From Bacillota bacterium (lineage in GTDB: Bacteria; Bacillota; Dehalobacteriia; UBA4068; UBA4997), in the NCBI GenBank assembly GCA_036677375.1, contig JAVBWO010000020.1, positions 26,960 to 90,959 on the forward strand: a DNA stretch of 64,000 nt, in the 5' to 3' direction. Under the pieces are notes generated by a model. That model ran no database searches and was not told the origin of the DNA. It saw only the letters and a list, made by a program, of their open reading frames with translations. Below, one piece after another: positions 1 through 64,000 of this stretch. Position numbers and translations under genes: made by a program. The number at the start of each line of letters is the position of its first letter. Within the stretch, counting starts at the first letter, position 1.

Positions 1-1
1 A

Positions 2-1312
2 GTTGCCGCAAAGGCCTTTGAAGGCTGGAAGAATTTTGATCTGCAAGCCCGAGCCGCCATTTTATTCAAAGCAGCCTCCATTATGAGGAAACGCAGGTTT
101 GAATTGGCTGCCTGGGTCATCCGTGAATCAGGCCGGAACTGGGGAGATGCCGATTACGATGTGGCTTTTACCATAGATCATCTGGAATATTACGGCAGAA
201 TGATCCATCATATTCAAGAAAATCGCTATCTTTTGCCTTTGGGGCAGAATGAAGACAATCGTATGAGTTATATTCCCCTGGGGGTTGGCGCAGTGATCTC
301 TCCCTGGAACTTCCCTTTGGCGCTGATGACAGGGATGGTCGCGGCCGCCGTGGTTGCCGGGAATACTGTTTTGATAAAGCCCTCCAGCCTGACGCCCGTA
401 CTTGCGGCGATCATGATGGATATATGGCAGGAAACCGGCCTGCCCCAGGGTGTGATCAACTTCGTGCCGGGAGACAGCAAGGAAATGGGAGATCACTTGA
501 TCCAGCATCCTCAAATACGCTTTATTGCTTTTACGGGTTCCAGAGAAGTGGGCGAGCACATCAACCGTCTGGCCGCGCAAACCTCGCCGGGTCAAAAATG
601 GATTAAGCGGGTGGTTTTGGAAATGGGTGGCAAAGACGCCATCTTGGTTGATGAAGATGCCGCCGACTTGGACGAAGTGGCAGACGGCATCATGGCCGCC
701 GCTTTTGGTTTCCAGGGTCAAAAATGCGCCGCCTGCTCCCGTGCGATCATTCACGAAAAGATCTATGACCGGTTGGTGGAAAAAATCGTGGAGCGCACAA
801 AAAAATTATCCGTCGGTTCGGCCGCGCAGAACTATCCTATCGGTCCTGTCGTTGATAGCGGCGCTTATCAAAAGATTCTCAAGTATATCGAGATCGGTAA
901 AGAGGAAGGGGATCTTTTGTGCGGCGGCGGGAGCGGTCCCGAGAACGGTTATTACATTCAGCCTACGGTTTTTGGCAATATTGCTCCCAAATCCCGCCTG
1001 GAGCAGGAGGAGGTCTTTGGGCCGGTCCTTGCTTTGATCAAAGCCCAAAGCTTTGAAGAAGGGATTGAGATTTTTAACGATACAGATTACGGCCTGACAG
1101 GAGCCTATTATGGGACAAGCCGGGAACATTTGGAGATTGCCCGCTGCGAACTGCATTGCGGCAACCTGAACCTGAATATGAACTGCACCGCTTCTTTAGT
1201 GGGAGCCAATCCTTTTGGCGGTTTCAATATGTCGGGAACGGATTCCAAAACAGGCAGCCCCGATTATTTGCTGCTCTTTGTGCAGGCCAAAACAACGACG
1301 GAAGCGTTTTAA
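2..1312 (+). CDS. rocA: 1-pyrroline-5-carboxylate (L-glutamate gamma-semialdehyde) dehydrogenase, 5'-truncated by window edge
   Basis: The reading frame is open from nt 2. The translation aligns closely along its whole length with Bacillus RocA (NAD-dependent aldehyde dehydrogenase family; motifs VLKPSS, EMGGKD, FGFQGQKC, NCTASLVGANPFGG). The N-terminus lies outside the window. Confidence 0.85.
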   Translation, partial: VAAKAFEGWKNFDLQARAAILFKAASIMRKRRFELAAWVIRESGRNWGDADYDVAFTIDHLEYYGRMIHHIQENRYLLPLGQNEDNRMSYIPLGVGAVISPWNFPLALMTGMVAAAVVAGNTVLIKPSSLTPVLAAIMMDIWQETGLPQGVINFVPGDSKEMGDHLIQHPQIRFIAFTGSREVGEHINRLAAQTSPGQKWIKRVVLEMGGKDAILVDEDAADLDEVADGIMAAAFGFQGQKCAACSRAIIHEKIYDRLVEKIVERTKKLSVGSAAQNYPIGPVVDSGAYQKILKYIEIGKEEGDLLCGGGSGPENGYYIQPTVFGNIAPKSRLEQEEVFGPVLALIKAQSFEEGIEIFNDTDYGLTGAYYGTSREHLEIARCELHCGNLNLNMNCTASLVGANPFGGFNMSGTDSKTGSPDYLLLFVQAKTTTEAF

Positions 1313-1656
1313 CTCTTTGCCTTGATGCAATCACAAGAAACCTTGCTTGGGTTGCACAAAGCTTGGTTCGCCGGTTTGGGGGTGCATAACGGCAAGAAGC
1401 GTTCAAAAGCAGCTTTTGAAGAGCGCAGATCCAAAATAGATCTTGGGAAGCCTATGGTTTCAAATAGGTCTTGTGCATTGGCATCCGGTATTATATAATG
1501 TGTTTCAGTAGTGGTTGTTTTGGCAATGCCTGAGAAGGTTAAAACAAAACATTTAGGTATGAGATATGGATCTATGCATGTCGGTTTGCTGGATTCCCTG
1601 TACCTTGTTTCGTCAATATGGATACGGTCCCGTACGTTAAAATGAGCCGTTTCACC

Positions 1657-1706
1657 AAAACACTCTGCCCTTTTGTAGCAGAGTGTTTTGTCTTTTTATT
1701 ATTTTT
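1657..1706 (+). terminator. rho-independent terminator candidate downstream of rocA
   Basis: Hairpin AAAACACTCTGC-N9-GCAGAGTGTTTT followed by a T-rich run (GTCTTTTTATTATTTTTT). It lies about 350 nt after the rocA stop. Confidence 0.5.
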
Positions 1707-1822
1707 TGATCTTATGCGCCTCCGTCACTTCCTTTTCACATTCTTGTCATATCATGAACATAAAGTCTTAATATGATGTTATTGTGTAACGGATAGGAAT
1801 TACAGAAGGAGAGGTGATATTG

Positions 1823-2488
1823 ATGGCTAAGATCCTTGTAGTGGATGATGAGGCCAATATTCGCCAGATCATCCGCAAATATGCCACCTTTGAGGGCTAT
1901 GATGTTGTAGAAGCCGCTACCGGTATGGAAGCCATTGAGATATGCCGTAAAAAAGATTTTGACATCATCGTCATGGATATTATGATGCCGGAATTGGATG
2001 GCTTCTCCGCCTGCCGGGAGATCCGTAAATTTAAAGATCTTCCGGTATTGATGCTTTCAGCCCGCGGTGAAGAATACGATAAAATCCATGGCTTTGAGTT
2101 GGGAATTGATGATTATGTGGTCAAGCCCTTTTCGCCAAAGGAGCTGATGTTGCGCATCAGCGCTATTTTGAAGCGCAGCGGCAACCATACCAAACGGGAA
2201 ATCAGCCAAATCGGGGGCATGACGGTGGATTTTGACGCTCGAATGGTCACCATTGATGGCGTACGCATCGAAATGACACCCAAAGAATATGACTTGTTTT
2301 TTTACATGGTGCGGAATTCGGGTATTGCCTTAAGCAGGGAAAAGCTGATTACGCAAGTATGGGGTTATGATTTTTATGGCGATGACAGGACGCTGGATAC
2401 CCATATCAAGCTTTTGCGGAAAAGTTTGGGGGATTACAGCAGCCATATCGTGACCTTAAGAGGGGTGGGATACCGCTTTGAAGCATAA
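1823..2488 (+). CDS. OmpR-family two-component response regulator
   Basis: N-terminal receiver domain (VVDDE...D...K) and C-terminal winged-helix trans_reg_C domain. RBS AAGGAGAGG, then GTG at 1814 / ATG at 1823 (1823 preferred). It overlaps the downstream kinase by 11 nt. Confidence 0.85.
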   Translation: MAKILVVDDEANIRQIIRKYATFEGYDVVEAATGMEAIEICRKKDFDIIVMDIMMPELDGFSACREIRKFKDLPVLMLSARGEEYDKIHGFELGIDDYVVKPFSPKELMLRISAILKRSGNHTKREISQIGGMTVDFDARMVTIDGVRIEMTPKEYDLFFYMVRNSGIALSREKLITQVWGYDFYGDDRTLDTHIKLLRKSLGDYSSHIVTLRGVGYRFEA

Positions 2489-4058
2489 GAAACCGATCAT
2501 CAGTATCCGCTGGAAACTCTTTGTTTATCTGGCGGCTTTTGTCGGGGTCACGCTGATTCTTTTATGGCTGTTTCAGGTGGTATTTTTAGAAAATTTTTAT
2601 CAGAAAATCAAAATCGCAAGTATGCAAGAGGTCGCGTTCACCATCGTTAAAAATATCGATAGCGACGACCTTTCCGCCGTCATAGAAGAAAGCGCCCACG
2701 AAAATGATGTTTGCATCCGCATTGTAGATGTAAACGGTGCGGATTTCTATTCTTTAGACAGCATTCCCAGTTGTTCCATTCATAAAATGAGCAGAAGACG
2801 ATTGATTGAGCTTTATGCTTTGGCGGAAGAAAACGGCGGTAGGCCGTTGCAGTTTTTATCGAACAAATCTGCTTTTGCCGGCAACGGGTTGGATCAGTCT
2901 CCGGCAATCAATGCTTCCAAGGAAATGCTTCCCCCCAAAGATCCTGGAAACGATCCAAATAACGATACTGTGACAGAAAATTTTTCCAGGGGAGCGGCGC
3001 CGAATGGAGTTGCGCGCTGGCCGGGGCAAGAAATGAAAAATGGCTTCCGGAGTATGATCTATGGTATACTGATCAATAGTACGGCCAATGGGAAACTGCT
3101 GCTTCTCTTGGATACCACCATTACACCTTTAGGAGCTACGGCGGATATCCTTCGGGTGGAACTGATTTACATCGTTGTTATCCTGTTGCTTTTATCAGGA
3201 ATTCTTTCCCTTATCTTATCAAGAAAAATTTCTTCTCCTATCATGAAAATCAATGATCAGGCAAAGGAGCTGGCATTGGGCAATTATAACGCTTCTTTCA
3301 ATGGTGCGGGTTACCGGGAGGTTTCTCAGCTCAGCGATACGCTGAACTATGCGGCAAAAGAGCTTTCCCGGGTGGAAGAACTGCGGCGGGAGCTTCTTGC
3401 GAACATTTCCCATGACTTACGGACGCCGCTGACCATGATCACCGGATATGGTGAAGTCATGCGGGATATCCCCGGCGAGAATACACCGGAAAATGTCCAG
3501 ATCATCATTGATGAAGGGAAGAGGCTGACCGATCTGGTCAATTCCCTATTGGACATCTCCAAGCTGCAATCTGGCACTCAGGAGCTGCATCAGACAACTT
3601 TTAATCTGACGGCAAGCATCCGGGAGATCCTGAAGCGGTATCGCAAGCTGATGGAGCAGGAGGGATATGACATCCAATTTCAGCATGGGGAAGACGTTTT
3701 TGTTTATGCCGATGAAATCAAGATCTCGCAAGTTATCTATAATCTCATCAACAATGCTGTAAACTACACCGGTGAGGACAAGAAGGTCATGATCTGTCAA
3801 ACAATAGAAAGCGGTAAAGTAAAACTTGCCATCAGTGACACGGGCCAAGGCATAGCTCCGGAGGAATTAAAATACATTTGGGAACGTTACTATAAAATAG
3901 ATAAGGTGCATAAACGTTCTGTCATTGGGACAGGCTTAGGCCTTTCTATTGTCAAAGGCATCATGCAATTGCACGGGGGCGAATATGGCGTAGAAAGCAC
4001 TCCCGGGCAGGGCAGTACCTTTTGGTTTTCTTTAAAGACATGTCAAGCAGCAAAGTAG
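2478..4058 (+). CDS. sensor histidine kinase (two TM helices, HAMP, HisKA, HATPase_c)
   Basis: H-box ANISHDLRTPLT and ATP-lid motifs (DTGQGI, GTGLGLSIV). Two hydrophobic helices flank a roughly 150-aa extracytoplasmic loop. It is translationally coupled to the regulator. Confidence 0.85.
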   Translation: MKHKKPIISIRWKLFVYLAAFVGVTLILLWLFQVVFLENFYQKIKIASMQEVAFTIVKNIDSDDLSAVIEESAHENDVCIRIVDVNGADFYSLDSIPSCSIHKMSRRRLIELYALAEENGGRPLQFLSNKSAFAGNGLDQSPAINASKEMLPPKDPGNDPNNDTVTENFSRGAAPNGVARWPGQEMKNGFRSMIYGILINSTANGKLLLLLDTTITPLGATADILRVELIYIVVILLLLSGILSLILSRKISSPIMKINDQAKELALGNYNASFNGAGYREVSQLSDTLNYAAKELSRVEELRRELLANISHDLRTPLTMITGYGEVMRDIPGENTPENVQIIIDEGKRLTDLVNSLLDISKLQSGTQELHQTTFNLTASIREILKRYRKLMEQEGYDIQFQHGEDVFVYADEIKISQVIYNLINNAVNYTGEDKKVMICQTIESGKVKLAISDTGQGIAPEELKYIWERYYKIDKVHKRSVIGTGLGLSIVKGIMQLHGGEYGVESTPGQGSTFWFSLKTCQAAK

Positions 4059-4199
4059 CTTAGTCCGCTGTGTAAGTTGCTTACGAGAGCTTACAACTCC
4101 CGTAAACTCTTTGCCTGTTAGGTATCTGCCATTTGATAACATATGAAAAATTCTTGCCGGCAGGCGAAGCTCTGAACGCTTCCGGCTCATGGAGGATTT

Positions 4200-5612
4200 A
4201 TGCTGTTTTCCAGTACGCCTTTTCTTTTTCTGTTTTTGCCTACAGTGCTTTTTATTTATTATGTCTTTTTCTTAAAGAATCTCCCACTGAAAAATGTTTT
4301 CTTATTAATTGCAAGCTTGCTTTTTTATGCCTGGGGGGAACCAAGATTTGTCTTGGTGATGATGCTTTCCATTATAGTGAACTATGGCTTCGGTGTATTG
4401 GTCGGCCGAAGCCGGCGGCGCTTGTGGCTCATCTTGATGCTCAGCTTTAACCTGGGCATCCTTTTCATTTTTAAATATCTGCTTTTTACCATAGGCAACC
4501 TGAACGGCTTGTTTGGTTTTGCACTGCCTATGCCGGATATCGTGCTGCCCATCGGGATCTCCTTTTTCACTTTCCAGGCAGTTTCCTATGTGCTGGATGT
4601 TTACCGCGGCAGAGTGGAGGTACAAAAAAATCCTCTGTATGTAGGACTGTATATTGCCTTTTTCCCTCAGTTAATTGCGGGGCCTATCGTTCGCTATGCC
4701 ACCATTGCGGATCAGATCGAGAACCGGCACGAGAATTTCAGTGATTTTTCTTCCGGGGTATGCCGTTTTATCCTTGGTTTAAGTAAAAAAGTATTGATTG
4801 CCAACAATCTTGCCCTGGTGGCGGATAAGGCTTTCAATACGCCGTCGTCTGAACTGAGCGTGGCCTTTGCCTGGCTTGGCATTGTAGGTTATACGCTACA
4901 GATTTTTTTTGATTTTTCCGGTTATTCCGATATGGCGATCGGTTTGGGCCGGATGTTTGGCTTTCATTTTGAAGAGAACTTTAATCATCCTTATATCGCC
5001 AAGTCGGTTTCAGAGTTTTGGCGGCGCTGGCATATTTCTTTGGGTACCTGGTTTCGGGATTACTTATACTTTCCCTTAGGCGGCAGCCGGGTGAAGAGCC
5101 GCGGCAGGTTGGCCTTCAATCTTTTCGTGGTATGGTTTTTGACCGGCTTCTGGCATGGCGCCAACTGGACCTTTGTTTGCTGGGGCCTGCTTTATTTTGT
5201 TTTTATCACTTTGGAAAAATTGGGTGGTTTCGAAAAGCGTTTTGCCAAATGGACCTGGCTCAAACATATTTATGTATTATTTGTAGTGATGATGGGCTGG
5301 GTACTCTTCCGGGCGGCGGATCTTTCCGCAGCCGTAGCTTATTTCGGAACTTTGTTCCATATAAATGGGAACATTGCAATCAATGATCTTTTTATTCTCT
5401 ATTTTCGAGAGAACATCTTCTACTATGCGGCGGGGATTTTATTTTGCATGCCTGTTGTTTCTTGGCTTGCGACTAAATGCGGGGGAGTATCCCGCACATG
5501 GAGAAATATTTATTACGTGCTGCGGCCGGTGATTTATATTGCTCTTTTCTTCCTGGCCCTTTCTTTTATCGTGAAGGACGCCTATAACCCCTTTATCTAT
5601 TTTAATTTCTAG
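4200..5612 (+). CDS. MBOAT-family membrane-bound O-acyltransferase (DltB/AlgI-like)
   Basis: Polytopic membrane protein with MBOAT signatures (conserved His in ...WHISLGTWFRDYLYFPLGGSR..., FWHGANW). RBS GGAGG 6 nt upstream of the ATG. Confidence 0.8.
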   Translation: MLFSSTPFLFLFLPTVLFIYYVFFLKNLPLKNVFLLIASLLFYAWGEPRFVLVMMLSIIVNYGFGVLVGRSRRRLWLILMLSFNLGILFIFKYLLFTIGNLNGLFGFALPMPDIVLPIGISFFTFQAVSYVLDVYRGRVEVQKNPLYVGLYIAFFPQLIAGPIVRYATIADQIENRHENFSDFSSGVCRFILGLSKKVLIANNLALVADKAFNTPSSELSVAFAWLGIVGYTLQIFFDFSGYSDMAIGLGRMFGFHFEENFNHPYIAKSVSEFWRRWHISLGTWFRDYLYFPLGGSRVKSRGRLAFNLFVVWFLTGFWHGANWTFVCWGLLYFVFITLEKLGGFEKRFAKWTWLKHIYVLFVVMMGWVLFRAADLSAAVAYFGTLFHINGNIAINDLFILYFRENIFYYAAGILFCMPVVSWLATKCGGVSRTWRNIYYVLRPVIYIALFFLALSFIVKDAYNPFIYFNF

Positions 5613-5623
5613 AGGTGATATTT

Positions 5624-6796
5624 TTGAAGCTGAATTCTGCTGCGGTAAAATGGATCGGGGTCATTTTTATCGCCATCCTTTGCCTCTTTGGAATCACCAC
5701 GACAGGAGGCGTCATTCAGGATCTTACAGACGACTCCACGGCTTTTGTGTTAGATGATATGGAAACTATGTTTAACGACAATGTTTTCTTAAAAGAAAAG
5801 CTGGTATCTTATAACGGAGGCTTCCGGCGTCTCATCGGGCAAAAAGTGGTGCGGGATGCCGACCCCAATAATATGATCATCAAAACGGGAGATGGCAGCC
5901 TTACTTCTATCATGTGGAAATATGATCTCCAGCCCAAAGCGTCGGCGGTTATTAGCTTCAAGGAATTTTTAGACAAAGAAAACATGCCGTTTCTGTATGT
6001 AATGACGCCGTATAAAATCATCAGTGGCTATACGGAGCTTCCTACAGGCATTAAGGATTATTCCAATGAAGACGCTGGTGAATTTCTGGCTTATCTGAAG
6101 GAAGCCTCGGTGGATTATATGGATTTGCGGCAGGATCTCGTGGCGGATCACAAAGATCTCAAAGGTTTGTTTTTCCGGACGGATCACCATTGGCAGACCA
6201 AGACCGCTTTTTGGGCTTTTTCCAAGGTAGCTGCTGTTTTGTCGGATCAATATGGTTTTGATATGGACAAAGATCATTTAGATCTGTCGCAATATACCAT
6301 TTCCTCCTATGAAAAATCCTATCTGGGCTCTCAGGGGCGCCGGGTGGGGCAGCTTTATATTGGGCTGGACGATTATGATTTTATTGAACCCAATTTTGCT
6401 ACCGATCTTTCTGTTACCATCCATAAAGAGGACGGCAGCGTCCGGGTGCAGGAAGGTGATTTTAACCAGGCTCTTATTTATGCCCCTCTGCGGGATATGA
6501 CGGCTCCGCCGTCTACCAACCATTATGCCAGCTATTTTGGGGGAGATTATCCGGAAGTGATCATTCAAAACCATAATGTCGAAAACGGCAAGCTTTTGAT
6601 TATAAAAGATTCCTTTGCCTTGCCGTTTGCCGCTTTTCTTGCTACCGTTACAGAAGAGATTCATATGATCGATTTACGTTACTTCACAAAGGAGAGCCTG
6701 TGTGATTATATCCGCGATTATCAACCGGATATGGTAATGGTTATGTATAATCCATCCAGTCTGAGCGCACAGGGCATGTTTCATTTTGGCACCTGA
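5624..6796 (+). CDS. DHHW-family protein (extracytoplasmic partner of AlgI/DltB-type MBOAT)
   Basis: Contains the literal DHHW motif (FFRTDHHWQTK). N-terminal signal/anchor helix. It sits immediately downstream of the MBOAT gene, the typical pairing. Start ambiguous (GTG 5615 / TTG 5624). Confidence 0.65.
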   Translation: MKLNSAAVKWIGVIFIAILCLFGITTTGGVIQDLTDDSTAFVLDDMETMFNDNVFLKEKLVSYNGGFRRLIGQKVVRDADPNNMIIKTGDGSLTSIMWKYDLQPKASAVISFKEFLDKENMPFLYVMTPYKIISGYTELPTGIKDYSNEDAGEFLAYLKEASVDYMDLRQDLVADHKDLKGLFFRTDHHWQTKTAFWAFSKVAAVLSDQYGFDMDKDHLDLSQYTISSYEKSYLGSQGRRVGQLYIGLDDYDFIEPNFATDLSVTIHKEDGSVRVQEGDFNQALIYAPLRDMTAPPSTNHYASYFGGDYPEVIIQNHNVENGKLLIIKDSFALPFAAFLATVTEEIHMIDLRYFTKESLCDYIRDYQPDMVMVMYNPSSLSAQGMFHFGT

Positions 6797-6883
6797 GTTT
6801 ATTCGGGAAAATATGAAAAAACGACAGCACAAAAGAACGGGTAAGCGCAGGCCGTATCGGCCTAAAAAAACAGTATGAAAAAG

Positions 6884-6925
6884 TACCGTTGCAGAGACCA
6901 ATCATCTTTGCAACGGTATTTTTAA
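6884..6925 (+). terminator. rho-independent terminator after the MBOAT-DHHW operon
   Basis: Stem CCGTTGCA...TGCAACGG followed by ATTTTTA. Confidence 0.55.
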
Positions 6926-7074
6926 ATAAATTTTAAGAACTGTGTTAAGATATTGTAAGAAATTCCCAATATAATATAAGATGATCTTATCATAGTATTG
7001 TGAACTGGCAGGTTTCAAACTATAATAGTGATGATATGGTAAAAAATTCAAATGAATGTGTGAGGAGTAAAGAA

Positions 7075-8325
7075 ATGAGTGCGGGAAAGAAAAAAGGTTG
7101 GTCAAAGAAGAAAAAAATCATTTTGGGAAGCATTGTAGCGGTAATTGTTTTGGTTATCTTATTTTTTGCGTTGGGAAATAAAGGCGACATGAATCTAATG
7201 GTATCTACCATGCCGCTGTCAAAAACAAACCTGGAGGAGACCATTACCCTCAAAGCGCCGCTGGAAGGCACGGAAAGCGTTGAAGTCGTATCACAGCTAA
7301 ATTATGAGGTGGCGGAATTATTGGTCAAGGAAGGGGATAAAGTCACCAAAGGACAAATCTTAGCTGTTTTGGACGGTAAGAAAATGAAAGAGGAGATTCA
7401 GCAGGCGGCGGATGCCCTGGCTCTTGACACGAAACAATATCAGGAAGGTCTGGAGAATAGCCAGCGGGCCTATGATAAAGCGGTGGAGGATCTGAAGGCC
7501 GCCAAAGCCAATTATGACCGCGTTCAGTCCCTTTATGATCAAGGCGCCGATACCCTGGTATCATTGGAAGGGGCTAAAACCACCCTGGCGGACGCCCAGC
7601 GTCAGGTGGATTCCTATAACACTGCCGGTGGCAAGGTGGTGGGAAATGCATCCACTTTGAAACAACTTGAGATTTCCAAAAAGGAATTGGAACGAAAAAA
7701 AGAAGCTCTGGCAGACTTGGAGATCAAAAGCCTTATTGACGGTATTGTCAGCCGAATTAATGTCAAGGTCGGTAGTCTTGCCAATGACACCAACGATGGC
7801 AAGCCCATGTTTATCATTGATAATACATCGCAGCTCCAAATGACGGTAAAGGTGAGCGAGTATGATATTGGCAAGATCGTTGTGGGGCAAAATGTTACCA
7901 TCAGCGCCGATATTTTACAGGGCGCCACTGTGAAAGGGGTGGTGGCGCGGATCTCACCTACCGGCGAATTGAAGGACACCAACAGCACGGAACGGGTGAT
8001 TCCAACCCAGATCAATATCACGGAAGGCAGTGATAAGCTCATTGCCGGCATTACTGCAACGGCCGAGATCAGTATTGCTCAAGCAGATCATGTTTTTGCC
8101 GTACCCCTCGGGGCATTGATCCAAAATGCCGATGACTCAGTCAGCATTGCTACGGTGACAGAAGAAAATACGTTGCATCTGATACCTGTTACGGTAGGGC
8201 TCGAAACCGATTTGGAGGCGGAAATCAGCGGCGAAGACTTGACGGAAGGGATGCAGGTGGTAACCAATCCCAATTCGCAGATGAGCGAGGCAATGCCTGT
8301 AATGGCGCCTGCCGTTGCGGAATAA
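7075..8325 (+). CDS. efflux transporter periplasmic adaptor subunit (HlyD/MacA family)
   Basis: N-terminal anchor helix, long coiled-coil segments and a C-terminal beta-barrel domain. RBS GAGGAG 6 nt upstream of the ATG at 7075. Followed by MacB-type ATPase and permease genes. Confidence 0.75.
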   Translation: MSAGKKKGWSKKKKIILGSIVAVIVLVILFFALGNKGDMNLMVSTMPLSKTNLEETITLKAPLEGTESVEVVSQLNYEVAELLVKEGDKVTKGQILAVLDGKKMKEEIQQAADALALDTKQYQEGLENSQRAYDKAVEDLKAAKANYDRVQSLYDQGADTLVSLEGAKTTLADAQRQVDSYNTAGGKVVGNASTLKQLEISKKELERKKEALADLEIKSLIDGIVSRINVKVGSLANDTNDGKPMFIIDNTSQLQMTVKVSEYDIGKIVVGQNVTISADILQGATVKGVVARISPTGELKDTNSTERVIPTQINITEGSDKLIAGITATAEISIAQADHVFAVPLGALIQNADDSVSIATVTEENTLHLIPVTVGLETDLEAEISGEDLTEGMQVVTNPNSQMSEAMPVMAPAVAE

Positions 8326-8340
8326 AGAAAGGATTATGGC

Positions 8341-9051
8341 ATGACAGAACTGATCAGGATCGTAGATTTGACGAAAACATATGATACCGGTGTTGTCCAG
8401 GTAAACGCTTTAAAGAAAATTAACCTGACCATTGAAAAGGGCGAATTTGTTGCCATCATGGGACAGTCCGGTTCCGGGAAATCTACTTTGATGAATATTT
8501 TGGGCTGTCTGGATCGGCCTACTACCGGCAGCTATTACTTAGACGGCATCGACGTATCGGAAAGCAGTCAAGATGAGCTTTCCCGGATACGGAACAAAAA
8601 AATAGGATTTGTCTTTCAATCTTTTAATCTGATTCCTCGCACCTCGGCTTTGCGCAATGTGGAACTGCCTATGACCTATGCCCGGGTGCCGGCGAAGGAG
8701 CGGCGGCAGAGGGCAGAGGACCTTTTGGCGCGGGTTGGACTGGCGGAACGGGGTGAGCATATGCCCAATGAACTTTCCGGCGGTCAGGTGCAGCGGGTAG
8801 CCATTGCCCGAGCGCTGGCCAACCAACCGCCCTTGATCCTGGCGGACGAGCCTACCGGGAACTTGGACAGCACCGCTTCGGTGGAAATCATGGAGTTGTT
8901 CACCGCTTTGTATGAAGAAGGCGCCACAGTAGTGGTGGTAACCCATGAAGAAGAGATTGCCGCGTTTACCAAACGGGTCATCCGCTTTCGGGATGGGCAA
9001 ATTGTCAGTGATATCTGTAAGGATAAAGAGGAGGCGGAATCATGCTTTTAG
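8341..9051 (+). CDS. ABC transporter ATP-binding protein (MacB/LolD type)
   Basis: Walker A GQSGSGKST, signature LSGGQVQRVAIARAL, Walker B ILADEPTGNLD. Confidence 0.9.
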   Translation: MTELIRIVDLTKTYDTGVVQVNALKKINLTIEKGEFVAIMGQSGSGKSTLMNILGCLDRPTTGSYYLDGIDVSESSQDELSRIRNKKIGFVFQSFNLIPRTSALRNVELPMTYARVPAKERRQRAEDLLARVGLAERGEHMPNELSGGQVQRVAIARALANQPPLILADEPTGNLDSTASVEIMELFTALYEEGATVVVVTHEEEIAAFTKRVIRFRDGQIVSDICKDKEEAESCF

Positions 9052-10259
9052 AGAATATGCGCCTGTCTCTTAGCGCTATTGCCGCCAATAAAATGCGTTC
9101 TTTTTTGACCATGCTAGGTATCATCATCGGGATCGGGTCGGTGATCTCCATCGTTTCCATTGGGGACAGCATGCGGGCGGTAATTGCCGACCAATATAAG
9201 AATGCAGGAATCAACCGCGCCATGATTTATGTCAGCTACGACTATTATGAAGATTTCCGCATGTCTGATTATTTTACCTTAGATGATATGGAAAAAGTGG
9301 CGGAGATCTTTGCCGATGAGATTGCCTATATTAATCCGGCCATCTCCACTTCAGCAAATATGTCTCATGGTCGCAATCAGATGAAAGTAGATATGACCGG
9401 TATCGGAGACGGTTACAGCCAGGTGCAGCCTACGCAATTACTTTACGGGCGTATGATCAGTCTTGCCGATCTTAAATCCCGTAAGAACCATATCGTGCTG
9501 GAGCAAGCTACAGCTCAAGCCCTTTTCGGTATTGATGACGCCACAGGCAAGACCCTGCGGGGTACCGTTGACGGCCAGGTGGAGGATTTTCTGGTGGTAG
9601 GGGTCTATAAAGAGCAGAAAACTGCGCTAGATGCGCTGATGGCCAATATGGGCAATGCGGAAACCGGCAAGGCTTATATCCCCTATACGACTCTCATAGC
9701 TCCGGACGGTTATTTTTTTGCCTTGGATTTTTACATGAGGGATGGCATCGACAGAGAACTTTTCAAGACGCAGCTGTCTCAATACGAAAGCAAGGTGAAA
9801 AATCGGCCGCCGGAAGCTATCGTATTTAGCTCCGCCGCGGAAGAAATGGGTATGGTGGATCAGGTGATGGGAGGTCTTTCCCTGGCGGTAGGCGCCATTG
9901 CCGCCATTTCCCTTTTGGTGGGAGGCATTGGCATTATGAATATCATGCTGGTATCCGTCACTGAGAGAACCAGGGAAATCGGCATACGCAAAGCTTTGGG
10001 CGCGCGAACCCGGGATGTTTTGGTACAGTTTCTCATCGAGTCCGCTTTGATTGCCGCTGCGGGAGGAATCCTAGGGACAGCGTTAGGGATTGGCATTGTG
10101 GCCATCGGCGGCTTGGCGACCGGTGTCCCCGTGGTGGTGAAGCCGATGGTGGTAGTGATTGCGGTGGCCTTTTCCGCTTTAATTGGAATATTCTTTGGAC
10201 TTTTCCCTGCTTCCAAGGCCGCCAAAGCAGACCCCATTACCGCCTTGCGTTATGAATAA
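9042..10259 (+). CDS. ABC transporter permease, FtsX/MacB family
   Basis: An N-terminal TM helix, a large extracytoplasmic domain and a C-terminal FtsX-like four-helix region. It overlaps the ATPase gene by 10 nt. Confidence 0.8.
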   Translation: MLLENMRLSLSAIAANKMRSFLTMLGIIIGIGSVISIVSIGDSMRAVIADQYKNAGINRAMIYVSYDYYEDFRMSDYFTLDDMEKVAEIFADEIAYINPAISTSANMSHGRNQMKVDMTGIGDGYSQVQPTQLLYGRMISLADLKSRKNHIVLEQATAQALFGIDDATGKTLRGTVDGQVEDFLVVGVYKEQKTALDALMANMGNAETGKAYIPYTTLIAPDGYFFALDFYMRDGIDRELFKTQLSQYESKVKNRPPEAIVFSSAAEEMGMVDQVMGGLSLAVGAIAAISLLVGGIGIMNIMLVSVTERTREIGIRKALGARTRDVLVQFLIESALIAAAGGILGTALGIGIVAIGGLATGVPVVVKPMVVVIAVAFSALIGIFFGLFPASKAAKADPITALRYE

Positions 10260-10453
10260 GAAAAGCGGCTGACTGCATTAAAAATAGCGGGATGCAAGAT
10301 AGAGGATATTGGGGCTTGTGGCCGGATTGCGGCAACGGCGAAAATTAACCTCAAAGAAATCCTATGGATCATGAGTAAATTGTAGGGATAAAGGGCAGAG
10401 AAACAAAACGTCTTTTATCCGTAATGTTGATTGTTGTAAAGAGCAAAACTTGA

Positions 10454-10485
10454 CCGCCTATGTTTTTACATAGGCGGTTTTTTTA
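10454..10485 (+). terminator. rho-independent terminator of the efflux operon
   Basis: CCGCCTATG-TTTTTA-CATAGGCGG followed by TTTTTTT. Confidence 0.7.
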
Positions 10486-10911
10486 ATAAACGAAATGCGC
10501 ATCTCTCCTGAAAATATTAATTTGTTAAAACAGGCTACAGTTAGGCTGTTTTATCAGGTGCAGTGATGCATAGGTGGATATGGTATCGAAGCAACTATTG
10601 CGAAAGATATCCAAGAACAAGATAAAACCGATCAGCGGATGACAAACTCAGCACAAAAGAGTATACCGACCTTTTGGGGGGGGCACCTGCCCAGTCATCA
10701 CTGAACATGGCTTAAACAAAGTGAAAGCCAGCATCTTTTAGGCGCTGGCTTTGCAATAAACCCGTATAGGTCTTTTTCAAACCACGCTTTTTAAGCGTGG
10801 GCGTGACTATAGTTGTGCTCTAAACAAATTATGCGGTTAAACGAGGGGATCACGGATTATATCGAAGCGGGGCGTAGTTTTCTACGCCCCGCTTAAAAGA
10901 ATATTTCAGGA

Positions 10912-11823
10912 TTATTTGGACGTATCCGGTCTTTTCATATAACGAATGAAGGATTCTTCTATATCACTAAGATGATAATCGACGGCTTTCATCCAATATT
11001 GATTAAGCTGGTTCTCAATCCCTGTAATTGGAATCGCAACCAAATTTTCACTTGTCCTGTTAAAAAAGGGTTTGCCAATATGAATGCCAACGTGATCTCC
11101 ATAGCTGATAATCTCCATCATGCCACCACGGTCAAAAATGTATAATACTTCCTGTGGATTTTTGATTCCCATTGCGCCGAGCCAGTCGTCGTCCTCAAAA
11201 TCTTCATAAGTCACAAGCGGTTTTGTTGTTAATGATTTAACGGATACATGAGTTTCCCGTGCCAATGGATGCTCTTTGGATATAATAGCCATGATCGGAA
11301 TATTAGGGGTTAGAAGATTAATATCCAGAAAATATTTCTCAGCTAATTCCCATCGTTTATGAACGTTGCTGTCAAAGTCATAAAAGAATCCAATTCGATA
11401 ATTTTTGGTGATAATATCCTGCATTGCATGATTGAGACCGGTTTCCTTAAATAAATCTTCTCTGGGATTATTTGATGAATTAATGCTGCGAAAAGACATA
11501 AAACGATCTAAAATAAATGCGGAATATACACAAACAATGGAAAGATTGCTATTATCAGATAAAAAGAGGGATGGAATATTTTCAATATTTTTCATTTCTG
11601 CGGAGATAATACGGGCAGACTTTAGGAAGAGTTTGCCTTTTTCAGAGAGTGAAATTCCCGTACTGGATCGGTTAAAGATCTTATACCCCAAAGTATTTTC
11701 CAAATGTTTTAAACTTACGCTCAGATTTGGCTGTGAAACAAACAGGTTTTGTGCAGCGCGGCTGATTGAACCGCATTTTGCAACTTCCAGCGCATATTGC
11801 AAGGAAAGAGTATTAAGATTCAT
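10912..11823 (-). CDS. LysR-family transcriptional regulator
   Basis: N-terminal HTH (LQYALEVAKCGSISRAAQNLFVSQPNLSVSLKHLE) followed by a LysR substrate-binding-like domain. It is transcribed divergently from the ureohydrolase gene. Confidence 0.8.
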   Translation of the reverse strand: MNLNTLSLQYALEVAKCGSISRAAQNLFVSQPNLSVSLKHLENTLGYKIFNRSSTGISLSEKGKLFLKSARIISAEMKNIENIPSLFLSDNSNLSIVCVYSAFILDRFMSFRSINSSNNPREDLFKETGLNHAMQDIITKNYRIGFFYDFDSNVHKRWELAEKYFLDINLLTPNIPIMAIISKEHPLARETHVSVKSLTTKPLVTYEDFEDDDWLGAMGIKNPQEVLYIFDRGGMMEIISYGDHVGIHIGKPFFNRTSENLVAIPITGIENQLNQYWMKAVDYHLSDIEESFIRYMKRPDTSK

Positions 11824-12087
11824 GTTATCACCTCATTTCAAAATATTGTATTTTTCTTATGCAATGAAAATATAAAGATAAATAAAACCATATATCCTTT
11901 TTTAATAATACCCCAAAAACAGATATTGTTCAAGTTAGATTTGGTCATAATTGATATTGAGTACACCCATTCTTTATATAAAATCAACATGTAGTATAAC
12001 AGGAATCATATAAGAAGCCCGCAGAGCTTAAACGATGATTCCCGATAAAAATAATTAAGGGTTATCATCCTTGTTAATCTTGAATTA

Positions 12088-12115
12088 GGATGCTTACAAC
12101 AAAGCATCCTATAAT
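12088..12115 (+). promoter_or_regulatory. perfect 9-bp inverted repeat (AGGATGCTT-N5-AAGCATCCT) overlapping a TATAAT -10 hexamer; candidate operator/promoter for the ureohydrolase operon
   Basis: Palindrome at 12088-12096 / 12102-12110; TATAAT at 12110-12115, about 100 nt upstream of the ATG at 12219. No well-spaced -35 hexamer was found. Confidence 0.35.
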
Positions 12116-12218
12116 TGTGCCCATATAGCGAGGAACGAGTTTTGATATACGGTTTCACTTTACTGTTGTTATACTAAGACTATCCCGTTGAAGAAATAAA
12201 AAGTAAGGAGTGAAACGT

Positions 12219-13175
12219 ATGTCAAGTAACAAGCAACCAGCCAGTGCACTGGCATCCCCCCGTTTCTGCAATACTGGTACCTTTATGCGTATGCCACGGA
12301 TGCAGGATGTTGATCACCCGGATTTCGTCATTGTTGGCATTCCCTTTGACACAGCATGTTCTTACAGAATTGGTGCTCGTTTTGGCCCGTCGGCGATTCG
12401 TAGCATTTCCGCTATGATCAAGCCTAACAATGTGTTGCTTGGAGTCAATGTATTGGAAGGACTAAAAGGTGCGGATTACGGTGATGTGAATGTAACGCCT
12501 GGCTATATTCACCCTACCTATGAGGCGATTGAGAAAGAACTTCAGCCCATTGTCGATGCCGGTATCGTTCCCATCATTTTGGGCGGCGACCATAGCATTA
12601 CCCTGGGTGAAATGCGGGCAGTCGCCAAGAAACATGGCCCGCTTTCTATGATTCACTTTGATTCCCACTCTGATCTCTGCGATGAAGTATTCGGGCAAAA
12701 ATACAATCACGGCACCCCATTCCGCAGAGCATTGGAAGAAGGCTTGATTGATCCCGCTCATTCTATCCAGGTTGGTATGCGCGGTTCCCTGTATGACCCA
12801 AACGAACATCAGATGGCCGCTGACTTAGGTCTCCGGCTGATTCCCGGGCATAAGGTTCGCGAGATGGGTTTTGACGCCGTGGTAAAGGCCATCATCGATC
12901 GGGTTGAAGACCGTCCAGTTTTCCTAACGTTTGATATTGACTTCGTTGACCCTGCCTATGCGCCCGGTACCGGCACTCCTGAGGTGGGAGGCTTCACCTC
13001 CTGGGAAACCCTGAGCATGCTCCGTCAACTGAAAGATCTGAATTTTGCTGCATTCGATGTTGTGGAAGTTCTTCCGGCATTTGACAGTGGGGAAGTCACC
13101 TCCTATTTAGCTGCAAACATCTGCTTTGAGTTTATTTCCATGTTGGCTGTTCAGAAGAAAGAAGGCCGTCGCTAA
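12219..13175 (+). CDS. arginase/agmatinase-family ureohydrolase (agmatinase, guanidinobutyrase or formiminoglutamase-like)
   Basis: Binuclear-Mn ligand motifs GGDHSIT, DSHSD and DIDFVDP...GTGTPE(V)GG. RBS AAGGAG 10 nt upstream of the ATG. Confidence 0.8.
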   Translation: MSSNKQPASALASPRFCNTGTFMRMPRMQDVDHPDFVIVGIPFDTACSYRIGARFGPSAIRSISAMIKPNNVLLGVNVLEGLKGADYGDVNVTPGYIHPTYEAIEKELQPIVDAGIVPIILGGDHSITLGEMRAVAKKHGPLSMIHFDSHSDLCDEVFGQKYNHGTPFRRALEEGLIDPAHSIQVGMRGSLYDPNEHQMAADLGLRLIPGHKVREMGFDAVVKAIIDRVEDRPVFLTFDIDFVDPAYAPGTGTPEVGGFTSWETLSMLRQLKDLNFAAFDVVEVLPAFDSGEVTSYLAANICFEFISMLAVQKKEGRR

Positions 13176-13210
13176 GATCGTTAGGAGATTAAGTCAGGAG
13201 GAAATGATTT

Positions 13211-14674
13211 ATGGAGAATGCAGATGTAAAAGTTATTCCAAATCTCCAAGAGATTGACAGCGATATGCCTTCAGATGAGCTGGATAAGATCAAACTAACA
13301 AAGCCGCAGCTCATTAGGGGAATCATCCTGCTCTTAATAGGCGGTGCTATAGGCATTTTTGTGTTCTTTGGTTCCATTACCATCAATGGGAAGAGCACAG
13401 TAGTTTTCTCCCTGTTATACAATAAATTTGTTGGTTTATTTGGAGTTTACGCATACTGGATCATTGCGGCTCTTATTATTGGAAATTTATGCCTCCATAT
13501 TTATTACCAATATATCAATAAACACAAATCGACTTCGCGCCTTGCGGGAACCTATGAAAACGATAATGTCATTTTTACGATCCTGTATGCACTGGCAACA
13601 TTTTATGCTGTCATGTATGCCCTCTATATGACCGTGCCTGGTTTCGTAGGTTGGGATGTTATTACGAGCAGCGCCACCGGCGGCAGCATTTTCCCGCCAA
13701 TTGTCTTAGGCGTGCTGGGGATCATCCTGGTTGGCGCAATTTGTATGCCGTTTCTTCTGAACTACGGTGTGTTGGAAATCGTTGGCGTCCTTCTGGAACC
13801 TCTTATGCGGCCGCTCTTTAAGATCCCGGGGAAAGCTGCCCTGGATTGTACTACATCTTTTGTGACTTCGTCATCCATGGGTGTCCTGATCACCAACCGC
13901 TTGTGGAAAATGAACGTTTACACCGAAAAAGAAATGTGCGCTATCATGACGGGCTTCAGTGCAGTGAGTATTGGTTTTGCCTATTTGGTTATTGATACTG
14001 CCGGTTGCGGCGACTTGTTCGCTAAAATCTATATCATCAGTTTTCTAATGGTATTCCTGATGGCTCCGATCATGGTCCGTATTCCGCCTTTGTCTCGGAA
14101 GCGGGACGTGTATCACAGCGGTCGTGAGCAGACAGAAAGAGACCGTAAAGAGGCTGCCAGATACACGATTCAAACACTGCCTCGCGGTTGTTCCCGTGCA
14201 GTAAAACGGGCTGCTATTTCCAGGGGACCGGCAAAGGATATCTCGTATAGCCTGAAAGATGGCGTAGTCATCTTGCCCAAAGTCCTTACTATGCTCGCGG
14301 CTATTGGCCTAACTGCCATGATATTGGCGGAGTATACACCACTTTTCACTTGGATCGGTTACGCCTTCCAGCCCCTTCTGATGCTCCTGCAGATCCCTGA
14401 TGCGGCACAAATTGCTGCGTCCATGCCCATCGGCATTGCGGAGATGTTCCTTCCTGTCCTGTTGATCCAAGGCAAGGTGGCAGTGCTTTCGGTTCAAGCT
14501 AGAGTATTTGTTTGCCTGGTATCCATGTGCCAAATCATCTTTTTCTCGGAGACCGGTACTGTCATGCTGGCATGTAAGTCACCTATCAAGTTTTGGCAAT
14601 TGCTTGTCTGTTTCCTGGAACGTACTATTCTGGCCATGATCTTAGGTGCAATCGCGGTTCATTGGTTATTCTAA
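13211..14674 (+). CDS. polytopic membrane protein, YjiH-like (nucleoside-recognition/Gate-domain type); function unknown
   Basis: About 10 predicted TM helices. RBS GGAGG upstream. The family call is from loose similarity only. Confidence 0.45.
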   Translation: MENADVKVIPNLQEIDSDMPSDELDKIKLTKPQLIRGIILLLIGGAIGIFVFFGSITINGKSTVVFSLLYNKFVGLFGVYAYWIIAALIIGNLCLHIYYQYINKHKSTSRLAGTYENDNVIFTILYALATFYAVMYALYMTVPGFVGWDVITSSATGGSIFPPIVLGVLGIILVGAICMPFLLNYGVLEIVGVLLEPLMRPLFKIPGKAALDCTTSFVTSSSMGVLITNRLWKMNVYTEKEMCAIMTGFSAVSIGFAYLVIDTAGCGDLFAKIYIISFLMVFLMAPIMVRIPPLSRKRDVYHSGREQTERDRKEAARYTIQTLPRGCSRAVKRAAISRGPAKDISYSLKDGVVILPKVLTMLAAIGLTAMILAEYTPLFTWIGYAFQPLLMLLQIPDAAQIAASMPIGIAEMFLPVLLIQGKVAVLSVQARVFVCLVSMCQIIFFSETGTVMLACKSPIKFWQLLVCFLERTILAMILGAIAVHWLF

Positions 14675-14730
14675 CCCTGTACCGGGTAATCAATTGATGT
14701 TTCATGGTGTTTTACTTACTACCCTCCAAA

Positions 14731-14766
14731 GAAAGTCAGGTGGTCCTTCACCTGACTTTCTTACAT
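14731..14766 (+). terminator. hairpin terminator candidate
   Basis: GAAAGTCAGGTG-GTCCTTC-ACCTGACTTTC followed by TTACATGATT (a weak U-tract). Confidence 0.45.
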
Positions 14767-14924
14767 GATTAAGAAATTTTTAATACAGCTCGAATCAAAC
14801 TGAGAGCCGGCGGGTTCCGTTGTGGTTATCGTGAAGATGACCTGTAGTCGTTTTACGGCCATAATGTTACAGAAATTCGCTGAATTATAGCAGCAAACAT
14901 AGTTAATTTGATTTTGGGAGGAAA

Positions 14925-16631
14925 ATGGCAAGGATGGTTAAGAGAATGTTGAATAAAAGAAAACGGATCCCTTATGTTATCACTTTAGCCCTTTTATGCG
15001 TTTTGGCTTTTTCTGATGTAGCTTGTGCAAGCCCGGGTGAAAGTAATAATGCTCCTCTGCCGGGATGGACGATGATAGCAATCCTAGTGGGCATGGGAAT
15101 TCTATTTGTCACCCTCGTGTGGTTCATTGGCAGGAAAAAAGGAACAACTGCCGAGGACTTTTTGACCGGCGGCAGAGGTATCGGTCACGGTATGATTAAT
15201 GCCTCGATCGTTGCTACATGGATCTGGGCAGCAACCCTGATGACGAGTAGTTGGACCGGGTATTCCTTTGGTTTTATTGGCCCGTGGTGGTACGGATTGG
15301 GCGCGGTCCTTCCACTGCCGATCATTGGCTTCCTCGGTAAACGGTTAAGAAGTGTCATGCCGCATGTCCGTTCTTATCCTGAGTTTATAAAATTCAGACT
15401 GGATAAGAAAAATCACATTCTGCTGACGGTTATCTCCATCATTGTGAGCGGTGCCGTCGCGATTATGATTGTTTCCGGCGCGTCGGTTATGGCGGTTTCC
15501 TATGCGAATGTACCGTACTGGCTCGTAGCGGCCTTGCTCTTGGTTATCTTTGTATCCTATACTTCTATTGCCGGACTTTGGGCCAGTGTTTTTTGCGATA
15601 CGCTCATGACTTTGTTTATGTATGCCAGCATGGCGGTCCTGGTTTTCGGCGTCTTTTTCCTCGTGGGGCCGGGGACGATTTATGACGGACTTGTAAATGT
15701 CATCCAGACGAAGCCGATCCTGCAGCCTGCGGCTACCGCGGCGACACAGTCGTATCAACAGGATCCGTTGAATTTGCTCAATATCGGAGGGCTTGGTTTT
15801 CTGGTCGTGAATATTATTGGTAACCTGGGCGCCGTCATCTGTAATCAGACTTACTGGGCCAGATCTATCGCGGCAAAAGATTCAAAAACCATTTCCAAAT
15901 CGTTTGGGACGGCCGCATTTTGCTGGACGCCGGTTCCCATTGCGGTCGCTTCGGCGCTTGGTCTCTTTGCACTGTCAAAAATGCTGGTAGTTGGTGGGTC
16001 ATATACCCATAATGGGATAGCGATGTTGTTTGCCGAAGCGGATGCTGTCGCTCCGTTAAGTTCGTTCCTTGTTTTAGGTTTTTTTGGGTTGGTCTGTTTT
16101 CTCATTGCGGTTTTAGGCGCTTCTGTCAGTACCGGCGCCGGTGAAATCATGTCGATGACTACCTGTATCGTCAATGATATCTATAAAGGATATTTTAAAA
16201 AAGACGCTACGGATAAGCAGATCCTCATACATAGCAGAATCTGGCTGGTGGCGTGGGCTGCCGTACTTTATGGGCTTGTGATGTTTTTGCGATCTATCAA
16301 TTTCCCCTTCTCCGGAATGTATCAGGCTATGGGAATCGCGTTCTCTTCTGCCGTTATTCCGGTGTTCCTGTCGCTCGTCTGGAAAAAGACCAACCGCAAT
16401 GGCGTTTTCTGGGCCATTATGATTGGCGCACTGAGTGGCATTTACTATTGGGGGTCTGTGGGCTTCGATATGAACTGGGGCGTCGTGTGGAGCAATATTA
16501 TTGTAATGGGAGTGTCGCTTGTAATCGTCTTTGCATGGTCGTTAATCAAACCGGAAAAGTTCGATTTCAATTCCATGAAGGACTTGAGTATCAATAATCT
16601 TGCTAGCGAAACGCAGCTTGAGAATAATTAA
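14925..16631 (+). CDS. sodium:solute symporter (SSS/SSF family) transporter
   Basis: 12-13 TM helices. N-terminal signal-like extension. Typical SSF glycine-rich segments. Confidence 0.75.
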   Translation: MARMVKRMLNKRKRIPYVITLALLCVLAFSDVACASPGESNNAPLPGWTMIAILVGMGILFVTLVWFIGRKKGTTAEDFLTGGRGIGHGMINASIVATWIWAATLMTSSWTGYSFGFIGPWWYGLGAVLPLPIIGFLGKRLRSVMPHVRSYPEFIKFRLDKKNHILLTVISIIVSGAVAIMIVSGASVMAVSYANVPYWLVAALLLVIFVSYTSIAGLWASVFCDTLMTLFMYASMAVLVFGVFFLVGPGTIYDGLVNVIQTKPILQPAATAATQSYQQDPLNLLNIGGLGFLVVNIIGNLGAVICNQTYWARSIAAKDSKTISKSFGTAAFCWTPVPIAVASALGLFALSKMLVVGGSYTHNGIAMLFAEADAVAPLSSFLVLGFFGLVCFLIAVLGASVSTGAGEIMSMTTCIVNDIYKGYFKKDATDKQILIHSRIWLVAWAAVLYGLVMFLRSINFPFSGMYQAMGIAFSSAVIPVFLSLVWKKTNRNGVFWAIMIGALSGIYYWGSVGFDMNWGVVWSNIIVMGVSLVIVFAWSLIKPEKFDFNSMKDLSINNLASETQLENN

Positions 16632-16645
16632 AGGGGGAGATACAA

Positions 16646-16780
16646 TTGCTCAGTAAAACAGCCTTTTACATTGTTTATATCATTGGCATTGTCTGGTTTG
16701 TTGCCGCGGCTGCATATACTTATTGGTCAGCGATCAAAGACTTTATTGAATTGAAGATCCATTCGGATAAACAAAATTAA
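16646..16780 (+). CDS. small (44 aa) single-TM protein downstream of the symporter (YhdT/DUF997-like accessory subunit?)
   Basis: RBS AAGGGGGAGA 6 nt upstream of the TTG at 16646. One hydrophobic helix (FYIVYIIGIVWFVAAAAY). Many SSS transporters are followed by a small membrane peptide. It is below the ORF-track length cutoff. Confidence 0.4.
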   Translation: MLSKTAFYIVYIIGIVWFVAAAAYTYWSAIKDFIELKIHSDKQN

Positions 16781-17052
16781 GGAATGTTTCCATTGGCTGG
16801 CCAGCTTCATCATTGAATTTATCAAACATCAAATATAATTAACAAAATTCATATCGAATGATGTTAATTGAGGGTTTCATATTATGGTTATACGTGATAA
16901 TATGATATTACTGTTTGGGAAGGCAATGTGGTTGAAAGAAGTTGTGAAGGGATTGCGTTCGTAGCAAGAGAGTGTAAAAGCTATCACAGATAAAAATGCC
17001 AGAGATTGTCGGTGTCAAGCAATCGAGCCTGAAAACTTATTGAGGTGAAGCG

Positions 17053-17529
17053 ATGTTTACCTATATTTTATACGGGCTTGCGGGTATCGGACTTGCGATA
17101 TCATTTTATAAAGACCGCAACAAGACTAAAATGGCATTGAGAAAGGCATGGAAATCCTTTGAGAACATCCTGCCTCAGTTTTTGTCCATTTTAATTATCA
17201 TAGGTCTTGCTCTGGCTATTTTGAGCCCGGAGACCATTACGAATCTTCTCGGAACTCGTTCCGGTGTATGGGGAATGTTGGCAGCCGCAGTTGTCGGGTC
17301 AATTACGCTGATACCAGGATTTGTCGCTTTTCCTTTGGCTGCCGCGCTTTTGATAAACGGAGCCGGATACATGCAGATTGCGGCATTCGTTTCCACGCTG
17401 ATGATGGTTGGAATAGTGACGCTGCCCCTTGAGATTAAGACCTTTGGAAAGCGCGCGGCAATTATCCGGAATACTGCGGCTTTTGTGTTTTCTTTGATCG
17501 TTGCGTTTGTGATTGGGGTGGTGCTGTGA
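17053..17529 (+). CDS. permease subunit, N-terminal half of a split DUF318/ArsP-like permease
   Basis: Four TM helices. It overlaps the next gene by 4 nt (ATGA). Confidence 0.45.
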   Translation: MFTYILYGLAGIGLAISFYKDRNKTKMALRKAWKSFENILPQFLSILIIIGLALAILSPETITNLLGTRSGVWGMLAAAVVGSITLIPGFVAFPLAAALLINGAGYMQIAAFVSTLMMVGIVTLPLEIKTFGKRAAIIRNTAAFVFSLIVAFVIGVVL

Positions 17530-18056
17530 TAAAGGCCTTTATGAAGCGCTACCGGATGCTATTGCTGCTGATTCTTACAAACATCGTGATCAGCTTATTA
17601 TTGCCGGATATCGGGCTTAGTTCCGTAAAAATTACCTTGCAGAGCTTTGTGGAAATGATATCAGTCATTCCGCCGATTTTTATATTGCTGGGTTTATTGG
17701 ATGTATGGGTAGACCGGGCGACCATGATGAAATATACTGGAAAAGGCTCCGGTATCAAAGGAGTACTTATTGCGTTTTTCCTTGGCTCTGCCGCTGCCGG
17801 TCCGCTTTATGCTGCGTTTCCGGTTGCAGGGGTAATGTTAAAAAAAGGCAGCAGTCTGTTTCATGTCTTTATTTTCATTGGCGCATGGTCAACCACCAAA
17901 ATTCCAATGCTTACTTTTGAAGCGGCCAATCTGGGCTTTACCTTCACGTTAACCCGTCTGGCTCTTAGCATAGTTGGTATTTTGATTATCGCGGCTACTA
18001 CGGAGAAAGCACTCAATCAAGATGGGCAAAAGCAAATATATGAACTTAATCAATAA
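17526..18056 (+). CDS. permease subunit, C-terminal half of the split permease
   Basis: Four to five TM helices. It is translationally coupled to the upstream half. Confidence 0.45.
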   Translation: MIKAFMKRYRMLLLLILTNIVISLLLPDIGLSSVKITLQSFVEMISVIPPIFILLGLLDVWVDRATMMKYTGKGSGIKGVLIAFFLGSAAAGPLYAAFPVAGVMLKKGSSLFHVFIFIGAWSTTKIPMLTFEAANLGFTFTLTRLALSIVGILIIAATTEKALNQDGQKQIYELNQ

Positions 18057-18313
18057 CCAAGACCCATTGCCATACTCACCTAGCATATCATATACCCCAT
18101 AATGCGCAAGGTTGATTTTCAGAGCATTCATAATGTAAGTAAAAACTCCGAGAGGCTATTTGTCAAATGAATCTGCAACTAGCTGATTAGCTTTTTCAGA
18201 TTGCGTTGAAAAACTTTATCCCGACAACGAGTACGGGGATTGGTTGGCCATTTAAAAAATAAAGTAGCGTCCGCACATCAAGAATTGATGATCATTTAAG
18301 ATATACGAAGTAG

Positions 18314-18352
18314 AAACAAACCCGTCCGGATTTCTTCGGACGGGTTTGTTTG
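18314..18352 (+). terminator. rho-independent terminator
   Basis: AAACAAACCCGTCCG-GATTTCTTC-GGACGGGTTTGTTT followed by GATTGCGATGTTTT. Confidence 0.7.
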
Positions 18353-18560
18353 ATTGCGATGTTTTGGATAAAAGCAATAGAGCGGTTCAAAGATAGCCAT
18401 GTTAAATAAACATAAATAATTTTATCTTGATGGTAAATTATTTACAAATACGATAAAAAAAATTATTAATGAAATTTCTTGCTTGAATTTATATTATCGT
18501 TATGCTACATTTAGTATATCGGTGGCTAGTAGGATAACAAGAAAAAAAGGAGGCAGTATT

Positions 18561-19586
18561 ATGATAAAAAAAATAATGGTTTTGTGTGTTAGTGCAAGCT
18601 TATTACTTTTAATGGTTGGTTGCAGTAAAGACTTGGCAAAGACTTCAACGCAAACATCTGATAATGAGGAAGTGAACCTCAATGTTGCAGTTGAATATAC
18701 TGATCACGCAGCCGCTTTTTATTATGCCCAGGGGAAAAATCTTTTTTCTGATGCTGGAATTAAAATTAATGATGTCAAAGTGTATGCCAGCGGTGTAGGT
18801 GTGGCTGCGGCCTTCACAAAAGGGGGATTCGATGTCAGCTATATGTGTTTGGTTCCTGCAATTTTTACTTATGCCAATGGGGGCGTACCGATCAAAATCA
18901 TTGCCGGTACCCATAAGAACGGTTATGCGCTGGTAGTAAACAGTGCTAGAATTAAAGAATTAAGCGACCTGGAGAAGAGTGGAATTAAAATAGCCAATGG
19001 TCCCCAGGGAACCCCGACAGACTTTTTACAAATGCTTCTGATCGAAAAAGAAAATCTGGATTCCGAAAAAATTATGGCCAATACGGTGCGGATGAATGCG
19101 GCGAAACAGCTTATGGCCTTGCGCAACGGTAAAGTTGATGCCGTCTTTGTTCCCGAACATTTTGCAACCCTAGCCGCTTCGTTTTCCGGAATGACTATGC
19201 TGCTTAAGAGTTCCGATATTTGGCCAGATATGCAGGGAAGCGTCCTGGTGGTGACTGAGGATTTATTAAAGAATCAGCCGGAGACTGTAGAAAAATTGCA
19301 AGAGATTAATAGGCGGAGCATTCAGCTTATGAATGAGGATCCACAGGACGCTGCTGCCATTGTATCTCAGAATTTAAACATCAACCAGACCGCGGTCAAA
19401 GAAGAGACGCAAAGCCCGGAAGCAAACTTGGAAGTTACCCCGGAAATTGCTGGCGCATCAATGAATCATTTAAAAATGACGCCAGAAATCAGCATCGAAG
19501 AGGTGCAGACCATAATCGACAAGATGTACGCTTTGGGATATCTAACGAAATCCTTTGACGCTAAAGAGATCATGGCAGTTGATTAG
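18561..19586 (+). CDS. ABC transporter substrate-binding lipoprotein (NMT1/SsuA/TauA-like)
   Basis: RBS AAAGGAGG, ATG at 18561. Lipoprotein signal with lipobox LMVGC. Periplasmic-binding fold typical of aliphatic sulfonate/nitrate-type binders. Confidence 0.7.
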   Translation: MIKKIMVLCVSASLLLLMVGCSKDLAKTSTQTSDNEEVNLNVAVEYTDHAAAFYYAQGKNLFSDAGIKINDVKVYASGVGVAAAFTKGGFDVSYMCLVPAIFTYANGGVPIKIIAGTHKNGYALVVNSARIKELSDLEKSGIKIANGPQGTPTDFLQMLLIEKENLDSEKIMANTVRMNAAKQLMALRNGKVDAVFVPEHFATLAASFSGMTMLLKSSDIWPDMQGSVLVVTEDLLKNQPETVEKLQEINRRSIQLMNEDPQDAAAIVSQNLNINQTAVKEETQSPEANLEVTPEIAGASMNHLKMTPEISIEEVQTIIDKMYALGYLTKSFDAKEIMAVD

Positions 19587-20361
19587 GGATAAAGGTGCTG
19601 ATTTGGAGATGAAGCCAAAATTATTGAAAAATAATTTATTATATCTTTTGCCTATTGCATTATTTTTTGCTTTATGGGAAATAGCGGGACAGACAGCCCA
19701 GACACCTTTATTTCCGCCCTTGAGCAAAGTTGTCGGAGAATTTGGTTCTCTTCTAAGTAACGGAATACTTCTCAAAAGTCTGGGAGCAAGTTTTGGGAGA
19801 GTTCTCATCGGCTATATTCTTGGGAGTTTGGCCGGCTTAATTGTTGGTACGTTGATGGGGGTAAATAAAGTCGTAGAACGCAGTTTAAGACCATTGATCA
19901 GTATTTTATTCCCAATTCCGACTTTAGGGTGGCTACCGTTATTAATGCTGTGGATCGGCATTAACGAGGCTTTGCCTGTCATTCTGATTTTTATCTGCGC
20001 TTTCTTCCCCGTAGCCTACAATACGCTAACCGGAATCAAAGAGGTGAAAGGGGAATATATCAAAGCCGCCCGCACGCTCGGGGCATCTTCTTGGTATATT
20101 CTTTGCCATGTCATACTGCCGATGGCTTCTCCCAATATTTTTACCGGTCTGCGCCTGGAGGCGGGGATGGTTTGGCGGACGGTCATTGCAGCCGAGATGT
20201 TTGCTATACCCACAGGGATTGGCGCCCTGTTGATGAATGCGGAAAGCTTGATCCGGGTAGATGTCATTATGGTCTGCTTAGTCGTACTATCTTTGATGTG
20301 TACCTTTTTTGAGCGTTTATTCCTGTGGCTGGAAAACAGAATAACCGGTGCCTGGAGGTAA
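19555..20361 (+). CDS. ABC transporter permease (SsuC/TauC-like, BPD_transp_1)
   Basis: Six TM helices with an EAA-like loop. Start uncertain (TTG 19555 overlapping the upstream gene, or ATG 19609). Confidence 0.75.
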   Translation: MTLKRSWQLIRDKGADLEMKPKLLKNNLLYLLPIALFFALWEIAGQTAQTPLFPPLSKVVGEFGSLLSNGILLKSLGASFGRVLIGYILGSLAGLIVGTLMGVNKVVERSLRPLISILFPIPTLGWLPLLMLWIGINEALPVILIFICAFFPVAYNTLTGIKEVKGEYIKAARTLGASSWYILCHVILPMASPNIFTGLRLEAGMVWRTVIAAEMFAIPTGIGALLMNAESLIRVDVIMVCLVVLSLMCTFFERLFLWLENRITGAWR

Positions 20362-20363
20362 AA

Positions 20364-21074
20364 ATGTCAACTATTCGTCTGCAAAATATTTCCACACCAC
20401 ATTGCTTGAAGAATGTAAATTTAGATATTGAAGCAGGGGAACTTGTGATAGTCTTAGGCTTTACCGGCGCTGGCAAGAGCACGCTGCTTAATGTAATCGC
20501 AGGATTGACGGAATATACGGGAGACGTGTATATCAATCAGCAAAACATGAACAATATCCCTACGGAAAGACGTAATGTGGGTTATCTGCTACAGGACATT
20601 TATCTGTTTCCCCATTGCAATACATTTGATAATGTTGCCTTTGGCTTGCGTGCCAGTGGTTACCCTTGTGACAGAATAAGAGATAAAGTTGAAGAAACAC
20701 TGGATCTTCTTCATATAGAACATTTAAAAAACCGTTATCCGAAGGATCTTAGCGGTGGGGAAAAACAAAGAATAGGCCTGGCGCGTTCCATTATTATGGA
20801 ACCAAAGATTTTACTTTTGGATGAACCGCTGGCCAGCCTGGATCCATCTACCGCTAATAGCATCCGGCAGGAATTGAAAATACTACAGAATCGTTTGAAG
20901 CTAACAATGCTCTATGTCACTCATGATTTTGCCGAGGCCCGCGAGCTTGCAGATAGAATTATTGTGATTGCAGAAGGTCAAATTAAGCAATCAGGGTCTG
21001 TTTGGGATATTTTTAATGAGCCGGTTGCGGAAATACAGGAATTAATATCTGTTGCTCATTTTAACAAATTGTAA
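20364..21074 (+). CDS. ABC transporter ATP-binding protein
   Basis: Walker A GFTGAGKST, signature LSGGEKQRIGLAR, Walker B LLLDEPLASLD. RBS GGAGG 7 nt upstream of the ATG at 20364. Confidence 0.85.
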   Translation: MSTIRLQNISTPHCLKNVNLDIEAGELVIVLGFTGAGKSTLLNVIAGLTEYTGDVYINQQNMNNIPTERRNVGYLLQDIYLFPHCNTFDNVAFGLRASGYPCDRIRDKVEETLDLLHIEHLKNRYPKDLSGGEKQRIGLARSIIMEPKILLLDEPLASLDPSTANSIRQELKILQNRLKLTMLYVTHDFAEARELADRIIVIAEGQIKQSGSVWDIFNEPVAEIQELISVAHFNKL

Positions 21075-21128
21075 AGATGATATAACCCCCAAATATATAA
21101 AAGAATATTTCTAAAGGGAGTTTATACT

Positions 21129-21893
21129 ATGAAAAAAAGAGATAAAAATTTATTTTTTGATCGTTTGCAAAGAGAGTTTACCCAGTTGGTTGATGAATTT
21201 CAGCTCAGGCACGCTGAGGTAAAGGTAAAGGCATCATTACTGAGTCCGGAAGATGCCATAGGAGCTACAAAACGCCAAGATTATGTGATTCTAAAAGGAA
21301 AGGAACGTTTGCTGCAGTCTTCTGTGATGGGTTGCAAGGGACAAGCCTTTACAGGGTCGCAAGGGAATTTTGCAGGAACGTTGGCAGAGGTGTTGGCCTT
21401 GCCTTTGACGGATGATTTTCAGCGAGCTGTGTATATTGCCACACTTAATGCAGTTGTGTGTTATTCGGGGAGGGTAAATCAGACAGTTCACTGCCGTAAC
21501 CAAGGGCCGGAACTATGTGCCCGACAAATAACGGCATACTTGAGGGAAAATTATGGCGATCCACATATTCTGATGATTGGCTATCAGCCTTCGCTGGCCG
21601 AAGCCCTGCATAATGCCGGGTTCTCATTGATTGTGCTTGACTTGGATCCGGATAATATAGGCAAGACCAAAAATGGTGTTCTTATCAGGAATGGTGCTGA
21701 AAGCTTAGACGAGTGTATTGCAGCAAGTGATATTATCTTTGCTACCGGCAGCACTATTTGCAATGCTACGATTGATGCGTTGTACAATGCAGACATACCG
21801 CTCGTCTTATTTGGCACAACCGGAGCCGGTGCCGCAGCTTTACTGAGGATAACCAGGTTTTGTCCGGAAGCTACTAGTGGCAGGTGTGATTAA
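21129..21893 (+). CDS. DUF4213/DUF364-family protein (Rossmann-like, putative metal-chelation domain) associated with the ABC importer
   Basis: Size and sequence pattern match DUF364 proteins, which commonly accompany ABC transporters in anaerobes. Assigned on family resemblance only. Confidence 0.4.
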   Translation: MKKRDKNLFFDRLQREFTQLVDEFQLRHAEVKVKASLLSPEDAIGATKRQDYVILKGKERLLQSSVMGCKGQAFTGSQGNFAGTLAEVLALPLTDDFQRAVYIATLNAVVCYSGRVNQTVHCRNQGPELCARQITAYLRENYGDPHILMIGYQPSLAEALHNAGFSLIVLDLDPDNIGKTKNGVLIRNGAESLDECIAASDIIFATGSTICNATIDALYNADIPLVLFGTTGAGAAALLRITRFCPEATSGRCD

Positions 21894-22053
21894 TTTAATT
21901 ACTAGAACAAAAAAGATAGAAAGAAAATGAATACCGCATTTGAAGTTAGAATCGTAATATAGAAACCAGCAATCTGCGGCCAGCAATAGATTCATCATTA
22001 AGAAAAAGAAAATATACATCTACAGTTGATCATGGTTGAGCAAGCAATTTAAA

Positions 22054-22097
22054 CGGGCAATTACAAAAATGTAATTGCCCGTTCTTATTATTTTATT
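22054..22097. terminator. bidirectional terminator between convergent DUF364 (+) and peroxiredoxin (-) genes
   Basis: ACGGGCAATTACA-AAAA-TGTAATTGCCCGT, with a T-run on the + side and an A/U-rich run on the - side. The prx stop codon (22093-22095) abuts the hairpin. Confidence 0.65.
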
Positions 22098-22689
22098 CAT
22101 TTTTAGGAGGTTGCCATACCTGCCATACTTTTCCAGCTAGATCTGGGGATGGTTTGAGTGTTGGGGCTCCTTCTACCCATCCCGACGGCATCACTTCACC
22201 GGTTTTTTGATGGTGCTGGTAAGCTTTGATTTGGCGGATCAGTTCTGCAGGATTCCGGCCTACCGGCGGACTGAGTATTTCCGCCGCTTGAATGATTCCT
22301 TCAGGGTCAATTAAAAATCTTCCACGAATATTGACGCCCGCTTCTTCATTGTAAACCTCATAAAGTTTACCGATGGCGCCAGTTTGGTCGGAAATCATTG
22401 GAAATGGGATATCATGACCTACCATTTTACTAAGTTCAATTTCATTCCAAATTTTATGCGAGAAAGCACTGTCAGTACTGACAGAGAGCACTTCAACACC
22501 AAGCGCTTGGAGCTTGTCATAGCTAACTGCTATGTGTGAAATTTCCGTAGGTCAAACAAAAGTGAAATCTCCCGGATAGAAACAGAGCACAACCCATTTG
22601 CCACGATAGTCTTCTAAGGATACCTGCTTGATCTGACCTTTGTAAAAAGCTGTTCCCGTGAATGATGGCGCCTTTTTAGTGACTAACAT
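22093..22689 (-). CDS. peroxiredoxin (AhpC/Prx1-type) with in-frame UGA at the peroxidatic cysteine position: candidate selenocysteine-containing peroxiredoxin (PrxU-like)
   Basis: ATG at 22689 with RBS AAGGAG 9 nt upstream. Translation [45 protein letters not shown]-[TGA][35 protein letters not shown]... runs into the annotated 132-aa ORF in the same frame. The TGA falls exactly at the invariant Cys of the FTFVCPTE motif. The usual resolving Cys (GEVCP) is Met here (GEVMP). Confidence 0.7.
22518..22534 (-). ncRNA. candidate SECIS-like hairpin downstream of the UGA
   Basis: mRNA CAUAGC-AGUUA-GCUAUG (6-bp stem, 5-nt loop containing GU) begins 17 nt 3' of the UGA. A second palindrome CCAAGCGCUUGG lies a further 10 nt downstream. 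Confidence 0.35.
22552..22554 (-). other. in-frame TGA (putative Sec codon, codon 46 of the peroxiredoxin)
   Basis: Plus-strand TCA at 22552-22554 is TGA on the minus strand. Both flanking frames are open and conserved. Confidence 0.65.
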
Positions 22690-22911
22690 AATAAGCCGCT
22701 CCTTTCTTTCTATTGATACCTACTACCAATATATTACATTTTAATTGTCTTAAAGTCAAGTTTGGTCGAATTTCATGGACACATTATGATCTTTCGCCAA
22801 GATACGGCAGATCGTCTTGTAAAACTTGTACTCAGCCAATGGCAGTATTTGCACAGGGAATGATCTTGTATCTACGCTTAAAATGAGCAAATGACATGCC
22901 AAATCTTAAGC

Positions 22912-22954
22912 AAAAGGACTTACCCCCTCATGGTTTAAGTCCTTTTGTTTTTTA
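22912..22954 (+). terminator. orphan rho-independent terminator (plus-strand orientation) in the prx-tgl intergenic region
   Basis: AAAAGGACTTA-N13-TAAGTCCTTTT followed by GTTTTTTAT. No plus-strand CDS lies upstream within 1 kb. Confidence 0.5.
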
Positions 22955-23106
22955 TGAAATTACTAAATTTAAGTAAAGGAGAAACGGAAATTTGAAGGGG
23001 AAGTGAGATGCATGATGCTTTTCTCATGATCTCTTTGCATTTTGAAAGGTATGCTCGATTCCATTTCAAAGGGCAAAGCACGCTTACTAAAAAGTCCATA
23101 CGGAGC

Positions 23107-23898
23107 TTATACTGAATACGAAAGAGTAGAAACGCCAATGGCCATATCATAGAGGGCAGTCAAATGCTGAAAATTCGGGCGTCCCACAAGGTCCATCAAA
23201 TATGCCGTTTCATCCGCATCCTCTTTTCGGTGGTGGTTGAGTGCTTTGATGAACCCATCAGCTTTATATTTCCCGATGCCATGGCCATAATAGAGGCCGC
23301 CTCCCATGTCGATCACGTTTTCTCCCTGCCATTGGGGAGTGAGAGGATCGACATCAGGATTGGCAAAATACAGGCGGTCGCCGGGCAAAAAATCCTTTGC
23401 CTGGCGCATGAAACCGACCTCCCTGAGCTCTTTTGCAATCCGGTGCCAGTTCATCAAATAAATATCGGGGAACATTTTATTATAAAAATCTTCCGGGAAA
23501 ACTTCCAGCAGTGCTTTATAATAAACGATAAGCATTGCGGTGGCGCATTCCGTACCATACAACCAACTGTTTACAAAAATGTCTCTTACTGCATCGCTGG
23601 GCTTGACGCCTTCCTTAAGCGCAAATCCGCCATCGTCCATGCGCACCCAATAATTAGGGTTGCAAATTGAATCACGAAACGTTTTAAAAGACATTTTGCT
23701 TCGGTAAAGGGAGTCCGCGGCATTGATAATCTCCCGGCGCAGCTTAAGTTCAAATTTCAGCTGCCTGAGGGAATCATACAAGTAGACTTCTTCACTGGAT
23801 TCCAATATGTTGATCATGACCCTTTCCACACTGCCTGGGGGGTATTCATTCAGAAGAGATGCAACCCCCGGCGCTTGATTCTGTATTTTAATCATCAC
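23107..23898 (-). CDS. tgl: protein-glutamine gamma-glutamyltransferase (spore coat transglutaminase)
   Basis: Co-linear similarity to B. subtilis Tgl (for example ECATAMLIVYYKALLEVF vs ECATAIVIIYYLALIDTI; PDVDPLTPQWQGENVI vs PEFDPQKAQWRGENVI). Length 263 aa vs 245 aa. Confidence 0.85.
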   Translation of the reverse strand: MMIKIQNQAPGVASLLNEYPPGSVERVMINILESSEEVYLYDSLRQLKFELKLRREIINAADSLYRSKMSFKTFRDSICNPNYWVRMDDGGFALKEGVKPSDAVRDIFVNSWLYGTECATAMLIVYYKALLEVFPEDFYNKMFPDIYLMNWHRIAKELREVGFMRQAKDFLPGDRLYFANPDVDPLTPQWQGENVIDMGGGLYYGHGIGKYKADGFIKALNHHRKEDADETAYLMDLVGRPNFQHLTALYDMAIGVSTLSYSV

Positions 23899-24878
23899 AC
23901 CACCTCAAAATCGGATTTTGCGATACGAACCTGTTCCGGCAACTGTTTTTGCATAAATTTTTCCCAGGAACGTTTTCGGTGATGGATTTGATAGGAGTAT
24001 GCCGAAAGAATTTCCCGTTCCTCTTGCGAAGTTTCGCGAAATTGATTCAAACATAAGATTTCTTTTTCAGTTAAAGGCTGTAACGGTTTCCTATCCTTAG
24101 GGGATATTTTTTTATACAGGTACTTGGCTTCCAAATCAATGCGCAAAGGTTCAGGATCACTGGTAAGCTGAAAATGCTCGCCGGTCAAGTATAAAAACGG
24201 ACGGTTCTCGCTCAGCCATGCCCGATAATTTTTATACAGCTTTCGTTTGCCGAGGTCTCTGTCCGTTTCTTTTGGCAATGGCAAGTGCAGGAGGCGGCAG
24301 GCCAGTTCTACATCTTTCTGTTTGTCGGAAAGAAGGTATTTTGCAATCAGCGTTACCTTTTTGGGGTCATAAGCCTGGAAAAAACTCCAGACCAGATCAT
24401 GAATGAAAAGCCCTTTTCGATTACGTTTAAAAATCAAATCCGCAACAGCGGGCAAAACCGTCTTGTCTTCATAAGTTCTGATGAGAAGCGCCGCCAAAGC
24501 ATCCAGCACCGCATCATATGGGTCATCATGCGGGCCCTCCCAGCGCACACCTGTATTAAACATCCATTTGAATACCTGATGCTTCATATGGCTGTTTTGT
24601 GGCGGCAACCGGTCTAGGTGAACGGCCAAATGATGATGATTTAATTTTTTGGCGCATAATTGCAGCGCTATGATATTTCGTGAATTTAAGTTCTCATACA
24701 GATTCAATGCTTCGATTTCAGGCATTAGGATAAATAAGCTTGGAAACGGGAGCTTTTCCTTGTTAAGATAATGAAAAGCTTTTTGTCTGTTTTGCTCCGC
24801 CAATTCATGGAATGTCCGTCTAAAGCGGTCTACGTTTTGACTCAGCCATATGCGGTCTAGACTGTTCCAATTCATCAC
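23895..24878 (-). CDS. hypothetical protein (327 aa), translationally coupled upstream of tgl
   Basis: Long ORF whose stop overlaps the tgl start (ATGA). Basic/aromatic-rich. No recognisable motifs. Confidence 0.5.
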   Translation of the reverse strand: MMNWNSLDRIWLSQNVDRFRRTFHELAEQNRQKAFHYLNKEKLPFPSLFILMPEIEALNLYENLNSRNIIALQLCAKKLNHHHLAVHLDRLPPQNSHMKHQVFKWMFNTGVRWEGPHDDPYDAVLDALAALLIRTYEDKTVLPAVADLIFKRNRKGLFIHDLVWSFFQAYDPKKVTLIAKYLLSDKQKDVELACRLLHLPLPKETDRDLGKRKLYKNYRAWLSENRPFLYLTGEHFQLTSDPEPLRIDLEAKYLYKKISPKDRKPLQPLTEKEILCLNQFRETSQEEREILSAYSYQIHHRKRSWEKFMQKQLPEQVRIAKSDFEVV

Positions 24879-25255
24879 GTCTGCTGAGGCCTCCTTTTAG
24901 CTGGGATTGGGTTTGCCGCAGGGGTTATCAATACTATCATATTCGGATTATAAATTTTGTTTCTACTCCGGTCTGCGAAAAATTCGAAAGCCATCATAGT
25001 AAGAATAGTAAAAAATCATCCGTATGATGATGGCAACCCTCAGGATACAAGGATTGCCATATCATGCAGATGATAGATAGATTACCGCGTCTGTTAAAAA
25101 ATCAAGATGCTTGAAAGGGATATCACCATGAACTGTCGAATTTTGGAAGTTCAGATGGTATTTTTTTATATTTTTTTATAAAAATAAAATTCAACTAAAG
25201 GATTTTCAACAGACATACTTGAAATATAAAACATAAAATTTAAAGGAGTGTTTTT

Positions 25256-26044
25256 GTGTTTAATCAAAAAATATTGAGGATTCTGTTGGCAGGAGTGTTT
25301 TTATTTACAGTCATGACTGTAGCAGGTTGTGGTGATAAAGAGAAAATCACGCAGCTTTCTCAACTGGACGGTAAAGAATTCGCCGTTCCCACAGGGACAG
25401 CAGCAGATCAGCTGGTACTGACCAAATTCCCCGATGCCACCTTCCAGTACTATAACAGTGTGCTTGACGCCTGTCTGGCTGTAAAATCCGGGAAAGCCGA
25501 CGCGGCTGCTTATGATGAACCGATTTTAAAAAATATCGCCGCCAAAAATGACGGTCTTGTGGTTTTACCGGATATGATTACGACAGATCAGTATGGTTTT
25601 GCCGTTCGACCGGATAACCAGGAATTAAAGGCGGCAATGGATCAAGTGATCAATGAACTGAAAAATAACGGCACCTACGATGATATGTTAAAACGCTGGC
25701 TGCCCCAAGAAGGTTCGCCGGCGGCAATGCCGGAAATTGCCCTGAATGGCAATAAAGGCGTTCTGAAGTTTGGAACGGCGGCAGTGACGGAACCGTTTTC
25801 TTTTGTGGACGCCAACCGGAAAGTAGTCGGCCTTGATATTGAAATGGCGACATACATTGCTCAGAAATTAGATATGCAGCTGGAAGTTGTCAATATGGAT
25901 TTTGGCGGCATGATCCCGGCTTTAATATCGGGTAAGGTTGATATGATCGGGGCCTGTCTTACCATTACGGAAGAGAGAGCGCAAAGTGTTTTATTCTCCG
26001 AGCCCTACTATACAGGCGGTATTGCCGCCTTAGTCCATGAATAA
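25256..26044 (+). CDS. solute-binding lipoprotein of the SBP_bac_3 (polar amino-acid binding) family with circularly permuted lobe order
   Basis: RBS AAGGAG 7 nt upstream of the GTG. Signal peptide plus lipobox VAGC. Residues ~35-150 match the C-terminal lobe of GlnH-type binders (…NGTYDDMLKRWL). Residues ~150-262 match the N-terminal lobe (LKFGT…FSFVD…GLDIEMA…IAQKL…DMIGA.LTIT.ER…FSEPYY). No ABC permease or ATPase is adjacent. Confidence 0.6.
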   Translation: MFNQKILRILLAGVFLFTVMTVAGCGDKEKITQLSQLDGKEFAVPTGTAADQLVLTKFPDATFQYYNSVLDACLAVKSGKADAAAYDEPILKNIAAKNDGLVVLPDMITTDQYGFAVRPDNQELKAAMDQVINELKNNGTYDDMLKRWLPQEGSPAAMPEIALNGNKGVLKFGTAAVTEPFSFVDANRKVVGLDIEMATYIAQKLDMQLEVVNMDFGGMIPALISGKVDMIGACLTITEERAQSVLFSEPYYTGGIAALVHE

Positions 26045-26171
26045 AGAGGAAAAAGCAAATTAACCGATGCACGAACCGATTTTTTAACAATGATTTGACA
26101 ATAGACAGATGTCCTAAAACCATGGATATCATATCAAGTAAAAGCGGCATCTTTACAGGTAACGATCTTAT

Positions 26172-26230
26172 CCGAATCACCATTTGTGCTATCATCACCG
26201 GTAGACACAGGTGTTGATTCGGATTTTTTA
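26172..26230 (+). repeat. conserved hairpin + T-tract element, copy 1
   Basis: CCGAATCACCATTTGTG-CTATCATCACCGGTAGACA-CAGGTGTTGATTCGG-ATTTTTTATG. It shares an identical 19-nt core and flanking GAATCAC/GTGATTC arms with the copy at 29603-29663. Confidence 0.6.
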
Positions 26231-26449
26231 TGTCTCAAAGTCCATCAAAATGAAGATTGTAACCCGTGTTTTTGCCGGTGCAGGTGGCTTCTTTGGTATA
26301 TCATTGCTTGATTTTCCAATGGATTTTTCGCACCGGATTTCCCACACCGGATTTCCCACGCAAAAAGTAATCCACTTAAAAAGCAAGAAATGTGATAGAA
26401 TATGAGAAATAAAACAATGAAGAAAAGCAGATAGACGGAGGGTAACTGT

Positions 26450-27397
26450 TTGAATCATTTTGAAAAATTGATCTATAATATCCTTGCCGCTTTTTATAAA
26501 AACCTGAAGAAGAATTACAGGATGCATCGCAAAATCTTGAATTTGCTGAATCCTTCTTTTAAGCCATTGTATCATTTTCTGGATCACAAGATTATGGCGG
26601 GGAATCGTGAGATCCCTTTGCGGATTTTCTATCCCAAAATACAGGAAACTACCGGGGTCATGATTTTCTTTCATGGCGGGGGATGGGTTACGGGTAATAT
26701 TGATTCTTACACCAATGTATGTGCTAATATGGCAAACCAAACAGGACGCCGGGTTATTTCCGTGGATTATCGATTGGCTCCGGAGAATCCTTTCCCGGCA
26801 GGAGTTGAGGATTGTTATTTTGCTGCCAGGGAACTGTTTTTGAACTGTCATTTGCTGAATTGTCAGCCGGAAGATATCACACTTATAGGCGATAGCGCCG
26901 GCGGTAATCTGGCAGCGGCAGTATCTCTCATGGCAAGAGACAGGGGCGAATTTTTACCTGCCAGGCAGATTTTACTCTATCCCTCCACCTACAATGACCA
27001 TAGTGAAAATTCGCCGTTTGCTTCCATACGGGAGAATGGAACGGATTATATATTGACGTCTAAGAGAATTCAGGACTATATGGATCTTTATATTAAAAAT
27101 AAAGCGGATTTCTGCAATCCCTATTTTGCGCCTTTGCTGGCGGAGGATGTGTCGGAGCAGCCCCGAACGCTTGTGATCACCGCGGAGTTTGACCCCCTCA
27201 GGGATGAAGGGGAGGCTTATGGAGCGCGTTTGAAGGAATCCGGCAATTTTGTTGAGATATATCGGATGCAGGAGGCGCTGCATGGGTTTTTGACTTTGCC
27301 ATGGACATCGCAATCTGTTATAAAATGCTATGAGATCATGAACTGCTTTTTGAATGATGAGAAAATGGAAATGGGGAAGCAACATGAACCATCGTAA
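26450..27397 (+). CDS. alpha/beta-hydrolase esterase/lipase (HSL-like)
   Basis: Oxyanion motif HGGGW and nucleophile elbow GDSAGG. RBS GGAGGG 8 nt upstream of the TTG at 26450. Confidence 0.8.
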   Translation: MNHFEKLIYNILAAFYKNLKKNYRMHRKILNLLNPSFKPLYHFLDHKIMAGNREIPLRIFYPKIQETTGVMIFFHGGGWVTGNIDSYTNVCANMANQTGRRVISVDYRLAPENPFPAGVEDCYFAARELFLNCHLLNCQPEDITLIGDSAGGNLAAAVSLMARDRGEFLPARQILLYPSTYNDHSENSPFASIRENGTDYILTSKRIQDYMDLYIKNKADFCNPYFAPLLAEDVSEQPRTLVITAEFDPLRDEGEAYGARLKESGNFVEIYRMQEALHGFLTLPWTSQSVIKCYEIMNCFLNDEKMEMGKQHEPS

Positions 27398-28664
27398 AAG
27401 AGTCGAATGGTCCAGGCTGGATAATGCCTCAAAGATCTTCCCTGCTACCTGCAACGGAAGAGATACGAAAGTGTTTCGGCTTGCTTGCGAACTTTGTGAA
27501 GCGGCGGATCCCGCCATATTGCAACAGGCGCTGGATATGACTATGGAAAAGTTTCCCCTCTATAAGTCTATCCTGAGAAAAGGAGTTTTTTGGTATTACT
27601 TTGAAACCAGTGAAATTCGCGCATTGGCAAAAATGGAGTCGGAGCCTGTTTGTGCCCCCATCTATATCAATGGTAAGAAAAATTTATTATTTCGTGTGTT
27701 TTACTTTCGTAACAGAATCAACCTTGAGGTTTTTCATGCTCTTTCCGATGGAACCGGCGCCCTCAAGTTTATGCAAACCCTGTTATATCATTATTTTGTT
27801 TTTAGATACAAGGAAGCTTTTGCGGAAAAAATGCCCGGCTTTCATTTTGGCACATCGGTAAGTAAGAAGATGGATGATAGTTTTGGCAGGTATTTCCAAG
27901 GTGAGGATATTATAAAGCTCATTAAAAAAAAGAAAAATAAAGAAAAACATGTCCATGCCTATCATATCAGGGGATCTAGGATGGACGAAAACAGAATGAA
28001 CGTCATTGAAGGTTGTATATCTGTAAAGGCCGTCTTGGCGGAAGCCCACAAATATCATACTACCTTGACCATATTTCTCACATCTCTATTTATGTACTCC
28101 ATTTATAAAGAGATGTCGGCCTTGGGGAAAAAACGGCCTGTGGTTTTATCAGTCCCCATTAATTTACGGCAATTCTTTGAGTCGGAAACAGCAAGAAACT
28201 TTTTTAGTACAATGAATGTGGCATATCATTTTGGCAAAGAAAGTATTGATTTTGAAGATTTGATTCAACATGTCAGTACGATCTTCCAAAGAGAGCTGAC
28301 AGAGGAATGCCTGAGAAAACAGGGAACACAACTCATGTCCCTGGAAAAGAATCCCTTTGCCAGAATCATTCCTTTACCGTTTAAGGATGCTTCCCTTCGT
28401 ATTGCCAATAAAATAAACGACCGGGCAATCACCGCAGCCCTTTCCAATTTGGGACAGATCGCTATGCCTGTGGAATTTGAAGCCTATATCCGGCAGTTCA
28501 GCTTAAGTACCAGCGCCAGAAGACCGCAAATCTGTATATGCTCCTATGGGGACCGGTTGGTTATCACCTTTGCATCGCCATTTCGGGAGACGGAAATACA
28601 AAGAACATTTTTTGAGTTCTTTTCGAAAAACGGTATCAGCGTTGAGATCTCGTCAAATCTTTAG
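27384..28664 (+). CDS. HxxxD-motif acyltransferase (condensation-domain / WS-DGAT / alcohol acetyltransferase-like fold)
   Basis: Catalytic-type motif HALSDGTG around residue 120. About 430 aa. RBS GGGGAAG 5 nt upstream of the ATG at 27384. It overlaps the lipase gene's 3' end. Confidence 0.5.
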   Translation: MNHRKRVEWSRLDNASKIFPATCNGRDTKVFRLACELCEAADPAILQQALDMTMEKFPLYKSILRKGVFWYYFETSEIRALAKMESEPVCAPIYINGKKNLLFRVFYFRNRINLEVFHALSDGTGALKFMQTLLYHYFVFRYKEAFAEKMPGFHFGTSVSKKMDDSFGRYFQGEDIIKLIKKKKNKEKHVHAYHIRGSRMDENRMNVIEGCISVKAVLAEAHKYHTTLTIFLTSLFMYSIYKEMSALGKKRPVVLSVPINLRQFFESETARNFFSTMNVAYHFGKESIDFEDLIQHVSTIFQRELTEECLRKQGTQLMSLEKNPFARIIPLPFKDASLRIANKINDRAITAALSNLGQIAMPVEFEAYIRQFSLSTSARRPQICICSYGDRLVITFASPFRETEIQRTFFEFFSKNGISVEISSNL

Positions 28665-28681
28665 AAAGGAGGGCAAGGCTT

Positions 28682-29350
28682 ATGCAATACTGCAGTAACT
28701 GCCGGGTTCATATTCGGGGAACGAAAAATGAATGTCCCCTATGTGGAAATACGCTCTCAAGTGATGGCAATACGGCGGGTTTGGAAGAAATATACCCTGT
28801 GATACCGCCCATCTATGAGCGACACCTTGCTTTCCGGATTATGATTTTTATCTCCATCGTTGTCATTGTTTCCAGCTTTGTCATTTATACAATATATCCT
28901 TCCACCGTCGACTGGCCCATGTTTGTATTATTCGGGCTGATCAGCATGTGGCTTAGCTTAACTGTGGTGATCAGAAAAATGTACAATATCACCAAGAATA
29001 TTATGTGGCAGGTCATCATCGTATCGGCGCTTTCTGTTGCCTGGGACTGGGGGACCGGTTGGAGGGGCTGGTCATTGGACTACGTCATCCCGATTTTGTG
29101 TGTTGCCGCTATCGTTGTCATGTATGTAACAGCCAAGGTCATGCGGCTTAGCGTGCGGGATTACATCTCTTATTTTTTATTAGACGGCTTGTTTGGTATC
29201 GTTCCTATTTTATTTATCATTTTTGATTGGATCAATGTGCTTTATCCTTCTATCATATCGGTAGCGGCATGTATTATATTTTTATCCGCCATCCTTATAT
29301 TCCAGGGAGAGAATATTAAAGCTGAATTGCATAAAAGAATGCACATTTAA
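28682..29350 (+). CDS. zinc-ribbon + polytopic membrane protein (DUF6320-like)
   Basis: N-terminal CxxC-X14-CxxC (CSNC...CPLC) followed by five to six hydrophobic helices. Confidence 0.5.
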   Translation: MQYCSNCRVHIRGTKNECPLCGNTLSSDGNTAGLEEIYPVIPPIYERHLAFRIMIFISIVVIVSSFVIYTIYPSTVDWPMFVLFGLISMWLSLTVVIRKMYNITKNIMWQVIIVSALSVAWDWGTGWRGWSLDYVIPILCVAAIVVMYVTAKVMRLSVRDYISYFLLDGLFGIVPILFIIFDWINVLYPSIISVAACIIFLSAILIFQGENIKAELHKRMHI

Positions 29351-29602
29351 AAGCGTATTTTGCGATTCGATGATATTTTGCAGCAGATGAAACCAGTGGG
29401 TCGTAAGGGGCATAGGATTTGTGAGCAAGAAAGGATGGAGGGACGGACGACAGGAAGGTTGGAGGGACGGAAGGACGAACGGAAAGTTGAATGGATGGCC
29501 GGCCGGTATGGCTATTGGTATTGGTAGCATTCTTATATCAGCAAATCTGCCTATGAAATAAGCAACATTCGCTTTGCCATTATCGGGCTTCGCCATACCG
29601 AC

Positions 29603-29663
29603 CCGAATCACCACCTGTACTATCATCACCGGTAGACATGGATAGTGATTCATTTTTTTATGG
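29603..29663 (+). repeat. conserved hairpin + T-tract element, copy 2
   Basis: CCGAATCACCACCTGTA-CTATCATCACCGGTAGACA-TGGATAGTGATTCA-TTTTTTTATGG, in direct orientation relative to copy 1. Confidence 0.6.
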
Positions 29664-30020
29664 CTGGAAATGCATGTTTTGACATCCATTGTTACTTTTC
29701 GTCTCTTTTATCCCCTTTTGGTCGATATCTGTAAATATAATTGTAATTGCTATATTAATTGTTGTTTTTTCGTGATAAAATACGTGTAAAACAAGGATAA
29801 CAAGGATTACATGGTTAACATCCGGCAATTCTCATGGGAAAAAAGTGGGGTTAATGGAAGTCCCCTTAAAAAATAGGAATTGCCAATAGGAATCAAAAAA
29901 TAGTTCACTTCTTTATGGTAGCGTTTTACAAATCCGCATTGCCTGGTTGCAATGAGAGAATAGAGAACCTCGCTACCGGCGAGAAGCATTCATCGCCAAT
30001 GAAAGAGAAGGCAAACCCAC

Positions 30021-32615
30021 GTGGGAAAATTGAAGCCAAGCCTTAAAAACAGAAAAGACATCATTGCCTATATCATACTGATTTCTTTGGCCGCAGTGAT
30101 GATCAATATGATTTGTAAAAATGGCTATTTGTATGGATCGGAAACGGACTGGATTTCTCAACACAGTGTGATCCCCGATTATTTCAGACAAAAATTTTAT
30201 GAAACGGAAAATCTTTTTCCAGATTATGCATTGAATCTGGGCGGTGGGCAGAATATCTATTATTTCTCTTATTATGGCCTGCTTAACCCCATTACATTGT
30301 TTTCCTATCTGCTGCCCGCTGTTCCCATGGCAACCTATGTCTCGGCTTCCGGTATCGCCATGGTTATCATCAGTGTATGTCTGTGCTATCTGTGGCTGAG
30401 AAGCGAAGGCTTTTCCTACGTGATTTCTTGCGTTTCCGCCATTTGTTTTCTATTTGCGGGGCCGGTGATTTTTCATTCCCACCGGCAGGTGATGTTTGTC
30501 AATTATTTTCCCTTTTTGCTATTAGGATTCTTAAGTGTCAAGCAATATTACAAAACACATCAGAAATGGCTGTTGGTGCTCAGTGTGTTTCTTTGCGTTA
30601 TGACCAGCTATTTTTTCAGTGTGGGCTGTATTTTGGCCTTACTGGTTGATGCTGTTTACCAATATGTTGAAATGAGACAGGATTTTACGGTGCGCGGGTT
30701 ATGGCGGGAGATGCTGCCTCTTGTTTTAGGGATCGGCATTGCCGTTTGCATGGCGGCGATACTTTGGCTTCCTACTTTTTATGTCATTGTAAACGGCAGG
30801 GGCGCCGGCGGTAGTTTCCTATCTTCGATCCTGCCGGTACTGCTTCCCGACTTGTCTTATGCTTTCGATGCTTTGCTTTACGACAAGTATTCCTTGGGAC
30901 TGTCCGCCATATCTCTTATCGCCCTCATAGCGGCTTTAATGGGTAAGAAAAAAAATGCGAAAGTCCTTTCTGCGATCTTATTGGCGTTTTTGATTTTTCC
31001 GGTATTTTCCTATTTCCTCAGCGGCACCCTCTATGTGCGGCCAAAGGCATTAATTCCTTTTCTGCCGCTCTATATTCTGATTATCGCAATCTTCTTAACG
31101 GTGTTTGTCAAAAGAAGTGAAGTTGTGAAACCCTTCTGGAGAAGGATATTGGTAGGGGGACTATTTCTTCTGATCATTGGCGTTTCCGGTCTGGTCTGCT
31201 TGCTGGAGAACACAGGGAATGATCTAATTTCCACGGAAGAATCTTTGGGCCACCATCCTCAGATGATTATTGCACAGATTCAGGAGGCCTTACAAAGCAA
31301 AGGGGATGAGCTGGTACCTGCTAAAGAATATTCGGACATACATCATCCGGATAAAATTGCTCTAATTGGGGAAATTTTACAAAAGGACCCTGCTTTTTAC
31401 CGTATGAACGATTTGACCAACAGCAGCTTGAACGGCAACCAGGTTTATGGGGAACGCTATTATCAGACATCCCTTTATTCTTCCACATACAATACGGCAT
31501 ATAACAGGTTTTATTTTGATGTCCTGCATAATCCCATTTCTACCAGGAATCGGGTGAATTGCGCTTCTGCCCCAAATCTCTTCTTCCAGAATTTTATGAA
31601 TGTAAAGTATCTGATCACAAAAAAAACGGAAAACTTGCCGACGGGCTACCGGCAAATTGCCCAAAAGGGCGATTATCTGCTATATGAAAATGACAATACT
31701 TGGCCTCTGGCATTTGCCACAGGTCAAACCATGAAACGGGAGGATTTTGATAATTTGGCTTTTCCCTATAACATGGGGGCTTTGTTTGAGAACATCATTG
31801 TAGAGCAGGACAAAGGGAAAGGGGAAAGGAAAGATTTAACCGGTTTGCGGATCCAAAAGGTCGATTGGACAAGCAAAAATCTTTATGCTGAAAATCAAAA
31901 AAATGTGATGATCCGTAACTTGGACGGACATTGCCATATTGCGGCAAAGAAGAACGCTGCCCTTGAAGTGCCGCTGGATATTGACTTGAAGGATACTATA
32001 TTAATCCTTAGATTTACGGTATCAAATAAAGAAAACCAAGCGAATCTTGATACCTCTATTACCGTCAACGGGATCAAAAATAAGCTGTCAAAGAAAACGG
32101 CGCAGTACCCCAACGGTAACCGGCATTTTGTCTATGTCCTTTCCGCCAATGAATCGACCAAACGGCTTACGGTGAAGTTCTCTCAAGGGAAATATGAGAT
32201 TTATGATTTTGAAGCCTATACTTTGCCCGCGGCGGATATGGAGAAGTCCGCTGGCAAAATGGATTCTTTTCTTGTTGACACCCAAAACACCACCGACCAT
32301 CAAATCGCAGGTGACATCCTAGTTGAAAATGACGGATATCTGGCGACAACTTTGCCCTATGACAAGGGCTATGACATCACGGTAGATGGGAAAAACAAAA
32401 GTTATGAAAAAGTCAATACCGCTTTTGTCGGCTTCCCCATCCAAAAAGGCACTCACCATATTGTGATGGAATATCATGCTCCCTATAAAAGAGCAGGCAT
32501 GATCCTTACCTACATTGGCTTTTTGTTATTTGCTTTGTGCATCGTCATCGATCATAAGCGTAGGAAACTTTCGATTATAAATAACGGTGGCCGAGGAGAA
32601 AACGACAGTGTTTAA
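30021..32615 (+). CDS. YfhO-family polytopic membrane protein (glycosyltransferase of cell-wall/teichoic-acid glycosylation systems)
   Basis: 864 aa. About 13 N-terminal TM helices followed by a large extracytoplasmic domain and a C-terminal TM, the YfhO architecture. Followed by GtrA-like and GT2 genes. GTG start. Confidence 0.65.
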   Translation: MGKLKPSLKNRKDIIAYIILISLAAVMINMICKNGYLYGSETDWISQHSVIPDYFRQKFYETENLFPDYALNLGGGQNIYYFSYYGLLNPITLFSYLLPAVPMATYVSASGIAMVIISVCLCYLWLRSEGFSYVISCVSAICFLFAGPVIFHSHRQVMFVNYFPFLLLGFLSVKQYYKTHQKWLLVLSVFLCVMTSYFFSVGCILALLVDAVYQYVEMRQDFTVRGLWREMLPLVLGIGIAVCMAAILWLPTFYVIVNGRGAGGSFLSSILPVLLPDLSYAFDALLYDKYSLGLSAISLIALIAALMGKKKNAKVLSAILLAFLIFPVFSYFLSGTLYVRPKALIPFLPLYILIIAIFLTVFVKRSEVVKPFWRRILVGGLFLLIIGVSGLVCLLENTGNDLISTEESLGHHPQMIIAQIQEALQSKGDELVPAKEYSDIHHPDKIALIGEILQKDPAFYRMNDLTNSSLNGNQVYGERYYQTSLYSSTYNTAYNRFYFDVLHNPISTRNRVNCASAPNLFFQNFMNVKYLITKKTENLPTGYRQIAQKGDYLLYENDNTWPLAFATGQTMKREDFDNLAFPYNMGALFENIIVEQDKGKGERKDLTGLRIQKVDWTSKNLYAENQKNVMIRNLDGHCHIAAKKNAALEVPLDIDLKDTILILRFTVSNKENQANLDTSITVNGIKNKLSKKTAQYPNGNRHFVYVLSANESTKRLTVKFSQGKYEIYDFEAYTLPAADMEKSAGKMDSFLVDTQNTTDHQIAGDILVENDGYLATTLPYDKGYDITVDGKNKSYEKVNTAFVGFPIQKGTHHIVMEYHAPYKRAGMILTYIGFLLFALCIVIDHKRRKLSIINNGGRGENDSV

Positions 32616-33036
32616 GAGATTTCAAAATCTTTATATAAAATATCAAGAAATGACCAACTATCTCATATTTGGTGTTTTAACTACCGCAGTGAATTGGATC
32701 GTATTCCAGGTTTTCAATGCGGTATTGATGCTGAATTGGAGCATTGCCAATGTCATAGCGTGGATTGTCGCCGTGGTATTCGCGTACATAACCAATAGAA
32801 AGTACGTGTTTCAGTCGGCAAGCCGGCATATACTGAAGGAATTTTTTGTCTTTGTGCAATTTCGGTTGGTTTCGCTACTATTGGAAATGCTAATTATGTA
32901 TCTCTTAATCGAGATGATCACACTGGCGCCGTTTTTGTCAAAGGTTATCACCGCTGTGGCGGTTGTGATTGCCAATTATATCTTCAGCAAATTGATTGTT
33001 TTTAAAGAAAGAAGGCCTGAAAATGGATCTGATTAG
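32587..33036 (+). CDS. GtrA-family small membrane protein (putative lipid-linked sugar flippase)
   Basis: Four TM helices, about 140 aa, GtrA-like. Alternative start GTG 32608 (RBS GAGGAG 10 nt upstream). Confidence 0.65.
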   Translation: MAEEKTTVFKRFQNLYIKYQEMTNYLIFGVLTTAVNWIVFQVFNAVLMLNWSIANVIAWIVAVVFAYITNRKYVFQSASRHILKEFFVFVQFRLVSLLLEMLIMYLLIEMITLAPFLSKVITAVAVVIANYIFSKLIVFKERRPENGSD

Positions 33037-34033
33037 TGTCGTGGTGCCTTGTTATAATGAAGAAGAATCCTTGCCGCTGTTTTACAATAAAATCCGTCAG
33101 GTTTTAGAGGGAATGGAAAATACCGGCTATGAGCTTCTATTTGTTGACGACGGAAGCAAAGACGGCACCCTGTCCATATTGGAAAAATATGCTCTGGACA
33201 ATCGGAAAGTAAAATATATTTCCTTTTCCAGGAATTTCGGCAAGGAAGCGGCGATGTATGCCGGCTTGCAGGAATCGGCAGGGGATTATGTGGTGATTAT
33301 GGATGCGGATCTGCAGCATCCGCCGGAATTGCTGCCCGAAATGTACCAGGCCTTAAAAAATGAAAATGTGGACTGCGCCTGTGCGGTGCGGTTGGACCGG
33401 GACGGTGAACAAAAATTAAGAAGTGTTTTTTCAAGACAGTTTTATAAAATTATCAATCAACTCTCCGACACCAAAATGCCGGATGGAGCAGGCGATTACC
33501 GTATGATGTCCCGGAAGATGACGGACTCCGTCCTTTCCCTCAAAGAATACAACCGCTATTCCAAAGGGCTGTTCACCTTTGTGGGATTTGAAACAAAATG
33601 GATCCCTTATCATAATGTGCCGCGGGTTGCCGGTAAGACAAAGTGGGCTTTTCAATCGTTGTTCAAATATGCCATGGACGGCGTGATATCCTTTTCGGCT
33701 GTTCCGCTGGTATTGTCGTCGTACTGCGGTATCATTTTTTGCATCTTAGCCTTCGGTATGGCCGTTTATACCGCCGTCAAAACAATCATTTTCGGGAACC
33801 CTACCAGCGGCTGGACCACTTTGGTGTGCATTATACTGTTCGTAGGCGGGTTACAGATGTTCTTTTTGGGCATTGTCGGGCAATATTTGTCTAAAACCTA
33901 CATGGAAGTAAAACAAAGGCCTCTCTATATTATCAAGCGCACGAATCTTAGTCCAAATTTTGAGAGTATGCCTGAGATCGGCCGGCCGGATTATCATTTA
34001 GAAAATGTCTATGCCCAGAGGATTTCCCGCTGA
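33023..34033 (+). CDS. GT2-family glycosyltransferase (GtrB/CsbB-like polyprenyl-phosphate sugar synthase)
   Basis: VVVPCYNEE, DDGSKDGT and DADLQHPP motifs plus two C-terminal TM helices. Confidence 0.85.
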   Translation: MDLISVVVPCYNEEESLPLFYNKIRQVLEGMENTGYELLFVDDGSKDGTLSILEKYALDNRKVKYISFSRNFGKEAAMYAGLQESAGDYVVIMDADLQHPPELLPEMYQALKNENVDCACAVRLDRDGEQKLRSVFSRQFYKIINQLSDTKMPDGAGDYRMMSRKMTDSVLSLKEYNRYSKGLFTFVGFETKWIPYHNVPRVAGKTKWAFQSLFKYAMDGVISFSAVPLVLSSYCGIIFCILAFGMAVYTAVKTIIFGNPTSGWTTLVCIILFVGGLQMFFLGIVGQYLSKTYMEVKQRPLYIIKRTNLSPNFESMPEIGRPDYHLENVYAQRISR

Positions 34034-34311
34034 ACCGGCAAATCACACAGACTTCCGGCGAAATGTCCTGGCGCATCATGATTCTGAAAGCGGCTTCCTC
34101 TTTTGGGATCTATTAGGTCAGCCGTATGAAATTTTTGAAGGATTGATCCGGCAGGGGTGGGGATACAGGCGATTTTCTTTACCAATCTTGTTGTTTAACA
34201 GGCAGTTAACGGACGCTGGCAATCCTGATTTTGCAAAAGGTTCGTGTCCGCATGTGTAATGTGAAGGTTTTTTAGTAAAGCGATTCAATTCAGAAAATTA
34301 GAAAAATGATA

Positions 34312-34340
34312 TTGACAAATAGGAAAACGAAGTATATAAT
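34312..34340 (+). promoter_or_regulatory. consensus sigma-A-type promoter (TTGACA-17 nt-TATAAT)
   Basis: TTGACA at 34312-34317 and TATAAT at 34335-34340 with exact 17-nt spacing, upstream of the DUF2294 gene. Confidence 0.55.
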
Positions 34341-34360
34341 AATTTTCAAATCAAGGGCGT

Positions 34361-34756
34361 TTGCGACTATATTTTTCCATAGGCGATGATGTGATGTCTT
34401 CTGGAACATTAGCCGATTTCAAAAAACAGCTCTTCCGGATTTACAGCGATGTCAATAAGGATATTTACGGTGCCGGTGTCATTGAATTAAAGATTAATTT
34501 ATCCGGCAATATGATTATCTTTTTTACCATGGACAATCGGGTGCCGGCATTGCGTGCTTTGGAAGAACGGTATTACCAATTAAAACAATCAGTAGATAAC
34601 GCCTTATTTAATGAATTCAAGCTAAGATTAAAGAAAAGCCTGAAAGAGAAGTTGGGTATTGAGCCTCTCGCTATGCTGAGGGATTATGATACCTCTTATC
34701 AGATGGCGGTAACCATTGCGGTCTTGGCTGAGGATGCATTAAAAGACATTTTGTAG
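34361..34756 (+). CDS. DUF2294-family protein
   Basis: About 120-130 aa, matching the DUF2294 family by sequence pattern. Start uncertain (TTG 34361 is very close to the predicted TSS; in-frame ATG at 34394). Confidence 0.5.
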   Translation: MRLYFSIGDDVMSSGTLADFKKQLFRIYSDVNKDIYGAGVIELKINLSGNMIIFFTMDNRVPALRALEERYYQLKQSVDNALFNEFKLRLKKSLKEKLGIEPLAMLRDYDTSYQMAVTIAVLAEDALKDIL

Positions 34757-34874
34757 GTGGCGATTGTTTATTTAGCGTTTACGTTAGATGAAAAGTCGTT
34801 ATTGAGTACTTCTTTGTACTCAATAACGGCTTTTTTGTTTTTGTACCCATTTTTCACATCAGAATAAGATCTCA

Positions 34875-35477
34875 ATGAAGAAAGGACGTGCTGGGATGCA
34901 TTTGACGGTAGGAATCACGGGAGCAAGCGGCGCCGTTTATGGTTACAGCTTGCTGCGCCGTTTGGCAGAGGCTGGGGTTCAGGTCTCCGCTGTGGCTAGC
35001 GAAACGGGTTGGCAGGTCATGCAACACGAATGTGGCGTAGGCAGGGAAGAACTTGCGCGCTATGGGACTTTTTATGATAACGGAGACTTGTTCGCGCCTA
35101 TGGCAAGCGGCTCTGTTTTATCCGACGGCATGGTGATCGCGCCCTGTTCCATGAATACTTTGGGCTGTATTGCCGGAGGTTTAGGGCATAATCTGATCAC
35201 CCGGGCGGCGGCTGTGACGTTGAAGGAAAACCGTCCCTTGGTCTTGGTAGTGCGGGAAACGCCTTTGAGTGTGATCGCGCTGGAAAACATGTGCCGTCTG
35301 GCCAAAGCGGGCGCTTGCATCATGCCGGCTTGTCCGGGCTTTTATCACCAGCCTGTGGAAATCGGAGAATTGGTGGACAGCGTGGTGGTTCGGGTTTTGG
35401 ATCAGTTCCGCATCGATTCCGACTGGCTGGGGCGCTGGCAAGGCAATGCGAAGGAAGGAAGTGCGCTTGAAAGATGA
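34875..35477 (+). CDS. ubiX: UbiX-family flavin prenyltransferase (prenyl-FMN synthase)
   Basis: GITGASGAVYG flavoprotein motif. About 195 aa. Overlaps the downstream UbiD-family gene by 4 nt. Confidence 0.8.
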   Translation: MKKGRAGMHLTVGITGASGAVYGYSLLRRLAEAGVQVSAVASETGWQVMQHECGVGREELARYGTFYDNGDLFAPMASGSVLSDGMVIAPCSMNTLGCIAGGLGHNLITRAAAVTLKENRPLVLVVRETPLSVIALENMCRLAKAGACIMPACPGFYHQPVEIGELVDSVVVRVLDQFRIDSDWLGRWQGNAKEGSALER

Positions 35478-36835
35478 TCACCCAATTTCGCCAGTTGGTA
35501 TCCTCTTATGAGGCCGAAAAAAAACTGGCTCATGTGACAAGATCCGTAACGGCCAAGTATGAGGCTGCCGCCGTATTGAAAAAGACCGGCGGCAAACTGC
35601 CTTTGGTCTTTGAGCATATTGACGGTTATACCGCTCCGGTGGTGGCCGGGATCGGCGGTAGCCGAGAAGCCATGGCCGCTAGTATGGAGATCGCCCCGGA
35701 AGCCTTAACGGAGCACCTGGAGCGAGCTGTCTGCAATCCTCTGCCGGTGACGCCGGTCACTTGGGCGCCGGTACAGGAAAATGTGATCCTGGCGCCTTTT
35801 ACTTTGACCGATTATTTTCCGGTTTTTACTTATTATGCCAAAGATGCGGCGCCTTTTTTGGTAGCAGGCGTTCTGGTGAACCGGGATATGACCGGGCAGA
35901 AATTATACACCTCCATCCGCCGGATGCAGTATTTAGGCGGCAACCGCTGCAATATCCTATTTTCCTCCGAAATCATGAAAAAACAGCTGAGATATCATGA
36001 AGAAAACAGAATCCCTTTAGACATTGCGGTGATGTTTGGGGTGGTGCCCGCCGTCATGTTAAGCTCGCAACTGAGCAGTCATCTTTATCCTGTCAACAAA
36101 CTGGATGTTGCCGGCGCTTTATTGGGAGAATCGCTGCCGGTGGTGCGTTGCAAAACAGTGAATGTAGAGGTTTTGGCTAATGCCGAAGTGGTGCTGGAAG
36201 GGCAAATCAAGCCGTGGCTCAAGGAAACGGAAGGCCCTTTCGGGGAAATGGCGGGCTATTACGGGGGAATCGCCCCACAGCCGGTGGTGGAATTCAGCGC
36301 TTTGACCTTTCGCCATCAGCCGGTCTTTCAAACGCTTTTCCCCTCGGGCTGCGAAGAGCGGCTGCCCATGGCCTTGACCCGTGAAATGGTTCTGTTGCAT
36401 ACCATACGTCAAACAGTGCCGCAGGTGAAAGCAGTGCATCTGACCATGGGAGGGGTAGGCCGCTATCATGCGGTCATCCAAATCGTCAAAAGCGGCCCGG
36501 GCGACGGCGTACAGGCGGCTTTGGCGGCATTTGCCGCCGATAAGGATCTAAAACACGCGGTGGTGGTGGATCAAGACGTCGATCTCTTTGACATGGCGCA
36601 GGTGGAATGGGCTTTGGCCACCCGGGTGCAGGCAGATCGGGATATCTTCGTGATCCCCGGCGCCATGGGCTCGCCCTTGGAACCTTCCCATAATGTCCGC
36701 CATCTCACAGCGAAAATGGGAATCGACGCCACTTGCCCTCTGGAAGATGTCAATTTTCAGCCGACAACTATTCCCGGCGAGGAAAAGGTCGATTTGGCGG
36801 CATATCTCGATTCGAATTTTATTGACCGGAACTAA
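35474..36835 (+). CDS. UbiD-family (prFMN-dependent) decarboxylase
   Basis: 453 aa, UbiD-like sequence, translationally coupled to ubiX. Confidence 0.75.
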   Translation: MITQFRQLVSSYEAEKKLAHVTRSVTAKYEAAAVLKKTGGKLPLVFEHIDGYTAPVVAGIGGSREAMAASMEIAPEALTEHLERAVCNPLPVTPVTWAPVQENVILAPFTLTDYFPVFTYYAKDAAPFLVAGVLVNRDMTGQKLYTSIRRMQYLGGNRCNILFSSEIMKKQLRYHEENRIPLDIAVMFGVVPAVMLSSQLSSHLYPVNKLDVAGALLGESLPVVRCKTVNVEVLANAEVVLEGQIKPWLKETEGPFGEMAGYYGGIAPQPVVEFSALTFRHQPVFQTLFPSGCEERLPMALTREMVLLHTIRQTVPQVKAVHLTMGGVGRYHAVIQIVKSGPGDGVQAALAAFAADKDLKHAVVVDQDVDLFDMAQVEWALATRVQADRDIFVIPGAMGSPLEPSHNVRHLTAKMGIDATCPLEDVNFQPTTIPGEEKVDLAAYLDSNFIDRN

Positions 36836-37025
36836 AGAGCAACCGAATCCGGTTTGAAAGAAACTGCCGGCGCAAAATGAAAGGGGGATAGAAAAGGAAG
36901 ACGATAAAAAGGGGGTGAGAGTCAAAAAAAGTAAAAACAAATTATATGTAGAATAATAAGTTAAAAAAATTATCCCCGATACCGTTTGATGAGTCGATTT
37001 ATTTTTACTTCCCCATTGTAATAAA

Positions 37026-37640
37026 ATGTTTGAAAGGAAGATGATTATGACCATCAATAATTTAGGAAAAATCAAAAAAGAAGACTGCGCGATGATTATC
37101 ATCGATATGCAGCATGATTTTATTTCCGCCGGCGCTCCCATTGAATGCCCCGGGGGACGCGATATCGTTGCCAATATCTTGAAGCTAAAAACCTGGGCCA
37201 AGGAAAACCAGATTCCTGTTATGTATACCCAGGAAATGCACCGGCCGCAAAAAATCGATTTCGGGATGGAATTGGAACGCAGTGAGCCGGAGCATTGTCT
37301 GGAAGGCACCCGCGGCGTGGAGATCATTGAAGCCCTGTCTCCTTCGGATGACGATTATGTGATCGTAAAACGGCGTTACAGCGGTTTTTATTTAACTGAT
37401 CTGGATGTTCTGATGAAAGGGCTGAACAAAAAAGTCTTGATCATTACCGGCGCCGCCACCAATGTCTGTGTTTATGCCACGGCTTTGGACGCGCATCAAA
37501 GAGATATGCGCTCTATTGTCGTATCGGACTGTGTTGCCGGAACCAGCCGCGATTTGCATGAAGCTTTTTTGCAAAACATTGACTATGTGCTGGGAGATGT
37601 GGTGGCCAGTGACGAACTGATCGGTCATTTCGGCAAATAG
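37026..37640 (+). CDS. isochorismatase-family cysteine hydrolase
   Basis: Catalytic-triad context IIDMQHDF...K...C (VSDCVAGT). Confidence 0.7.
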   Translation: MFERKMIMTINNLGKIKKEDCAMIIIDMQHDFISAGAPIECPGGRDIVANILKLKTWAKENQIPVMYTQEMHRPQKIDFGMELERSEPEHCLEGTRGVEIIEALSPSDDDYVIVKRRYSGFYLTDLDVLMKGLNKKVLIITGAATNVCVYATALDAHQRDMRSIVVSDCVAGTSRDLHEAFLQNIDYVLGDVVASDELIGHFGK

Positions 37641-37673
37641 CCGGATGTGTGACTTACGGGAAGGAAGTGAGAT

Positions 37674-38756
37674 ATGATGGCCTGGCAAGACTTTTTAGCT
37701 GCTATCGCAGTTGTTGTCAACGGATTGCCACAGGGACTTTTGGCGCTTACCTATGGTTTTGGCGCATTGCCGACAGCCATTGGTTTTCTGGTTGGTTCTG
37801 TTTTGATGCTTGTGTTCCAGCAAGTAGCTCCCATCTCTTTTCAGGCGGAATCCATTGTTTTGGCGGGTTCCTTGGGAAAAAACCGTTTGGAACGCTTGAA
37901 TATTGTTTTTTTCACCGGCCTTATTATGGCTTTAATTGGCGGGTTGGGTCTGTTAACACCCACCATTGAATTTATTGGTCCTTCCATTCTTAACGGCATG
38001 ATGGCCGGGGTAGGCATCATGCTTGCCAGAGTTGCCGTTATCATGGTGAAGGAAGACAAAATCGCCGGCGGCGTCGCCCTTCTTAGCGCTGTCCTTACTT
38101 ATTTTTTCACTGGAGGAGATTTGGTCTATACCATCGTGATCAGCGTATTTGCCAGTTCTCTGGTGTGGATCTTTGTAAAGCGGCAAATGAAGAAGAAAGA
38201 AGAGTCGCCAACCGAGGAACCTGAGATCAGCTTGGAAAATGAGAAGCCCAAACGTTTAAAATTAATTTGCAATTACAATGTGGTACGCAGTGTTTTGGCT
38301 CTGGTAACCTTGCAAATCGGTGGCAATATCGCTTATGCCAGCGTCACCGGGGGGATCGCCAACACGGCGGTGAATATCGACCAAATCACATTGTATTCCG
38401 GGCTGGCAGATTCCGCCAGCGCTTTCTTTGGCGGCGGTCCCGTCGAGGCTATTATCAGCGGCACGGCAGCGGCGCCCCACCCTATTGCCAGCGGCGTTAT
38501 TATGATGCTGATTATGGCGGCCATCCTCTTTGCCCGGCTTTTGCCGAAAGTGGCGAAGCATATTCCCAGTCAATCCATTGCCGGTTTCTTACTGGTTTTG
38601 GGAGCGGTTGTGGTTTTTCCGGGTAATATCAGCACCGGTTTAGCGGGAGATCCTGTGGTAGCTGGGGTCACCACTATTGTTACCGCTATCACAGATCCGT
38701 TTATTGGCATGGTTGCCGGCATTGCAACAAAATTCTTAGTAGGCTTTCTGGCTTAG
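37674..38756 (+). CDS. polytopic membrane transporter/permease of uncertain family
   Basis: 10-12 TM helices. Gly/Ala-rich. It sits in the same-strand cluster with the UbiX/UbiD and isochorismatase genes. Confidence 0.45.
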   Translation: MMAWQDFLAAIAVVVNGLPQGLLALTYGFGALPTAIGFLVGSVLMLVFQQVAPISFQAESIVLAGSLGKNRLERLNIVFFTGLIMALIGGLGLLTPTIEFIGPSILNGMMAGVGIMLARVAVIMVKEDKIAGGVALLSAVLTYFFTGGDLVYTIVISVFASSLVWIFVKRQMKKKEESPTEEPEISLENEKPKRLKLICNYNVVRSVLALVTLQIGGNIAYASVTGGIANTAVNIDQITLYSGLADSASAFFGGGPVEAIISGTAAAPHPIASGVIMMLIMAAILFARLLPKVAKHIPSQSIAGFLLVLGAVVVFPGNISTGLAGDPVVAGVTTIVTAITDPFIGMVAGIATKFLVGFLA

Positions 38757-39113
38757 CCGCCCCTTGTAAGCCCTCTTTTGATGAAGATCGCAATACACAC
38801 TTCTCCTTTTTCTTTTTAAGAATCCTTCAGCTCCTCCACATAGATCTGCATAAAATCCGTTATGCCGGATGATATGCCAAAAAATGACTTCGCTGTTCAA
38901 AGGAAATTTGACAGCGGAGTCATTTTGGTATCAGTACCACCTTTAAAACAACTTTGATTTATCTTTGGTTTATCAATATTATAGAAATAAGGTTGTAAGC
39001 AATGATCATAAAGGCGACGCCCTTTGATTCATCTTTGATTCATCATGCAATAAAAAGGTGGCAGACAAATCCATCTGCTGCTTTTCATATGATTGACCAG
39101 GTCATGGATGGGC

Positions 39114-39554
39114 TTAACCGGTATAGATGGCCGATGCGAATTCAGCCGCATTTTGTAAAGTATCGTGTACCGGACAGTGGCTTTCGATAAATGTCACAAA
39201 TTGTTTGATCTCATCCTCGCTGTTATCCGCTTGGATATAGTATTTGGTTGTGATCTTGGAAAAACCGATTTTGGCATCTTGGTTGATTCCCATAAACCCG
39301 TCCAGATCTAAGACTCCCTCCAGTTCAATCCTGATATCTTGCAGGGAAATCCGGTTTTTTTGGGCAAAAGCTTTTGCCACGATGCATTTACAGGCACCCA
39401 GGGCGGAAAGCAATGCCTCAACAGGATTCATGCCTTTATCGTTACCGCCCAATGATTCCGGTTCATCCAAAGTAAATTTGAAATTTCTGGCTTCACATTC
39501 AACGGTAAGTCCGTTAATTGCTTTTGCTGTTGCCTTAAATATCATATTAGCCAT
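39114..39554 (-). CDS. OsmC/Ohr-family peroxiredoxin-like protein
   Basis: OsmC fold pattern with the Cys pair (LGACKC...; ...HCPVHDTL). Confidence 0.75.
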   Translation of the reverse strand: MANMIFKATAKAINGLTVECEARNFKFTLDEPESLGGNDKGMNPVEALLSALGACKCIVAKAFAQKNRISLQDIRIELEGVLDLDGFMGINQDAKIGFSKITTKYYIQADNSEDEIKQFVTFIESHCPVHDTLQNAAEFASAIYTG

Positions 39555-39843
39555 AAAATCACCTCTTTTTTGTTTGAATGTTCTTTAATATGGAATATTC
39601 CATTTGAAATTATACTTCTGGCAGATCTTAAAATCATATGATAGATGTATTTCCACAAGGACGTAGCACTTCCGATGAAAGCAATTCTATTTTAAACAAA
39701 TCACAAAGCATGATGCTGTTTTATGGAACGGGAGTTTTTCTGTCTTACAACGCAAGATTCACTTAAAGATCCACTTAAAGATCCTTTTGAAACCGCATCA
39801 CTATTTTGACTGCCCGATGAGCGACAAATCTTTTACATTCTCT

Positions 39844-39872
39844 CTTGACAGCGGCCGGATGGGGTGGTATAC
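39844..39872 (+). promoter_or_regulatory. sigma-A-type promoter candidate (TTGACA-17 nt-TATACT) for the GntR-ABC operon
   Basis: TTGACA at 39844-39849 and TATACT at 39867-39872. An AT-rich repeat (TAGTTAGTTAGTCAAG) follows between the promoter and the RBS and may act as an operator. Confidence 0.45.
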
Positions 39873-39926
39873 TTCTGTTATAGTTAGTTAGTCAAGTAAT
39901 TAACCAGTTAGATAAGGAGGGGAAAC

Positions 39927-40295
39927 GTGTATATCAATTTTGAGTCTGAAAAGCCCATCTTCTCGCAGATTGCGGAAGGCTTGGAAGACGCTATCCTGGC
40001 CGGCGCCTTTCCGGAAGAAAGCCAGATACCCTCCATCACCGAGTTTGCAGTTAGCTTGAGGATCAATCCGGCGACCGCGTTGAAGGGTATCAATCTCTTA
40101 GTTGACCAAGGGATCGTATACAAGAAGCGCGGCATTGGCATGTTCGTGGCGGCGGGAGCAGTGGAAAAGCTTATTCAAAAAAGAAAAGAGAAATTCTATG
40201 ACGGCTATGTTTTGGGTCTTGTCGGAGAAGCCAAACGGCTTGGGCTGACGGAACCCGAGATCAAAGCGATGATAGAAAGAGGGTTTGGCAAATGA
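39927..40295 (+). CDS. GntR-family (YtrA-subfamily) transcriptional regulator
   Basis: 122 aa. A winged HTH followed by a short C-terminal domain. RBS AAGGAGGGG upstream of the GTG. Confidence 0.75.
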   Translation: MYINFESEKPIFSQIAEGLEDAILAGAFPEESQIPSITEFAVSLRINPATALKGINLLVDQGIVYKKRGIGMFVAAGAVEKLIQKRKEKFYDGYVLGLVGEAKRLGLTEPEIKAMIERGFGK

Positions 40296-41140
40296 ATGGT
40301 ATCGAAATTAATAATGTAAGTAAAAATTATGGCGCAGTGCGGGCTCTTGACAATATCTGCCTACGCTTCGAAGAAAACAAAATATATGGCCTGCTTGGCC
40401 GAAACGGAGCCGGGAAAACCACATTGCTCAATATCATTACCGGACGCATCTTTGCGGATTCGGGCGAGGTGCTGGTTGACGGCGCGCCTGCCCTTGAAAA
40501 CGACGAGGCGCTGCATAAGCTCTATCTGATCAGCGAAAAAATGCTTTACCCCGAAAGTATGAAGCTCAGGGAAGCTTTCCAATGGACAAAAAGGTTTTAC
40601 CCCGAATTTGACGCAGTCTATGCCGAGAAGCTGGCCCGGCAGTTTGCCCTTGATACGGGTAAACGGGTCAAATCCCTATCGACGGGCTATACATCCATTT
40701 TCAAGCTGATCATTGCTTTATCGGTAAATACGCCGTACATCCTGTTTGACGAGCCGGTCCTTGGTCTGGATGCCAACAACCGCGATTTGTTCTATCGGCT
40801 GCTTCTTGAGAAATTCAGTGAAAATCCCTGTACGGTGGTGATATCCACTCATTTAATCGAGGAGGTTTCATCTGTCATTGATGATATCATCATCATCAAA
40901 AACGGTTCTGTCATTAAAAATGAATCCCGTGAAGCGCTTCTTGCAAAGGGCTATACTGTTACCGGTACCGTGCAGAAGATCGATGCCTACCTACATGGGA
41001 AAAATGTCATCGGGGTTGACAGTTTGGGCGGCCTGAAAACGGCGTATATTCTTGGCGACATCGATTGTGATATTCCCGAAGGCATTGAAATCACCAAGCT
41101 TGACCTACAGAAGCTGTTTATTCAGCTGACCAATTCCTAA
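40292..41140 (+). CDS. ABC transporter ATP-binding protein
   Basis: Walker A GRNGAGKTT, signature LSTGYTSIFKL, Walker B ILFDEP. Confidence 0.8.
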   Translation: MNGIEINNVSKNYGAVRALDNICLRFEENKIYGLLGRNGAGKTTLLNIITGRIFADSGEVLVDGAPALENDEALHKLYLISEKMLYPESMKLREAFQWTKRFYPEFDAVYAEKLARQFALDTGKRVKSLSTGYTSIFKLIIALSVNTPYILFDEPVLGLDANNRDLFYRLLLEKFSENPCTVVISTHLIEEVSSVIDDIIIIKNGSVIKNESREALLAKGYTVTGTVQKIDAYLHGKNVIGVDSLGGLKTAYILGDIDCDIPEGIEITKLDLQKLFIQLTNS

Positions 41141-41153
41141 GGAGGCCTTCAAT

Positions 41154-41903
41154 ATGAATGTAAAGATTGCATACAAGTATCAACTGGCAGACCATAAAAA
41201 ATCCATTCTTACTTTTTACTGCATCATATTCGCTATATTGATCATGCTGTCTGTTGTTACGGTGGACCTTGGCAATTCTAGTTCAACCTTTGGCGGTATG
41301 GAATCTGCAACGGCGATTTTTGCTTTTGTGGCCGGTTTGAGTTTTTTTAAAGAACCCTTTTTCATGCTTATGCAAAACGGAGTTTCCCGAAAAAGTGTCT
41401 TTAAATCCCGGATCTTGGTTACGCTAACCGTTGCCGGCATTATGGCGGCGGTGGATCAGATTGTTCTCGTGCTGGGTAAGGCAATCGCAGCATTCAACGA
41501 TGGTTTTCAATACCTTTCTCTTTTTGAGCAGATCTACCAAAACCGGCTCGCGCAGGAAAGCGCTTTTTTCCTTCACATCAATATCTATCTGTTTGACGGT
41601 CTTTTATACCTTTCGTGCATTGTCATAGGCTATTTTATTTCTATCATGTTCTACCGTTTGAACAAAGCCGGTAAAATAGCCGTTGGCGCCGGGGTTCCTG
41701 TGGGACTTCTCATTCTCTTGCCCATTATTGACTCTACGCTTTTCCATTCCAGAATCAGCGCTGCGTTCGCCCGTTTCTTTGACATCGCTTTCGGCTACAG
41801 CGCCGGCAATCCTTTTGCCGCTATGATAACCTTTACCGTTTCTTTCCTTATCATTAGTCTTTTCACTTGGCTTTTGATGAAAAAGGCGGCTGTGAGGGCC
41901 TAA
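41154..41903 (+). CDS. ABC-2-type transporter permease / membrane protein
   Basis: Six TM helices. Third gene of the YtrA-like operon. Confidence 0.6.
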   Translation: MNVKIAYKYQLADHKKSILTFYCIIFAILIMLSVVTVDLGNSSSTFGGMESATAIFAFVAGLSFFKEPFFMLMQNGVSRKSVFKSRILVTLTVAGIMAAVDQIVLVLGKAIAAFNDGFQYLSLFEQIYQNRLAQESAFFLHINIYLFDGLLYLSCIVIGYFISIMFYRLNKAGKIAVGAGVPVGLLILLPIIDSTLFHSRISAAFARFFDIAFGYSAGNPFAAMITFTVSFLIISLFTWLLMKKAAVRA

Positions 41904-42031
41904 GCCGGCATAGGGTTGGAAAGGATTGTTGGAAAGCAGGGAAAGGTAAATGCCGCTTTTCTATTAGAGATTGATGGATGATGTGTAAAATCCTTTTCAA
42001 ATAAAATTGGTTCTGGCATGATCGTTTCGGC

Positions 42032-42088
42032 AAAATAAAACCGGAGCGCGGCATCTTTTATTGATGCCGCGCTCCGGTTTTATGTTTG
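42032..42088. terminator. strong bidirectional terminator between convergent operons
   Basis: A-run, then CCGGAGCGCGGCATC-TTTTATT-GATGCCGCGCTCCGG, then T-run. Confidence 0.8.
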
Positions 42089-42092
42089 ATCA

Positions 42093-45000
42093 TTAGCCGA
42101 TCATGCTCTGCAGAAGTAGCGCAATCATTTTAGCCGCCTCGGCGCGGGTGGCATTTGCCATAGGGGCAAAGCTGCCGTTGCTGTTGCCGGAGATGATACC
42201 TGCTTTCTGCATCATCGTTACCGCGTTACCGGCATAGGAAGCAATGGCTTTGTTGTCGCTAAAGGTTACGGCGCTCTTGGTTTCAGGCAGGGTCGCATTG
42301 GCGATCTTATCGGCATACCGCGAGATCATCACCGCGATATCCTGACGGGTAATGGATGCGTTAGGATCGAATTTGCCGTCCATGCCGTTAGCCACGCCCT
42401 TTTCATACGCCCATTGCACTGCCGCAAAATACCAGGCGGCAGTGGGGACGTCGGTAAAGGAGGAAGTGTGATATCCTGTCAGGTCGTCACCGGAGAGGTT
42501 GGCTAAGATGGTGGCCAGCTGGGCCCGGGTGATATTGTCGTTGGGATCAAATTTGCCGTCCGTGCCGTTGATGATGCCGCGCGCCGCCAGAAAATCCACA
42601 TAATCCTGGTACCAACCGGAAACATCGGAGAAGCTTACCTTGTGATAGGCCACCGCGTAGATGGAAAAGTGCGTTACGCTAAAGGTCACCATGCCGGTTT
42701 TGGCGTCATAGACGCAGTTGGGTACCATGACAAGCTCGCCGCCGGGAGTGATATAATAGATCACGATCTGATCCGTGTCCTCGCCATCTTCCGGGGTATA
42801 AGGCAGGCTGACTGTCACGGCGCCGCCGCCCAAGTTCGAGAGGGTCTTATTACCGCTGGTTACGGTAAAATCATAAACCGGCCTGTTGCCGATTTGCGCC
42901 TGCGCTTCTTTGGAAAGGGTCAATCTGTCAACGGCCGCGACGGTTATGTCGATATCGCTTGTGGTCTGACTGTTCCATTGTTGAAGCGTCTTAGTGTCAA
43001 AGGTCAGGATCCCGACGGGGGTGGAAAGCTTGAGCTGGTTGATGAAGCTATCCACCAGCGACCCGAGGGCACCGGCGGGAATGCGCAATGTAAAGCCGGA
43101 GGCCGTATCCGCTCCCGCGATATCCACTTCAAAGATGATATCATCAACGCCGAATGCCGCAGTTTTCTCGGCTGCTTCTTTTATGGCTTGGGTGATTAGT
43201 TTCTCTGTCAGTGCAAAGTCAATTGTCCCGGATTGATTCAGTACGGCGTCGATAGTAACCGTTACGGTGTTTGGAGCTGTATGCGTATCATCTGTCTCCG
43301 GGGTGGCGGAACCGTCGCCCAGGGAAGAGCCGTTGCTTTTGCCCCGGATGGTCAGGATACCGTCGGCGGTGACGATCTCATAATTGTCCGCCGTTGCCGC
43401 GCCCGTTGTTATCACGATGCTGTAGGTACCTGCGGTATTGCTGCCGGTCAGTACGCTGTTGTCGGTATTTCGTATCTCCATGGTAAAGGGTGTGGTCACC
43501 GTGAGCAGATCTTTGGTATCGCCGCTTAAGAATCCGCTGTATGCGAGTTCCGGAACCGGCAGGGCCGCGCCTGTGGTGATGATTACGTCTTTCGCCTTGA
43601 TGGTGAGTACTTTTTTCGATACAGTAAGATTGACGCTGCCCGAACTGTTGCTGTAATCCGTTTCCGTAGCGCTGTCGGCCGTAAACTGGGCGCCCACGGT
43701 GTAGGCGCTGCTCTTAAAGGGTAGGCTGTTCTTGTCAAGAGTGATGGAGGCTGTATGATTGGAGATGGTGGCCGGGTTGCCGACATTGACGCCGTCCAAG
43801 GTAAACTGGACCGTTCCGGCTAACGCTGCCTCATCGTCGCTTCCCACATGGGCTGTGAGGACAGCGCTCTCGCCGTAGATGAGGGACGTGTCGTTTGCCG
43901 TTACCGTCGTGACGGTAGCTTTTTTATCCAAAAGGCTTACGCCGGCGGTTTGATCGGTTGCTGTATAGGCTTTATAATTTGCTGTTTCGGTTGGGATGTT
44001 TGCCGTAAAGGTTGCTTCCTGGCCGGAGGAGTAGGTCGCTGGCATGGTATAAATCGCTGTATAGACTCCCGGCGTCGCGGATGCGGACAAAGCCGCTTTC
44101 AAGGTTGCCCCTGTGGCGGCGAGGTTGATTTCGCCAACAGAGGGGAACCCGTCGGCAGGTGAGCCGGAAGGCGGAGCCACCGTTACGGTAGCCTTCACAT
44201 CCTGGCCGTACATTTGCCCGCTGGGGTGATCGGTGCTCACTGTAATGACTGGGTTAGCTTTCTTGATGATGAATGATACCCGATTGGTCGCTGAAGTCGT
44301 CAGCTCGCATGCCTCCGCAACGGCTTCCATATAATAGCTCCCCGCATTTTTCGGCGCGGACCCTTCCAAAACAGAGCCGCTGTTGGACGGTGTGGTTTTG
44401 GTATATTGCTGGTCAATATAATAGATCAATTGCACCTCGCTGACGCCCGGAATCCCGGCGGCATTATCCGTAACGGTACCGGCATAATTGATGACGCTGC
44501 CGTTATAGGTGTGTTCTTCGTCTGTGATGGAAAGCATCCTGACCCCAAAATTACCATATATCGTATCGTCTATGGTAAGGCTTGGTACCGAGTTAATGGG
44601 CGTAGACAGGGAAACTTCTTTAAACCAGCCTAAAAAGGGCTTGCCATTGGTTCCGGTCGCTGTTTCCGGCAAGGCTACCGAGCCGTCCGAGTTGGAATAG
44701 ACGACAATCGGAGCTGCGCTTCCGGAAAGAGTTAGTTTGTAAACGGCAAAATGTGTCGAATCCGCGAAAACCGGGGTCGTACCTTGAGCCCAAATACCGC
44801 TGTTGGGTTCCGCGCCGTTTGTCGTATTGAATATCCAGGCCATTTCCACCGTAGCAAGCTCCGCCCCAGTTTTCGCCGTCGCTTCGCTGGAGCCGGGTAC
44901 GGCGCTGCCGAGATAATAACAGTTTGTTACGGTGGCGTTATTGGACGGTTCCGTTTCATCCGCATAGATGTCGCCCGCCACATTGCCCGCGTTGCCGTCA

Positions 45001-47546
45001 ATGGCGATACCCATAACGTCACCGGTGGCGTAGCAGTTTTTCACTGTACAATTATTGCTGAGATAACCCACGATGCCGCCGGCATCGTCCTGAGTGCAGG
45101 TGACATTGCCGGTTGTGTAGCAGTTTTGTAGGGTTCCGCCTCCGGCCACGTAACCGGCGATGCCTCCGACATCTTCGATGCCGGACACATCCCCCGTGGC
45201 AAAGCAAGTTTGTACGGTTCCTTCATATAAGTAGCCGACGATGCCGCCGAAATTGTAGGTGCTTGATTGTTCGCCGCTCACAGATGCCGATGAGCTGCAT
45301 TTTTCCACCAAGCCGGTAGACCCGATACTCCCTGCAATGCCCCCAAAGCTGTCGCTGCTACTGATTGTGCTCTCGACGCTTCCGGCTGCGTGGCAGTTTC
45401 TTACGGTTCCTTCTACCTTGCCTGCGATACCGCCGACATTTCCGTAGCCGCTGACGCTGCCCGATAAGGTGCATTCTTCAACGTTGGCGCCGCTTTTGAC
45501 ATATCCCGCGATGCCGCCGATGTAATTGCGGGAATGGGTGCAGCTGACACTGGCGTTGGTCAATTCGACGCCTTTCACCAAAGCGCCGCTGCCGAGATAA
45601 CCGAATAAGCCTTGATTGTCATAGTCCAGCCCACTTACCGCCAGATGTTGGATTTCATAACCGCAGCCGTCAAAATTGCCTGTAAAAGGATTGGTGCTTG
45701 TGCCTATGGGCGTCCAGCTTGCATACGGAATCAAATCGATATCGTTCATCAGTTTATAATAAGCGGCTGCGAAGGTTGTGTCGTCATTCTTAATTTTTTC
45801 TGCTACCGCGGCCAGTTGAACCGCATCCGTGATCTGATATTGATCTGTGGATGAACCTGTTCCGGCGCCAGCCGGGAAGGGTTCTATGTAGAGGGGCAAT
45901 GTCGCGTTTTGCGTGCCACCGGTATTGGGCAAGGTCGGCAGACTGCCGGCCGTAAAGATCCAGCCGTTGGCAGAAGTAAAGCCGGCGTCCGTCCAGGGAT
46001 CGGCTGTCTTTAGTTGGGTCGCCGACTTGCCTTCACCGTCATTGCCGGTGGTGTTATCGGTAGGCGTATAGAGTACGCTGTTTAACATGATAGGCATGGC
46101 GCTCCAGGCAAGATTGCTCTCGGCGGTAATAAATCCGGAATAAATTCGGTGCGCCATCGCATCGGTGCCGTCGGAAGAAAGGCTTGCGTTTAAGGCGACG
46201 CAATTCTGTATCTTGCCGCTGCTTGTGCCGTAACCGGCAATGCCGCCGATATCATTGGGGCCGTTTACGGTTCCTGTGGCATAACAATTCGTAATGAGGG
46301 TGTTTGATGTCTGAGAACCGGCGACAACGCCTGCGATTCCGCCGGCCGATTGGAAGCTGGCCTCAATATCGCCTCTGCTATAACAGGCGGATATCGTGCC
46401 GCTGTCTTTTATCTCACCGGCGATACCGCCGATATATTGTATAGCGGTAATATCTCCGGTGGAATAACACTGAGAGATTACCGTGTTGCCTGAAGCACTG
46501 CCTGCGATGCCACCCACCCTGGTGCTGCCGTTTATATCGCCTGTTGTATAACAGTTTTCTATCGTGCAGCCGGCAGAGGAGCCGATCATGCCGCCGGCAT
46601 GATCGTTAACGGTTAACTCTCCCGTTGAATAACAGCCTTGTATGGTAATTGCATCACCTTTTCCCAACACACCGCCGGAATAATATCCGGTTGTGCTCAC
46701 CGTGCCGGTATTGTAGCAACCTGTTATATCGCCGTTTGATGTTCCGGCCACACCGCCGGCAATGCCAAACGCAGCAAATTCATTTCCATTGTAATAGGCC
46801 TCCGATGTGCCCACTGCACCGGTATTGTAGCAGCCGGTTAAGCTGCCGCTGCCGCCAACGGCGCCGGATATGCCGCCAATGGCGCCGAAGCCGATAACGG
46901 AGCCCTCATTGTAGCTGTTGCTGACGGCTCCTGCACTGATTCCTACTAGACCGCCCACACAATTGGTTCCTCTGATGGCGCCGCTATTGCTGCAGTTGTC
47001 CATGGTTCCGGATATAGTTTGGCCGACGATGCCTCCCACTTGATTGCCGCCGAGAATAAAGGATTGGGAGACTATAAGATTTTGGATGACGGCCCCGCTG
47101 CAATACCCGAATAAGCCCTGATAATCATTGTCCGTACTGATATAAATGCCGCTGATGGTATGATTTTGCCCGTTAAATGTGCCGCGGAAGGGTTTATCGT
47201 TTTCGCCGTCCACATAGAGGCCGATGGGCGTCCAGCCATTGGCCGGCGCGGTGTCATCGTCCCAATCCGTCCAATTGCTGGTGCCGTTGAGTTCAATATC
47301 GGCATTTAACTTAATGGTCTTGTTGTAAAAATCGGTACCGCCGTTGACCAGGCCGGACAGGCCAGCCAGGTCGGCCGCGTCGGAAATGGTGAACTCTGAA
47401 GCGGATGTGTCCGCCGTATACCATGTCGTATCAGCTTCTGTTCCGTTCCAGGCAGCAACTGCTGTTAGCTCCATTGCCAGCAGCATGATAATTGCCATAC
47501 TTAAAGTCAAAATAAGAGCGAACCATTTAGCAGAACCTTTTTTCAT
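42093..47546 (-). CDS. giant (1817 aa) cell-surface protein: signal peptide, about 20 GLUG-type Gly-rich beta-helix repeats, Ig-like domains and three C-terminal SLH domains
   Basis: N-terminal signal peptide. Repeats of the ...GG(I/L)(A/V)G...G.I.NCY... type. Thr/Ser-rich Ig-like segments. The C-terminus carries three S-layer-homology motifs (FSDVSGWYQDYVDFLAARGIINGTDGKFDPNDNITRAQLATILANL; FTDVPTAAWYFAAVQWAYEKGVANGMDGKFDPNASITRQDIAVMI; FSDNKAIASYAGNAVTMMQKAGIISGNSNGSFAPMANATRAEAAKMIALLL). Confidence 0.8.
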   Translation of the reverse strand: MKKGSAKWFALILTLSMAIIMLLAMELTAVAAWNGTEADTTWYTADTSASEFTISDAADLAGLSGLVNGGTDFYNKTIKLNADIELNGTSNWTDWDDDTAPANGWTPIGLYVDGENDKPFRGTFNGQNHTISGIYISTDNDYQGLFGYCSGAVIQNLIVSQSFILGGNQVGGIVGQTISGTMDNCSNSGAIRGTNCVGGLVGISAGAVSNSYNEGSVIGFGAIGGISGAVGGSGSLTGCYNTGAVGTSEAYYNGNEFAAFGIAGGVAGTSNGDITGCYNTGTVSTTGYYSGGVLGKGDAITIQGCYSTGELTVNDHAGGMIGSSAGCTIENCYTTGDINGSTRVGGIAGSASGNTVISQCYSTGDITAIQYIGGIAGEIKDSGTISACYSRGDIEASFQSAGGIAGVVAGSQTSNTLITNCYATGTVNGPNDIGGIAGYGTSSGKIQNCVALNASLSSDGTDAMAHRIYSGFITAESNLAWSAMPIMLNSVLYTPTDNTTGNDGEGKSATQLKTADPWTDAGFTSANGWIFTAGSLPTLPNTGGTQNATLPLYIEPFPAGAGTGSSTDQYQITDAVQLAAVAEKIKNDDTTFAAAYYKLMNDIDLIPYASWTPIGTSTNPFTGNFDGCGYEIQHLAVSGLDYDNQGLFGYLGSGALVKGVELTNASVSCTHSRNYIGGIAGYVKSGANVEECTLSGSVSGYGNVGGIAGKVEGTVRNCHAAGSVESTISSSDSFGGIAGSIGSTGLVEKCSSSASVSGEQSSTYNFGGIVGYLYEGTVQTCFATGDVSGIEDVGGIAGYVAGGGTLQNCYTTGNVTCTQDDAGGIVGYLSNNCTVKNCYATGDVMGIAIDGNAGNVAGDIYADETEPSNNATVTNCYYLGSAVPGSSEATAKTGAELATVEMAWIFNTTNGAEPNSGIWAQGTTPVFADSTHFAVYKLTLSGSAAPIVVYSNSDGSVALPETATGTNGKPFLGWFKEVSLSTPINSVPSLTIDDTIYGNFGVRMLSITDEEHTYNGSVINYAGTVTDNAAGIPGVSEVQLIYYIDQQYTKTTPSNSGSVLEGSAPKNAGSYYMEAVAEACELTTSATNRVSFIIKKANPVITVSTDHPSGQMYGQDVKATVTVAPPSGSPADGFPSVGEINLAATGATLKAALSASATPGVYTAIYTMPATYSSGQEATFTANIPTETANYKAYTATDQTAGVSLLDKKATVTTVTANDTSLIYGESAVLTAHVGSDDEAALAGTVQFTLDGVNVGNPATISNHTASITLDKNSLPFKSSAYTVGAQFTADSATETDYSNSSGSVNLTVSKKVLTIKAKDVIITTGAALPVPELAYSGFLSGDTKDLLTVTTPFTMEIRNTDNSVLTGSNTAGTYSIVITTGAATADNYEIVTADGILTIRGKSNGSSLGDGSATPETDDTHTAPNTVTVTIDAVLNQSGTIDFALTEKLITQAIKEAAEKTAAFGVDDIIFEVDIAGADTASGFTLRIPAGALGSLVDSFINQLKLSTPVGILTFDTKTLQQWNSQTTSDIDITVAAVDRLTLSKEAQAQIGNRPVYDFTVTSGNKTLSNLGGGAVTVSLPYTPEDGEDTDQIVIYYITPGGELVMVPNCVYDAKTGMVTFSVTHFSIYAVAYHKVSFSDVSGWYQDYVDFLAARGIINGTDGKFDPNDNITRAQLATILANLSGDDLTGYHTSSFTDVPTAAWYFAAVQWAYEKGVANGMDGKFDPNASITRQDIAVMISRYADKIANATLPETKSAVTFSDNKAIASYAGNAVTMMQKAGIISGNSNGSFAPMANATRAEAAKMIALLLQSMIG

Positions 47547-47716
47547 ACGTCAATCCCCCATATTCATTTTTTTGATCTACCGTTTCAACCAATGTCACCA
47601 ATTTAACAATTTAACTATATTTAACTACATGCTTTACTTCCACAGTGCATACTGAAATATTTTAACATTATAATCTGCCGGTAGGGTTTATGAACTGATT
47701 ATATATTTATATTGAG

Positions 47717-47953
47717 TTATCCCAACAATATGATCTCCATCAGCTCATTTACCGTTAACCGCAGACGTCCGCCGCCCCATATGACATAATCGCCGTCGGT
47801 CTCGGCGGTCTTGAAAAACGTCTCGTCGGCAAGGTCCGCATATTTCATGGTTTCCAGCTTACCGGAAAGATCTACCGTTACATTGCTGCCGCCTGCCATT
47901 TCCATAAACAACCTGTAATCCTTCATGGGTACAACGGATTTGATATAGCTCAT
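47717..47953 (-). CDS. DUF2442-family small protein
   Basis: The 78-aa version starting MSYIKSVVPMKDY matches DUF2442 proteins. The ORF track extends it to 47989. Confidence 0.5.
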   Translation of the reverse strand: MSYIKSVVPMKDYRLFMEMAGGSNVTVDLSGKLETMKYADLADETFFKTAETDGDYVIWGGGRLRLTVNELMEIILLG

Positions 47954-48066
47954 GGCCACATCTCCTTTCCCGGCGTTTCCTATACGCATAAAAAACCACC
48001 CTATATTAATTATAGGATGGTTTTTTCATATTCGCGCCGTCCGAATGGACGGTTTTTATCAACGAA

Positions 48067-50553
48067 TTATTTTAATTTCTCCGCCAGTTTGGCACGGCGG
48101 TCAATGTCCAGCTTCTGAAATATGGTGCGCAAATGGAATCGAACGGTATTCTCCGTTACCATCAGCCTTTGCGCGATCTCGCTGTTATGCAGGCCATCCG
48201 CCGCAAGGAGCGCCACCTCTCGCTCCCTTGCGGTAAGGTCCCCGGGCAGTTCGTCTGCCATGACTCCGTTATGCAGCGTTGTAAAACCGGTAATAAAACG
48301 CTCCCTGATTTCAAGAAAGCGGGCTAGCTGTTGGGGGTATTGTTGCCGGATCAGTTTCTCCGGTAAACCTTTAAGCATCCAATGATATACCGCAAACAAA
48401 TAGACAAAACCGTCGGGCAGTGCTTTTTGAATGGCGTTTTCCAAAAGCTCCTCGGCGCGGCATGGGTTGTCCAGCCACATATGTCCGATAGCGGCCAAAA
48501 TGGAAAGCATCGTATCGGCCAAAGCGTCAACGGGGCGGAGCGCTTCCCGTCCTGCTTCAGCTACTCCCGCAAGCTGTGAGAATTTCCCTTCGTGCATAAA
48601 ATAAGACAGCCGCACAAACAGGGCGTTAAGCTCCATCTCCGGAAGGAGTTTTCCCGTCGTTTCACCGCTTTTTAACCAATCCGCAATACGGTTCTGGTAC
48701 TGCAATTCATTGAGCAGCAAGCCACGCAGCATATCTACCGCGGCATGCAGTACGAAGTTGTTTTGCCCAGGGTAGGAAGCGGCTTGTTCCATTGAGGCAA
48801 TGGCGCGCTGCCAACCCGCCATGTCGGATTTTTCCACCGCAATTTCCGCCAAATGCAGCGCCGCGCCAAGCCGTACTATGCTTTGCTGTTTGCTTTCGGC
48901 AAGGAAAATTGCTTTATAGGCCAGGATCTCCGCTTCGTTTAAGTTTCCCCGATAATGGGCCAGCTCCGCACGAAACAATGCGTCGGCCCCGCTGCCATGG
49001 CCCGCTGTCAACCTGGAATACATGGATAGGTATTCTGCCAGGGCGGCGGCCTCCCGGTCTGCTTCTCCAGGGCTATTATGAAATACGGCAAGCTGGGAAT
49101 AGTTGCCGAAGCACCACGGCGCGGAGGGCAAAATCACCCGCGAACAGGTTCCTTGAAAAAGCGGGGCGGCCCGCTTCAAAAGGGTAGCCATTTCGTCCAG
49201 ATGGGGTAGGCGCCGCCAAGAGGAAACTAACAGCCATTCCCCACGCAAAAGAGAAGCGTCTTCAGCGCCGCTTTCCTCCAGCATGTCCAGCATAGTATAT
49301 AGCTCTGCCATTAATAAATCAAACTCGGTGTTCTTTCCCACTGTCAGAAGGGCCCAGGCGATCTGAAGCATGGAAAGGATGTTTGCCTTTTTGATTTCAT
49401 ACGGGCAGTTTTGCGCAATGTCCAAAGCCAGATGAGGAAAAAGCACATTTCCAATGGATTCTAATGTTATATGGGAAAGGTCAAGAGAAAGCATCCGTTC
49501 ATAGTCTTTCATTTGCATATAAAAGGCCAGAGCCTTGTCAGTTTCGCCTTCATTCCGGTAATAATCGCCCGCCTTAAGCAGACATTGGCGTTCAAAGGCG
49601 GCTCCGCGCTCTTTTCGCTTCTGAATCAGAAGTTCCGACAGGATGCTGTGCAGTTCATAGCGTTTTTCGGCCGCTTCATAGCGGATGAATGGACTGCCAA
49701 GGGCATCCAACGCGGATGGAAGCAATGTGTCGCAACCCATAAGGGTACAGGCTTGCTGTACCGTAACCATATCAAAAGGCGACAGGCTTAAAAGAAATGT
49801 TTGCTGCTCATTGGATAGCGTATCCCATACCAGGTGCTCCATCAATGACAGGATACCGGATCTGTCTGAAACCGACTTTCTTTCACGGTATGTGCAAAGC
49901 TGTAGATAAACTCCAATGATCCAACCTTCGGTGCAGCGAAATACCGTATGCGCGTCCTCAGGGGTAATATCCACAGCTGCAAGAGCATAATAACGCCGGA
50001 TATCTTCGGCATCCAGCCGAAGGTCGGCAGCGGTAATATGTAAAATGCCGTGGCCGGTTATATAGGCAATCATATCCCGCTTGAACATCTGAGCCGCCAT
50101 GATGATATGTAACCCCCCGCCGCCATGTTCCAGCAACGCGATTAAAAAAGAAGCCGGCAGGTTGGTTTGCAGGAATTGAAAATTATCAATCACAAGATAG
50201 GTTTCATGCTTGCATTCAATGGAACGCAGCGCGTCACAGGCTTCCCCGACGGTAGCGGCGTTGGGCAGCTCGGTCTTGAGAAGACGTTGTCCCGCCCCGC
50301 TGTCGATCTTGTCGATCTCACGGCAAAGCCTCCGAAAGCCTGCGGCGGGTGCTTCATCCGTTGCGGTGAACCAATAGACGGACGTGTTTTGCGGAATTCC
50401 GGTTTCCAAGAAATCGCGTATCGCCGTCGTTTTGCCGTAGCCGGAGGGAGCCTCCACAACGGTTGCGGGCGCATAACAAAGCATATTTAACTTTTGTTTC
50501 AGACGTTCTGAATAATAATGTGGCTCGCTTTTGCCGGTTTTCTGATACGCCAT
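48067..50553 (-). CDS. MalT-like large ATP-binding LuxR-family transcriptional regulator
   Basis: N-terminal P-loop (APSGYGKTT), central TPR-like helical region and C-terminal LuxR HTH (LTAREREVALLAADGLHNSEIAQRLMVTENTVRFHLRTIFQKL). Confidence 0.8.
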   Translation of the reverse strand: MAYQKTGKSEPHYYSERLKQKLNMLCYAPATVVEAPSGYGKTTAIRDFLETGIPQNTSVYWFTATDEAPAAGFRRLCREIDKIDSGAGQRLLKTELPNAATVGEACDALRSIECKHETYLVIDNFQFLQTNLPASFLIALLEHGGGGLHIIMAAQMFKRDMIAYITGHGILHITAADLRLDAEDIRRYYALAAVDITPEDAHTVFRCTEGWIIGVYLQLCTYRERKSVSDRSGILSLMEHLVWDTLSNEQQTFLLSLSPFDMVTVQQACTLMGCDTLLPSALDALGSPFIRYEAAEKRYELHSILSELLIQKRKERGAAFERQCLLKAGDYYRNEGETDKALAFYMQMKDYERMLSLDLSHITLESIGNVLFPHLALDIAQNCPYEIKKANILSMLQIAWALLTVGKNTEFDLLMAELYTMLDMLEESGAEDASLLRGEWLLVSSWRRLPHLDEMATLLKRAAPLFQGTCSRVILPSAPWCFGNYSQLAVFHNSPGEADREAAALAEYLSMYSRLTAGHGSGADALFRAELAHYRGNLNEAEILAYKAIFLAESKQQSIVRLGAALHLAEIAVEKSDMAGWQRAIASMEQAASYPGQNNFVLHAAVDMLRGLLLNELQYQNRIADWLKSGETTGKLLPEMELNALFVRLSYFMHEGKFSQLAGVAEAGREALRPVDALADTMLSILAAIGHMWLDNPCRAEELLENAIQKALPDGFVYLFAVYHWMLKGLPEKLIRQQYPQQLARFLEIRERFITGFTTLHNGVMADELPGDLTAREREVALLAADGLHNSEIAQRLMVTENTVRFHLRTIFQKLDIDRRAKLAEKLK

Positions 50554-51051
50554 GTTTGTGACCTCTTATGTATGCCTTGTTTTTGAGACGGATTTTTGAT
50601 TTTTCACGTTCATCTTGAATCCAGCAATCCTTAATTATATTATATATTAGAAAAGTAAAGAGAAGCAACCATAGGATCGTTGCCGATCAAAGGGTGCATC
50701 AGTTTTGAAATCATGTATGATGCAATCGGAAAACCGGTTGTGACCTGCAATGGCGGAGTAAATCAAGCGAAAGCTTGTTAAAAGCTAAAACAGTTGATTG
50801 CTTTTGCACAATGGGCAAAGACGTGGGTCTGCCTGCTCACTTTATCTAACGCAGTCGGTGATTCCTGAAGCCACAGGCTTTTTTATGTTTTGACTGAATA
50901 AATAGTAAGCATTATTTTGTGTCTATCAACAAAGGGGAAAACAAACATGGGATCTAATTAGTAATATGAAAAAACCAACAGGCAAATAAGGCGGCAAAAG
51001 ATTAAAAAGTCTTTTAGTTCTTGAGATTTTTGGCATGCTGTTATCACAAAA

Positions 51052-51828
51052 ATGATATGGGCGGATGGTTTTAACACAAGCAAAAGAAATATGGAAATCA
51101 TTTTGGAGGTGCTGTCCTTGAACCCGGAAGTTTCTGAAATCGCCAATTCCCCAGGGTTTTGGCTCATTGGTATCCCTATGGTTTTGGTGATGTTGTTTCA
51201 AGCCTATCTTTTTATGAAGAAGGCATGGTGTTGCGGTTTGAAAATGGGAATGTCCAAAGAGCAGATGATGCGTGGCTTGAGAAGCGGCGCTATCACATCC
51301 ATCGCGCCTTCTTTCAGTATTTTGATCGCTTTGGTCGGCTTGATCGCCATCGTAGGCGGCGCCTTTGCCTGGCAGCGTCTTTCCGTTGTCGGTTCTATTA
51401 TGTACATAGGGTTTACCGTGCAGACAGCATTGAACGCTATAGGGACAACCGTTGGAGGTTCTGGTTATACGCCGGATGCTTTTGCCAATTGCGTATGGGT
51501 CATGGCCATTGGTTCCGGCGGCTGGCTTTTGGTTACCGCGCTGTTTACGCATAAGCTGGAGTGGGTACGCAGGAAAGCTGTCCGCGGTCAAACAGAATTG
51601 CTGCCTGTTTTGACCATATGCGCTATTTTAGGTACTTTCGGTTATCTGGTCTCTAAGCACGCCGTCACTGTCAGCCGTTCTACCATTGCTATGATTGTCG
51701 GAGCTTTATGCGTTATTTTACTGAATGAAGTTTCAGAGAAAAAAGGCAAAAAATGGCTCAAAGAATGCTCCTTGGGTTTGGCAATGCTGGCGGGGATGTT
51801 TGCCGCTATCATCGGCATGACACTTTAG
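51052..51828 (+). CDS. uncharacterised polytopic membrane protein (first of a pair)
   Basis: Six to seven TM helices. Start uncertain (51052/51093/51166). Divergent from the MalT-like regulator. Confidence 0.5.
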   Translation: MIWADGFNTSKRNMEIILEVLSLNPEVSEIANSPGFWLIGIPMVLVMLFQAYLFMKKAWCCGLKMGMSKEQMMRGLRSGAITSIAPSFSILIALVGLIAIVGGAFAWQRLSVVGSIMYIGFTVQTALNAIGTTVGGSGYTPDAFANCVWVMAIGSGGWLLVTALFTHKLEWVRRKAVRGQTELLPVLTICAILGTFGYLVSKHAVTVSRSTIAMIVGALCVILLNEVSEKKGKKWLKECSLGLAMLAGMFAAIIGMTL

Positions 51829-51847
51829 CGGAAGGAATCAACCTACT

Positions 51848-52525
51848 ATGAATAAGAATGAAATTTACTGCAATGATTTGATTAAACCCATCATATTTTG
51901 GGGGCGCATCACCAATCTGCTTGCCTTTTTTTTGGCATTTTTACCTGCAGCCTATTTATGGTTGGTTTGGGACGCTCTTCCGCCTGCCGCCGCCGTCATT
52001 TCCGGTTCCGCCTCGGTTATTCTGGGGTTTTCCGGCGTTTTTTGGATTGTGGAACCGATTTCTTATTATCCTATTTTAGGCGTTCCAGGCACCTACATGA
52101 GCTTTCTTGCGGGAAATATTTCCAATATGCGGCTGCCATGCGCCGCCGTTGCCCAGGAGGCCGCCGGAGTGGAGGAAGGCTCCCCGGAAGGCACGGTTAT
52201 TTCCGTTTTAGGGATAGGAGCTTCCGTCTATATTCATGTAATCGTCATGGTGATTGGCGTCTTGATCGGCAGCCGGCTGGTATCTCACTTTCCCCCGTTG
52301 CTGTCTTCTGCCTTCGATTATATTTTGCCGGCGGTATTCGGCGGCGTATTCGGTCAATTTGCGGTAAAAAATTTTCATGTGGCCACGATTGCCTTTCTTT
52401 TAGGCTGTCTTGCCAATATGGGCGGGCTTTTGCCCCAATTCATCGGCCTGCCGGTTTGTATCTTTCTGACGATCTTTGGGGGGATGCAAATAGAAAAAAG
52501 AAAAAAGACGAAACAAGGCGTTTAA
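51848..52525 (+). CDS. uncharacterised polytopic membrane protein (second of a pair)
   Basis: Six TM helices, Lys-rich C-terminus. 20 nt downstream of the previous gene. Confidence 0.5.
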   Translation: MNKNEIYCNDLIKPIIFWGRITNLLAFFLAFLPAAYLWLVWDALPPAAAVISGSASVILGFSGVFWIVEPISYYPILGVPGTYMSFLAGNISNMRLPCAAVAQEAAGVEEGSPEGTVISVLGIGASVYIHVIVMVIGVLIGSRLVSHFPPLLSSAFDYILPAVFGGVFGQFAVKNFHVATIAFLLGCLANMGGLLPQFIGLPVCIFLTIFGGMQIEKRKKTKQGV

Positions 52526-52604
52526 ACGGAAGAAAGGGCTTTCCCTGGGTTTTTCCAAGTTGCCGTTTCAATATGCAAATATTTTTTTTAACGCAAAAAC
52601 AAAA

Positions 52605-52643
52605 CTGCCTGTTGAAGAAGCCTTCAGCAGGCAGCTTTTATTT
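52605..52643 (+). terminator. rho-independent terminator
   Basis: CTGCCTGTTGAAG-AAGC-CTTCAGCAGGCAG followed by CTTTTATTT. Confidence 0.7.
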
Positions 52644-52765
52644 GGCGGATGCTTGTCTGACGGCAAAGAGTATTTTGAATCATAGATTGTGGAACCATTT
52701 TTTCTTCATAATTATAAGAACCGTATATAAGAAAGCAGGATTAGCAAGAATTATAAAAATTTTTA

Positions 52766-52793
52766 TTGACATATGCCCAAAATTAGATATAAT
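52766..52793 (+). promoter_or_regulatory. sigma-A-type promoter candidate (TTGACA-16 nt-TATAAT) for the metallocluster gene cluster
   Basis: TTGACA at 52766-52771 and TATAAT at 52788-52793. RBS AAGGAGG at 52823-52829. Confidence 0.5.
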
Positions 52794-52838
52794 GAAAGAG
52801 TAAATGGCATATGACAAAAACTAAAGGAGGTGTGTAAT

Positions 52839-53084
52839 ATGCCGGGAAGAGACAAAACAGGTCCATTAGGAAACGGAGCAATGACAGGTAGAGGTTTTGG
52901 TTTATGCTCGGGTGGCGGCGCGAAAATTGCAGGCTCAGGCATGGGGTTTGGTTTTCGGAGAGGTTGCAGAAGAAACCGGGCTGAGGCTATGTTTGCGGCT
53001 AAGCCGCGAAAAGAGATGTTGGAGGAACAAAAAAAGTTTCTGGAAAGCAGGCTTTCTGTTATCAACAAAGAATTAAAAAATTGA
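52839..53084 (+). CDS. DUF5320-family small protein
   Basis: Starts MPGRDKTGPLGNGAMTGRGFGLC, typical of DUF5320. Coiled-coil C-terminus. Confidence 0.6.
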   Translation: MPGRDKTGPLGNGAMTGRGFGLCSGGGAKIAGSGMGFGFRRGCRRNRAEAMFAAKPRKEMLEEQKKFLESRLSVINKELKN

Positions 53085-53310
53085 TCCCAAAGTTTTCGGA
53101 ACACGGTTTGAGGGGTGCTTATCTGTTAAAAGCAAAAAAAGGACATGCCTGAAATTGGTTTTCGTCATGTCCGCACAAGAGCCCTCAAAGGCTTATACCG
53201 CTTATGACGGCATTGCATCGTCGTATGACAGTCTGAAACCGGAGGATCCACTGAAGCGAAGCGACAAAGGATAGCGTCTGTTGCTTATGCATAAAATGAG
53301 GTGAAAAGAT

Positions 53311-53697
53311 ATGTCGCGACCCAGAAAATGCCGTAAAGTCTGCTGTTTGCCGCAAAGCAATCATTTCGGTCCGTTGAATGGGGGCAATCATCAGATGAAT
53401 GTAGTGATGATGACCGTTGACGAATACGAAACCATACGCCTGATCGACCTGCAGAATTTTACCCAGGAGGAATGCGCCGAGCAAATGCATATCGCACGCA
53501 CCAGCGCCCAGAGAATCTACAACGAGGCCAGAAAAAAACTGGCTGATGTTTTGGTGAATGGGAAAATCCTGCGCATTGAAGGCGGTGATTATCAGCTTTG
53601 CGACGGTTTGGAAAATACCTGCCGGTGCGGCGGCTGCCGCAGACACCGAGCCATGACCGGGCAAAAGAAGGATGAAAACGGCGATAACGATGGATAG
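53311..53697 (+). CDS. DUF134/UPF0251-family protein (putative DNA-binding)
   Basis: Starts [21 protein letters not shown], a DUF134 hallmark. C-terminal CxC/CxxC cluster. Confidence 0.65.
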
Positions 53698-53866
53698 TTT
53701 GTGTACTGTTCGATTTTTCATTTCCTGCCTGCCGTGATTGGGCAGACAGGAAATGAAAAGCTTCTGATAGAAAGAAGGTTCAGTCAAATCCGTAATCTGC
53801 GGATCAAATTGAGCCGCGATGAAGTGCCACCGGTAAAAAAATAAGGTTTAGAAAGGAGCTTTTTCA

Positions 53867-54235
53867 ATGAAAGTAGCAATTCCTGCGGATGAAAAATCCT
53901 TGATGGGGGATGTCTGTCCATCTTTCGGGCGGGCGCCTTATTTTGCAATCTACGATATAGAAACGAAAGAAAATGTGTTTTTTGAAAACGGAGCTGCCGC
54001 AAGCCAGGGCGGCGCGGGAATCAAAGCGGCCCAGTCCATTGTTGATCAGGGTGTGAAAGCTTTGCTAACGCCCCGCTGTGGTGAGAATGCCGCCGAGGTC
54101 TTAAAGGCTGCCGGTATTGCGCTTTATAAAACGGCGCCTGGTTCTGTTCTGCAAAATATTGAAGCTTTTGCTGACGGCAAGCTTCCTTTATTGCAGGATA
54201 TCCATCCGGGATTTCACGGTCATGGCGGGCAATAG
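53867..54235 (+). CDS. NifX/NafY/NifB-C-terminal-like dinitrogenase FeMo-cofactor-biosynthesis family protein (COG1433)
   Basis: MKVAIPADE...CPSFGRAPYFAIYD...ALLTPRCGENA matches the MKIAVAS/HFGH-type fold family. RBS AAAGGAG. Confidence 0.65.
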   Translation: MKVAIPADEKSLMGDVCPSFGRAPYFAIYDIETKENVFFENGAAASQGGAGIKAAQSIVDQGVKALLTPRCGENAAEVLKAAGIALYKTAPGSVLQNIEAFADGKLPLLQDIHPGFHGHGGQ

Positions 54236-54236
54236 C

Positions 54237-55094
54237 ATGAGGATCGCCGTATTAAGCGGCAAGGGCGGCACCGGCAAGACTTTGGTCTCGGTGAACCTGG
54301 CGGCGGTGGCGCAGGATGCCGCTTATATTGATTGTGATGTGGAAGCACCGAACGGTCATCTTTTTTTGAAACCGGAAGGTGTTGTGAGCCAGCCGGTGAC
54401 GGTGAAGATTCCCTATGCGGATCCCGCCCGTTGCAACGGGTGCCGCCAATGCGTGCGCTTCTGTAAATTCAACGCTTTGGCCCATATCGGAAATAAGCTG
54501 CTGGTCTTTGAAGAGGTCTGCCATTCCTGCGGCGGCTGCCTGCTGATATGCCCCCAAAAGGCTTTATCGGAAAAAGAAAAAATCATCGGAGCCGTACAGG
54601 AAGGGATGTCCGGCCATATCACCGTAAAGAGCGGTATTTTAAATACCGGGGAAGCATCCGGCGTTCCCATTATTAAGGCTCTCTTAAATGGTATTGCCGA
54701 TATGACGGGAGATATTTTTATCGACTGTCCTCCCGGCAGCGCCTGTATTGTTATGGAAAGTATCAAAGAGGCGGATTATTGTATTCTGGTGGCGGAGCCG
54801 ACAATTTTTGGGGTGCATAATTTGGCCATGGTCCACCGCTTGGTTCAAATATTTCAAAAGCCCTATGGCGTAGTGTTGAACAAGTGTCTGGAGGCGGAAA
54901 ACCCCGCCGAGGAATTTTGCAAACAGCAGGGCATCAAGGTTTTGGGCGCCATTCCTTTTGATCATGAACTGGGCAGGATGAATTCCGATGCCTTGATCGC
55001 GGCGGCCGAAAGCCGGAAGTATGAAGAATTATTTTCCGGTTTGTTGGGTACCGTACGAAAGGAGGCGCGGGATGCGGCAGCTATTGATTCTTAG
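54237..55094 (+). CDS. MinD/Mrp-superfamily P-loop ATPase with inserted 2x[4Fe-4S] ferredoxin domain (COG1149 type), copy 1
   Basis: Deviant Walker A GKGGTGKT plus CNGCRQCVRFC...CHSCGGCLLICP. Alternative in-frame start at 54222. Confidence 0.75.
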   Translation: MRIAVLSGKGGTGKTLVSVNLAAVAQDAAYIDCDVEAPNGHLFLKPEGVVSQPVTVKIPYADPARCNGCRQCVRFCKFNALAHIGNKLLVFEEVCHSCGGCLLICPQKALSEKEKIIGAVQEGMSGHITVKSGILNTGEASGVPIIKALLNGIADMTGDIFIDCPPGSACIVMESIKEADYCILVAEPTIFGVHNLAMVHRLVQIFQKPYGVVLNKCLEAENPAEEFCKQQGIKVLGAIPFDHELGRMNSDALIAAAESRKYEELFSGLLGTVRKEARDAAAIDS

Positions 55095-55926
55095 CGGCAA
55101 AGGCGGTACGGGCAAGACCACCGTTGCCAGCGCTTTTATCAGGCTTTCTCATGCCAGAGCCTTTGCGGACTGCGATGTGGACGCACCTAACCTGCATTTG
55201 GTCATACAGCAGCAGACGCCGCCCCGGCGCTCGGATTATTATGGTTTGCCGAAAGCGGTGATCAATCCTGATCTTTGCATCCGTTGTGATCTGTGCCGTC
55301 AGAATTGCCGGTTTGAAGCCATCCAGGATCAGGGCAGCTATCAGGTAAACCCCTACGCCTGTGAAGGCTGCGGCGTCTGCGAAGCGTCGTGCCCGGCTGG
55401 CGCCGTATCTTTTCTCCCGGCGGTGGTAGGCGAACTGATGCTTTATGAAGGACAAGAGGTGTTTTCCACAGCGGAGCTGAAAATGGGAAGCGGCACTTCC
55501 GGAAAATTAGTCACGGAAGTAAAAAAACAAATGAAGATCGCCGCCCCTAAGGCCTATCTGGCAATCATCGACGGGTCTCCCGGCATCGGCTGTCCCGTGA
55601 TCGCTTCTTTGAGCGGCGTAGATTTGGTCCTTATCGTGACGGAGCCTTCTCTTTCAGGTATCAGCGATATGGAGCGCATTATTAAGACGGCGAAACAATT
55701 CGGTACTAAGGTTGCCGTATGCATCAATAAATATAATACCAACATTGCCAATACGGCAAAAATCAAAAAATATTGCCAGGAAAATAGTTTGCCCTACGTT
55801 GGCAAGATCCCTTATGACCCATATGCTGTCAAAGCAATCAACTCCGGCTTAAGCATCGTGGACGTGGATTGCGCGGCGGGCAGCGCCGTAAAAGCTGTCT
55901 TTAAAAAGACCGTTGATCTGCTTTAA
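55072..55926 (+). CDS. MinD/Mrp-superfamily P-loop ATPase with inserted 2x[4Fe-4S] ferredoxin domain, copy 2
   Basis: GKGGTGKTT plus CIRCDLCRQNC...CEGCGVCEASCP. RBS AAAGGAGG upstream of the ATG at 55072. It overlaps copy 1 by 23 nt. Confidence 0.75.
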   Translation: MRQLLILSGKGGTGKTTVASAFIRLSHARAFADCDVDAPNLHLVIQQQTPPRRSDYYGLPKAVINPDLCIRCDLCRQNCRFEAIQDQGSYQVNPYACEGCGVCEASCPAGAVSFLPAVVGELMLYEGQEVFSTAELKMGSGTSGKLVTEVKKQMKIAAPKAYLAIIDGSPGIGCPVIASLSGVDLVLIVTEPSLSGISDMERIIKTAKQFGTKVAVCINKYNTNIANTAKIKKYCQENSLPYVGKIPYDPYAVKAINSGLSIVDVDCAAGSAVKAVFKKTVDLL

Positions 55927-55941
55927 GAAGAGGGGAAACGT

Positions 55942-56766
55942 ATGATTATCAAAACCTTGCTGGAGAACACCGCGGTTTCCGCAGAATATCAAAGTGAGCA
56001 CGGGCTCAGCTTATATCTTGAGACCCGGCTACACAAAATTTTATTTGATTTTGGCAAAAGCCGGTTATTTTTGGAAAATGCCGCAAAAATGGGAGTGGAC
56101 ATTTCAAAAGTCGATATGGCGATTTTATCCCATGGACACTCTGATCATGGCGGCGGCTTAAAGGCTTTTTTGCAGGAAAACCAAAAAGCCAAGGTTTATA
56201 TCCATGCCAAAGCTTTTGAAAGACATTATGCAAAGCGGCCCGGCGGGGTGGTGGAAGACATCGGCCTGGACCCGTCCTTAAAGGAAAACGAGCGGATCAT
56301 TCTTACCGGAGATCATTTGGTGATCGATGAAGAGCTGGAGCTTTTTGCCGATGTCCGGGGGCAAGAGCTCTGTTCTTTGTCCAATCAGGCTTTATTGATG
56401 GACGGGGCAGCCGGCTTGGTGCAAGATACCTTTGCCCATGAACAGAACCTGATCGTGACGGAATCCGGTAAAACCGTGCTGCTGGCGGGTTGCGCCCACC
56501 GCGGTATCGTCAATATCGTGAAGTCTTTCATTGCCAGGACCGGCCGGCCTGCCGACTGTGTTATCGGCGGTTTCCATCTTTTTAACCCAGGCACCAAAAA
56601 AAGCGAGGAACCGGCTTTGGTTCATGCCGTTGGGCAATATCTGAAAGAAACGGGCTCTTTCTACGGCACTTGCCATTGTACCGGCCCGGAAGCTTTTGCC
56701 CAATTGCGGGAGGTTTTGGGGAACCAAATTCATTATTGCGCCGCGGGGGATGTATTGGAGATATAA
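55942..56766 (+). CDS. MBL-fold metallo-hydrolase
   Basis: HxHxDH motif (SHGHSDHGGG) plus downstream His/Asp ligands. Confidence 0.75.
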   Translation: MIIKTLLENTAVSAEYQSEHGLSLYLETRLHKILFDFGKSRLFLENAAKMGVDISKVDMAILSHGHSDHGGGLKAFLQENQKAKVYIHAKAFERHYAKRPGGVVEDIGLDPSLKENERIILTGDHLVIDEELELFADVRGQELCSLSNQALLMDGAAGLVQDTFAHEQNLIVTESGKTVLLAGCAHRGIVNIVKSFIARTGRPADCVIGGFHLFNPGTKKSEEPALVHAVGQYLKETGSFYGTCHCTGPEAFAQLREVLGNQIHYCAAGDVLEI

Positions 56767-56816
56767 ATGAAGGAGACAAAACAGGTTGTTCATTAATTAA
56801 AACGGAGGGAAAGTAT

Positions 56817-57173
56817 ATGAAAATTGCAGTTGCAAGCGAAGGGAAAATGGTAACGGAGCATTTCGGTCATTGTGAGAATTTTAATATATTTGAAGCGGAA
56901 GAGGGACAGATCACGAAGAGAACTTCCGTGGCCAATCCTGGGCATAAACCGGGATTTCTGCCTAATTTCCTCAATGATGCGGGGGTTAATGTGATTATTT
57001 CCGGCGGTATGGGTGGCGGCGCCGTCGAGATCTTTAACGAAAAGGGTATTGAGGTGATCACCGGTGCCAGCGGCGATGCCGAAACCGTTGTGCAGAAGTA
57101 TCTGAAAGGCCAATTGCGCTCCACCGGCTCCATTTGCCATCAGCACCAGCATCATGGAGAATGCGGTAATTAA
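56817..57173 (+). CDS. NifX/NafY-like dinitrogenase FeMo-cofactor-biosynthesis family protein, copy 2, with His-rich C-terminus
   Basis: MKIAVASEGKMVTEHFGHCENFNIFE... and C-terminal CHQHQHHGECGN. RBS GGAGGG upstream. Confidence 0.65.
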   Translation: MKIAVASEGKMVTEHFGHCENFNIFEAEEGQITKRTSVANPGHKPGFLPNFLNDAGVNVIISGGMGGGAVEIFNEKGIEVITGASGDAETVVQKYLKGQLRSTGSICHQHQHHGECGN

Positions 57174-57300
57174 ATCAAGAATAAAAGACCTTCCCCCGGG
57201 GCTTCCTGTCTCAAAAGCCGTATGCTATACTTTAAGCAGATAAATTGTCCCGGGCAGATTGAAAAAAGTCTTTTATCATAGAGCAGGAAGGTGTTGTGTG

Positions 57301-57690
57301 ATGTTTTGCGGTTCGTTTAACGATAAAGTAATCGAACATTTTACAAACCCGAGAAATGTCGGCGTCATGGAAGACGCCGACGCCGAAGGAACCTGCGGCG
57401 ATCCTGGATGCGGCGATTATTTGATCGTCTATATCAAAGTGAAAGATCAAATCATCACGGATATCAGTTTCTTAGTATTCGGCTGTGTCGCCGCCATTGC
57501 CACCAGCAGCGTAACGACGGAACTAGCCAAGGGCAAGACCCTGGAGGAAGCTGCCAAAGTGACCGACACCGATATCGTTGCCGCTTTGGGCGGGTTGCCT
57601 GAAAATAAGCTGCATTGTTCTGTTTTGGGGGCAACAGCTTTGCAAAATGCCATTAAAAATTATTGTACCGGTAAAGCCGCTTGTTCTTAA
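57301..57690 (+). CDS. NifU N-terminal/IscU-like Fe-S cluster scaffold protein
   Basis: HFTNPRNVG, the three ligand cysteines (GDPGCGD; FGCVAA; HCSVL) and LPENKLHC. Confidence 0.75.
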   Translation: MFCGSFNDKVIEHFTNPRNVGVMEDADAEGTCGDPGCGDYLIVYIKVKDQIITDISFLVFGCVAAIATSSVTTELAKGKTLEEAAKVTDTDIVAALGGLPENKLHCSVLGATALQNAIKNYCTGKAACS

Positions 57691-57758
57691 AGCGGCTCTG
57701 CCTTTTTCTGAAGTAAAATCTGCTTGATCATAAATTTCATGTAAAAGGAGCTGTTGAA

Positions 57759-58250
57759 ATGGAAAAAAGAGAAGCCAAAATGAAATCTTGTTTGCAACCC
57801 ATGCCTAAAGTACTGGTTTCCTGCAGAGGGTTGGATGGTGAAAACAATGCCCTTGCCGTAGCCTACTGCGGCAATTGCAGCTATGATCCTCCCATGGTCA
57901 TGGTGGGCATTGTACCGACGCGTTATTCTTATAAAATGGTAAAAGAATCCGGTTGCTTTGTGGTGAATCTTGTGGATAAAGCCGGACAGGAGATGTTTGA
58001 TTATTTGGGTAGCCACAGCAAACGCGACGGGGATAAACTGGCGGCGGCCAAGGTTCGTTTGGCGGAAGGCCAAAAAGTGAATGCGCCTGTCTTAGCCGAT
58101 TGCCCCGTGAATATTGAGTGCCGGGTTGTTGACTCCATCGTGACCGGGTCTCATGAAATGTTTATCGGCAAAGTGGAGTATGTGCACGCCGCGGCGGAAC
58201 TGTTGGACGGAGAAGGCAATCTTGATTATTCCCAGATCAGCTTTCTGTAA
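57759..58250 (+). CDS. flavin reductase-like / flavoredoxin (FMN-binding split-barrel)
   Basis: PKVLVSCR...NALAVAYCGN...PPMVMVGI pattern typical of the Flavin_Reduct family. RBS AAGGAG. Confidence 0.65.
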   Translation: MEKREAKMKSCLQPMPKVLVSCRGLDGENNALAVAYCGNCSYDPPMVMVGIVPTRYSYKMVKESGCFVVNLVDKAGQEMFDYLGSHSKRDGDKLAAAKVRLAEGQKVNAPVLADCPVNIECRVVDSIVTGSHEMFIGKVEYVHAAAELLDGEGNLDYSQISFL

Positions 58251-58342
58251 TGACGGCGTCGCTGCTTGGAACGGTTTGAAATCATATTATTTAAAACCAT
58301 ACTAGCGTTTCGGCCATTGAACCGGGCACAAAGGGAGTGTTT

Positions 58343-58792
58343 ATGATCGGTATAATAGGAACGGTATATGCCATTTCTATCAGCTTACAGAGAGGCCAGC
58401 TGAAAAAAGAGGTTCCCGAAGCCAATGTAATCGAGGGCTACGGCATTGAAAATGACGGGCACGGCGGCCCTTGGGGCCGCCAAATCACCTGTCTGAGTTG
58501 GGCAAGTGTGCAAAAAGCCAAAGAGGAGCATCATCTCAATGTCGGCCCAGGCGATTTTGCCGAAAATCTTCTTATTGACGGATTGGACTTAAGAGGTTTA
58601 AAGGTTGGCGACCGGTTAAAATTGGGTGAAACGGTTCTCTTAGAGATCACGCAAATCGGTAAGGAAGATCATCCAAGCGTCGTCAGCAAAACCTTTGGCG
58701 TCAGCCTCTTGCCAGGCGAGGGGTTGTTTTGTAAAGTGATTGCCGGGGGAAGACTCAAAAAAGGCGATCCTGTTGCCTTGATCCGATATTAA
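58343..58792 (+). CDS. MOSC-domain protein (MoCo-sulfurase C-terminal-like beta-barrel)
   Basis: MOSC-like pattern. RBS GGGAG 5 nt upstream of the ATG at 58343 (GTG at 58337 is an alternative). Confidence 0.55.
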   Translation: MIGIIGTVYAISISLQRGQLKKEVPEANVIEGYGIENDGHGGPWGRQITCLSWASVQKAKEEHHLNVGPGDFAENLLIDGLDLRGLKVGDRLKLGETVLLEITQIGKEDHPSVVSKTFGVSLLPGEGLFCKVIAGGRLKKGDPVALIRY

Positions 58793-58832
58793 GCGGCCAT
58801 CGTTATATCATAAACGAAGGTGAGGAACTGAG

Positions 58833-59276
58833 ATGAAAAAAATAGGCATTATTATTTGCGGACGTTATGCCAATTGCGGCGGCGGTAAGTGCTTTAGGGC
58901 ACTACGGGAACGTCTGGGCGGTTTTGCGGTCTACCCTAGGGAAGAGGAAGTTGAGATTGTCGGGTATTCAAATTGCGGCGGCTGTCCGGGCGGCAATATC
59001 GAATATGTTCCGGAAGAAATGATCAAAAATGGCGCGCAGGTGCTTCATCTGGCTACAGGGCTTGTAGTAGGGTATCCGCCATGTCCGAACATACGAAGGT
59101 TTAAAGAATTCTTGGAAACGCATTATCAAGTTCCGGTCATCGTGGGAACACACCCTATTCCTAAGAAATATTTTATGGATCATGAAAAGATGTCTTTTTG
59201 GCAAGAAATGAATATGTCTGAGATTGCCCCGGAATTATTTAAGGAATCGGAAGTAATTATGAAAAATTATGACTGA
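58833..59276 (+). CDS. CGGC-domain protein
   Basis: The eponymous NCGGCPGG motif plus an N-terminal CGRYANCGGGKC. Confidence 0.6.
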   Translation: MKKIGIIICGRYANCGGGKCFRALRERLGGFAVYPREEEVEIVGYSNCGGCPGGNIEYVPEEMIKNGAQVLHLATGLVVGYPPCPNIRRFKEFLETHYQVPVIVGTHPIPKKYFMDHEKMSFWQEMNMSEIAPELFKESEVIMKNYD

Positions 59277-59323
59277 TTTTAAGAATGATGATGGTTACAA
59301 ATCAAAAATCTTGAGGTGAAGCT

Positions 59324-59956
59324 ATGTATACTTGCGCCATGTGCGGCAAGCATTCATGTCAAACGGGGGAAACGGAAAAAATGCCCCGCAACTGCCCCTG
59401 TCATGATAAAGAAATGCAGGAAGAAATAAAAACCAAATATCTTGAGGATGACAATTATCAATTGGCCTATCAAGCGGCAATGGTGGAAGCTTCAGGATAT
59501 TGCAAAGCCACCAGGTTGGAAGAAACGATGGATTTTGCCAGGCGATGCGGCTTTAAAAAGCTTGGTCTGGCATTTTGTGTAGGGCTTTGCAAAGAAGCCA
59601 AGGCCTTATGCACCATTTTACAGAACAATGGCTTTTCTGTGAGTTCAGTGATCTGTAAGAACGGTCATATCCCCAAAGAGTTTTTAAAGATCCAAGGCAA
59701 TGAAAAAGTAAGGCCCGGTACGGATGAGCCGATGTGTAACCCCATCGGGCAGGCCTATTTTTTGAACAGCGAGCAAACGGATCTCAATATTATTCTGGGG
59801 TTATGCGTGGGACACGATTCCCTGTTTATCAAATATTCTGAGGCGCCGGTCACCGTGCTTGCAGTCAAGGACCGGGTGTTGGCCCATAATCCTTTGGGGG
59901 CCTTGTATCTTGCGGAAGGTTACTATAAAGACAAGCTTTCTCTCTCAAGTAAATAA
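59324..59956 (+). CDS. DUF1847-family Cys-rich protein
   Basis: N-terminal MYTCAMCGKHSCQ...CPCH cysteine cluster and overall pattern of DUF1847. Confidence 0.5.
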   Translation: MYTCAMCGKHSCQTGETEKMPRNCPCHDKEMQEEIKTKYLEDDNYQLAYQAAMVEASGYCKATRLEETMDFARRCGFKKLGLAFCVGLCKEAKALCTILQNNGFSVSSVICKNGHIPKEFLKIQGNEKVRPGTDEPMCNPIGQAYFLNSEQTDLNIILGLCVGHDSLFIKYSEAPVTVLAVKDRVLAHNPLGALYLAEGYYKDKLSLSSK

Positions 59957-60074
59957 GACCTAGTGAATCAGAAAAACAGCCGATAGCATTTTGCATAAAA
60001 TTTTACTTAAATTTTGTTGAATTCGTCCAAAGGGAATTTGGTTTACAGGGGGAACAATAACACATTAGAATGGG

Positions 60075-60284
60075 ATGATTCGTTTGATTGAAAAGAATAT
60101 GAAGATTCTTGATATCGTCGCACAATACCCGCCGACCCAGGACGTGTTCCGGAAATATGACCGAATGGCCGGTAGCTGTATCATGTGCAATCATTTATTT
60201 GATTCCCTTGAGATCGTATCCCTGCAATACGGGATTGATCTTGACGGTTTGATTGCCGATTTGGATTTGTCTCTTGACCAGTAA
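60075..60284 (+). CDS. DUF1858-domain small protein (ScdA/RIC N-terminal-like)
   Basis: 69 aa with the IVAQYPPTQDVFRKYD...C..C pattern of DUF1858. Confidence 0.5.
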   Translation: MIRLIEKNMKILDIVAQYPPTQDVFRKYDRMAGSCIMCNHLFDSLEIVSLQYGIDLDGLIADLDLSLDQ

Positions 60285-60336
60285 AAATTGGCACTGACGT
60301 GTTTTGAAATGCGCGGAAGGATAAGGGGGTGCTATT

Positions 60337-61608
60337 TTGCAGGACCGCTTGCATATGGAATGCCTGAAAATACTCAAAGAAGAGCTGGTTCCCGCTTTGG
60401 GGTGTACGGAGCCCATTGCCATTGCTTATGCTGCGGCGAAAGCCGCCGCTGTTTTGGGCCAACGTCCAGACAACCTGGAAGTCTGGTGCAGCGGCAATAT
60501 TATCAAAAATGTCAAGAGCGTGGTGGTTCCCAATACCGGCGGGTTGAAAGGTGTCAAAGCCGCTGCGGTTGCCGGAGCCATCGGCGGTAATGCGGAACTT
60601 GGCCTGGAGGTCTTGTCTGCGCTTACCCCAATCCGGCAGGAGGAGATCAGGCAATTGGCGGAATCTTCTTATTGTGTTTGCCGCCTGCTGGAGAATGCCG
60701 AGAACCTGCATCTCATTGTCAAAGCCAAAAAAGGCTGGGAAACCGCCGAGGTGGAAATCAAGACCCAGCATACCAATATTACCAGAATCAGCAAAAACGG
60801 TAAGCTCCTCATGGAAAAAAATGAGGAAGCCTTTTTGGATCATGCGGCGGCGTCCGATCCCGCTTTGAGCGTACGTTCTATTTTGGAATTTGCCGATACG
60901 GTGCGGATAGCGGATGTCCGGGATCTTTTGGAGCGGCAGATCCAAATGAACTCCGCCATTGCGGCGGAGGGCATGGCACATCCTTATGGTGCGGATGTAG
61001 GCAAAACGCTTTTGAAATTTTACGGCGACAGTGTGCTGGTACGGGCGGCGGCGTCAGCGGCGGCAGGCTCTGATGCCCGTATGAGCGGCTGCAATATGCC
61101 GGTGGTGATCAATTCGGGAAGCGGCAATCAGGGAATGGCCGTCTCCCTGCCGGTGATTCAATTTGCCCAGGAATTGGGTGTCTCCCGGGAAAAACTTTAC
61201 CGGGCCTTATGCGTCAGCAACCTGACGGCGGTTTATCTGAAACGGGATATTGGCAGGCTTTCCGCTTATTGCGGCGCCGTCTGCGCCGCCTGCGGCAGCG
61301 CTGCCGGCATTACTTATCTGCATGGCGGCGGTTATGAGGATGTGGCGTGTACCATTACCAATCACTTGGCCAATATCAGTGGCGTGGTCTGTGACGGCGC
61401 CAAGCCTTCCTGTGCCGCCAAGGTGGCCTCGGCGGTCAGTGCCGGAATCATGGCACACTATCTCAGCGCGGAACATAAACATTTTGCCGCCGGAGAAGGC
61501 CTGGTCAAAGAAAACGTGGAACAGACCATCCAAAGCGTGGGCCGTATGGGCAGAGACGGCATGAAAGAAACCGACGTGGAAATCCTCAGGATCATGCTGG
61601 ACAATTAA
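60337..61608 (+). CDS. UPF0597/YhaM-family protein (L-cysteine desulfidase CdsB-like, serine dehydratase-like fold)
   Basis: About 420 aa. Conserved GCTEPIA(I)AYAAA N-terminal motif and Cys-containing segments (VCDGAKPSCAAK) typical of the CdsB/YhaM family. Confidence 0.65.
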   Translation: MQDRLHMECLKILKEELVPALGCTEPIAIAYAAAKAAAVLGQRPDNLEVWCSGNIIKNVKSVVVPNTGGLKGVKAAAVAGAIGGNAELGLEVLSALTPIRQEEIRQLAESSYCVCRLLENAENLHLIVKAKKGWETAEVEIKTQHTNITRISKNGKLLMEKNEEAFLDHAAASDPALSVRSILEFADTVRIADVRDLLERQIQMNSAIAAEGMAHPYGADVGKTLLKFYGDSVLVRAAASAAAGSDARMSGCNMPVVINSGSGNQGMAVSLPVIQFAQELGVSREKLYRALCVSNLTAVYLKRDIGRLSAYCGAVCAACGSAAGITYLHGGGYEDVACTITNHLANISGVVCDGAKPSCAAKVASAVSAGIMAHYLSAEHKHFAAGEGLVKENVEQTIQSVGRMGRDGMKETDVEILRIMLDN

Positions 61609-62012
61609 AGCTTGCTCGACAAAGTCAAAAGAATTTTTTGGCAGGTGAAAAAAGCTGCCTGAATGGAAGAGCCTTTTGGGAAAGGCGTGCCCTTAAGCTC
61701 TCTTGATGGCTGGCAGATTCAGAACACACAGGCTATGCCAACGGACGTCGATACCCTTGATGTGAAAAACCGTTACCGGTAAAATAAACGGTTCCATATA
61801 AACAGACAAAGCAAAAGACCTTGGGTTGGAAGAGGGTGTTTTTGCTCAATGTCCGTTTTCTGCGGAATCGTTCAAAAATGCGGTAACGGCTTTTTTATTT
61901 ATGACTTCAGTTCATTAGCGCGCAGTGTGTACAAAACAAAAATATACTGCTATGAAGAAAAAACCGGCTCTTGAGACGCTGGCCAGGGGTAAAACCTTAT
62001 AGACTGAGTAAG

Positions 62013-62045
62013 GCCCACCCGTTTGACGGGTGGGCTGATTGCAAT
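62013..62045. terminator. hairpin terminator between convergent cluster (+) and hydrogenase operon (-)
   Basis: GCCCACCCG-TTTGA-CGGGTGGGC followed by TGATTGCAATTTTG on the + side. Confidence 0.5.
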
Positions 62046-62130
62046 TTTGCCGAAAACGGCTCGTCTTTTCATTTGTGGTCTTTGCTACAGCAACGGAATG
62101 AATGCAGATATCGTTTGAGTGATAGAGATT

Positions 62131-62388
62131 TTATTGGGCGGTTTCCCCTCTGATACTTTTGATGACGGCGGTTTGCGCCTCAATATCGCCTCGTTCTACT
62201 TGAAGAAGAAAGCGGTCGGATAATAAGCGTCCGCAATGCAGCCGCAGATGCCGCAATAGGTTTTCTTCATTGATATGGCTCTGATGATGCACAATGACTG
62301 ACAGTTCTTCCACCTTGCCGATGGTTTTGTCTTGGCATATCTCCCATAACGATTTTGCAAGATTGTCCAAGAGAAATGTATCATGCAT
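62131..62388 (-). CDS. HypA/HybF-like N-terminal domain protein lacking the zinc-finger (85 aa)
   Basis: Starts MHD (compare the MHE Ni-binding N-terminus of HypA) and is co-linear with the HypA N-domain. The C-terminal CxxC...CxxC zinc module is absent. Confidence 0.4.
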   Translation of the reverse strand: MHDTFLLDNLAKSLWEICQDKTIGKVEELSVIVHHQSHINEENLLRHLRLHCGRLLSDRFLLQVERGDIEAQTAVIKSIRGETAQ

Positions 62389-62418
62389 GACGTATCCTCC
62401 TTTTTATTGTTTATTGCT

Positions 62419-62892
62419 TTATTGTAATCTTATTGTTGCCAGAATAAAATCCATGACCGTTTTCTCAATGGATAAAAAAGCATTTTGCAGTTTCTCGCTC
62501 AGCCGGTCGCCGTAGCCGATATGCGCCGCTTCAATTCCGATGACGAAGCCTGCTACCTGTTTTTGATAGATCAATAATAAATGCAACAAGCTTTGCTGAT
62601 GGGCGGAAATATGCTTTTGTTTTAGATGCGTGGCCTCTTGGAGTGGCATAAAGGTTACGGCGCCGGGGGAAATACCGAGACAAGCGGCGTCCAGGATCAA
62701 TAAAAAATCTCCGTCCTCGATTTGGCTCAAGGCATAGTCGGCGTCCGTCTCCGCCAGAATCACCGCGATATTTTCCTGTTTCAGTCGGGGCGAGAGGGCT
62801 TCCAGTATTCTGATACCGATGGCGTCATCCCCCATGATACGGTTACCGATGGCGATACACTTTACGGACATGTCAAACCACCCTGATTTCAA
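62419..62892 (-). CDS. [NiFe]-hydrogenase maturation endopeptidase (HyaD/HybD/HycI family)
   Basis: MSVKCIAIGNRIMGDDAIGIRI... matches the GNxxxxDDGxG family motif. It overlaps the large-subunit 3' end by 20 nt. Confidence 0.8.
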   Translation of the reverse strand: MKSGWFDMSVKCIAIGNRIMGDDAIGIRILEALSPRLKQENIAVILAETDADYALSQIEDGDFLLILDAACLGISPGAVTFMPLQEATHLKQKHISAHQQSLLHLLLIYQKQVAGFVIGIEAAHIGYGDRLSEKLQNAFLSIEKTVMDFILATIRLQ

Positions 62893-64000
62893 AGGGTTGA
62901 CAGGTATCGCTTAAGACATGGGTCGCGCAAGAAACACAAGGGTCAAAAGACCGTACGATTCTGCCAATTTCCATGGGATTTTTGATATCGGCAAGAGGCG
63001 TGCCGATGAGAGCGCTTTCCGCAACTCCTTTGACGCCGAATTCGTCTTCCGGTGATAAGTTCCAGGTGGAAGGGCTGATGATACTGTAATGTTGAATGGC
63101 GTGATCTTCTATTTTGATCCAATGCCCCAAGGCGCCTCGTGTGGTATCAGTCAAACCTTTGCCCATGACGTTTTGATCAAAAGTGTAATTTGACAGCTGC
63201 GACGGCTCCGGTTTGATTCTTTCCAGCAGTCCCTGCATAATATCAGTAATTTTTTTGGCTTCCAGAACCCTGGCGATGGTTCTGTCCATAGCGGAGACCC
63301 TTGGGGGATAGTTGCCGCTCAAGATCATTCTGGCCAACGGTCCCACCTCCATGGCAATGCCGTCGTAGCGGGGCGCTTTGATAAAGCTGTAGCCATCTGT
63401 TTTTATGTCTTCTTCCTGAGCAGGAACGGCACCGGGCGATTCCGGCCGATACCATGCGTGATAAACGCTTTCGGTTATTCTAGCGGGTGAAAACTCCCGC
63501 CGGATGCCGTTTTCCATAACGGCGGGGCAGAGGTAAAACAGCTCTTTTGCTTGGTAAGTGTCAAATAAACCGTAGGACATCAGGTTACCTTTGCCGGCGC
63601 CCATCTCAAAACAGTCGCTGTAATAATCGGCAATGGTGTAGACGTCCGGGATCATAACATTGGTGATAAAATGGTTGATGGCACTTAGGATAGATTTGAT
63701 TTCTATGAAGATGGAGGCGTCTAGGTTCACCGTTACGCCTCCAATAAAGACCCCGTGATGGTGAGGCGCCTTTCCCCCCAGAGTAGCTAGCATTTCATGG
63801 GCCTTGCGGCTGAATTCCAAGGATTGCCTGTAATGCAAGGCAATCTTGTCCTCAAGGGGTCGGGGCAGCCTGTAGGCGAGAGGGTTTACCTGAAAAATGG
63901 GTTGGATCTCGGGACCCCGCACATAATCCGGCAAGGTATATTGATAAAAGTGGCGCAGGTGATTTTGGAGAAATTCACAGCCGTGAATATAATCCCGGAT
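62873..64000 (-). CDS. [NiFe]-hydrogenase large subunit, N-terminus outside the window
   Basis: C-terminal DPCVSCATHV (DPCxxCxxH Ni-ligand/processing motif, Cys not Sec). The frame stays open to nt 64000 (...FLQNHLRHFYQYTLPDYVRGPEIQ...). Confidence 0.8.
   Translation of the reverse strand: MRDYIHGCEFLQNHLRHFYQYTLPDYVRGPEIQPIFQVNPLAYRLPRPLEDKIALHYRQSLEFSRKAHEMLATLGGKAPHHHGVFIGGVTVNLDASIFIEIKSILSAINHFITNVMIPDVYTIADYYSDCFEMGAGKGNLMSYGLFDTYQAKELFYLCPAVMENGIRREFSPARITESVYHAWYRPESPGAVPAQEEDIKTDGYSFIKAPRYDGIAMEVGPLARMILSGNYPPRVSAMDRTIARVLEAKKITDIMQGLLERIKPEPSQLSNYTFDQNVMGKGLTDTTRGALGHWIKIEDHAIQHYSIISPSTWNLSPEDEFGVKGVAESALIGTPLADIKNPMEIGRIVRSFDPCVSCATHVLSDTCQPFEIRVV

Follow-up and report, generated by a model that had tools for sequence, protein, structure and literature searches.

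A 64-kb stretch of DNA (64,000 nt, in the following called the window) contains a peroxiredoxin gene that is, with high confidence, a genuine prxU selenoprotein gene, in which an in-frame UGA codon is read as selenocysteine (Sec). The residual doubt is limited to whether this UGA is still decoded as Sec in the host organism. According to PMC9312934 and PMC13188914, PrxU is the selenocysteine peroxiredoxin of Eubacterium (Peptoclostridium) acidaminophilum, and the Sec-peroxiredoxin (TxxU) is one of the prokaryotic selenoproteins with experimental verification (Sohling et al. 2001, Biol Chem 382:979). Knowledge of Sec-peroxiredoxins dates from 2001, and they occur widely in anaerobes and metagenomes (PMC9312934, PMC13188914, PMC1088965); a PxxxTxxU motif has been described for them (PMC13188914), and a dedicated NCBI equivalog HMM exists for PrxU (NF040737). 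The prxU gene of the window is a further member of this known family and introduces no new principle.

The prxU coding sequence is located on the minus strand (22093..22689) and was delineated by translation together with the matches to NF040737 and Pfam: it comprises 198 codons with one in-frame UGA (Sec46) and ends with a TAA stop. By direct reading we found the ribosome-binding site AAGGAG at 22704..22699 on the same strand, 9 nt ahead of the ATG at 22689, as the original prediction had stated. The claim that the frame continues past the TGA with conserved peroxiredoxin residues proved correct as well, since it begins with MLVTKK and, past the TGA, stays open for 152 codons up to the TAA at 22095..22093. 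All positions and residues named in that prediction were confirmed. Further upstream, a consensus scan yielded a candidate sigma-70 promoter (TTGACT-17 nt-TAATAT, 22731..22759, minus strand), a pattern match only, with a score of 9/12. Past the prxU TAA, at a distance of 10 nt, a 14-bp inverted repeat that contains G+C spans positions 22052..22083 on both strands and is likely to be a bidirectional terminator common to prxU and the convergent DUF364 gene. The repeat was scored on the plus strand; read from the opposite strand, it has an identical stem and a weaker T-tail. Within the window, prxU appears to be monocistronic. The program-made list of open reading frames breaks the prxU frame into ORFs of 45 aa and 132 aa, and the public record for the window holds only the 132-aa ‘redoxin’ fragment (P0009, NCBI). 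The gene is thus probably mis-annotated in its source record.

Profile searches were carried out with a prxU translation in which Cys was put in for the TGA. The product matches the NCBIfam equivalog model NF040737 ‘peroxi_PrxU’ with 322.9 bits (E = 1.3e-96), above the curated cutoff of 270; the runner-up, the AhpC model TIGR03137, yields 200.2 bits and stays under its own cutoff of 272. Pfam assigns the domains AhpC-TSA (E = 2.8e-38) and 1-cysPrx_C (residues 156-188). The nearest solved structures by sequence are those of Salmonella AhpC (PDB 1yep/4ma9, E = 7e-47), which are colinear over residues 2-188. When the protein is aligned to 1yep, the TGA (codon 46; 22552..22554, minus strand) falls on the peroxidatic Cys46 of FTFVCPTE, exactly where it had been predicted, and represents the peroxidatic site of a PxxxTxxU motif composed of P39, T43 and U46. 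Arg122 (22324..22326, minus strand) aligns in the same comparison to the conserved catalytic Arg of AhpC/Prx1, which we take to be R119 in the established AhpC numbering. The C-terminal resolving Cys had been proposed to be replaced by Met (GEVMP), and Met167 of GEVMPSGW (22189..22191, minus strand) indeed lies on the resolving Cys of GEVCPAKW. Among 167 homologous sites, 147 have T, M, I or A at this position and only 7 have C. The marks of a typical 2-Cys AhpC are therefore missing: the score is under the cutoff, the resolving Cys is Met and the peroxidatic codon is UGA. Features of PrxU, namely the model score, the UGA in PxxxTxxU, a SECIS-like hairpin and the absence of a C-terminal resolving Cys, are all present. 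The original view of the locus as an equivalent of PrxU is upheld by the score above the cutoff, by the conservation of the TGA, by the SECIS-like hairpin and by coding evolution on both sides of the TGA.

We compared the TGA site across 162 loci, consisting of 80 species-representative genome loci, 80 metagenome loci and two Logan copies (L001 and L002) among the matches listed. The 80 genome and 80 metagenome loci encode proteins with 61-86% identity to the window gene. TGA occupies the homologous position in 165 of 167 sites in these loci; a Cys codon is found in two (one TGC, one TGT), and TGG in none. Chance cannot account for such agreement. The tblastn query carried Cys at the TGA, so that any ranking bias runs against TGA forms. 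Judged by record title, the listed genome loci come from more than 10 phyla, among them Bacillota, Chloroflexota, Atribacterota, Caldisericales, Actinomycetota, Acidobacteriota, Thermodesulfobacteriota/Deltaproteobacteria, Bacteroidota-like groups, Zixiibacteriota, Calditrichota and Armatimonadota. The best 120 protein homologues show Trp (78), Cys (24) or Arg (1) at the site, and 17 begin just after it. Since the DNA shows TGA and never TGG, the ‘Trp’ is spurious and stems from gene calling under code 4. The possibility that the codon is in fact TGC or TGT had been raised from the start; the identical TGA is present in the two independent Logan read assemblies. Comparison with 27 relatives of the same clade gave pN values of 0.10-0.28 upstream and 0.08-0.25 downstream of the TGA, and pS values of 0.7-1.07, which are saturated, on both sides. 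This pattern of purifying selection on either side of the TGA implies that both halves are maintained as a single protein, and homologues are colinear across the TGA over residues 1-196. Furthermore, the window has 49 open frames with a length of 200 codons or more, and 9 of them end in TGA; TGA is therefore an ordinary stop here, and a code with TGA as a sense codon does not apply.

In bacteria, the short apical hairpin that SelB recognizes carries a G-U in its loop, some 20-30 nt past the UGA, as described for E. coli fdhF and in the bSECIS model. Downstream of the prxU UGA we found a hairpin that looks like such a bacterial SECIS element. It is located at 22518..22534 on the minus strand, corresponding to nt 21-37 counted from the U of UGA, and consists of the arms CAUAGC and GCUAUG around the loop AGUUA. 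The structure has 6 bp, is 17 nt long and begins 17 nt 3′ of the UGA, with G28 and U29 of the loop at 22527..22526. The first 45 nt from the UGA sort into two classes, the clade of the window (29 distinct sequences) and a larger clade (123). For the window clade the consensus is C21 A U A G C26, a loop N G28 U29 N N and G32 C U A U G37; the hairpin is kept in 29 of 29 distinct sequences, and an unguided RNAalifold prediction gives exactly that helix. In this clade 93% of the alignment cells of the helix are paired; displacing the 3′ arm by 1-3 columns lowers the value to 22-39%. Compensatory changes occur at 21:37 (CG, GC, UA), 22:36 (AU, GC, GU) and 27:31 (CG, GC, UG), and the observed covariation score was reached by none of 500 shuffles.

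Several third-codon positions are frozen within the stem, with A at column 24 in 29/29 sequences, C at column 33 in 29/29 and U at column 36 in 28/29; the lone C at column 36 is paired with a compensating G22. All four bases occur at third positions outside the stem (6, 9, 15, 18, 39 and 45). This contrast in codon usage points to selection on the RNA and not on the protein at the frozen positions. Four of the six core stem pairs are invariant and lie within codons for conserved residues (I-A-V-G/S-Y), and conservation of the hairpin must therefore in part be ascribed to the protein level. Taken alone, the hairpin has a calculated energy of −6.9 kcal/mol, and its pair probability is 0.93-1.0 in a 45-nt context but only 0.12-0.23 in a 70-nt context, where competing folds arise. 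Folding of the single sequence over 68 nt after the UGA gave a different minimum-energy structure with a non-significant z of −0.81 and did not single out the hairpin, which is revealed by comparative analysis only. Rfam yielded no match, either with gathering thresholds over the whole window or with E <= 10 over 22400..22700. Bacterial SECIS elements vary too much and are too short to be captured by Rfam models.

The 123 sequences of the larger clade share an 8-bp hairpin at nt 13-32 with a 4-nt loop containing the invariant G22 U23; the proportion of paired cells is 85%, and compensatory changes are seen at four pairs. The loops of the two clades are 6 nt apart and the stems derive from different codons (HIAVGY in the window clade, LxAVAVKY in the larger clade). 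In several genomes (L023, L028, L030, L042 and L054) two prxU paralogues lie 1-5 kb apart, both copies having the active-site TGA and a downstream hairpin of their own. We also compared the Sec types with eight Cys-type homologues, two of which occurred among the scanned loci while six were fetched deliberately. Cys types fold worse over the hairpin stretch (mean −6.8 versus −9.6 kcal/mol, Mann-Whitney p = 0.005), and the loop GU is lost in 3 of 8. A strict comparison of Sec and Cys types, requiring at least 5 contiguous pairs that close a GU loop, was not significant with only 8 Cys forms (Fisher p = 0.16); many hairpins of the larger clade (class B) carry an internal mismatch.

We detected no tRNA, including tRNA-Sec, in the 64-kb window, and no selA, selB or selD among its scanned ORFs; a tblastn search of the window with SelA and SelB from Alkalibacter mobilis likewise gave no hit. 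We infer that the Sec machinery is encoded elsewhere in the host genome. Alkalibacter mobilis (L003, 10001-14251) is the closest named relative among the matches listed, its PrxU being 84% identical, and in this locus as well as on a metagenome contig (L160, about 3130-6322) prxU is directly followed by selA (572 bits) and selB (379 bits). In these two loci a selenoprotein gene is physically linked to the Sec insertion genes. In a MAG of the Desulfitobacteriaceae, prxU is located behind perR, a flavodiiron protein gene and a rubredoxin-fused flavin reductase gene, a context that fits a role of prxU in peroxide or oxygen defence.

A TGA within a reading frame might also result from a nonsense mutation or an assembly error, in which case the locus would be a dead pseudogene or would truly read TGC or TGT. 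The fact that gene callers break the locus into ORFs of 45 aa and 132 aa, and that the public record P0009 is the 132-aa fragment, would suit this explanation. We nevertheless regard it as highly improbable: two independent read assemblies contain the identical TGA, the codon recurs at 165 of 167 homologous sites among the matches listed, the gene has no further stop or frameshift, purifying selection acts on both halves and a conserved hairpin follows downstream. The same two ORFs, both of which appear in the program-made list, could be taken as two separate small genes encoding a 45-aa peptide and a 132-aa protein that starts from GTG 22491. This interpretation is effectively refuted. The 132-aa product would miss the catalytic residue together with half of the thioredoxin fold, the 20-codon stretch from the TGA to GTG 22491 belongs to neither ORF and yet is conserved in frame, and the homologues run colinearly through the TGA over residues 1-196.

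Somewhat less remote, but still improbable, is an intact gene whose UGA is not read as Sec in this organism, either due to suppression by a near-cognate Trp- or Cys-tRNA or because the Sec machinery was lost recently and the product is mostly truncated. In favor of this scenario, genes of the Sec machinery are absent from the 64-kb window, and the lineage is uncharacterized: homologues of the transglutaminase Tgl, encoded close to prxU, place the organism near Oscillospiraceae, Caproiciproducens and Sporobacter, from which the nearest named matches come, but no non-self protein exceeds 72% identity. However, the window has an intact hairpin in which 6 of 6 pairs and the loop GU are preserved, no decay of the gene is seen in comparison with its 84% identical relatives, Trp at the catalytic position would be inactive and other long frames use TGA as a normal stop. 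We therefore retain the assignment as a prxU gene with a Sec-encoding UGA.

The sole cysteine of the prxU product is Cys36 (TGT, 22582..22584, minus strand), which lies in the segment VVLCFYP 10 residues before Sec46 and is a candidate resolving thiol. Its position is occupied by Cys in 77 of 77 TGA-type homologues of the protein list and by Phe in AhpC; the count was made on the protein list and not on the locus set, for which CFYPGDFT was one of the retrieval patterns. Long-form PrxU proteins (about 228-281 aa) bear an N-terminal extension of ~37 residues that contains a Cys in 60 of 63 cases, in a C-x-x-P context such as GCQRP or CVQPAKGPI. This Cys could be a resolving or relay thiol of the long forms. 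The PrxU of the window is a short form of 198 residues that spans positions 38-231 of the 233 positions of NF040737, and it has no such extension because a stop is located 10 codons upstream of the ATG. Short forms, which have neither the C-terminal resolving Cys nor the N-terminal Cys extension, may resolve the selenenic acid via the buried, family-invariant Cys36. We know of no peroxiredoxin subfamily for which a Sec-Cys resolving geometry at position −10 has been described. Whether the short-form clade departs from the textbook cases in both respects, with a SECIS register that lies 6 nt further and was rebuilt and not inherited, and with Cys36 as the resolving residue, is a tentative idea that we consider rather doubtful.

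From the anatomy of the gene and the known bacterial SECIS elements, the following course of events can be proposed. UGA codon 46 would be recoded during translation of the prxU mRNA, when the hairpin with its conserved loop G-U is bound by SelB-GTP-Sec-tRNA(Sec); this complex would then bring Sec into the A site of the ribosome, where it would compete with release factor 2. The Sec46 selenolate is expected to reside in the PxxxTxxU pocket together with Thr43 and Arg122, where it would attack H2O2 or an organic hydroperoxide and be converted to the selenenic acid. As the C-terminal resolving Cys is absent (Met167), the oxidized Sec would have to be recycled by one of two other routes, namely via a selenenylsulfide with Cys36 or by direct reduction through thioredoxin as in 1-Cys enzymes. 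Physiologically, the enzyme would protect an anaerobic, spore-forming, Clostridia-like bacterium against peroxide.

We also inspected the remainder of the window. A scan for other selenoprotein genes with an in-frame TGA within an open frame yielded prxU as the only credible case in the window. Of a [NiFe] hydrogenase large subunit that runs off the end of the window, the C-terminal portion is present (62873-63997, minus strand); its C-terminal motif DPCVSCATH is of the Cys type and not that of a [NiFeSe] selenoprotein. Convergent with prxU, a transporter cluster occupies 17053-21893 on the plus strand, and all its ORFs are intact without in-frame TGA. It contains two half-size ArsP-like permease genes (17053-17529 and 17526-18056) that overlap in GTGA, and furthermore encodes an SsuA/NMT1-like binding protein, an ABC permease, a WtpC-like ATPase and a DUF364 ‘heavy-metal chelation’ protein. 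In NCBIfam, the ABC permease scores highest with SaoP, the permease of the SAO selenoprotein system (152.8 bits versus a cutoff of 295). Membership of these ABC neighbors in the SAO system, suggested by weak likeness to SaoP, SaoX and SaoE, was rejected as the scores are well under the family cutoffs. The paper on the SAO selenoprotein system does not mention PrxU, although the NCBIfam accession numbers are adjacent.

On the other side of prxU, tgl, the gene for a spore-coat transglutaminase, is found at 23107-23898 on the minus strand. The gene for a 327-aa protein without Pfam or NCBIfam match (23895-24878, minus strand) overlaps the start of tgl by 4 nt, and because of this overlap the two are probably co-transcribed; the pair is adjacent in L001, too. 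In a 262-aa ORF at 25256-26044 (plus strand), the matches to amino-acid-binding SBP_bac_3 profiles are permuted: residues 25-149 correspond to profile positions 112-241 and residues 167-260 to positions 23-116. This order could stem from circular permutation, from fused fragments or from partial domains in tandem. The ORF at 42093-47546 (minus strand) is very long with 1817 aa.

Recognition of prxU marks an uncharacterized Clostridia-like anaerobe as a user of selenocysteine with a high-efficiency peroxide scavenger. It is also of value for annotation, as most relatives in the best 120 protein matches are cut at the UGA or mistranslated as Trp. A small mechanistic study could start from the existence of two SECIS registers and from the invariant Cys at −10.

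With the PrxU of E. acidaminophilum, the window protein shares the AhpC/Prx1-type fold, the UGA-encoded peroxidatic Sec in TxxU and the absence of the C-terminal resolving Cys, a likeness judged through the NF040737 model and literature descriptions. It differs within the PrxU family in being a short form that lacks the ~37-residue Cys-bearing N-terminal extension of most long forms. Salmonella AhpC has the same active-site segment FYPxDFTFVxPTE, the catalytic Arg and the C-terminal GEVxPxxW, whereas the window protein has Sec in place of Cys46, Met in place of the Cys165 equivalent and Cys in place of Phe at position 36, and no ahpF adjoins prxU in the window. The absence of a C-terminal resolving Cys and the 1-cysPrx_C match are shared with 1-Cys peroxiredoxins of the Prx6 type, but in sequence the window protein resembles AhpC/Prx1 far more than the Prx6 models: PRK13190/PRK13189-type models reach only 113-127 bits, compared with 200 for AhpC and 323 for PrxU. 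Known bacterial SECIS elements (E. coli fdhF, Moorella thermoacetica fdhA and the bSECIS model of Zhang and Gladyshev) are short hairpins situated just 3′ of the UGA within the coding sequence; their apical loop contains a G-U and lies some 20-25 nt from the UGA. The hairpin of the window likewise lies in the coding sequence 3′ of the UGA and exposes a G-U in its apical loop. The register of this G-U is +28/+29 in the window clade and +22/+23 in the larger PrxU clade, and about +23/+24 in the fdhF SECIS. Other selenoproteins of the peroxiredoxin fold comprise a Prx-like UxxC/UxxU thiol:disulfide oxidoreductase, a UGC-containing Prx-like protein and Prx-SUH (PMC9312934, PMC13188914). They have in common with the window protein a thioredoxin or AhpC-TSA fold and a Sec in a redox motif; their Sec is part of UxxC, UGC or CxxU, whereas that of the window protein is found in TxxU at the canonical peroxidatic site.

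Follow-up and report, generated by a model that had tools for sequence, protein, structure and literature searches.

A clostridial version of the ORP operon with a lineage-specific accessory tail beside an unrelated [NiFe] hydrogenase operon

Do fourteen neighbouring genes of metal- and sulfur-related families constitute one dedicated pathway? The question is raised by positions 52,766–61,608 of a 64,000-nucleotide stretch of Bacillota DNA (the window), whose genes an earlier note had read as a dedicated, undescribed route of metallocofactor assembly or repair next to a [NiFe] hydrogenase. All fourteen co-directional genes (g1–g14, plus strand) are present, and in searches with Pfam curated cut-offs and NCBIfam profiles about 12 of the 14 exceed the curated Pfam cut-offs for the families originally named, these families being recovered above the cut-offs for g1–g12 and g14. 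The premise that each part belongs to a metal- or sulfur-related family is borne out by these matches. A conserved new 14-gene pathway is nevertheless not supported, since the first half of the array is an ORP operon, already known, and the second half is lineage-specific.

The array begins with g1 (52,839–53,084; Pfam 66.6 bits), a small Gly-rich DUF5320 protein that has two Cys and, at its C-terminus, a helix, and g2 (53,311–53,697; 78 bits), a DUF134/UPF0251 protein in which a sigma-region-4-like helix-turn-helix (HTH) is flanked by invariant Cys. It continues with g3 (53,867–54,235; 84.8 bits), a single-domain, ORP/Orp8-like member of the NifX family (Nitro_FeMo-Co), whose PDB matches include D. 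gigas ORP (2wfb, E 4e-14) as well as TM1290 and MTH1175 (about 1e-19). Two MinD/SIMIBI ATPases of identical architecture follow, g4 (54,237–55,094) and g5 (55,072–55,926), each matching the Pfam CbiA/MinD P-loop and two Fer4 domains, the latter constituting a 2x[4Fe-4S] ferredoxin insert of the Orp3/Orp4 type. The two paralogs are 29% identical and 47% similar, and the first 23 nt of g5 are also the last 23 of g4; g4 carries the deviant Walker A motif GKGGTGKT, and of 13 invariant Cys in g5 eight lie within two CxxCxxCxxxC motifs. Against the NCBIfam MinD and MrpORP profiles both ATPases fall far short of the cut-offs, an AF2 model of the ATPase has a pLDDT of 47, too low for use, and no solved structure of this subtype with its 2x[4Fe-4S] insert is among the PDB matches; their equivalence to Orp3/Orp4 is drawn from architecture, from the literature description and from a gene order that places them with homologs of ORP and MrpORP. 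The next gene, g6 (55,942–56,766), encodes an MBL-fold protein (Pfam Lactamase_B) with an HxHxDH motif and PDB matches to 2p4z (E 1e-36) and TM1679. A second NifX-family protein, g7 (56,817–57,173; Nitro_FeMo-Co, 82 bits), is only 24% identical to g3 and has TM1816 as its PDB match, so that g3 represents a TM1290/MTH1175/ORP-like and g7 a TM1816/MrpORP-C-terminal-like subfamily. Matching positions 265–365 of the NCBIfam MrpORP profile with 119.8 bits and containing an HFGHCE motif, g7 is, judging from its sequence, the equivalent of the C-terminal Di-Nase domain of MrpORP.

Genes g1–g7, probably with g8, form a Bacillota-type (clostridial) variant of the ORP ('orange protein') operon of Desulfovibrio. 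Such operons are reportedly the subject of work by Fievet in 2011, as cited in ORP papers. In D. vulgaris Hildenborough they comprise Orp3, Orp4, Orp5, Orp8, Orp9/MrpORP and the regulator OrpR (PMC6345978, PMC8359166, PMC3897727); proteins of the Desulfovibrio complex have been purified and partly characterised (PMC6345978, PMC8359166), and the HFGHCE motif of the MrpORP Di-Nase domain has been described (PMC6345978). According to the ORP literature, Orp3 and Orp4 are 41% similar and carry two ferredoxin motifs each, MrpORP binds Fe-S clusters and transfers them in vitro to Orp3/4/8, a redox sensor that relies on Fe-S switches the orp operons, and published ideas on the role of the complex include cell division and Mo-Cu cluster binding. 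Like these operons, the locus described here encodes an ORP homolog consisting of one Nitro_FeMo-Co domain, a pair of MinD-type ATPases, paralogous to each other and with two [4Fe-4S] ferredoxin motifs apiece, and an MrpORP-type Di-Nase domain with HFGHCE; further common points are a restriction to anaerobes and regulation that plausibly responds to redox or Fe-S status. It differs in its single operon, which has a sigma-70 promoter, two palindromic operators and a gene for a DUF134 HTH protein in place of two divergent sigma-54 operons under OrpR and IHF, in having a free-standing Di-Nase protein with the Mrp P-loop domain absent from the cluster, and in the addition of an MBL protein, an IscU paralog and a six-gene tail.

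Comparison of 80 species-representative loci carrying the core sharpens this division. Genes g1–g7 form a colinear module across these genomes, with g2–g5 and g7 found in 66–80 of the 80 loci each (g2 in 68, g3 in 74, g4 in 76, g7 in 66); g7 is stand-alone or fused to an Mrp ATPase, and a full MrpORP fusion occupies its position in many homologous loci. The DUF5320 gene g1 was detected by tblastn in half of the loci (40/80), and the MBL gene g6 in 25–29, always immediately 3' of the second ATPase. Each of g9–g14, in contrast, occurs in 0–3 of the 80, and neither hydrogenase genes nor the genes upstream of the cluster accompany the core in any of them (0/80 for both); unbiased clustering of all neighbouring ORFs gave the same picture. 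Thus, the earlier note was right that the DUF5320/DUF134/NifX-like/ATPase core recurs, although 'functionally unassigned' does not describe a module that matches the ORP operon (PMC6345978, PMC8359166), and recurrent linkage holds for g1–g7 but not for fourteen genes as a unit.

Between core and tail lies g8 (57,259–57,690; Pfam NifU_N, 143.8 bits), an IscU/NifU_N-type protein in which direct reading finds the cluster ligands Cys/Asp/Cys/His-Cys complete. Because its score against NCBIfam NifU_clost (159) is under the equivalog cut-off of 188, it is considered a paralog and not the housekeeping scaffold. An IscU paralog is found in 15 of the 80 loci; its gene mostly lies inside the operon, and some loci place it behind a separate copy of the operon's operator, so that extension of the core by such a scaffold, as initially proposed, is a genuine recurrent add-on. 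The fold and all cluster ligands are shared with the IscU/NifU component of the ISC and NIF systems, whereas the PLP cysteine desulfurase (IscS/NifS), chaperones and ferredoxin of those systems are absent from the cluster.

The remaining genes encode a flavin-reductase-like protein of the flavoredoxin family (g9, 57,759–58,250; Flavin_Reduct, 108.9 bits), a small MOSC-domain protein (g10, 58,337–58,792; Pfam 38 bits, and 132 bits to the C-terminal part of the NCBIfam MoaC/MOSC profile), the Cys-rich CGGC-domain protein g11 (58,833–59,276; 89 bits), the Cys-rich 'metal-binding' DUF1847 protein g12 (59,324–59,956; 218 bits), a 69-aa CxxC protein resembling DUF1858/ScdA_N (g13, 60,075–60,284), and a homolog of the CyuA/CdsB-type [4Fe-4S] L-cysteine desulfidase (g14, 60,337–61,608; SDH_alpha, 209 bits). 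For g13 a CxxC motif is present, but its scores are sub-threshold for both DUF1858 (23.6, cut-off 32.2) and TIGR03980 (31.3, cut-off 44.95). The desulfidase homolog aligns over its full length with archaeal CyuA (MmCyuA, PDB 9he0; also 9FYI; PMC12647591), a distant relative (phmmer E 2e-27), and keeps all five key residues, the Cys23/Glu25 dyad and three cluster Cys. Its suggested role as a sulfide donor is backed by the active site but not by linkage, a homolog adjoining the ORP core in a single other locus of the 80 (L068, on the opposite strand); the CyuA/CdsB enzyme of E. coli and C. difficile serves cysteine catabolism and not cofactor assembly.

Other tail families are similarly scattered. 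Three of the 80 loci (L041, L044, L070) have a g9 homolog close to the core, DUF1847 has an IscU paralog, the ORP core or both as neighbours in L031, L060, L088, L089, L093 and L098, and the CGGC-DUF1847 pair recurs in Petroclostridium (L095). All tail families except g13 are found near some ORP core, which is a weak argument that the links are functional. In the probable nearest relative, the two halves lie on separate contigs: L001 contains g1–g7 only, and L093, another contig of the same metagenome sample, carries IscU (85% identity), MOSC (78%) and DUF1847 (80%), followed by a small CxxC homolog of g13 (66%). Sample and identity suggest a common genome for the two contigs. Genes g9–g14 are a lineage-specific accessory tail and not a constant component of the system. 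They come from a loose 'cloud' of genes for Cys-rich, sulfur-related and redox proteins, members of which appear sporadically next to ORP cores in other genomes.

A hairpin with a 19-bp stem between g2 and g3 (53,715–53,759, plus strand; -27.7 kcal/mol, z -5.6), possibly an attenuator or RNA-stability element, is not kept in sequence in L001. A terminator-like hairpin with a U-tract spans the g8 stop codon (57,670–57,702, plus strand; -19.4 kcal/mol, z -4.0), no terminator-like structure is found at 61,608, and the first strong hairpin 3' of g14 (62,008–62,038; -23.8 kcal/mol, z -5.2) is likely a terminator common to the cluster and the hydrogenase operon. Of the single promoter-to-terminator stretch proposed earlier, the promoter thus stands and the single-unit end does not. 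Co-transcription of the tail with the core may still occur: the tail genes share the strand with gaps of 40–118 nt and no strong promoter of their own was found, so they are perhaps co-expressed and acting with the core. The genes for the hydrogenase large subunit and its maturation protease are indeed adjacent, about 520 bp away, but in a convergent operon beyond the hairpin, and the 85-aa ORF said to be HypA-like (62,131–62,388, minus strand) has no Pfam or NCBIfam match even at E<=10. This operon is an unrelated neighbour, adjacent by coincidence. That all fourteen genes serve one new pathway tied to it, for instance in maturing Fe-S or Ni-Fe centres, would suit the short gaps, the single strong promoter, the shared chemistry of the families and the sensible combination of scaffold (g8), sulfide source (g14) and reductase (g9); given the conservation counts, the split contigs, the hairpin after g8, the convergent hydrogenase, the operator distribution described below and the prior description of the core, it is very unlikely.

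Regulation offers a further view of what belongs together. A sigma-70 promoter precedes g1 (52,766–52,793, plus strand; TTGACA-16-TATAAT, 12/12 consensus), and 37 of 39 loci have a near-identical promoter ahead of the gene for DUF5320. The palindrome TGACATATGTCA occurs twice at the promoter of g1: site 1 (TGACATATGCCC, 52,767–52,778), a variant of the palindrome with halves TGACAT and ATGTCA, overlaps the -35 box, and site 2 (TGGCATATGACA, 52,805–52,816), 38 bp from it, is immediately 3' of the -10 box. The palindrome is conserved 5' of the operon across lineages whose labels span four phyla or more. With up to one mismatch, 105 sites occur in 1.2 Mb of loci (about 2.6 expected), 92 of them within the operon promoter zone, and pairs about 36–40 bp apart are seen in the majority of loci. 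Additional copies precede IscU, IscU-FlavRed or NifX genes (L077, L070, L059, L060, L065), while the search found none near the hydrogenase or before g9–g14. A candidate autoregulator is g2 itself, with invariant C11, C97, C104, C106 and H112, an HTH matching Pfam Sigma70_r4_2 (E 2.6e-4), and an AF2 model (core pLDDT 86–93) superposing on HTH-DNA complexes of sigma region 4 and DeoR at 0.5–0.9 Å. Across 61 loci, operator and DUF134 occur together in 49, the operator by itself in four and DUF134 by itself in six, a correlation by which DUF134 from the cluster itself probably acts on the twin palindromes as its operator, although a different regulator could act at these sites. DUF134 would bind the two operators flanking the promoter, its invariant cysteines could sense an Fe-S cluster, metal or redox state, and the operon would remain auto-repressed until the signal changes.

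ATP-dependent handling of metal-sulfur clusters by an ORP-type core, joined to the lineage-specific tail in one co-directional array, is the explanation that we consider reasonably probable. By analogy with Orp3/Orp4/Orp8/MrpORP, CooC and Nbp35-Cfd1, the two small NifX-family proteins would hold clusters non-covalently or via few His/Cys, and g4/g5, most likely an ATP-gated heterodimer, would couple ATP binding and hydrolysis and their low-potential clusters to building, reducing or handing over a metal-sulfur cluster, passed to or from these carriers. With Mrp/NBP35/ApbC and CooC the ATPases share the deviant Walker A GKGGxGK[ST], an ATP-dependent dimer logic, conserved Cys near the switch regions (C34 and C174 in g5) and an association with Fe-S delivery, whereas classical Mrp and CooC are without the inserted ferredoxin domain. 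Like NifX, NafY, the NifB C-terminus and the thioferrate storage protein IssA, g3 and g7 have the small alpha/beta Nitro_FeMo-Co fold that binds complex metal-sulfur clusters, and NifX/NafY-type carriers are likewise paired with P-loop ATPases, but nitrogenase, the NifB radical-SAM protein and NifEN are absent here. The IscU paralog would provide Fe-S building blocks, and, given read-through from the g1 promoter, g9 could feed electrons and g14 sulfide from cysteine.

The ATPase class also invites a role in cell division or spatial positioning, with the Fe-S and NifX parts as mere redox-sensing modules, seeing that archaeal MinD proteins are the top PDB sequence matches of the P-loop part, and that the ORP literature reports a complex 'putatively involved in cell division' and polar localisation of MrpORP. 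Yet minC/E, ftsZ and sepF are linked to the core neither in the window nor in the 80 loci, the recurring partners are IscU, NifX-like, MBL and Cys-rich proteins, and CooC too is among the PDB matches, rendering this reading highly improbable. CooC, Mrp/Nbp35 and NifH, relatives in the same class, are metal-cluster chaperones.

As to the cargo, the cluster could be Fe-S, possibly with Mo or W. A core handling Mo- or W-sulfide instead of plain Fe-S, its NifX-like proteins binding thiomolybdate-type heterometal clusters such as the [S2MoS2CuS2MoS2]3- of ORP, and its ATPases and MOSC protein helping to store or detoxify Mo/W, or to deliver it to molybdopterin enzymes, where conditions are sulfidic and strongly reducing, would agree with the homology of g3 to D. 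gigas ORP and the Mo-Cu sulfide cluster of Orp8 homologs (ORP literature). A small MOSC protein, relative of MoaC-MOSC fusions, also follows the core in L003 (C. formicaceticum) and L058, apart from its presence in the tail here and in the IscU-MOSC-DUF1847 block of L093. This reading is nonetheless unlikely: MOSC is near the core in only 2–3 of 80 loci, the third being a weak case (L082, 34% identity, opposite strand), the accessory that recurs most often is the IscU scaffold, an indication of Fe-S, neither a molybdate transporter nor moa/moe genes lie within the 64-kb window, and it is Fe-S clusters that MrpORP handles in vitro (ORP literature), metal content not being a property that the sequence displays.

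In terms of metal-sulfur biology, the genes of this locus are known in kind. What is new is the perfect sigma-70 promoter with its two copies of the palindromic operator, conserved across lineages.

Fourteen consecutive open reading frames occupy the plus strand between 52.77 and 61.61 kb, and for twelve of the fourteen products the family names proposed in an earlier note were borne out by scores above curated Pfam cut-offs in exactly those families. In gene order (g1–g14) the cluster comprises DUF5320, DUF134, a NifX-like Nitro_FeMo-Co protein, two MinD/CbiA P-loop ATPases (a and b) each with two Fer4 motifs, a Lactamase_B (MBL) protein, a second Nitro_FeMo-Co protein, NifU_N, Flavin_Reduct (FlavRed), MOSC, CGGC, DUF1847, a small CxxC protein and a CyuA-type SDH_alpha protein, with starts set by reading the sequence for g1 (52839), g4 (54237, MRIAVLSGKGG), g5 (55072) and g7 (56817). 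The placement of the 69-residue g13 as a DUF1858/RIC N-terminal protein did not hold, as all its scores fall below threshold (DUF1858, 23.6 vs. 32.2; ScdA_N, 16.6 vs. 32.5; TIGR03980, 31.3 vs. 44.95); its CxxC motif is present. Similarly unsupported was the ‘HypA-like’ label of an 85-residue ORF (62131–62388, minus strand), which found no Pfam or NCBIfam match even at E ≤ 10 and whose translation has no CxxC pairs. This ORF, the last of the neighbouring [NiFe] hydrogenase operon, follows the protease gene and begins MHD; it could encode a maturation factor, either truncated or new. Classical ISC, SUF and NIF systems of Fe-S biogenesis encode a cysteine desulfurase with their scaffold, whereas no Aminotran_5 match indicative of a PLP-dependent desulfurase occurs among the 14 cluster products. 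The remaining genes of the window are unrelated to the cluster. Upstream of it, on the minus strand, lie an 1817-residue protein rich in repeats and with a hydrophobic segment at its N-terminus (42093–47546) and an 828-residue LuxR-type regulator with a GerE C-terminus and an N-terminal AAA_22 match exactly at cut-off (48067–50553), neither of which appears related to it.

The first seven genes, probably with g8, form a core that is an ORP operon, named for the ‘orange protein’ complex of Desulfovibrio, a known and partly characterised system. Single-domain g3 (Nitro_FeMo-Co, 84.8 bits in Pfam) is a homolog of the orange protein Orp8, aligning over residues 2–109 with the D. gigas crystal structure 2wfb (E 4e-14) and also matching TM1290 and MTH1175. 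The CbiA/ParA-type products g4 and g5 are paralogs (29% identical, 47% similar) with a deviant Walker A motif and an inserted 2x[4Fe-4S] domain, an architecture that agrees with Orp3 and Orp4 (DVU2103/2104) as described in the literature. The second NifX-like protein, g7, scores 119.8 bits against the C-terminal Di-Nase part of the MrpORP model in NCBIfam (positions 265–365, cut-off 450) and carries the HFGHCE motif highlighted in the MrpORP paper (PMC6345978). MrpORP joins an Mrp/NBP35 P-loop domain to Di-Nase, and many homologous loci encode the full fusion, the g7 homolog being its C-terminal half, but the window has just the Di-Nase half, encoded by a free-standing gene.

In D. vulgaris the genes for the complex (Orp3, 4, 5, 8 and 9) lie in two divergent sigma-54 operons under OrpR, a regulator whose [4Fe-4S] cluster serves as its sensor of redox potential (PMC6345978, PMC8359166, PMC3897727). 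MrpORP passes Fe-S clusters to Orp3/4/8 in vitro, and Orp8 homologs bind a Mo-Cu sulfide cluster (PMC6345978, PMC8359166). The role of the complex is unsettled in this literature, where it is termed ‘putatively cell division’ (PMC6345978, PMC8359166, PMC3897727). Since the core matches this described module, it counts as known, and the earlier description of the core as functionally unassigned and undescribed has to be amended accordingly.

Conservation of the arrangement was assessed in 80 homologous loci, obtained from a scan in which a single genome represented each species, and searched by tblastn with all window proteins. These loci are mostly from Bacillota, with MAGs labelled Anaerolineaceae, Chloroflexota, Synergistaceae and Leptospira, and homologs of g5 at about 70% identity number in the thousands. 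The core recurs throughout (g5 in 80, g4 in 76, g3 in 74, g2 in 68 and g7 in 66 loci), followed by g1 (40), the MBL gene g6 (25) and the IscU paralog g8 (15), the last usually placed between DUF134 and the first NifX gene. Beyond these, counts drop sharply to three loci for g9, two each for g10 and g12, one for g11 and none for g13, while a g14 homolog lies beside the core in a single other locus, on the opposite strand. Clustering all ORFs around g5 (−8/+9 kb) without annotations agreed: beyond the core, recurrence was limited to MBL (29 loci), IscU (12 loci) and an ABC ATPase resembling FepC (11 loci), every other cluster being confined to at most five loci. The FepC/FecE-like ATPase, found in 11 of the 80 genomes (e.g., 5375–6145 in locus L013, about 4.6 kb upstream of ATPase b) and not in the window, may belong to a linked metal uptake system. 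These counts bear directly on the rival reading put forward earlier, of a dedicated 14-gene pathway linked to the hydrogenase. Recurrent linkage of the core is upheld, but linkage of all 14 genes is not, and the three hydrogenase-operon genes tested, like two upstream genes, were each found in 0 of 80 loci. With its operon convergent to the cluster, the neighbouring hydrogenase is coincidental.

The tail (g9–g14) is lineage-specific. In the nearest relative, from JGI sample 3300031485, identity is 79–83% for DUF134, MBL and both ATPases and ranges from 56% to 91% for the other core proteins. One contig of this sample (L001) carries g1–g7 followed by unrelated genes, and another (L093) has homologs of IscU (85%), MOSC (78%), DUF1847 (80%) and g13 (66%) adjoining riboflavin genes; the shared sample and level of identity suggest that both come from one genome. 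The 14-gene array is thus not conserved even in what is probably the nearest relative, and as the core and the IscU-MOSC-DUF1847 block reside on separate contigs there, the window looks like two modules side by side, to which FlavRed, CGGC and CyuA were added.

Although singly rare near the core, tail families return in small combinations. DUF1847 repeatedly accompanies the IscU paralog of the ORP operon: the two are adjacent and divergent to this operon in Anaerovoracaceae (L060, 6942–8100) and in Anaerovorax odorimutans, where a DtxR-type iron repressor, NifU_N, DUF1847 and DUF169 form an operon (L098, 5042–7376), and the pairing is seen again in L093 and in L089, a distant metagenomic lineage with a colinear ATPase-IscU-DUF1847 order and an ATPase just 45% identical. 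The latter derives from a metagenome scan with DUF1847 that gave only eight distant loci, of which one other, L088, was informative, with an ATPase-DUF1847 order and no match to the IscU query. Further combinations include NifX-DUF1847 (L031), CGGC-DUF1847 (Petroclostridium), FlavRed after NifX (L041), IscU-FlavRed upstream of the core (L070), FlavRed-CGGC (L044), and DUF1847-DUF364-NifX in Clostridium carboxidivorans, where an Mrp-like ATPase and a DUF134 paralog lie close by. Against five negative-control genes at 0/80, these occurrences are suggestive of an association between tail families and ORP cores, short of statistical proof of enrichment.

Two products define the possible entry of iron-sulfur units and sulfide. 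The scaffold-like g8 scores 143.8 bits against NifU_N in Pfam, and its translation displays the Cys-x-Asp, Cys and His-Cys ligands of the family (TCGD, GCVAAIA and LHCS); at 159 against an equivalog cut-off of 188 for NifU_clost, it is therefore a paralog. The proposal that g14 is a CdsB-like sulfide donor proved sound at the family level. Its full length aligns with CyuA of Methanococcus maripaludis (9he0, E 2e-27), an enzyme whose catalytic and cluster residues have been defined (PMC12647591), and both the CyuA-specific dyad of Cys23 and Glu25 (GCTEP) and the three cysteines ligating the [4Fe-4S] cluster (LSAYCGAV, VCDGAKPSC) are retained. Bacterial enzymes of the CyuA/CdsB type are known mostly from cysteine catabolism.

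The cluster is headed by a sigma-70 promoter with 12/12 consensus positions (TTGACA-16-TATAAT, 52766–52793, plus strand), preceded by a good terminator of the upstream DUF5058 operon (52605–52634). This differs from the sigma-54 promoters and OrpR enhancer-binding protein of D. vulgaris: matches to the −24/−12 pattern are at chance level, with none credible upstream of g1, and a scan of ORFs between 47.7 kb and the end of the window detected no Sigma54_activat gene. The promoter confirms the start of the single promoter-to-terminator stretch envisaged earlier, but no terminator is found at its proposed end. In addition, a hairpin with a U-tract spans the g8 stop codon (57670–57702, −19.4 kcal/mol, z −4.0), so that a single unit is possible only if this hairpin is leaky. 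Another hairpin (53715–53759, 19-bp stem, −27.7 kcal/mol, z −5.6) separates the DUF134 gene from the first structural gene, g3; attenuation, processing or protein binding are possible functions for it, and its sequence is unconserved in the nearest relative. Conserved RNA elements in the g1/g2 and g2/g3 intergenic regions were considered and rejected, conservation against this relative being only patchy, and an Rfam scan of 50.5–64 kb detected no riboswitch or other RNA family, including the Moco riboswitch. The gap of ~520 bp between the convergent operons (61609–62130) holds a hairpin at 62008–62038 (−23.8 kcal/mol, z −5.2) and a sole, mechanical ORF of 60 residues (61971–62153) overlapping the end of the 85-residue ORF.

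Superimposed on this promoter are two copies of a 12-bp palindrome, TGACAT|ATGTCA (also written TGACATATGTCA), one overlapping the −35 box (52767–52778) and the other just downstream of the −10 box, at the transcription start (52805–52816). The window promoter is nearly identical throughout to that of L001, and the pair is placed identically in L001, L003, L005 and some 50 further loci, across lineages labelled as at least four phyla. An arrangement common to 37 of 39 loci reads (A)GTTATTGACATATG(T/C)CA ... GTATAAT ... (T/G)GACATATG(T/C)CA(T)AAC ... AAGGAGGTG. Whereas about 2.6 sites with at most one mismatch would be expected in 1.2 Mb of loci, 105 are present, 92 of them in the promoter zone 1–3 kb upstream of g5. 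Additional pairs precede IscU(-MBL) in L077, IscU-FlavRed in L070, and NifX or ATPase genes in L059, L060 and L065, whereas the window has no copy beyond the g1 promoter pair, including before g8–g14 or the hydrogenase. In L062, a Desulfoscipio geothermicus MAG, the operon from operator pair to second NifX gene is doubled in tandem (1767–7000 and 8771–13900, about 7 kb apart).

The obvious candidate for binding this operator is the cluster-encoded DUF134 protein, as the two occur together in 49 of 61 loci with enough upstream DNA. Pfam returned weak Sigma70_r4 matches for g2, and a PDB sequence search only marginal HTH matches. Its AF2 model, confident for residues 31–90, superposes at 0.5–0.9 Å on DNA-bound sigma region 4 and DeoR HTH domains, with weak E-values as expected for 45 residues, and the operator half-site TGACA itself resembles a −35 element. 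Residues C11, C97, C104, C106 and H112 are invariant (C12 and C109 at about 90%); flanking the HTH, they are potential ligands for a cluster or metal. Among named organisms, Dehalobacter and Desulfosporosinus have the best matches to g2 (about 70–73% identity), and an identical g2 occurs on two Logan contigs (2,453 and 992 bp; L096 also has u1, u2 and g1). A literature search on the DUF134 regulator, UPF0251, DUF5320, DUF1847, CGGC and the operator motif, its coverage excluding most subscription journals, returned nothing relevant. In C. carboxidivorans (L094) a related palindrome, TAGCATATGCTA, occurs twice, 24 bp apart (9862–9873 and 9886–9897), just upstream of the DUF1847-DUF364-NifX-like operon and about 6 kb from the DUF134 paralog, and may mark a second DUF134-type regulon. 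Control of the Bacillota-type operon lies with a very conserved promoter/operator and probably with its own DUF134 protein.

With moderate confidence, the core can be seen as an ATP-dependent machine handling metal-sulfur clusters at very low potential. The SIMIBI-class ATPases g4 and g5 would form an ATP-gated heterodimer with four [4Fe-4S] clusters and would act on the NifX-like carriers g3 and g7 by loading a cluster, reducing it or transferring it, with Fe-S units coming from the IscU paralog. Both ATPases share invariant cysteines in DCDVDAPN and PG(I/S)xC. Besides its eight ferredoxin cysteines, g5 has five invariant ones (C34 in DCDVDAPN, C174 in PGIGCPV, C217, C235 and C267), and C34 and C174, also present in g4, could form an inter-subunit cluster site; an AlphaFold model of g5 from a 16-sequence alignment was unusable (pLDDT 47). 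DUF134 would be a functional analogue of OrpR that closes the promoter in response to cluster or redox status, and in the window organism read-through would bring in a reductase and a source of sulfide from cysteine. Two less likely rivals concern the function of the core. The Mo-Cu sulfide cluster of Orp8 homologs fits a core handling Mo/W-sulfide species. A cell-division role follows the published label, yet the commonest accessories are an IscU-type scaffold and MBL, favouring cluster biogenesis over cell division. A PDB sequence search with DUF1847 found no match. As a whole we regard as possible, albeit doubtful, a scheme in which DUF134 is a Cys-ligated Fe-S, metal or redox sensor that represses the conserved sigma-70 promoter via paired TGACATATGTCA operators, in anaerobes whose labels span at least four phyla, and the operon an ISC/SUF-independent, ATP-driven, low-potential line for metal-sulfur assembly or storage, built from ORP-type NifX carriers, heterodimeric ferredoxin-ATPases, the IscU paralog and, in some lineages, DUF1847; in the window organism this operon would have gained CyuA as a sulfide source of its own, together with a reductase.

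The ORP complex is among the most widespread anaerobe-specific gene modules. The earlier observation of the cluster largely stands, while its interpretation over-reached in view of a known core, a lineage-specific tail and a coincidental hydrogenase. No new pathway is revealed; the analysis adds a promoter with twin operators, the hypothesis that DUF134 is its regulator, and the recurrent association with IscU and DUF1847. With a CyuA desulfidase and a flavin reductase downstream of the core, the window organism offers a natural system for reconstitution work.
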